A DNA stretch of 40,105 nt from Macrostomum lignano (taxonomy: Eukaryota). Position numbers and translations under genes: made by a program. Below, piece after piece: positions 1-40,105 of this stretch. Below the pieces are notes generated by a model. The model was not told the DNA's origin, did not search any database, and was given only the letters and a program-made list of their open reading frames with translations. The stretch spans positions 1 through 40,105 of the forward strand of contig NIVC01004635.1 in NCBI GenBank assembly GCA_002269645.1, read 5' to 3'. Position 1 is the stretch's first letter. Every line of letters starts with the position of its first letter.

Positions 1-187
1 TCCCACACTGACGGCCAGCACCCCCCACCGTGAGCATCATCCCACACTGAGGGCCCAGCCCCCCCCCCCCACCGTGAGCATTCATCCGCACTGAGGGCCC
101 AGCCCCCCCACCGTGAGCATCATCCCACACTGACGGCCAGCACCCCCCCACCGTGAGCATCATCCCGCACTGAGGGCCCAGCCCCCC
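1..187. repeat. ~40-bp minisatellite (CCCACACTGA(C/G)GGCCCAGC-C-run-ACCGTGAGCATCAT), cut by the window edge
   Basis: About 4.5 imperfect copies visible directly. Confidence 0.85.
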
Positions 188-1569
188 GCTGTCTCAAAAT
201 TTCGAAACTGGCGCAAATGCGATATGATATGATGAAAATTCGTCAAACGTTAGCTTTGCCATCAGAATTGTATATATAGTTGTTTACTATAATCCTTAAT
301 ACAGATTATTTATATTATAGTTGTCGGAGTGGACTTTTTTAGTGCGTTTTTCCAGCGCTTCAGTTTGTACTTGCTGTCGCTGTTGTCACCAACAATGACC
401 TTTTTTGTCCTTGTCTCTTGGCTCTAGTGCATCAAGTTTCAACGATTAATTAATGACCTGAAATTTGAAATTTAGTCAATTAAGTCTGCACTACTACTGA
501 TAGGCCTACTTATATGAGTAGTACAATATGACTCTTAAAATTTTTGAGTATTACAAATTTCCCAATTGCCCGTTCATTTTACATGAGTCCCATGCCGCTA
601 ACTCAGTGCTGCCCCAGTCTGTATGTTTTTTTCTATTGTTGATAACTGACTTTTTAAAGGCTTTTTGGTTGTGCCCCAACCCAGAATCCGCCACTTCTGA
701 CTTTGAATCATTGCGTCATTTCAGCCACTGCGTCATCTTTATGGCTCAGCGTTTAAATTATTTAATTTCTAATTGTACTTTTATATCAGAGATTTAAGCC
801 TCGTCATTTGCCCCCGCCAGTGCTCCATTTATTTATTTGTAGCCCCTGAGTTTAGTTTCACACACAGACTGTCTGCCCAGTTGCATCATGATTGACAGTA
901 CATTGTGAACTATATATGAATGAGTATATGTCAATTTGTAATCCTAATAAGTTTGTTTTACATGTTACTAGCAAACTATTATTATTTCTATATCCATCAT
1001 ATTTTACAGTGAACTGAACTCGGTCCCGCATGTATTTAAAGCTTACAAATTTGCAAACCGTTCTTGCGATTGTATTATATTATATTAAATATTATATATT
1101 ATATTATAAACTAATTATGGGTCTCTGCTGACTAAACGGTAAATACTGTTTTTCATGTCCAACCTTGCTGCTTCATTTTTATGTGATTGCGGACTCGAAC
1201 ACCGGAGGGAGTTTATTATAAAGCGGCAATCGACATTATTCAATTATTATTAGGTAGGTGTATTTCTGCGATTATGTAACAACGGCAATATTCTGCAGCA
1301 GTGCAACAGTCACGCTCGAGATGCACTTGGTCAAAACCTTCGCGAACTGCTTTTAGCAGCAGAGAAACTCTGCATTGCATGTCCATATCTTTGTGATTGC
1401 GAATTGAGCAAGGGGTCACACAGTCACAGTTGATTTGAAGTTTACAATTAGCCGTCCGTTAGGGCTCTTCGTGGCCATAACAGGTGCATGTTCGCGGAGA
1501 CACTCAGTGGTGTTCGCACAACACCCGATAAAGTCTGAGTTCGAGTCATCCTACTCTCGATGCTCCAAA

Positions 1570-1707
1570 TCACTCCGACTCGTTAAACGCGTCCTCCATC
1601 TCCTGCAGCACGTAGCAGATGGTCTTGGCGTAGATCTGGGCGATGCTGTCGTTGAACCGGTCGGCCAGGGTGATCCTCACCGCTTCCAGGAACGGCTGCT
1701 CCATGGC
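1570..1707 (-). CDS. Globin X-like gene, exon 3 (G and H helices, stop)
   Basis: CAG|GCC ATG GAG CAG acceptor at 1708/1707. Encodes AMEQPFLEAVRITLADRFNDSIAQIYAKTICYVLQEMEDAFNESE*, a globin G/H-helix pattern. Joins exon 2 in phase 0 (G7.0 intron). Confidence 0.88.
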   Translation of the reverse strand, partial: AMEQPFLEAVRITLADRFNDSIAQIYAKTICYVLQEMEDAFNESE

Positions 1708-2316
1708 CTGGGGAATTGGCGCAGTTGGGTTGCTTAGTGAAATCTCCTCTGCTAATTGTGTCAGTGCACTTTGGCTTGGGTCTCTGCTGAGGGTTCTGCG
1801 GATCACGTGTACTTCAATTCTGGAACAGATCAACAGACTTATCTAGAGTTGTACCCGCTGTACACAGCACAGAACCGTAAATTTTGTTTGCGAGGTTATT
1901 TAATTAGCAGGTGCGCAGCCCACGCCATCGGATTAAGGCTAATCCAAGGCTGAGTCCGAATGCTGATTGAAACACAATCTGGTACTGAGGGACGGGGCTC
2001 GGCAATTCATCTCTTAACCATCCCACTCATTAGCATCCTAGCTGGAGCATAAGCGGACAAGCAGGGCTTCTTAAACCCAGCTCAAGCCTGTTCGCTACAA
2101 AAAAGGCAATCTGGATTTCAATGGGTTTGCCAGCCTGCGCTCTCGTGAGCACAGATCCCCCTTGGTGGGGGGATTTTCAAGCGGGGAATTGATCCTAGTG
2201 ATGACCTGCCACCCTCCTTGTTCTTCCCGTTCGCTCCGCATAGATACTATTGAATTGGCTGCATTAGGCTTGCGCAGCCATGCTGTGTATGGTTCCACCT
2301 CCTCAAAAGTTTTTTA

Positions 2317-3566
2317 GTGAGGCTCTGTGGGTGTCAGTGAGGCTCTGTGGGTGTCAGTCAGGCTCTGTGGGTGTCAGTGAGGCTCTGTGGGTGTCAGTGA
2401 GGCTCTGTGGGTGTCAGTCAGGCTCTGTGGGTGTCAGTGAGGCTCTGTGGGTGTCAGTGAGGCTCTGTGGGTGTCAGTGAGGCTCTGTGGGTGCCAGTGA
2501 GGCTCTGTGGGTGCCAGTGAGGCTCTATGGGTGTCAGTGAGGCTCTGTGGGTGCCAGTGAGGCTCTGTGGGTGTCAGTGAGGCTCTGTGGGTGCCAGTGA
2601 GGCTCTGTGGTTGTCAGTGAGGCTCTGTGGGTGTCAGTGAGGCTCTGTGGGTGTCAGTGAGGCTCTGTGGGTGTCAGTGAGGCTCTGTGGGTGTCAGTGA
2701 GGCTCTGTGGGTGCCAGTGAGGCTCTGTGGGTGTCAGTGAGGCTCTGTGGGTGTCAGTGAGGCTCTGTGGGTGTCAGTGAGGCTCTGTGGGTGTCAGTGA
2801 GGCTCTGTGGGTGTCAGTGAGGCTCTGTGGGTGCCAGTGAGGCTCTGTGGGTGCCAGTGAGGCTCTGTGGTTGTCAGTGAGGCTCTGTGGGTGTCAGTGA
2901 GGCTCTGTGGGTGTCAGTGAGGCTCTGTGGGTGCCAGTGAAGCTCTGTGGGTGCCAGTGAGGCTCTGTGGGTGTCAGTGAGGCTCTGTGGGTGCCAGTGA
3001 AGCTCTGTGGGTGCCAGTGAGGCTCTGTGGGTGTCAGTGAGGCTCTGTGGGTGTCAGTGAGGCTCTGTGGGTGCCAGTGAAGCTCTGTGGGTGTCAGTGA
3101 GGCTCTGTGGGTGTCAGTGAGGCATTGTGGGTGCCAGTGAGGCTCTGTGGGTGTCAGTGAGGCATTGTGGGTGCCAGTGAGGCTCTGTGGGTGCCAGTGA
3201 GGCTCTGTGGGTGTCAGTGAGGCTCTGTGGGTGTCAGTGAGGCTCTATGGGTGTCAGTGAGGCTCTGTGGGTGTCAGTGAGGCTCTGTGGGTGTCAGTGA
3301 GACTCTGTGGGTGTCAGTGAGGCTCTGTTGATGTCAGTGAGGCTCTGTGGGTGTCAGTGAGGCTCTGTGGGTGTCAGTGAGGCTCTGTGGGTGCCAGTGA
3401 AGCTCTGTGGGTGCCAGTGAGGCTCTGTGGGTGTCAGTGAGGCTCTGTGGGTGTCAGTGAGGCTCTGTGGGTGTCAGTGAGGCTCTGTGGGTGCCAGTGA
3501 GGCTCTGTGGGTGTCAGTGAGGCTCTGTGGGTGCCAGTGAGGCTCTGTGGGTGTCAGTGAGGCTCT
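2317..3566. repeat. 20-bp tandem array GTGAGGCTCTGTGGGTG(T/C)CA, ~62 copies, in globin intron 2
   Basis: Direct inspection; the monomer is highly homogeneous. Confidence 0.97.
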
Positions 3567-3987
3567 ACATTTCGTGTTCAGCCCGTCAGAATTGCTTCTG
3601 CCTGTTCCGTTTTTAAGCCTCAGAAAAAAACAAATTCTCTGAAACGATCGAAAAAGCTCGCTTTTTAAAATCAAGCCTCACATTTTGATGAAGCATTCTA
3701 CGGTAAAGTACAAACCGATTGAGGCTGCTCTGCATCACTCAGACTCAGACTACGTTCAAAAAAATCTAAAAAATTCAAAATGTCGACCAGTTTGGAGGGT
3801 CGGTGCAGCATCCATCATCTACCAATGGTTTCGAAAACTCTTGGAAGTTTTTAGCCAGAATTGCCTGGGAAGGTTAGCGAATTCACTCAGCTACAATCTG
3901 AAGTGTTCTGTGAGCCTTTTTTGAAAGCTTCACGGTGGATGCGTTGGAGCCCTTCAGGGCAGGCATTCTTTTTACCTTTCCAGCGTT

Positions 3988-4237
3988 CTGAGCAGTGGTC
4001 TCCAATCCCTATTCAGTCTGAGCAGTGGTCTCCGATCCCTATTCAGTCTGAGCAGTGGTCTCCGATCCCCACACACCCTGAGCAGTGGTCTCCGATCCCC
4101 ATTCAGTCTGAGCAGTGGTCTCCGATCCCCACACACCCTGAGCAGTGGTCTCCGATCCCCATTCAGTCTGAGCAGTGGTCTCCGATCCCCATTCAGTCTG
4201 AGCAGTGGTCTCTGATCCCCATTCACCCTGAGCAGTG
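3988..4237. repeat. 30-bp minisatellite (CTGAGCAGTGGTCTCCGATCCCCATTCAGT), ~8 copies, abutting the globin exon 2 donor site
   Basis: Direct inspection. Confidence 0.95.
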
Positions 4238-4244
4238 ATCTCAC

Positions 4245-4476
4245 CCAGAAGAGTTTTCCGTAGAAGCCGGTGAATCTCCGGTGGGTCGCCGCGGCGCCGC
4301 CCAGCCTCTGTCGGATGAAGTCAGGGTTGTCGATGTTCACGATGGCCTCGTCCAAGATGCCCATTACGATCTGGCCGTGCAGCGCCAGGTCGCCGTTGTC
4401 CCGGATATTGTCCGACAGCTCCAGCTTGCTGAACTTCAGGAACATCGCCTGCAGGTCTTGGTTGCTCTTGAATAGA
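4245..4476 (-). CDS. Globin X-like gene, exon 2 (B12 to G6; CD1 Phe, distal His E7, proximal His F8)
   Basis: AG|T CTA TTC acceptor (4477/4476) and TGG|GTGAGA donor (4245/4244). Encodes LFKSNQDLQAMFLKF...LALHGQIVMGILDEAI...AAATHRRFTGFYGKLFW. Confidence 0.92.
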
Positions 4477-4512
4477 CTGGGGATGGGGGAGGTAAGAAGT
4501 TGGGTGGGTGCC

Positions 4513-4868
4513 AAACACCCATCTCGCTCCACCAACACCCATCTCACTCCACAAACACCCATCTCACTCCAAAAACACCCATCTCACTCCAAAAACACCC
4601 ATCTCACTCCACAAACACCCGCCTCACTCCACAAAAACCCGCCTCACTCCACATACACCCATCTCACTCCACAAACACCCATCTCACTCCACAAACACCC
4701 ATCTCACTCCACAAACACCCATCTCACTCCACAAACACCCATCTCACTCCAAAAACACCCATCTCACTCCACAAACACCCATCTCACTCCACAAACACCC
4801 ATCTCACTCCAAAAACACCCATCTCACTCCAAAAGCACCCATCTCACTCCACAAACACCCATCTCACT
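4513..4868. repeat. 20-bp minisatellite AAACACCCATCTCACTCCA(C/A), ~18 copies
   Basis: Direct inspection; lies just upstream (minus strand) of the globin exon 2 acceptor. Confidence 0.95.
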
Positions 4869-5025
4869 CACTAAGATGCTAAGATACTAAGAAAGAAAGA
4901 CATACAGACAGACAGACAGACAGACAGACACAAAGAAGTTATGAAATTTAAAGTACTTTGTGTGCTAATATGAATTCAATCTTTCTGTTTCGTTGATCAC
5001 AATACTCTGAACTTTGGCAGATATG

Positions 5026-5086
5026 ACAGTGTCTGTAATCTGGGATGCAACAGTGTCTGTAATCTGGGATGCAACAGTGTCTGTAA
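5026..5086. repeat. 24-bp tandem repeat ACAGTGTCTGTAATCTGGGATGCA, 2.5 copies
   Basis: Copies start at 5026, 5050 and 5074. Confidence 0.85.
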
Positions 5087-5844
5087 CCGAAAGTTGTAAC
5101 ACTGAATGATTTTTGACAAAGTTCACAGCCAATCACTGCTCTGTTTGCAGGTTCTTCCAAGGTGAATTTTGTTTTTCAACTGAAGATTTCGAACTGTCCA
5201 GTACAATCGTAGGCGGTTTTGAACGATATTTTGTTTTTAATTAGGCTGTCTCAGGATTCAGGTTCTTCCGCAGGAGGAGGATTAGCTGACAAGCTATCAA
5301 AGCAGACAGGTAACATTCAGACAGAACCCGATGCTGCACAGAGTTTCAAAGGCCATAATGCCCAGTAACTACGCGAGTGCCTGACTTGAGTTGGCGCTCT
5401 CTTCTCTCGCATCGCTGAGCTCGGTAAAACCGTGAAATGGCTGGCCAGCTGCGCTGTGCCCCGGAGTCTCCATTAGAGATCTGTTCAATTCATTATCGAC
5501 TTCTTTTTTCTACCCTGGTATTGCTATGGCAACAACATGTCGATGCCGACTGACACCTCCGCTGCTCTGTGCCTCTTCCCTTAATCCCCCCCCCCAGTTC
5601 CCCCCGTGCCAATAATGTCCCCACGGTTTTGCGGTAATGAGACACGAAGCAGTTGGCTGGGCTGGAGTTAATTGAGCTTGCTGCATTTTCAAAGAGCAGA
5701 GCAGACTCACTTGCCAGCAGATAGAAGAGCAGAGAAGAGACGAGCCCTGTGCACTTTTTAGAAAAATAATTGATGGTTCTGAAGTTTACCGACTTGGGGA
5801 TTTCAGGACTGTTTTTGTCTTCTTTTTTCTGTTATCTGTTTTCT

Positions 5845-6029
5845 GACTTTTTCAGGCCCGGGGATCTCTGCCAGCTCGCCTCCTACCTAAGGGCTACCGG
5901 GCGAGCGGCGATCATCCACCTCCTGGACTCTCCGGAGGGGACCGCGCTGCGGACACCGGCAACACCACCAGATCTCCCTGCGCGGCATCGCGCATGTCCG
6001 GAGACCCCTGCAGCCGAGTCAAGTCAAGT
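5845..6029 (+). mobile_element. Probable 3' remnant of a LINE
   Basis: GC-rich island encoding ...DLCQLASYLRATGR, resembling a LINE ORF2 C-terminus, and ending in a short (GTCAA)n tail in AT-rich surroundings. Confidence 0.4.
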
Positions 6030-7069
6030 GTAAAAAATGTAAAAAGCTTAGCTGTATAATTCTCCTTGTAAATCGGTAGCATAAGATTTTCATTGATCGA
6101 ATGAACATCCTAATGAGACGATTGAAACGCCTTGAATTGTCATTGATTTGGCCTCGATGGAAGAAAGACTTAACGCTACCCGAGGGATGACGTGGCTGGA
6201 CATTGAGTGCAAATGTGACATCGGAGAATGATGCTGCTAAATGTAAAATTCAGTTACTTTGTCAGCGGTAAAAACATTTGACACCTTTTGAGATTAATTT
6301 GAGATGGTCAAATATTAAAATGAACTTTCTCTTAATGGCAAACGCATCGCTCAATCGCTTTTAACGAAACTTACAATATCCAACAGTCAGTTTAAGCAAA
6401 TTCAACTGCATGTTAAACCAAGCCAAGTTCAAGCAGCACCGAAAGACTCGAGCAGAAACTTTTGCGAGAGCGCACTCGAAGTTCAAGTACTCTGCCACGT
6501 GATCAGGCCTTTTATTGAAAGGATCAGATGGGGTAAGACACTCACGAAAGACCTGATGTGGCAGGCCCTCTCTGCATCAGACACTCGCCACCACCGCCAT
6601 CCACTAGGGCTCGGCAAAGTCGAGATAGTGGGATCTACGAGTAATCCTGCCCAACCCCCCGAGAAGAGCAGCTGTGGGAGCGGATTCCGCTGCACTTAGA
6701 GAAATCCTCCGTCTGCTTTTGGGAACTTCCTCGAGAAAAGAAATTCGAGATGTTCAGTTTGATCCCGTGAATTTCGTTTCTGGGGCTTAACTGCTTGGGA
6801 CTTCTCTGTGTGACTTTCTGTCCATCCATGTACGACCAGATCTTCGAGAATCTACGAGCGTAGTATTAGTTTCAGGTGCCCAAATGTACTTAGTGGGGTA
6901 TTGATTAGCGCGTTGTTCAGCCCTTTGAGAGTGTAATTTAGATAAGAATTTATCACTCCCACACTCGAGTATCTCATGCTCAACTTCCCTAATCCTCGAC
7001 ATAGCCAACTATATTTTCCATTCGCTCCTCCTTGACTTTTTTCCCGTAACTTGACCCCTTGAGTCCTTT

Positions 7070-8273
7070 CCATTGTGTCTCAGTCTCTTGTGACTCAGTC
7101 CATTGTGTCTCAGTCTCTTGTGTCTCAGTTCATTGTGTCTCAGTCTCTTGTGTCTCAGTTCATTGTGTCTCAGTCTCTTGTGTCTCATTCCATTGTGTCT
7201 CAGTCCATTGTGTCTCAGTCTCTTGTGTCTCAGTCCATTGTGTCTCAGTCTCTTGTGTCTCAGTCTCTTGTGTCTCAGTCTCTTGTGTCTCAGTCCATTG
7301 TGTCTCAGTCTCTTGTGTCTCAGTTCATTGTGTCTCAGTCTCTTGTGTCTCAGTCCATTGTGTCTCAGTCTCTTGTGTCTCAGTCCATTGTGTCTCAGTC
7401 CATTGTGTCTGAGTCCATTGTGTCTGAGTCCATTGTGTCTCAGTCTCTTGTGTCTCAGTCTCTTGTGTCTCAGTCTCTTGTGTCTCAGTCCATTGTGTCT
7501 CAGTCTCTTGTGTCTCAGTTCATTGTGTCTCAGTCCATTGTGTCTCAGTCCATTGTGTCTCAGTCCCTTGTGTCTCAGTCCATTGTGTCTCAGTCCATTG
7601 TGTCTTAGTCCATTGTGTCTCAGTCCCTTGTGTCTCAGTCCATTGTGTCTCAGTACTTTGTGTCTCAGTTCATTGTGTCTCAGTCCATTGTGTCTCAGTC
7701 CATTGTGTCTCAGTACTTTGTGTCTCAGTCCATTGTGTCTCAGTACTTTGTGTCTCAGTCCCTTGTGTCTCAGTCTCTTGTGTCTCAGTCTCTTGTGTCT
7801 CAGTCCCTTGTGTCTCAGTACTTTGTGTCTCAGTCCATTGTGTCTCAGTCCATTGTGTCTCAGTCCATTGTGTCTCAGTACTTTGTGTCTCAGTCCATTG
7901 TGTCTCAGTCTCTTGTGTCTCAGTCCCTTGTGTCTCAGTACTTTGTGTCTCAGTCCCTTGTGTCTCAGTACTTTGTGTCTCAGTCCATTGTGTCTCAGTC
8001 CATTGTGTCTCAGTCCATTGTGTCTCAGTACTTTGTGTCTCAGTCCATTGTGTCTCAGTACTTTGTGTCTCAGTCCCTTGTGTCTCAGTACTTTGTGTCT
8101 CAGTCCCTTGTGTCTCAGTACTTTGTGTCTCAGTCCATTGTGTCTCAGTCCATTGTGTCTCAGTCCATTGTGTCTCAGTACTTTGTGTCTCAGTCCATTG
8201 TGTCTCAGTACTTTGTGTCTCAGTCCCTTGTGTCTCAGTACTTTGTGTCTCAGTCCCTTGTGTCTCAGTACTT
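7070..8273. repeat. 15-bp satellite CAGT(CCA/CTC/ACT/CCC/TCA)TTGTGTCT, left part
   Basis: About 80 monomers; ends exactly at the LINE 5' junction. Confidence 0.97.
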
Positions 8274-11200
8274 CAGTACCACGCCCTTGCAGCATCTAGC
8301 AACCTTTCAGGCACCTTTGCCAACAAGGAAGTTGACATCTACCTTATTCAGGAACCGTATACCCGCAAGGGGAAGCCGACCTGCCTGCCGCCAGGCTATC
8401 AGGTTCTGTACCTCTGCGCGAACGACACCCCCAGAGCTATCGCCCTCGTCAAAAACGACCTCCCGGCCACTATTATGCCAATGTTTTGCTCTAAAGACAT
8501 GTGTACTTTCTCAGTCTTTGACTTGACCTTCGTTTCCGCTTACCTGGACATTCAGGAGGACGTCCCTCCCCCCCTCCTGCAGGAGCTGGCGGACTTCTGT
8601 AATCTCCAGGATCGGAAGCTTATCGTTAGCTGCGATGCTAACGCCCACAACACTGCCTGGTCTAGTAGCGATACTAACAGGCGCGGTGACTTACTAATTG
8701 ATTTCATTAACTCCTCCTCGTTACACATTTGCAACAGAGGCAGCAAACCCACATTTATTGTCTCTAATCGGCGTGAGGTTATCGACCTCACTCTCGTCTC
8801 CAACAACGCCCTCAATCAGGTCCACAGCTGGCTGGTTAGGGATGACCTCCCATCGCTTTCCGACCACTCGTACATTCAGTACAGCATCAGCTCCGTCGGA
8901 GCCCGTCATGAGAACCGGGACCGCCTTAATTTGAAAAAGGCCGACTGGACAGGTTTTCGAAGAGACCTGCTAAAACTCCTGACCGAAGCCAACTTACCGG
9001 ACTCCAGCGAGGATCTCCCTGGCATTGAGCATCGGTGCAACTCCCTCGTTGAGATCCTAAACACCGCCATACGCGCTAACGCCCCTAAGCTGTTTTGCAG
9101 GAAGAAATACTCTCCTTGGTGGAGTCAAGAGCTCACTCGCATGAAGAAAAACACCCGCCGACTGCAACGCCTCGCAAACGGCTCGAATACCCCAGAGGAT
9201 TGGGAGAACTACCACTCTGCTCTGAGGATGTACAAAAGTGCTATCCGAAGGGCTAAGAAGACCACCTGGAAAGCCTACTGCGCCGGCCTGGAAGGGCAAC
9301 ACCCCACAGCCCGGCTGGTCAGGACTCTCAGGCACGACACGCTAGCTCAGTGTAACTCCCTTCTGCACCTGGATGGTAACTACACTACCAGTGCCGAAGG
9401 TTCGCTAAATCTTCTTTTCTCCACCTGCTTTCCGCAGGTTGACGAACCGGAGTACGTGGTCGATGACCACAGGCCTTGTGATCACAAGCTTTTCCAGCAG
9501 TGCGCCACCCCCAGCTACTCCAGCTGGCAGCAAATTCTTTTAAACCGTATAAATCGTCTGGCCCTGACAATATCGCCCCCTGTATCCTGCAGGAGGCGCT
9601 AAAGCTGCAAAACTTTGCTGATTCTTTCTCTAAATTGCTTGTTGACTGTTATACCACAGGTTACATTCCCACAATCTGGAGAATGTCCAGAGTCGTGTTC
9701 ATCCCGAAACCTGCTAAGGGTGACTACACCAACGTGAAATCCTTCCGGCCCATCAGCCTCACTTCCTTTTGTGTTAAGCTGATGGAGAGGCTCATCCTGT
9801 GGAGGCTTCGAGAGTGCGACCTGCGCTCCGACCCTGTCAGTAAGTACCAGTACGCCTTCCAGCCTGGGAGGACGACTGAGCATGCTCTCCACGCCATTAC
9901 CTCCAAAATTGAGAGTGCCATCCTTAGCAAACAACTCGCTTGCGGGTTGTTCGTTGACTTCGAAGGAGCATTTGACAATGTCCTCTTCCGCTCCTTCAGA
10001 AATTCTCTTTCCCGCAGGAATGTAAGACACAGCATTGTTCGCTGGATTTATTTTATGATCCGCAAAAGGTTTGTGACATCCACACTTATGGGCGTTACCC
10101 TCACCCGGGCGGTGATGAAAGGCGGCCCGCAAGGTGGCGTGCTAACTCCACTTCTCTGGAATCTCGTCATGGACGAACTTCTAACCGCTGACATTCCCAG
10201 CAGTATCACCAGGGCGGGCTACGCCGATGACGTTGCCGCGGTCGTCAGCGGACCCGACCCCGCCACTCTGCGCAACCTGATGCAGCAATTCGCCGACAAG
10301 GCGGCCGACTGGGCTACACAGCATGGCCTAAAAATCAGCGTCACTAAGACTGTCGCTGTCGTTTTCACCAAGCGCCGTAAGTGGGAGATGAAAAACCTCA
10401 CTGTCTATGGCAGAAACATCCCCTTCAAGAAGGAGGTCAAATACCTCGGTGTGACGCTAACGCATGACCTGCGCTGGACGAAGCACCTTGATAACGTCAT
10501 CGGTCGGGCAAAACGCTGCTTTGCCCAGCTGCGCAGAGCCATCGGGCCGACTTGGGGCCTCTCGCCTAGAACGGTCCGTTGGATTTATACCGGCATCATC
10601 CGGCCCAGTATCACATACGCGAGTCTCATCTGGACTAGCGTGCTGGAGCAGAAGGCCGCCCGTCAGCGGCTGTACCAGCTTCAGGGCAGCATTTGCCGTG
10701 CCATCACAGGTGCGTACCCGTCCACCCCTTACGAGGGGCTGAACACTATCCTTAACCTACCTCCGCTTCACCTATTTATTAGGGCGGAGGCTATGAAGTC
10801 TGCCTCCCGGCTTATCAGAGATAAAACGTTAAATAACGCGCCCTCTGGCTTTATGCCAATGAAAACATTAATCCCGCATATGGACTTTGTCCGCCGCGAC
10901 CTTAACAACATCCACATGGACCTGGGCAATGTGGATAGTCGACCTCCCGCCCTCAACATCAGGAGGGGCTTCAAGACCGCCATCCCTGGCCGAGACAACA
11001 TTCCGCTGGATGTCGGTGTGAACCGGCGCAGCCAGGGCATTCACTGCTTCACCGACGGCTCGCTGTTCAACGGCCGCGCTGGAGCGGGTATTGCCATTTT
11101 CCACGAGGGTAAGATGCTTCTCCAGGAAAGTCTGCACCTCGGTGAGAACACCTCAGTTTTCCAAGCTGAAATTTGCGCCATTGAGCAGTGTGCCCAGCAA

Positions 11201-11941
11201 CTGTTTCAGGCGAACATTAATAATTTTGACATTAATTTCTACACTGATAGCCAAGCTGCTATTAAGGCCTTAACCACTGAGAATATCTCCGCTGCTACAG
11301 TATCTCAATGCCACCGCAGTGTGCAATCTCTCTCAGTCCTTAACAGGATTAGAATTATCTGGACACCTGGTCACAGCAACATCCTGGGCAACGAGCTCGC
11401 GGACTCTCTCGCCAAGGAGGGCAGCAACCCAGACGGCAACCACCGTCTGATGAGGCTACCCACCCCCAGGTCGCAAGTCACCCGCCATATCAACAGGTGG
11501 CTCCATCAGCAGCACCAGCTCCACTGGAACAGCTGCACCGAGTACAGGCAGAGCCGCTCTGCCATGCCTAACCTGAACAGGAAAGTCTCTGATTATCTGA
11601 TTTCGCTTAACAGAACCGACCTCAGGGAGATGTGCATGGTCCTAACCGGCCACGGATTCTTCCAGAGACATATATCGTTGCAAACCGGTTGCCCTCCCAC
11701 CTGTCCCTTCTGTGGCATAGGAGAGGAGACCGCGGAGCATCACGTCACCTTCTGCCCTTACTTCAACAAGGCGCGGCACAAATACCTCGGCCACCCCCAG
11801 CGGATGGACGAGCTGACCACCGCGGACAATATCCGAGACCTCCGCGCCTTCGTCCGGGACTCCGGCCGGATGAGGGTCGCCGATGCCTCCACTGCGGACC
11901 TGCCGACTACTGGCGGGGACTGGGCGCACCCCCAAGGCTAA
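8274..11941 (+). pseudogene. LINE ORF2 (EN-RT-RNase H-zinc knuckle), 5'-truncated, one frameshift at the C5 run 9508-9512
   Basis: EN: CDANAH, LSDHSY. RT: [22 protein letters not shown]. RNase H: [29 protein letters not shown]. Zinc knuckle: CPFC...HHVTFC. One extra C joins ORFs 8475-9602 and 9500-11941. Confidence 0.9.
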
Positions 11942-12033
11942 TCCTTGTGCTCTTTTACCTTGGGGTTGCGATAGGGGCCTCGCGGCCTATTCGCGGCGCC
12001 TGCGCCCCCCGTCAGTAGTAAGTAAGTAGTAAG
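8274..12033 (+). mobile_element. 5'-truncated non-LTR retrotransposon (I-group, Loa/Lian- or R1-like: APE endonuclease, RT, RNase H, CCHC) inserted in the satellite
   Basis: Starts at the first APE motif ([12 protein letters not shown]...DIYLIQEPY). GC-rich 3' UTR with hairpin potential and an AGTAGTAAGTAAGTAGTAAG tail to 12033. The satellite resumes at 12034. Confidence 0.92.
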
Positions 12034-15000
12034 TTGTGTCTCAGTCCATTGTGTCTCAGTCCATTGTGTCTCAGTCCATTGTGTCTCAGTACTTTGTGTC
12101 TCAGTCCATTGTGTCTCAGTACTTTGTGTCTCAGTCCCTTGTGTCTCAGTACTTTGTGTCTCAGTCCCTTGTGTCTCAGTACTTTGTGTCTCAGTCCATT
12201 GTGTCTCAGTCCATTGTGTCTCAGTCCATTGTGTCTCAGTACTTTGTGTCTCAGTCCATTGTGTCTCAGTACTTTGTGTCTCAGTCCCTTGTGTCTCAGT
12301 ACTTTGTGTCTCAGTCCCTTGTGTCTCAGTACTTTGTGTCTCAGTCCCTTGTATCTCAGTACTTTGTGTCTCAGTCTCTTGTGTCTCAGTCCATTGTGTC
12401 TCAGTCTCTTGTGTCTCAGTTCATTGTGTCTCAGTCTCTTGTGTCTCAGTCCATTGTGTCTCAGTCCATTGTGTCTCAGTCTCTTGTGTCTCAGTCCATT
12501 GTGTCTCAGTTCATTGTGTCTCAGTCTCTTGTGTCTCAGTCCATTGTGTCTCAGTCCATTGTGTCTCAGTCTCTTGTGTCTCAGTCCATTGTGTCTCAGT
12601 CTCTTGTGTCTCAGTCTCTTGTGTCTCAGTCTCTTGTGTCTCAGTCCATTGTGTCTCAGTCTCTTGTGTCTCAGTTCATTGTGTCTCAGTCTCTTGTGTC
12701 TCAGTCCATTGTGTCTCAGTCTCTTGTGTCTCAGTCCATTGTGTCTCAGTCCATTGTGTCTGAGTCCATTGTGTCTGAGTCCATTGTGTCTCAGTCTCTT
12801 GTGTCTCAGTCTCTTGTGTCTCAGTCTCTTGTGTCTCAGTCCATTGTGTCTCAGTCTCTTGTGTCTCAGTTCATTGTGTCTCAGTCCATTGTGTCTCAGT
12901 CCATTGTGTCTCAGTCCATTGTGTCTCAGTCCCTTGTGTCTCAGTCCATTGTGTCTCAGTCCATTGTGTCTCAGTCCCTTGTGTCTCAGTCCATTGTGTC
13001 TCAGTACTTTGTGTCTCAGTTCATTGTGTCTCAGTCCATTGTGTCTCAGTCCATTGTGTCTCAGTACTTTGTGTCTCAGTCCATTGTGTCTCAGTACTTT
13101 GTGTCTCAGTCCCTTGTGTCTCAGTACTTTGTGTCTCAGTCCATTGTGTCTCAGTCCATTGTGTCTCAGTCCATTGTGTCTCAGTACTTTGTGTCTCAGT
13201 CCATTGTGTCTCAGTACTTTGTGTCTCAGTCCCTTGTGTCTCAGTACTTTGTGTCTCAGTCCCTTGTGTCTCAGTACTTTGTGTCTCAGTCCCTTGTATC
13301 TCAGTACTTTGTGTCTCAGTACTTTGTGTCTCACTCCCTTGTGTCTCAGTTCATTGTGTCTCAGTCCATTGTGTCTCAGTACTTTGTGTCTCACTCCCTT
13401 GTGTCTCAGTACTTTGTGTCTCACTCCCTTGTGTCTCAGTACTTTGTGTCTCAGTCCATTGTGTCTCAGTACTTTGTGTCTCAGTCTCTTGTGTCTCAGT
13501 TCATTTTGTCTCAGTCTCTTGTGTCTCAGTCCATTGTGTCTCAGTCTCTTGTGTCTCAGTTCATTGTGTCTCAGTCTCTTGTGTCTCAGTCCATTGTGTC
13601 TCAGTCCATTGTGTCTCAGTCTCTTGTGTCTCAGTCCATTGTGTCTCAGTTCATTGTGTCTCAGTCTCTTGTGTCTCAGTCCATTGTGTCTCAGTCCATT
13701 GTGTCTCAGTCTCTTGTGTCTCAGTCCATTGTGTCTCAGTCTCTTGTGTCTCAGTCTCTTGTGTCTCAGTCTCTTGTGTCTCAGTCCATTGTGTCTCAGT
13801 CTCTTGTGTCTCAGTTCATTGTGTCTCAGTCTCTTGTGTCTCAGTCCATTGTGTCTCAGTCTCTTGTGTCTCAGTCCATTGTGTCTCAGTACTTTGTGTC
13901 TCACTCCATTGTGTCTCAGTACTTTGTGTCTCACTCCCTTGTGTCTCAGTACTTTGTGTCTCAGTACTTTGTGTCTCAGTACTTTGTGTCTCACTCCCTT
14001 GTGTCTCAGTTCATTGTGTCTCAGTCTCTTGTGTCTCAGTCCATTGTGTCTCAGTCCATTGTGTCTGAGTCCATTGTGTCTGAGTCCATTGTGTCTCAGT
14101 CTCTTGTGTCTCAGTCTCTTGTGTCTCAGTCTCTTGTGTCTCAGTCCATTGTGTCTCAGTCTCTTGTGTCTCAGTTCATTGTGTCTCAGTCCATTGTGTC
14201 TCAGTCCATTGTGTCTCAGTCCATTGTGTCTCAGTCCCTTGTGTCTCAGTCCATTGTGTCTCAGTCCATTGTGTCTCAGTCCCTTGTGTCTCAGTCCATT
14301 GTGTCTCAGTACTTTGTGTCTCAGTTCATTGTGTCTCAGTCCATTGTGTCTCAGTCCATTGTGTCTCAGTACTTTGTGTCTCAGTCCATTGTGTCTCAGT
14401 ACTTTGTGTCTCAGTCCCTTGTGTCTCAGTACTTTGTGTCTCAGTCCATTGTGTCTCAGTCCATTGTGTCTCAGTCCATTGTGTCTCAGTACTTTGTGTC
14501 TCAGTCCATTGTGTCTCAGTACTTTGTGTCTCAGTCCCTTGTGTCTCAGTACTTTGTGTCTCAGTCCCTTGTGTCTCAGTACTTTGTGTCTCAGTCCCTT
14601 GTATCTCAGTACTTTGTGTCTCAGTACTTTGTGTCTCACTCCCTTGTGTCTCAGTTCATTGTGTCTCAGTCCATTGTGTCTCAGTACTTTGTGTCTCACT
14701 CCCTTGTGTCTCAGTACTTTGTGTCTCACTCCCTTGTGTCTCAGTACTTTGTGTCTCAGTCCATTGTGTCTCAGTACTTTGTGTCTCAGTCTCTTGTGTC
14801 TCAGTTCATTTTGTCTCAGTCTCTTGTGTCTCAGTCCATTGTGTCTCAGTCTCTTGTGTCTCAGTTCATTGTGTCTCAGTCTCTTGTGTCTCAGTCCATT
14901 GTGTCTCAGTCCATTGTGTCTCAGTCTCTTGTGTCTCAGTCCATTGTGTCTCAGTTCATTGTGTCTCAGTCTCTTGTGTCTCAGTCCATTGTGTCTCAGT

Positions 15001-16510
15001 ACTTTGTGTCTCAGTCTCTTGTGTCTCAGTCCATTGTGTCTCAGTCTCTTGTGTCTCAGTCTCTTGTGTCTCAGTCTCTTGTGTCTCAGTCCATTGTGTC
15101 TCAGTCTCTTGTGTCTCAGTTCATTGTGTCTCAGTCTCTTGTGTCTCAGTCCATTGTGTCTCAGTCTCTTGTGTCTCAGTCCATTGTGTCTCAGTCCATT
15201 GTGTCTGAGTCCATTGTGTCTGAGTCCATTGTGTCTCAGTCTCTTGTGTCTCAGTCTCTTGTGTCTCAGTCTCTTGTGTCTCAGTCCATTGTGTCTCAGT
15301 CTCTTGTGTCTCAGTTCATTGTGTCTCAGTCCATTGTGTCTCAGTCCATTGTGTCTCAGTCCATTGTGTCTCAGTCCCTTGTGTCTCAGTCCATTGTGTC
15401 TCAGTCCATTGTGTCTCAGTCCCTTGTGTCTCAGTCCATTGTGTCTCAGTACTTTGTGTCTCAGTTCATTGTGTCTCAGTCCATTGTGTCTCAGTCCATT
15501 GTGTCTCAGTACTTTGTGTCTCAGTCCATTGTGTCTCAGTACTTTGTGTCTCAGTCCCTTGTGTCTCAGTACTTTGTGTCTCAGTCCATTGTGTCTCAGT
15601 CCATTGTGTCTCAGTCCATTGTGTCTCAGTACTTTGTGTCTCAGTCCATTGTGTCTCAGTACTTTGTGTCTCAGTCCCTTGTGTCTCAGTACTTTGTGTC
15701 TCAGTCCCTTGTGTCTCAGTACTTTGTGTCTCAGTCCCTTGTATCTCAGTACTTTGTGTCTCAGTACTTTGTGTCTCACTCCCTTGTGTCTCAGTTCATT
15801 GTGTCTCAGTCCATTGTGTCTCAGTACTTTGTGTCTCACTCCCTTGTGTCTCAGTACTTTGTGTCTCACTCCCTTGTGTCTCAGTACTTTGTGTCTCAGT
15901 CCATTGTGTCTCAGTACTTTGTGTCTCAGTCTCTTGTGTCTCAGTTCATTTTGTCTCAGTCTCTTGTGTCTCAGTCCATTGTGTCTCAGTCTCTTGTGTC
16001 TCAGTCCATTGTGTCTCAGTCTCTTGTGTCTCAGTTCATTGTGTCTCAGTCTCTTGTGTCTCAGTCTCTTGTGTCTCAGTCCATTGTGTCTCAGTCCATT
16101 GTGTCTCAGTCCATTGTGTCTCAGTCTCTTGTGTCTCAGTTCATTGTGTCTCAGTCTCTTGTGTCTCAGTCCATTGTGTCTCAGTCTCTTGTGTCTCAGT
16201 CCATTGTGTCTCAGTCCATTGTGTCTGAGTCCATTGTGTCTCAGTCCATTGTGTCTCAGTCCATTGTGTCTCAGTCCATTGTGTCTCAGTCCATTGTGTC
16301 TCAGTCCATTGTGTCTCAGTCCATTGTGTCTCAGTACTTTGTGTCTCACTCCATTGTGTCTCAGTACTTTGTGTCTCACTCCCTTGTGTCTCAGTACTTT
16401 GTGTCTCAGTCCATTGTATCTCAGTCCATTGTGTCTCAGTACTTTGTGTCTCACTCCCTTGTGTCTCAGTACTTTGTGTCTCACTCCCTTGTGTCTCAGT
16501 CCATTGTGTC
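12034..16510. repeat. 15-bp satellite, right part (~298 monomers) with higher-order block repeats
   Basis: Same monomer as 7070-8273; rare variants recur at 945, 1305 and 1140 bp spacing. Confidence 0.97.
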
Positions 16511-17295
16511 GGAGTACACAGTGTTTCAGTCCTTTCGCTGGACTAATTTCTCGGAAAGTGCTGTCCGACTTGCGCTGATCAGAGCAGCATGCAGCGTCCC
16601 GATCCTGCTTGAGGCCATTCAGCAGGAACTGAAGCTCGGCAAGGACTTTATCCGCTTTTGTTTCTGAGGCTCTTTCGCTTGTGAACAAGCAGCCAGATGA
16701 AGTGAAACAGCAGGCGCCATTAGCCAAGTTCCGCCCTCGCCATCCCAGCAATGCCCGACCCTGCTCCCCTGCTCAAGTTTTACTCTCTTCCTGCTCACAC
16801 TTGGTGCCGCAGAAGCCCAAAAACCGATGAGTCCACGTGCAAAAGGCTAAAAGTACATTTACGAGTTTTACTCTGTAGAACGAATAAATTTAGATTTTGT
16901 TTATCTGGTTTAATTGCCAGATCAAATATCCGTGAAGGCTCCAGCCTTTATCCAGATGCCTAATGATTGAACCGACACGTTTTTTTCTACTCCAAATCTG
17001 GTGTTCTTTGCGCTCACAATTAAGTGGGGACTGACACAGATGCGACTAAATTGAAAGCCCGTCCTTGAGAAGCAGCGCTTGCGGCGTCACGCCCTCTCGA
17101 AGGGAGAGGTCACGTGACAGTTCGGAGCTTCAGAACTTTGCCTAATGAACTTCACCACTACCCCAGCTCACGTGACCAGCCATGAACTGAGTCGCTTTAT
17201 TAGAGCTAAGCTATCGGTAGAATTCCGGAAACCACTGACCCCCGGTTCATCATTATTTCAGAAAGGTCAAACTGAAGTCGTTGTGGTTGGAAACT

Positions 17296-17319
17296 AGATA
17301 GATAGATAGATAGATAGAT

Positions 17320-17416
<97 letters not shown>

Positions 17417-17495
17417 GCAGGTAGGTAGGTAGATATATAAGTAGGTAGGTAGGTAGGTAGATAGGTAGGTAGGTAGGCAGGCAGGTAGGTAGACA
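17296..17495. repeat. Compound (TAGA)n/(TAGG)n microsatellite next to the globin exon 1 donor
   Basis: Direct inspection. Confidence 0.95.
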
Positions 17496-17507
17496 GAAAG
17501 GCCTCAC

Positions 17508-17755
17508 CTGATGAACATCTCCACACCGGTGTCAGCCACATTTCTGTGTACCGCCTTCCAGGTCGTCCTCAGCTTGAAAATCTCCCGGTCGCTCAGCCCC
17601 AGCTTGGGGTCCGCGGACTTCGCTGCGCCGCCCACCACCAGCCGCGCCTCGGCGCTGCAGTCCAGCTGCGTCCGGACTTTGTCCGACTGCTCATTGAGCG
17701 GAGACTCGCCAAAATTCACTACTCCGATTCGGCCTTTCACCTGAGCGCAGCCCAT
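17508..17755 (-). CDS. Globin X-like gene, exon 1 (N-terminal acylation extension, A and B helices). Full CDS join(17755-17508, 4476-4245, 1707-1570), 205 aa
   Basis: ATG at 17755 gives MGCAQVKG... (Gly2/Cys3) and LSDREIFKLRTTWKAV...DTGVEMFI. Donor ATC AG|GTGAGG is phase 2 (B12.2). Exon lengths 248+232+138 = 618 nt, in frame. Confidence 0.88.
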
Positions 17756-18407
17756 CGCAGATTGCTGAATGGGATTCTCTCGATCCTTTCCTGTCCCTGC
17801 TGTGTCCGCGTTCACCACCGGGTTGGCGGTGACAAAGCAGCTTTAGCTGCAGCTCGCCACCTTTGATTGGCCCATCCGGGATGCCCAGGATTGGCCTCTC
17901 TGATGCAAAGAGCCACGTGCCGGGCGCTGAATTGCCAGCAGACTTCCAGTGATGATTGCAGGTCAGAGCAGTGGGCAGAGATTAGAAAATGTGAGCCACA
18001 GCATGTTGCTGCTTGCCTGGCCACCTGGGATTGGCAGGGTTGTACATGTATTTGGACAAAAAGTGAAGCAAAAGAATCGGACAAAAAAGATGAAAGGAGC
18101 TATGAAACTCGATATGATTGAGCTGATCAGTCTTGTCCATATCTATTCGAATTGCTGCGCTACATTTTGCTGGGGTTCATGCGTTGCAAAGTAGCTCGTA
18201 TCAAGCAAAGTTTTGTCTTTGATTTGAGCAAAGTTCTAGCATTTATCAGTGCTGTACATGCGCTTGCAACACAGGCGCGCGTGTGAAAACAGCATGTGTG
18301 CTGTGCGGACCGACCCGCGTTTGGGCGTCCGAGCCGCTGGTCAGGCATAAAATCATGCAGGCATACAAATCCACTGAGCCGTGCGTTTCTTTTCACACTT
18401 CAGAAGC

Positions 18408-18571
18408 ATGACGGCTTGCCAACCTTCTGCGGCCTCCGGAGCTGCCAAGCTGGTCCTGCTTGTGGCCGCAGTCGCCTTGTTGCTAACCGCTACTTGCTCA
18501 GCATCCAGTGCTGGGCATCATCAGCACGGCTCGCACGGGATACACGATGACCGAGTCATGACCAATGCCGA
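18408..18571 (+). CDS. MCFD2: MCFD2 homologue, exon 1 (signal peptide, His-rich segment). Full CDS join(18408-18571, 20241-20330, 21601-21779, 22126-22223), 176 aa
   Basis: MTACQPSAASGAAKLVLLVAAVALLLTATCSA signal peptide; donor GA|GTGAGT. The four exons sum to 531 nt, in frame. Confidence 0.82.
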
Positions 18572-18659
18572 GTGAGTCAAATGAAATTGTGTAGCGAGTC
18601 TGTCACTAATAATGTCACAAGTAATATACTTTTTCACTTTCGATTTCAATCAACGTGCT

Positions 18660-19497
18660 TTGTCTCTGAGTCCATTGTGTCTCAGTCTCTTGTGTCTGAG
18701 TTCATTGTATCTGAGTCCATTGTGTCTCAGTCTCTTGTGTCTGAGTCCCTTGTGTCTCAGTCTCTTGTGCCTGAGTCCATTGTGTCTCAGTCTCTTGTGT
18801 CTGAGTTCATTGTATCTGAGTCCATTGTGTCTCAGTCTCTTGTGTCTGAGTCCCTTGTGTCTCAGTCTCTTGTGCCTGAGTCCATTGTGTCTCAGTCTCT
18901 TGTGTCTGAGTCCCTTGTGTCTGAGTCCATTGTGTCTCAGTGCCTTGTGTCTGAGTCCATTGTGTCTGAGTCCCTTGTGTCTCAGTCTCTTGTGTCTGAG
19001 TACATTGTGTCTCAGTCTCTTGTGTCTGAGTCCATTGTGTCTGAGTCCATTGTGTCTCAGTCTCTTGTGTCTGAGTCCATTGTGACTCAATCTCTTGTGT
19101 CTCAGTCCCTTGTGTCTGAGTCCATTGTGTCTCAGTCTCTTGTGTCTGAGTCCATTGTGTCTGAGTCCATTGTGTCTGAGTCCATTGTGTCTGAGTCCAT
19201 TGTGTCTGAGTCCATTGTGTCTGAGTCCATTGTGTCTGAGTCCATTGTGTCTCAGTCCCTTGTGTCTGAGTCCATTGTGTCTCAGTCCCTTGTGTCTGAG
19301 TCCATTGTGTCTCAGTCTCTTGTGTCTGAGTCCATTGTGTCTGAGTCCATTGTGTCTCAGTCCCTTGTGTCTGAGTCCATTGTGTCTCAGTCTCTTGTTT
19401 CTGAGTCCATTGTGTCTGAGTCCATTGTGTCTCAGTCTCTTGTTTCTGAGTCCATTGTGTCTGAGTCCATTGTGTCTCAGTCTCTTGTGTCTGAGTC
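18660..19497. repeat. Second 15-bp satellite array (GAG-rich variant) in MCFD2 intron 1
   Basis: Same monomer family as the main array, with frequent CTGAG variants; about 55 copies. Confidence 0.95.
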
Positions 19498-19633
19498 TAG
19501 TTTCTCAATCTTGTCTTGATCAACGTGCAATTACTCAGTTTAATATTCTTTGTCGGGCAAAAACGTAAGATTGTTGAGATCGTTTTGTTTAAGAAATCCG
19601 ATGAACTTCAGTAGCTGGTTATTGTTGGCTTCA

Positions 19634-19760
19634 TTGTCCCATACTGTACGCTCCATGTCCCATACTGTACGCTCATTGTCCCATACTGTACGCTCCATGT
19701 CCCATACTGTACGCTCATTGTCCCATACTGTACGCTCATTGTCCCATACTGTACGCTCAT
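19634..19760. repeat. 21-bp tandem repeat TGTCCCATACTGTACGCTC(A/C)(T/A), 6 copies
   Basis: Direct inspection. Confidence 0.93.
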
Positions 19761-20240
19761 TATTCAACGCTTTGAAATCATTATTTAAGGCTACTAAAAT
19801 TACATTCATGAGACAATGAATAATTTTAGTCACTCGTGTCTGCCTCTAAAACCATATGCACAATCTACCATTGCGTTCTCCCATGCACATGGACCATAGA
19901 CTGCAAAGCCAAGCAAAGTGATAAAAAGCCACCTAAACCGAGAATCGAATTGAGTTGAATGTGACTTTGATTGATATTGCACGGGAGAAGGTGTACCAGC
20001 GATACGACCAATCTTCGTTCCTTACTGGACTTTATCTCATTTCTTAGAAAACCGAGTGTGATGCTTCGACTCCAGTTGTCCATGGCAGACTATTTAAGCA
20101 GCATAAAAGTTCATGCAAAAATGGGGTTCAATGAAACAGCCATTTGGCATATTTTTAATCCGCAAAATCCCTAAGCCTCAGGGAGCGGAGTTCCAGGATC
20201 CCTAAGCCTCAGCAACCGAAATACAATAAAACATTTCCAG

Positions 20241-20330
20241 CCACATCAGGTCTCACCTCAGCGAGGACTTCGGGATTAAGAAGGATCCCAGCGAGATGAG
20301 CCGGTCTGAGATCGAGTTCTACGAATTCAA
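20241..20330 (+). CDS. MCFD2: MCFD2 homologue, exon 2
   Basis: CCAG|C CAC ATC ... TTC AA|GTAAGT. Encodes HIRSHLSEDFGIKKDPSEMSRSEIEFYEFK, matching the MCFD2 HIxEHL...MSxxELxxHYF motif. Confidence 0.88.
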
Positions 20331-21215
20331 GTAAGTCCGCTGCATTTCGTGACTTCGGCACTGACTTTCAATGCCATCTCGTAAAGTCTAAAGTCTAGCT
20401 GAGAATTAATCCCCCTGGACTGGGGGTTATAGTTCGAATCAATAAGGGAATTAGAGTGGGTCCGGGTTGGGAAGGCGGCTGCGGGAATTGCATTGATCGC
20501 AGCTGAGCGAGGGACTTCGATCCATTTAAAGTCCTTTGTGTCTGCCATGAAGCCAGGACACGGATTTGGGCAGGAGTTGCGGCTCAGGACTGCAATTTTC
20601 TATCAAATTCAGAAAGCAGTTTTCAGTGAATTATCAATTGTGTTAATTAGTTTAATGCTTTTCATTCCGAGCTACTAAGCTATTTGTTTGTCTGAGTAAA
20701 AGTACAAGTAAGAAGTGAAATAGCTAGCCGCGAAGTTTACTCATAAATTATAGTTTTCTTGCTGAGTCTGCACTTCAATTGAACAGTTGGCGGTGTTGTT
20801 CGATTTCCTGTCAATTTCAGGAAGGATAAATAATCCCGGATCACGAAACAAGTAGGCTTTATTTTAATTTACAACGCAATGAAAATCAGGCACGAGAAGA
20901 CTAGGAATCACTCCGAGGCTCAAATGCCAGGGAGCAAAATTATTGTGCAATAATTTAAAATCGCGCCTGTCTAGAGAGTATTTTTAGACACATATCAAAG
21001 TAATTGCGCTCACTACGCTCTGCTCGAAATTCTATATGGAAAAGCGTTTCTGTGAAACACGGGCGAATGGGTTACAGTTTCTGATTTGTACTTTTACTGA
21101 TCGAAACGTCACCCGATTCGAGCGCTGTCTAGCTGTCTAGCTGATAGGCACCTGTAGTGACTTATATAGAAGACAAAGCCTTCGGCTCTCGGGATACTAA
21201 AAAATAGTGCCCGAG

Positions 21216-21334
21216 AGCGTGATGCAACTCTCATAGAATTGCTGGTTACTAAGGCCAAGTCAGGGCCATGGACCAAAAGAGCAAAAATTAAAGGCACCTG
21301 CACATTGCGGGCACTATGAGAGTTGCATCACGCT
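21216..21334. repeat. Perfect 21-bp inverted repeat (AGCGTGATGCAACTCTCATAG), MITE-like or hairpin, in MCFD2 intron 2
   Basis: Arms at 21216-21236 and 21314-21334. Confidence 0.7.
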
Positions 21335-21600
21335 TTACAGTTCTATTTTCAATGATCTCATGATAAAATAGACGAAATTGCAGTTTCACGTTCAAAGCTT
21401 CCAGCATTGTGCTTTTAACTGAATCATAAAGTTCGATTTTAAACGACCAGAAGAAACGAATGGGGTATAAGCTTCAAAATTAGCTGAATCCTACAACAGA
21501 CTTATCAATAATGCAATAAAAACAGTCAATTATTACGTAAAGCGAATACAAAGATTCAGAAGGCTACAAACTACAGGCATCCTGAACCCGCAACCCTCAG

Positions 21601-21779
21601 GTCTCACGACTTCGACAAGAATGGCAAACTTGATGGGCTGGAAATGCTGAAGGCCATGACTCATTACGACTACATCGATGTGAACCACTTGACGCCGGAG
21701 GAGGAACGAACCCTGACGCCAAAGCAGATTGCTGAGAAAAAAGAAAAACTTGTGAATGAGAAGCACGCCTCAATGGAGA
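21601..21779 (+). CDS. MCFD2: MCFD2 homologue, exon 3 (EF-hand 1)
   Basis: CAG|G TCT CAC GAC TTC GAC AAG AAT GGC AAA CTT GAT GGG CTG GAA encodes SHDFDKNGKLDGLEML; donor A|GTAAGT. Confidence 0.9.
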
Positions 21780-22125
21780 GTAAGTGTGCCTTGATTCCAC
21801 GTGTCTGTACATTTGCAGCCTGCTCTTGCCAACAAGTTGCTACGGGTACACCTGCAACCCACTGATTATTTGTAAAAGCATCAAGGATTGGTGCCGTAAG
21901 AAAAACGCTGAACAAAGCGTTTTAAACTGGACTAGGCTTTAGAAATTCCTTCATAATGGACTCGTTCACTTCGGCCAATTTTCAAACCCGAACTTTTCAT
22001 CGCATGCTTTTAAGGAGTGTGATTCAAATTCCTAACTAGCTTGAATTCAAGTCAAAAAGGAGCCTAGGTTTATTTCAAAAACATTTTAACAGAAAGTAGT
22101 TCTAATTTTATTGCCATTTTTCTAG

Positions 22126-22223
22126 GAGAAATCGACCACGTCATGGACGAGCATGATTTGGACAAGGACGGCTACGTGGACTACTCTGAGTACCTCACTG
22201 CGCGCTGGAAGGATGGCAACTAA
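22126..22223 (+). CDS. MCFD2: MCFD2 homologue, exon 4 (EF-hand 2, stop)
   Basis: TTTTCTAG|GA acceptor. Encodes EIDHVMDEHDLDKDGYVDYSEYLTARWKDGN*. Confidence 0.9.
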
Positions 22224-23851
22224 TAGCGCGAGTTTAGCAGTGGAATTTCCTTATTTTTTGAGCGCTACTTAAAATTTGGACTGCACGATGTAAGGACTAC
22301 TGATAGTAGGAGAAAAGAGACGCTGCGTTTTTTTGAAAACGACTTCAAGAAAGCAGTTGGCTACACAGCATCGTTTTGCACTGCTTGAATTCTTCTTTCG
22401 CTTTTTTGATGGAAAGCCGAAAAAGTGTTGTTTGTGTTTCATTCAGTTTCAATGAAAAATGATAAAAGAGCTGAATAGCTTGCAGATGGACAGCAGGATA
22501 TTCTTCCCTTCAATCTCGGAAGCAACCGTTTAAAATAAAATGGCATCGGTTCAGGTCTGAATCTGTATTAAACAAGGAATGCATTTAAGCTACAACTAAT
22601 ATCATCGAGCTCAATATTGGTTTTAGCTTGGATGTTTTTGGATAAATTTGCGTGTCAAGAAGTAGGGCATTATTGAATCTTTCTAGTGTTCCTACCGAGC
22701 CGGAATTGGACAGCCAAACTTTTATCGTCAGGGTTTCGTCAAAGATTGCGACTCGTCAAAGATAACTTCAGTTGGAACAATTGACTGCAACAGCAGATCT
22801 TGGAATTAACAATAGAAGTTGGTATTCAACCATCAGTCTTGTATCACTGATATGTCAATCAACTCGTATAGAATGCATTTTGTATGTAAAAAGTACGAGT
22901 AGTATGCCCAGTGCAACGGTACATTATCGTCCGGCTGCAGCATGCAGTTGGCGACCCCACCGATCTGTCATCTGTTGAAGCATTCTACCTGCTGCATCAC
23001 TCTACCTGAATAAGCAGTATTCCATAGACAGTCCATAGTCAACTCCCTGGGGCATGTTGCTAGAGGAGGCAATACGCGTTTCTTTACGCCCGATTTGAAC
23101 CATAGACTATGCGTTTTCACACAGATCTATGGAGTTAACTTCCTTATGTAGTATACATGTAATAACATTGCTGGATTGAAAAAAAATCGTTAAAAACCTT
23201 CAATGCTTTGCTGTTTTGCATTGTTTAGCAATTTGACTATCGTTGTTCGCACATTTTATGCATTGTTTGTAGGATCGTCAAACTGAAAAACAATACAAAG
23301 AATCAGCGGTCGCAGCACGTGACAACGAATTGTCAATTGTCAACGCATCACTAAAATTCTGTGAGCAAATTGACTTAACACCTGCGAACTCCTAAGCATC
23401 AATTTCCGCGACACAGCGTGGCACCGAACACCTGTTTGACAAGGGAAATACTGCTCGAGCTCAAATTGCAATATTGCAATGACTGGCAGCTAACGAGATG
23501 ACAGTGATGCCAGGCCCATGGGAGATTTTCCCGTCTGTATGCCATTGATACTGTGATAAAAGGCCATGAACAGCTGTGCTGCTTCGCTTCTGAGCAAGCA
23601 GCTTGAAGAGATATTTCACCTTTTATTGGTGATTTGTTGTTGGCTTATTGGCAGATTCAACTTGCCAAATTTCGAGGCGCTGTGACTCGCTCATGTCAAC
23701 GGCTTGGGTAAGACGTATGGATAAATTCCTGCAAATCTTTGTGCAGAATAAATCGAATTCATTCAGAGAAGTTAAAAAACACAAGGGCTGTACTTTAACC
23801 AAGTAGAATTGCCCAAATCTTCGGGAAAGCCCCACTACTTGCATAGAACGT

Positions 23852-23968
23852 GGGGTCGTACTATAAAGCTGTCGTAGCGTAAGTTCGATCGTACGTCTGA
23901 ACTTTTACACTACGGAGATAGGAACTAAGAACGATCTTATCTTACGATGGCTTTATAGAACGGGCCCC
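23852..23968. mobile_element. Small MITE-like element with imperfect ~40-bp TIRs
   Basis: Left arm GGGGTCGTACTATAAAGCTGTCGTAGCGTAAG matches the reverse complement of the right arm, GGGGCCCGTTCTATAAAGCCATCGTAAGATAAG. Confidence 0.55.
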
Positions 23969-24248
23969 GTGTCTGTATGAGGCGTGTCTTTGTAGGAAAG
24001 CCTCCACATGGTATCGTATCGACCATTTGACTGATTTTTCCACATTTTCCTAGAGTATGTGTTTTACCTTTATTTCACTGTGTACATGTACTTCACCTGT
24101 CTTAAGTTCGGTAGTTTCCATAAAAATTTCCCCTATGTAATTTTTCCTGACAAAACCAGAAGTCTCGCACGCGTTCTCGTCTCATCCGGCTTCTGTAAGC
24201 AGTAGGAGTGCAACTGTGGCTCTCATTTTTTAATATGAATTGCAGAAA

Positions 24249-25241
24249 ATGATGCTTCAGCTCTTGTTGCTGCTCATTGTTGGACTCCAACTTGCTGAAT
24301 TAGCCACTCCCGAGCGAACCTATTGGACCAGCCGCGACGGTCTCTCTGACTATGAGGTTGCGAGCTCGCGCTCCATGCGCTCGGAAGTCGAATGCCTCAA
24401 TGTGGCAAGCAGCGAATCCGCTGTGCAGCTGGTGGCGTTCAACGCCAGCTCCGGCCTGTGCGCTCACTTCAGGTGTCGCCTGGACCTGAGCCACTGCAGG
24501 AAGTGCCGGGATGTGAACAAAGGAGATCATCAAGTGTGGGTGAGTCCTGTGTCAGCAGCATTCGCATTAACATAGTCTGAATTGGCACTTTAGCAAAAAA
24601 CTTTTTACATTGCAGACAGCCGGCAGTGACTGCTGGACCACCGTGCAGCACAGGGTGTCCGGCTCAGTGGACTTTTACCGCAACTGGACTCAGTACCAGA
24701 GCGAGTTCGGCGAGGGACCCGATGGAAACTACTGGATCGGTGGGGTTGAAAGCTTTTTAATATTCTGTAATTAAATTTGGATAATTGGAACTATGTTCAA
24801 CTTTTCAACTTCCCAGGCCTGAACTCTCTCCATACTCTGACGTCATCTGGCGCACGGAAGCTGAGGATCCTGATGAAGGACTGGAACGACTCGATTAGCT
24901 GGGCTGAGTACTCCAGCTTCTCAGTGGGTCCCGAGTCGGACAACTACCGGCTGAGCGTGTCCGGCTTCTCCGGCAGCGCCGGCATCGGCGACTCACTGTC
25001 CTACAGCAGCGGCCGGCAGTTCAGCACGAAAGACGTTGATCACGATGCCCACCTGGAAAGCAACTGTGCCAAGGTATATTCCGGTGCCTGGTGGTTTTTC
25101 GCCTGCCACAGTACGCACCCCAATGGAGTTTACAAAAACTTCTCTGAGGCTATCGGTGGTATGTACGCACAGGGCACCATCTGGAACTTAAAATATGGGT
25201 ACTACTACTCGCTGAAGGAGTTCGAGATGATGGTACTGTGA
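24249..25241 (+). CDS. Secreted fibrinogen-related-domain (FReD) protein with an N-terminal Cys-rich PAN/apple-like region; join(24249-24539, 24616-24739, 24817-25241), 279 aa
   Basis: Signal peptide [16 protein letters not shown]. FReD motifs [41 protein letters not shown]. Two GT-AG introns (76 and 77 nt) keep the frame. AATAAA at 25307. Confidence 0.9.
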
Positions 25242-25385
25242 AACTGATTAAAAATCTTAAACAATTTGCGAATTCTTTTGGTCAACAGCCAACCTTAGCA
25301 GCATTCAATAAAACTCTGTCGAAAAATGAGTTGGCCTAGGCTAACCGCCTATTTCATCCATATGGTATTTTCTCTATTTACACTG

Positions 25386-25391
25386 TACGCA
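25386..25391. other. Left 6-bp target-site duplication TACGCA
   Basis: Identical TACGCA at 35922-35927 on the other side of the element. Confidence 0.93.
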
Positions 25392-26062
25392 ACTACTAAG
25401 CAACGGCAGATGGCTCGATTTTGCGAAGGTCCGTCGGGCTGATGTCGGCCTCTAGCACCGCGGCAAGGTGCTCCCTCGGGGTGTACCACCTCCCCCGGGG
25501 TGTACCTCCAGCGGGGTGGGTGTCCAGCGAGTGTACCTCCAGCGGGGTGGGCCTCCCGCGAGTGTACATCCGGCCGGCTGGGCGTCCAGCGAGTGTACCT
25601 TCAGCGCATGGGCCTCCCTCGGGGTGTACATCCGGCGGGGGGATTCCCGCCCCTCCCACCAATGTCGTGTGCACGCGGTTAGTGTAGGAAGGAAACCCCC
25701 GATGCTGACGCAGCCCTGTACACTGAGCAACCGGCCCCCCATGCGGGGGACAGAGAGCAGCCCTGTAGCTGGGGACAGAGAGCAGCCCCTGTAGCAGGAG
25801 GGGTAGTGCGTGGAGAGCCGCCATCCCCCTGTAGCAGGGGACAGATAACAGGCGACCCCTGTAGCAGTATGAGGTGGGGTACAAAGAGACACGGGGTGCT
25901 GGGACAGAGAGTGCGTGGAGGCACCCTGCGCTGCCCTGGCATGTCGCAGCACGCGGCGTGGACAGAGAGGGAGTGTGAGTCACACGGAGGGACAGAGAGC
26001 TTCCCCAGGCCGGGGTGGTAGAGGGACAGACCGGCGGTGAGTGATAGAGAGCTCCCCCCAGG
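25392..26062. repeat. Left terminal inverted repeat (~671 bp)
   Basis: Reverse complement of 35278-35921 apart from nt ~10-18, a ~25-bp extra subrepeat and a few substitutions. Confidence 0.95.
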
Positions 26063-26153
26063 GCAGTAGAGGACTTGAAAAGAAAAAACACGTATTTTAG
26101 TTGTTTCAGGTTCAGGCCATCCGGCAAACAGAGCAAAGCTCTCCAACAGTGTT

Positions 26154-26783
26154 TTATTTAGCATAAACTACGGGGTAGCGCCCCAACACATTAGCATAGT
26201 AGCGAACAGATGCGTTCTGCAAGCAATTAACAATCAAGTAGGAGTAGGGCTCCCTAGTGGCGTCTTCGTACATTTGAACAAAACTTTTTGGGTTAGCGGG
26301 GACAAGCTGCTTTGCAATATGGGCGACTGTACTAACGTCCCGTACATTGCGGAACAATACAAGGTAGTTTGCGTTAAGGGATTGAGTGCGGTGCTCCTTG
26401 CCCTTGGCAAACAGGTTTTGTACAAGGTACCAAAGCCGGAATCCCACATGGCTGACTTTGCGAGTGAAAAATGCGGTAAAAGCAGCGTTTTTTTCCATGG
26501 CTTGCATTTGATCATCGACAACGAGTAGAATATTCGGAGCGGGAACATAGGTTTCAGGGTTAAATGTAGACGAGCGAAAATTGACAGGGTACGGTAATTC
26601 AAACAGTTCCGGGTCTGGATAGTGCCCAAACCAATCAACGCGAACAGGCTTAGGGTCCTGAAAAAACTCGTTTCGCAGCAATTCTTTAACAAGAGTTGTT
26701 TTTCCGCTCTGGTTAACACCAGCAAAAATCGCCGAAGTATTTGGAGCAAACTTTAGAGCGTCAGGATCAATTGTTTGGTACAT
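26154..26783 (-). CDS. A32/FtsK-like genome-packaging ATPase
   Basis: Walker A GVNQSGKTT, Walker B LLVVDD, and the Polinton-type YLVQNLF...RTQSLNANYLVLFRNVRD motif. First ATG at 26783. Confidence 0.93.
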   Translation of the reverse strand: MYQTIDPDALKFAPNTSAIFAGVNQSGKTTLVKELLRNEFFQDPKPVRVDWFGHYPDPELFELPYPVNFRSSTFNPETYVPAPNILLVVDDQMQAMEKNAAFTAFFTRKVSHVGFRLWYLVQNLFAKGKEHRTQSLNANYLVLFRNVRDVSTVAHIAKQLVPANPKSFVQMYEDATREPYSYLIVNCLQNASVRYYANVLGRYPVVYAK

Positions 26784-26817
26784 TTTCAGGGCGAGTTGAC
26801 ACTCCAAATATTAAAAA

Positions 26818-27255
26818 CTATTTTATTTGTAGAACATGTTTTCGAACCATCAAATCATTTTCAAGCAGATTGGTAGAGTAACATTCCCTTAAAATCTTTT
26901 CAATCGACAACCCCTCTAAAAAGTGCTTTTCGGCCACAAAAATCACATGCGGCCCACACGCTACACTTAGAGGGTGTTGAACAGGGTGGCGATTCATAGC
27001 AACAGGTGAATGTACATGCTTCGAGATCCAAGCCGAGAGCAATTCCGGCACGGGTTCAATACACAGAGGGTCAAAAAATGTCACACTCTTATCATCGTGT
27101 AGGCAAATCAGTCCCCAGTGGGTGCCTGGCAGATTACCCGTGTCAAAATTAATTACATATGCAGCAGGGTAAACAGGTGCAGGAATTCTGTCGAGAGGGC
27201 AAACGTGCACTTCCACAGGTAGTTTTAAACACTCCAAAATTTCCAACGTGTTCAT
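26818..27255 (-). CDS. Adenain-like cysteine maturation protease
   Basis: INFD...PGTHW, FFDPL and QHPLSVACG give the His/Asp/Gln/Cys catalytic set. ATGA overlap with the MCP stop. Confidence 0.92.
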   Translation of the reverse strand: MNTLEILECLKLPVEVHVCPLDRIPAPVYPAAYVINFDTGNLPGTHWGLICLHDDKSVTFFDPLCIEPVPELLSAWISKHVHSPVAMNRHPVQHPLSVACGPHVIFVAEKHFLEGLSIEKILRECYSTNLLENDLMVRKHVLQIK

Positions 27256-28535
27256 ACGTAGTCCAGAATGGGCTGGCGGCCTCTAGTGATTTGCACCGCG
27301 TTGTCAAAGTAACCAAACACCAAAACGTTAATCCCGGCAGGTAGGGCTGCAGAAAACTTTATCTGTAGGGTCAGATTCCCTCTCTCGCGAGGCATGCTAT
27401 GTCCACCCAGTTCCATATCGGGCATTAGATTCCACGCAAATAAGCAGTAACCGGCGCGATAATCCGAATATGACAGGTCAATGTCCAAATCGCGATTCAT
27501 TTTCCCTAGGCTCTTAAACAGCATGGCGTATTCGCGAGCATAGTTTTGGGCAGCGAACCTTGGAGTGAATGGTTGACCGCACAGACTGACACCGTCCTTG
27601 TACAGGGCCACACTGTCAGCCCCAAATGGCTCGAAATTGAACGGATTATGGGTAGCCACCCCGTTATATGCGGCACTATTTACCATCCCCATAATGACAA
27701 GTTTAGGCTTCTGCTCCGGGAAAATATTATTGATTGACACGTCGCGAACTCCTACAGCGACAGAGGTGTTGTGTACAACGAGGCGCTCGATGGGGTAGAC
27801 TGCATTCTGAGTTGCCAGCTGTTCTTCAATCTCCAAGGCCAGTTGGGGGTTAGCCTTTACCCGACGAACGTGTAATTTTGCACTTTGAAGAACCAACTTT
27901 GCATCAACCCCTTCGGCGTGATTCTCTACAACGAATCCCGAATTTTGCAGAGTGAGCGTAACCACCATATCAGTGTAGGGTAGCAGCATACGATCGTTGG
28001 TGACAAAAAAGTCGAGACTAAGAGGGCCATACAGGTGAAATGTTCGAGAACCGGCAGCCATCGCCTTGCGAGTTACAAAGCCAGGATTTCCAACCGCAGC
28101 CATTTGACCCCCAGCGTCTTTAGCGTAGCCCATCATCCGCAGTTGGTTAGACTTTGAATCAGACCCATAACTCAAGCATGTACGAATGTACGCCTTGTAG
28201 GCATGGTTGTTGTTGCTAGACTCGATATGTGTACCATTTATGGAAAGAGACACGTTTTTGAACATGGTCTCCAAGAGGTAATTGATTGGCGCCACGTTTG
28301 AATCCGCCGCCAAATCGGCTCCATTAGCTCTTTTAATACAACCTTTAATCTCGAGATCAATGTCATTAAGATCGACAAACGTCTCGCCGCCCACAATTCT
28401 AAACTCAACCACACTCGCATTTTCGACGCTGGCAACCGGGTGGATTTCTTCAGTAGTTGAACCTACAGCGGCAATCTGGTGGGCTCGAGGGGCAAAGAGC
28501 TCAAACTCGGACTTTGTACACAGACACTCGGACAT
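27252..28535 (-). CDS. Major capsid protein (double jelly-roll, Maverick/adintovirus type)
   Basis: 427 aa. CTKSEFELF N-terminus, PINYLLETMFKNV, HAYKAYIRTCLSYG, NPFNFEPF, GYCLFAWNL; position next to the protease and ATPase. Confidence 0.9.
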   Translation of the reverse strand: MSECLCTKSEFELFAPRAHQIAAVGSTTEEIHPVASVENASVVEFRIVGGETFVDLNDIDLEIKGCIKRANGADLAADSNVAPINYLLETMFKNVSLSINGTHIESSNNNHAYKAYIRTCLSYGSDSKSNQLRMMGYAKDAGGQMAAVGNPGFVTRKAMAAGSRTFHLYGPLSLDFFVTNDRMLLPYTDMVVTLTLQNSGFVVENHAEGVDAKLVLQSAKLHVRRVKANPQLALEIEEQLATQNAVYPIERLVVHNTSVAVGVRDVSINNIFPEQKPKLVIMGMVNSAAYNGVATHNPFNFEPFGADSVALYKDGVSLCGQPFTPRFAAQNYAREYAMLFKSLGKMNRDLDIDLSYSDYRAGYCLFAWNLMPDMELGGHSMPRERGNLTLQIKFSAALPAGINVLVFGYFDNAVQITRGRQPILDYV

Positions 28536-28564
28536 GTTTAGTAGACAGACTCGATTCGGCGAAT

Positions 28565-28909
28565 CTAATTGAAGCGGGGCTTTTTATTTATAGTGCTGAA
28601 AATGTCTGAATTGAGACGCTTCGGAGCCTTTTTTCTTCTTCGTCCGCTACCCCTTTGGGTAACAGTGTCTTTAAAGGCGTCCTTGGCAGCCTGAACAGAA
28701 TTGCGCAGGACAGACTCCTTCAAATTGCCTCCTTGCTCGAGGCTATCGTTAACAGTAGTTGCTAGGGCTCTAGTACCATGACGGAGAACGTTTTTACCAA
28801 AACTCTTTAGAATTGGCAGCGCGAAGCGGGCAATGCTTCCAAACAAACCGTTGCCCCTCTGGGCGCCCGCGAAAACAGGCAAAGCTCCACCAATCAGAAT
28901 AGAAGGCAT
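28565..28909 (-). CDS. Basic core protein with protease-type cleavage motifs
   Basis: QRGNGLFGSIARFALPILK amphipathic motif typical of Maverick small core proteins; QRGSG followed by the basic tail RRRKKAPKR. Confidence 0.7.
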   Translation of the reverse strand: MPSILIGGALPVFAGAQRGNGLFGSIARFALPILKSFGKNVLRHGTRALATTVNDSLEQGGNLKESVLRNSVQAAKDAFKDTVTQRGSGRRRKKAPKRLNSDIFSTINKKPRFN

Positions 28910-28952
28910 GATTAAGCACTAGGATATAGTTTACTGAGGCTGTGCTGTTTAT

Positions 28953-30092
28953 TTATAGCTTCTTTTCGCGGATGTTAACGCTCAAGACGGTCTTGCCCCT
29001 CATTACTTTTGTCATATCCCTGCCCATATCATCGTTAATTTGTACTTCAATAGTTTTGAATGGGTGCTTAACCAGCGGTAGATATGCCGGATTGACAAAC
29101 TCGTAGTACTCGCGACCGCCCTGAACTTTGGGATCCATCGGTATAGCTCCCAACAGAGGAACTTTAACGTCTCCTACAATAACAGAATCGACTATGCTCG
29201 AATAGATGTACATTGTTTGTATTCCACCGGTTAATTCCATTGATGTGGCTGCCCCAAAGTCCGATATACCGAAAAATGGGGTTGTATAATCATGCTCTGG
29301 GAAACCAAGCATGCCGGTCAAGCGCCCCAGCCCAAACATGTAATCCATCGAGCCAATGTAATAACACCTATTCGTAACTTCGCTGTATCCGAAAAAGTCC
29401 GTTCTAGGTGCTGGAGCCGCTATGAGATCTTTGATCCGTTTCCAAATTAAATTGTTGAGTTCCTCCACCATTCTTTTAGGTGTACTATAGTATCCTCCCT
29501 GCATAAAAAATATTTGATCAGACGCTGCGCTAGTAACTTGTCTTATTATTGGAGCATGGTCCATTGACTGCACAGTCGGTTCCTCAACAACTGCGGTGAT
29601 GGAGGCTGCACACCCCGCGTGTAATACGAGTTCAGTAGGTAGATCCTCATTAGACTCGAAGCCGGCGACTAGTTTAAACACCTTGGGTAGGGTATCCGGG
29701 AATTTGATGCCGACGGTGGATTTTGAAGTATTCACAATCATAAAGGCGGTTGGGGATGTTCTTAAAAAGACAATTTTCTTATTATCCCCTTCAACGTATC
29801 GGATACCGTTTAGAAAGCCGGAAATACATTCTTCAGGGGTTTTCAGACCCGCTGCGAGACAAAGGTTTGCAAACGACGAAGCCGTCAAGAGGCCCTCCTG
29901 TTCGCGAATGGTGATCGGTATAGATTTTTTGAAAGATTCAAATTCTTTGGTAAAGTAGATCCGTTCGAGGCAAACCTCATGATTCGGAAAGTGGAGAGTG
30001 TCCGGTAAATTAATAAAATAATGAGCCGGATTATTTTCGGGATAGTGCTCGGGGCACGCATTGCTAGGCAGAAAGAGATGCATGGTAGCCAT
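28953..30092 (-). CDS. Minor capsid (penton) protein with a large central insertion
   Basis: N-terminal LFLPSNAC...YPENNPAHYFINLP and C-terminal MYIYSSIVDSVIVGDVKVPLL...Y.PL...F.TIEVQI.DD.G motifs of Polinton mCP. Confidence 0.85.
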   Translation of the reverse strand: MATMHLFLPSNACPEHYPENNPAHYFINLPDTLHFPNHEVCLERIYFTKEFESFKKSIPITIREQEGLLTASSFANLCLAAGLKTPEECISGFLNGIRYVEGDNKKIVFLRTSPTAFMIVNTSKSTVGIKFPDTLPKVFKLVAGFESNEDLPTELVLHAGCAASITAVVEEPTVQSMDHAPIIRQVTSAASDQIFFMQGGYYSTPKRMVEELNNLIWKRIKDLIAAPAPRTDFFGYSEVTNRCYYIGSMDYMFGLGRLTGMLGFPEHDYTTPFFGISDFGAATSMELTGGIQTMYIYSSIVDSVIVGDVKVPLLGAIPMDPKVQGGREYYEFVNPAYLPLVKHPFKTIEVQINDDMGRDMTKVMRGKTVLSVNIREKKL

Positions 30093-30095
30093 GCA

Positions 30096-31174
30096 TTAGT
30101 TATTATTACGTTGACGTATATTTATAACTTCATTTACAGGTACAAATGAATTAAAAGTGTCGGGATAACCGCGCCAGCTAACGTAATGGTGCGCAACACC
30201 ATTTATTAACACGTTTCTACGCAAAACTTTATTGATTACAAAACGCTCGGGTCGGGTAGATTTGGACAGTTCATTGTAGTAAAACCGTCCCTCAATCACT
30301 TCACCAGACAAATCAGAAATACGATAAAAATGTGGGGGTCCAGGACAAACTTTGGATATAATGTACACCTCCTCACTATACATGTCGTACGCCTCCTTGT
30401 CGAATGCCCGCGAGATTTCGAAATTCTCACAAAATCCCCCTTTTTATATACGGGGTCGTCTTTTTGCTGATCCGGGTAGAGCTTTTCCCACACACGCTTC
30501 TGATTGTGGAACCCTACACTTGACGGTTTCATCTCAATAGTAGAATGCGTCGTGTTGTTGTAATTACCTACCAAATTGGGTAAGTAGTCAACCCAACGCC
30601 ACGTGTTGTTGTGCTCAAAGTAGCGAGCCAGACGCTTTCGAAGAGTTCTAATCAGCCTCTCGGCCATGTTTGCCTTGTACACAGAGTTGGTGCTGTACAT
30701 TTTAACATTATTGTCTTTTAGTATGCGGCGCATTCGCTGATTATAAAACTCGGTACCCCGATCCACGTGCAGGTAAAGGGGGCGGGCAGGGAAATCATTC
30801 GCCAACATTGACTCAAACGCTGCGGGGGTATCACTCTTTAGTTTAATTGCCCTACAAAAAGCCTGCTTACTAAGCACATCAATAACAACTAGTATATATT
30901 TATGTCCGTCATTCCAACGTTTGTATCGCGACATGTCCATCAAATCGGCTTGTAGAGTTTCCATGAATCCTCCCGACATTACTTTTCCCGTTTTAAATGT
31001 CCTGTTGACTCTCCGGTGACGGGTGTAACTCGGTTGGGTTTCTAGCCATTCCCTGGTTTGGCGTCTTGTCAGGTTTGGCGCCAGACGTTTGGCCTCCTGA
31101 TAGACACGGGCAGCATTTGAAAAAGCGGCGGCTCCTTGTTCGTAAACTCGACGAAGAGCGGTTAGAGCCCTCAT
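30096..31174 (-). CDS. Retroviral-like (rve) integrase with C-terminal chromodomain; split by a 1-nt deletion at the C3 run 30407-30409
   Basis: QADLMDM, VVIDVLSK, HVDRGTEF and AERLIRTLR supply the DDE triad. The downstream frame gives YSEEVY...EGRFYYNEL...YVSWRGYPDTFNSFV. One extra G gives KSRGAFDKEAYDMYSEE. Confidence 0.92.
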
Positions 31175-31286
31175 TGACAACAAGTGTGGATGCACAGCAT
31201 GAATAGTTGCACGTAATGTCGGCTGGGGAGTTGTCTACACAAAGCTTTGACGCGGCGGCTGCTGCGCCCATGACCGCCGGGCGCGG

Positions 31287-31922
31287 TTATGTATGGATTA
31301 GGGTTCTATTTATAAAGAGTATCGTATTTTCTTCCGGGGGTCTTAGTTGGTAATCGTGATATTTACCCACCCGGCCTTGATCCACAAGTTTGGGCATAGC
31401 ATTTACACCTTTGTTGCGCGTGGTCGTTAAATCGCGGGTGTCTGTCGCAATTGTGTGCTCATATTCATCGCGGTAATCGTCGGTACCAACCATATGGTCA
31501 ACCTTCTTTTCCTCCACAGGGAGCTGTTTCCGACCGAGCATAGACATTGGTATACGGGCCTTGTCTAGCAGAGCCCAGAAAGCGGTCGAATATTTCGGGT
31601 GATTATTAGTGTTGGTGGTGACGGCTTGTAGAAGATCAAAAACGTTGCTGCCACCCCAAGTTTCACCATCAAAAACGACTTCCCACGATTGGTTGTAATT
31701 TAGGCTGGGGTGCTTTTCTGTTAGTATATTCCATATACGTTGTTGCCTATCAGAAAATAGCTGCTTTGTCGTCTTTTGGGGTTTTACTTTAGCCAATTGG
31801 GTCTGTAGCTTTGCATTGTACTCTACAAGTTTTTCGTACTCCGATTTTGGGGCAATTTCTCGCGGAGTACCCTGTCTAAGCTGATTGAATTCCTCCTCGG
31901 GGACCACAACGTACTTGTCCAT
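31287..31922 (-). CDS. Conserved Maverick protein of unknown function
   Basis: MDKYVVVPEEEF start and a W.VVFDG...GSNVFDLL...FWALL...IP core, as recalled from Maverick conserved ORFs. Confidence 0.65.
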   Translation of the reverse strand: MDKYVVVPEEEFNQLRQGTPREIAPKSEYEKLVEYNAKLQTQLAKVKPQKTTKQLFSDRQQRIWNILTEKHPSLNYNQSWEVVFDGETWGGSNVFDLLQAVTTNTNNHPKYSTAFWALLDKARIPMSMLGRKQLPVEEKKVDHMVGTDDYRDEYEHTIATDTRDLTTTRNKGVNAMPKLVDQGRVGKYHDYQLRPPEENTILFINRTLIHT

Positions 31923-31924
31923 TT

Positions 31925-32314
31925 TCAACGTCGTTGTCCTAGCAGACCACCAAACAGTCCAGTGATTAACGGAGCAGCAATCTTGGCGAGAATTGGTAGG
32001 AATCCTCCAACTTGAGGGTCCGATAGTATCATATTCTTCTTCCTATTTATAGACAGTTTTTTGTCGGCCATGTCATGCAGGGCTTCTCTATAACGTTTCA
32101 ACCTTGCAAACTGTCTAGGGGATAGATCGATATTGCCCTTGAGTACATTGTGGCTTAACTCGCACAGACACTGCATCAACTCATTATCGGCTCCCCTAAT
32201 AATGGCCCTCCTTCGATGTGGTCGCGCGTCACCGAGCTCCTCTAGCTCGCGACGGCAAGAACAAAGACGAGAAATTCCGTTTGTCATTATTAAGGTGGTA
32301 AGCATTGCGTGCAT
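31925..32314 (-). CDS. Conserved Maverick small protein with a GGFLP amphipathic C-terminus (adenovirus pX-like, membrane-active candidate)
   Basis: LCELSHNVLKGNIDLS...RKKNMIL...QVGGFLPILAKIAAPLITGLFGG. Confidence 0.75.
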   Translation of the reverse strand: MHAMLTTLIMTNGISRLCSCRRELEELGDARPHRRRAIIRGADNELMQCLCELSHNVLKGNIDLSPRQFARLKRYREALHDMADKKLSINRKKNMILSDPQVGGFLPILAKIAAPLITGLFGGLLGQRR

Positions 32315-32352
32315 ACATGTGCATATTTTGTTTATTTATAAGCAAAGCATAA

Positions 32353-32871
32353 TTAGAGTTGCAGAATAGCAGTCACGTGGTCGTACATTTTACACAGTTC
32401 GTCATAGTTTCGTATTCCTAGGAACACTAACCGACCATTCTTTCCGCACAGCAGGCACTTGGCCTTGCGGAATGGGGACTTTATTACAAGCCCATTGAAT
32501 ACCTCACTCTCCCACTCAACCCAGCGCGAGCTCGAGTTGGCAAGGCGGAAAAAGTTTGGCTTAACATTAACTTCTGCACGATAAGTACCGGTAGTGATAA
32601 CAACAGAGTTTGGTTTACATTGAGCAAAAAGACGCAGCACATCGTTGGTTGATTGGCAACCAAAAACAATGGCAGATAATGAACGTTTGAAAAAGTTTAT
32701 TGTACACTTTCCGATCCTCAGGTTGTACAATGCCCGGGGTCTATGAAACGTTCTAGCGCGCGCCCAGTCCAAGTTCGGTAGGTGGTTCCACCTTGCGCAA
32801 AACACCCTGTTTACGCACACGACGTTCTGCAAGCGGTTTTTTCGGTTGCTTTTGTTTCCGCTCAGCTCCAC
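32353..32871 (-). CDS. TATA-binding-protein (TBP)-like protein; no in-frame ATG
   Basis: Two-repeat layout. RLQNVVCVN resembles TBP QLQNIVSTVN. WESEVFNGLVIK...NGRLVFLG...ELCKMYDHVTAIL resembles YEPELFPGLIYR...SGKVVLTG...EIYEAFENIYPIL. Manual alignment only. Confidence 0.7.
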   Translation of the reverse strand: MELSGNKSNRKNRLQNVVCVNRVFCARWNHLPNLDWARARTFHRPRALYNLRIGKCTINFFKRSLSAIVFGCQSTNDVLRLFAQCKPNSVVITTGTYRAEVNVKPNFFRLANSSSRWVEWESEVFNGLVIKSPFRKAKCLLCGKNGRLVFLGIRNYDELCKMYDHVTAILQL

Positions 32872-33432
32872 CAGCTCCGCGCTTGCGTCCTACCTTGATT
32901 TTTAACGGTGGAATCCAGTAGCAGCGGTCAAACGCCTGCTTGGGAGCTTCTATGAATTGCAGTTGTTGAATTTTGGTACCGCGGTTAGAACCGAGTCGTG
33001 AATCACCGCCGTGTCTAGGGCGAACAGTACTCTATAGTAGCCCGTCTTGTTCTTGTAGTCGGTGCACAACTTGCCGCTCTTGTCGTACATTTTAAAGTCG
33101 TGAGCCAATCCGAATGCAGCGCTGTCGCAGCCAAAAGTGGGGTTGTACCCCAATAGCGCCATTCCTTGGATAGAGAGCTGGTGACACACGGAATTGAACG
33201 CTTCTGGTATGCAGCTCTCCAAGTGCTTTTGGGAAAGAATGATGAATTCGCGGCCTTCATTGTCGGTTCTCACACCCTTGACAATCAGTACGGGCGTCGC
33301 ATTGGCAAGATAGAGAGGGCCCTGTTCGTCGTACTCAATGTCGTACGTCTCGGTTCCGTTGTAGCTTGGACCTCTCGACTTGAGAGAGAATAGGTCGATC
33401 CTAACACTATTGTAGTCTTGAACGGTATCCAT
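32753..33432 (-). CDS. Putative ssDNA-binding (OB-fold-like) protein; likely 1-nt deletion at the T4 run 32971-32974 (corrected length 226 aa)
   Basis: The ORF from ATG 33432 stops at 32950. One extra A continues it as VPKIQQLQFIEAPKQAFDRCYWIPPLKIK plus a basic tail to 32753. The SSB assignment is a weak pattern match. Confidence 0.4.
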
Positions 33433-33480
33433 GTTGCTGCTGCTGTTGCTGAGAGTGGGTCTCACACCCTGAGCGCCTCC

Positions 33481-40105: not shown

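Follow-up and report, generated by a model that had tools for sequence, protein, structure and literature searches.

[quoted passage not shown] The gene is real and under selection. We favour, with somewhat better than even confidence and from the arrangement of the sequence, a reading in which it would act as a spliced activator of the late genes of the element. The question addressed is how a Maverick times its genes when it has neither an RNA polymerase nor a giant-virus helper.

A TBP-derived frame and the element that carries it

The minus-strand open reading frame at 32353-32871 comprises 172 codons and is stop-free from position 32889, and its first ATG is found only at residue 167; hence 32871 does not represent a gene start. 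On searching the genome with this frame, 91 of the 93 scored candidates matched and fell into two subfamilies, A, to which the present copy belongs, and B, which is ~ 77% identical to A. The same 178-codon frame is open in the best 20 genome matches, which are near-identical copies, in agreement with the conservation among copies expected in the original prediction. For one A/B pair the TBP frame gave a dN of 0.14 and a dS of 1.96 (dN/dS ~ 0.07), a contrast that is absent from the shifted and reverse frames of the same pair. Furthermore, codons 1-33 of this exon (pN 0.12, pS 0.80) show the same constraint as its remainder and are therefore translated, although no ATG precedes them.

In the present copy, Pfam TBP (PF00352) matched residues 101-171 with an E-value of 8.2e-5 and 22.8 bits for a cut-off of 22.9, in line with the likeness of the C-terminal repeat to TBP repeat 2 previously noticed by eye. 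Among the relatives, P0002 scored 24.6 bits, above the cut-off, and a B copy gave no match to this profile. TBP chains made up 18 of the 20 matches when PDB sequences were searched with the frame. Direct profile comparison with cellular TBP gave 63% over 60 columns only; the present TBP matched the TBP of Maverick family C at 94.9% over 125 columns, and the latter matched cellular TBP at 97.1% over 161 columns. In a tree of 25 rows, which carries a long-branch warning, A/B joins C at 98/96, and on these long branches the present TBP groups neither with the host TBP nor with the host TRF2-like gene. The host TBP, the TRF2-like gene and TFIIB were each seen at three loci (L031-L036, L057, L078), with the TBP core in one exon. 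A clade of TBP-like proteins of 163-167 aa without the first strand was also observed (P0004, P0015, P0017, P0018, P0020).

An AlphaFold2 model, for which a 5-row family alignment served as input, reached a pLDDT of 75.6 and a pTM of 0.64, the five models ranging from 75.6 to 39.6. Foldseek against the PDB returned 44 matches at E<=0.001, all listed ones being TBP, with a best value of 1.7e-7, and the next fold after TBP stood at E 0.038. Since the Foldseek alignment spans ~ 175 columns, both TBP lobes match, and this part of the structural prediction stood. The saddle geometry is unconfirmed, however, because the lobes of the model are mis-oriented relative to solved TBPs (rmsd 8.5-10, TM 0.35-0.42). 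In a wide structural search TBP was found at Z 6.9 (rmsd 8.5, 146 aligned) compared to Z 5.8 for an unrelated fold, and in BFVD the model also matched giant-virus TBPs (E 2e-6 to 9e-4). The proposal that an endogenous Maverick-type virus lacking an RNA polymerase encodes a diverged homologue of TBP is supported.

Apart from the L5.1 Phe and two C-lobe glutamates, the TBP positions compared below presumably have the roles that we assign to them. Compared with the host TBP, the N-lobe sheet Phe (EVF) and the C-lobe stirrup Phe (NFF) are retained, whereas the N-lobe stirrup Phe went with the shortening of its loop, and Cys stands in place of the C-lobe sheet Phe (LIF to LLC); this alignment agrees with the original prediction on EVF, NFF, LLC and the shortened repeat 1, the loss of the fourth Phe being additional. 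Two of the four intercalating Phe are thus kept, for which reason the protein was filed as TBP-derived and not as a canonical TBP. On the DNA face, the C-lobe Asn and both Thr are replaced as well and, given these changes and the two lost Phe, DNA binding may be lost or changed. In the model, N-lobe helix 2 is reduced to ~ 7 residues. The C-lobe stirrup E-x-E-x-F, which holds the TFIIB-contact glutamates, is invariant in 5 of 5 aligned rows. The available sections of PMC7221094 describe two C-lobe glutamates that contact TFIIB, a conserved L5.1 Phe, which in our reading falls on the sheet Phe, and the loss from viral TBPs of the N-lobe surface that host regulators use.

The features of the element are listed in Table 1. 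Its capsid/ATPase/protease module was assigned by likeness to the complete Mavericks of this genome. The minor capsid label also leans on Maverick anatomy as we take it to be, and the 129-aa ORF and the 114-aa basic protein are presumably cupiennin-like and core-like, respectively. No DNA or RNA polymerase ORF was found in the present element, nor a TFIIB-like gene by Pfam. The Fic gene had no match in the B copies checked, and the 185-aa ORF gave weak leads only in the ESM Atlas. Among 40 scored matches of 225 candidates, 15 of 16 pairs of terminal inverted repeats (TIRs) span 10.4-10.7 kb; a B copy measures 9.8 kb and has the same gene order without pPolB and without Fic. The one TIR pair outside 10.4-10.7 kb bounds a 13.9-kb A copy, which was considered as a pPolB carrier and rejected, its extra length being an insertion in the minor capsid gene.

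Table 1. Features of the element, with positions in the window and strand
Feature	Position	Strand	Remarks
Whole element, 10,530 bp	25392..35921		ends ACTACT...AGTAGT; 6-bp target duplication TACGCA; no pPolB
Left TIR	25392..26057		outer 27 nt from modular pool common to pPolB-only elements
Packaging ATPase	26154..26783	-	weak P-loop matches; 31-42% identical to Maverick ATPases
Adenain-like cysteine protease	26818..27255	-	Pfam Peptidase_C48 E 0.061
Major capsid protein	27252..28535	-	no Pfam match; ~ 30% identity to the same gene of complete Mavericks
114-aa basic protein, presumably core-like	28565..28909	-	
Seven TATAAATA boxes	28585..34427	-	starts 34427, 32340, 32051, 31314, 30126, 28957, 28592
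Minor capsid protein	28953..30092	-	label from position
rve integrase + chromodomain	30096..31174	-	Pfam rve E 1.2e-9, Chromo E 0.054
211-aa conserved Maverick ORF	31287..31922	-	
129-aa conserved Maverick ORF	31925..32314	-	amphipathic C-terminus; tblastn matches in other families
TBP-like exon	32353..32826	-	157 codons; two TBP lobes, N-lobe shortened
Candidate phase-0 intron, 67 nt	32827..32893	-	donor AAG/GTAGG, acceptor TTGCAG/ (slash, exon boundary)
Upstream exon, SSB-like	32894..33432	-	180 codons; weak OB-fold match; frame broken near 32970 here
TATATAAG box, early-type	33480..33487	-	55 nt before SSB-like ATG
185-aa ORF	33481..34038	-	conserved in A and B
117-aa ORF	34035..34388	-	PC4-like by eye only; no Pfam match
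Fic-domain gene	34423..35202	-	Pfam Fic E 6.6e-14; intact HPFxDGNGRxxR; first gene of subfamily A
Right TIR	35281..35921		outer 27 nt identical to one end of pPolB-only element L110

The integrase frame is broken near 30410 in the present copy. Near 30410, 31370, 32970 and 33500, all four sequencing runs compared differ from the present copy at the frame breaks, and many of the breaks in this copy may be assembly errors at short base runs. To either side of the element, at 24249-25241 and 36651-37130 (both on the plus strand), a host gene bearing a fibrinogen-like exon, recognised by eye, is seen to be interrupted by it, and a Bel/Pao gag-like ORF, also by eye, comes after the element. At 8475-11941 (plus strand), ORFs like those of a non-LTR retrotransposon, with endonuclease, reverse transcriptase and RNase H by eye, are inserted in a long 15-nt tandem array that runs from roughly 6950 to 16700.

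Candidate splicing to the upstream SSB-like exon

The donor and the acceptor of the candidate intron are present in 24 of 24 subfamily-A loci, with a spacing of 67 nt in 23 and 66 nt in one, and in 22 of 25 subfamily-B loci, with a spacing of 195-206 nt; the acceptor match is missing in the other three (L070, L075, L076). The upstream exon is free of stops in 20 of 24 A loci, the present copy being among the four broken ones, at a position near 32970 where, as given above, it stands against all four runs. In the outside relatives, protein conservation of the upstream ORF ends at the donor, and in 6 of 6 the residue after K-V is R or C, so that intron position +5 must be G, with an implied spacer of 64-187 nt. 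The acceptor of A and B has a poor pyrimidine tract. In four other pPolB-bearing Maverick families (C), TBP frames without ATG stand directly after a pyrimidine tract and CAG, and the donors in their upstream ORFs, all in phase 0, read CTC/GTAAGT, CTG/GTGAGC, CTT/GTAAGC and CTT/GTGAGT, with intron lengths of 619, 259, 270 and 396 nt, respectively.

The original prediction had taken the N-terminal LQN for a kept protein motif, which does not hold. It reads xQS in the relative P0016, and in the P0008 lineage its first residue would be F, S or Y. The constant part, where DNA is available, is a CAG that represents a candidate splice acceptor, and the 'LQ' reads as this conserved candidate 3' splice site. 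At 46 of 46 positions, the P0007 tail and the beginning of P0016 are compatible with a single DNA read in frames 0 and +1 and, if they are one DNA, the 'Met' of P0016 cannot be ATG. P0002 and P0008 are probably neighbours. No relatives with DNA context were found in the viral contigs or metagenomes scanned, and the single scan match (L105) was dismissed as the reverse strand of an unrelated gene.

Taken together, the conserved sites make it very probable that the TBP frame is spliced to the upstream exon and would thus probably be a second exon. Retention of the candidate intron would give the upstream protein a basic tail. Contigs from four of 24 listed runs, none recorded as RNA and all of uncertain RNA or DNA origin, are evenly covered and have no junction at this intron, and a full-length SSB-TBP fusion was absent among 5 matches of 197-629 aa.

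The upstream ORF of A is regarded as SSB-like with moderate confidence, on a model with a pLDDT of only 43.5 whose top three matches were ASFV CP312R, Enc34 SSB and T7 gp2.5; these matches reached Z 4.4 (rmsd 5.8, 135 aligned), 3.4 and 3.2. CP312R is taken by us to be an SSB. Pfam, PHROGs and PDB sequence searches gave the ORF no name, the ESM Atlas held no usable match, and profile comparison of the A upstream ORF with those of the C families gave no match (0.5%). A PL-x-P-x-G pattern, seen by eye only, is common to the upstream ORFs of both spliced TBP lineages, and the C-type upstream ORF (L082:655-1833; L096; L102; L103) contains a further candidate intron in its first half.

A TBP gene was found in every complete, capsid-bearing pPolB family examined in this genome, which answers the search for homologues in other Polintons. 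The original prediction did not count TBP among the standard Maverick genes; it is common in the Mavericks of this genome and is listed for MELD viruses in figure legends of Starrett et al. 2021 (PMC8502044; 10.1101/697771). In lineage F the TBP has its own ATG and overlaps the tail of an ORF that is exonuclease-like by eye. F-type Mavericks (L037:7281-8400; L039; L041; L043) account for well over 100 TBP matches, with TBP convergent with pPolB. In C-type elements a deoxynucleoside kinase lies between TBP and pPolB (L102:5293-6078; L082:3022-3621; L103:5602-6300; L104:1440-2250); the L102 kinase matches Pfam dNK at E 4.1e-21, and in L104 the kinase is in frame with the TBP exon. Two longer TBP frames, L045 (391 codons) and L049 (297 codons), were set aside, being unlike their sibling copies and looking like frame slips. 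In one more Maverick family, whose pPolB and capsid are of another type (L089, L090, L093, L094), the examined stretches gave no TBP match.

Promoter boxes, proposed mode of action and alternatives

In the element TATAWAWR occurs 10 times on the coding strand and 0 times on the opposite strand, compared to a mean of 1.3 and a maximum of 7 in 500 shuffles. Six of the seven TATAAATA boxes stand 26-57 nt upstream of an ATG, and the stretch directly before the TBP exon is without a box. The early-type TATATAAG box is found also in subfamily B and in two other families. TATAAATA often overlaps a stop codon or AATAAA and is itself, we assume, a good host TATA box.

The structural cassettes of A and B contain 6 and 6 copies of TATAAATA, three C-family cassettes contain 4, 3 and 5 copies of TATAAG[CT]A, and three F-copy cassettes contain 6 copies each of [CT]TTAAGAA. 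In this one genome, which the comparison covers, three TBP lineages thus pair with three boxes over 8 cassettes, at 3-6 copies each versus shuffle means of 0.06-0.42, with motifs chosen after viewing the same data and F393 alone left out of discovery; off-diagonal counts are 0 or 1, and all shuffle means are <0.6. For about half of the cassette boxes an ATG follows at a distance of 25-60 nt. Canonical boxes of the C and F elements, TATATAAG or TATAAAAG, are found mainly outside the cassette, where they precede TBP-bearing genes, PC4 and a few others. Hence TBP genes sit behind ordinary TATA boxes and capsid genes behind the box of their own lineage, a layout from which an early-to-late switch by the viral TBP is likely. 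Boxes and TBPs of the three lineages could co-vary through descent alone. On balance the box pattern inclines us, with moderate assurance, to regard the viral TBP as a putative activator of the late boxes of the element.

In the proposed mechanism, host TBP and Pol II would begin an early transcript at the TATATAAG box. Unspliced, this transcript would give the SSB-like protein with its basic tail; spliced at the phase-0 intron, as the conserved sites suggest, it would give an SSB-like domain fused to a TBP-fold domain. The viral TBP would keep the stirrup that contacts TFIIB and have lost the N-lobe surfaces for host regulators, and by binding the repeated TATAAATA it would most likely bring TFIIB and Pol II of the host to the genes for capsid, integrase and core protein. 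Judging from gene content and shared ends, the present element would represent the structural half and provide capsid, packaging ATPase and integrase as well as SSB and TBP, and pPolB would come from another element, 9-10 kb long, whose ends match.

The same residues could also describe a TFIIB sink, a dominant-negative mimic that does not bind DNA and titrates host TFIIB or lowers transcription of the host while host TBP reads TATAAATA: the DNA face has degenerated, yet the E-x-E stirrup does not vary, and TATAAATA fits the host consensus. The structural genes of the other two lineages, however, stand behind TATAAG[CT]A and [CT]TTAAGAA, with canonical boxes at 0 or 1 per cassette, and such non-canonical boxes with canonical ones nearly absent point to an element-encoded reader. 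Given the invariant stirrup and the co-variation of the boxes with the TBP lineage, the mimic is less likely, and we consider it improbable overall. Joining the TBP exon to an SSB-like domain could couple transcription to replication, or the TBP fold could bind ssDNA or termini rather than promoters, and a Phe-deficient TBP of Giardia is reported to prefer ssDNA in the part of PMC12209930 available. Against such a role, which appears distinctly unlikely, stand the retained TFIIB stirrup and the third lineage, where the TBP is free, with its own ATG, behind the exonuclease-like gene; this role would be compatible with the spliced activator. Translation might further enter the TBP frame on an unspliced transcript, through a UUG start or by programmed frameshifting, given that TTG precedes the Gln codon in A, in B and probably in the P0007/P0016 lineage, that A and 6 of 6 outside relatives (P0009/P0010 being one cluster) have a frame offset of +1, and that one of the 24 A copies (L021) reads through in frame. 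But neither TTG nor ATG is possible at this site in the P0008 lineage, the offset in the 22 B loci is -1 in 13, +1 in 8 and 0 in one, the other families show all three values, and no TATA box precedes the TBP frame; a route without splicing is therefore very unlikely. We retain the spliced activator, in keeping with the redirection of host Pol II suggested in the original prediction, as the preferred reading, and its TBP and named boxes (TATAAATA, TATAAGCA, CTTAAGAA, TATATAAG) make binding, reporter and start-site assays possible, the three TBP/box pairs forming a natural series for TBP specificity change.

Elements carrying only pPolB and relation to known systems

In one pPolB element of 9.0 kb with ACTACT-type ends, the gene content is limited to pPolB and an ORF like PC4. 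At 20 further loci of that pPolB type (from 119 matches), 0 of 20 matched the capsid, ATPase, integrase, protease, SSB and TBP queries. The outer 27 nt vary in blocks among 24 A ends, chosen by likeness to the present copy, and 13 ends of pPolB family 1, and in three cases the entire terminal 27-mer of one type recurs unchanged in the other. pPolB family 2, ~ 62% identical to family 1, ends with ACTACGTA, as B does; 6 of 6 copies are closed with matching 6-bp flanks, without structural matches, and span 9.5-10.8 kb, with one of 18.4 kb. Since pPolB-only elements have target duplications without an integrase, the integrase must come in trans. In the TIRs (25392-25420 and 35893-35921 in the window; L126-L145), the outer 27 nt are composed of interchangeable blocks, and a single copy may have unlike left and right ends, as the present one does, which suggests that ends are swapped during replication.

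Complementary genes and shared ends suggest a two-part Maverick, and two co-diverged pairs of complementary elements would be the simplest reading. The evidence on partners is confined to a single assembly, in which frame breaks at homopolymers are numerous, and within it we hold a working partnership with a pPolB element to be quite probable. As a separate question, the two element types may not be partners at all, each being a defective Maverick derivative mobilised by a complete helper. Non-autonomous derivatives are common among transposons and, with only 91 of 974 pPolB candidates scored, a complete family with ACTACT ends could have escaped notice. Those complete C and F elements for which ends were read are, however, AGTAGT...ACTACT, A and B both lack pPolB although they stand at saturated dS, and gene content is complementary with ends shared pair by pair; independent derivatives are therefore rather unlikely. 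The widest reading, in which the element is one segment of a bipartite Maverick with module-swapping, co-diverged pairs, and in which animal Mavericks at large run an early-to-late cascade through a spliced viral TBP that annotation blind to introns overlooks and whose specificity changed jointly with that of its box at least three times in one genome, is tentative and falls slightly short of an even chance. If the two-part reading is true, 'defective' Mavericks without pPolB or capsid may be working halves, and the counting and classification of such elements would change.

Compared with cellular TBP/TRF (PF00352), the present protein shares the whole-length two-lobed fold, the C-lobe E-x-E-x-F and one Phe per lobe, but it is ~ 16-20% identical, its N-lobe stirrup and helix 2 are shortened, and it differs by its DNA-face losses and by the predicted SSB-like fusion. 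With Mavericks, Polintons and adintoviruses, as described in the sections of PMC8502044 available, the element has in common the TIRs, the 6-bp duplication and the rve integrase, ATPase, protease and capsid genes; it differs by the absence of pPolB, a reversed end motif, the predicted spliced TBP exon and the complementary pPolB-only elements. KSHV ORF24 and the other TBP mimics of beta- and gamma-herpesviruses (PMC12529657, in part) likewise bring host Pol II to late promoters by a TBP-like protein without a viral RNA polymerase, whereas the present protein is small and keeps the TFIIB stirrup, and hence would be a functional analogue and not a member. Giant-virus TBPs are similar in their diverged N-lobe regulator surface; unlike the present element, where no TFIIB-like gene was found, several of these viruses carry their own TFIIB, and their adapter sites are diverged (PMC7221094, excerpts). 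Bidnaviruses resemble the two-part layout by a segmented genome with matching termini and pPolB on one segment (10.1101/697771, in part), but they are ssDNA viruses with parvovirus-derived capsids (PMC11161782, in part), whereas here both parts are integrated dsDNA with Maverick genes.

A Polinton-like TBP is already known, and the splicing and the two-part layout were not found in print. For Polintons and TBP only Starrett 2021 proved relevant, and the openly accessible text covered by the searches, on Macrostomum as well, contained no report of a Maverick in two parts, of a Maverick TBP made by splicing or of boxes particular to a lineage. The term 'TBP' is absent from PMC11131425, PMC10748475, PMC11161782, PMC12220804, PMC10120064, 10.64898/2026.10.13.758929 and 10.64898/2026.06.19.733378 and has no match in one supplementary file of PMC8502044; 'bipartite' in PMC12220804 refers to networks, not genomes. 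In the accessible text of PMC10120064, a large survey, endogenous viruses are stated to be without introns and a prokaryotic gene caller was used, and TBP exons without ATG would thus be missed. The two pPolB TIR families were observed at 9-10 kb without capsid or integrase (L091:3635 to L092:3133, L106-L125, L146-L151), often with a PC4-like ORF, and their pPolB looks interrupted by short introns near the 3' end.
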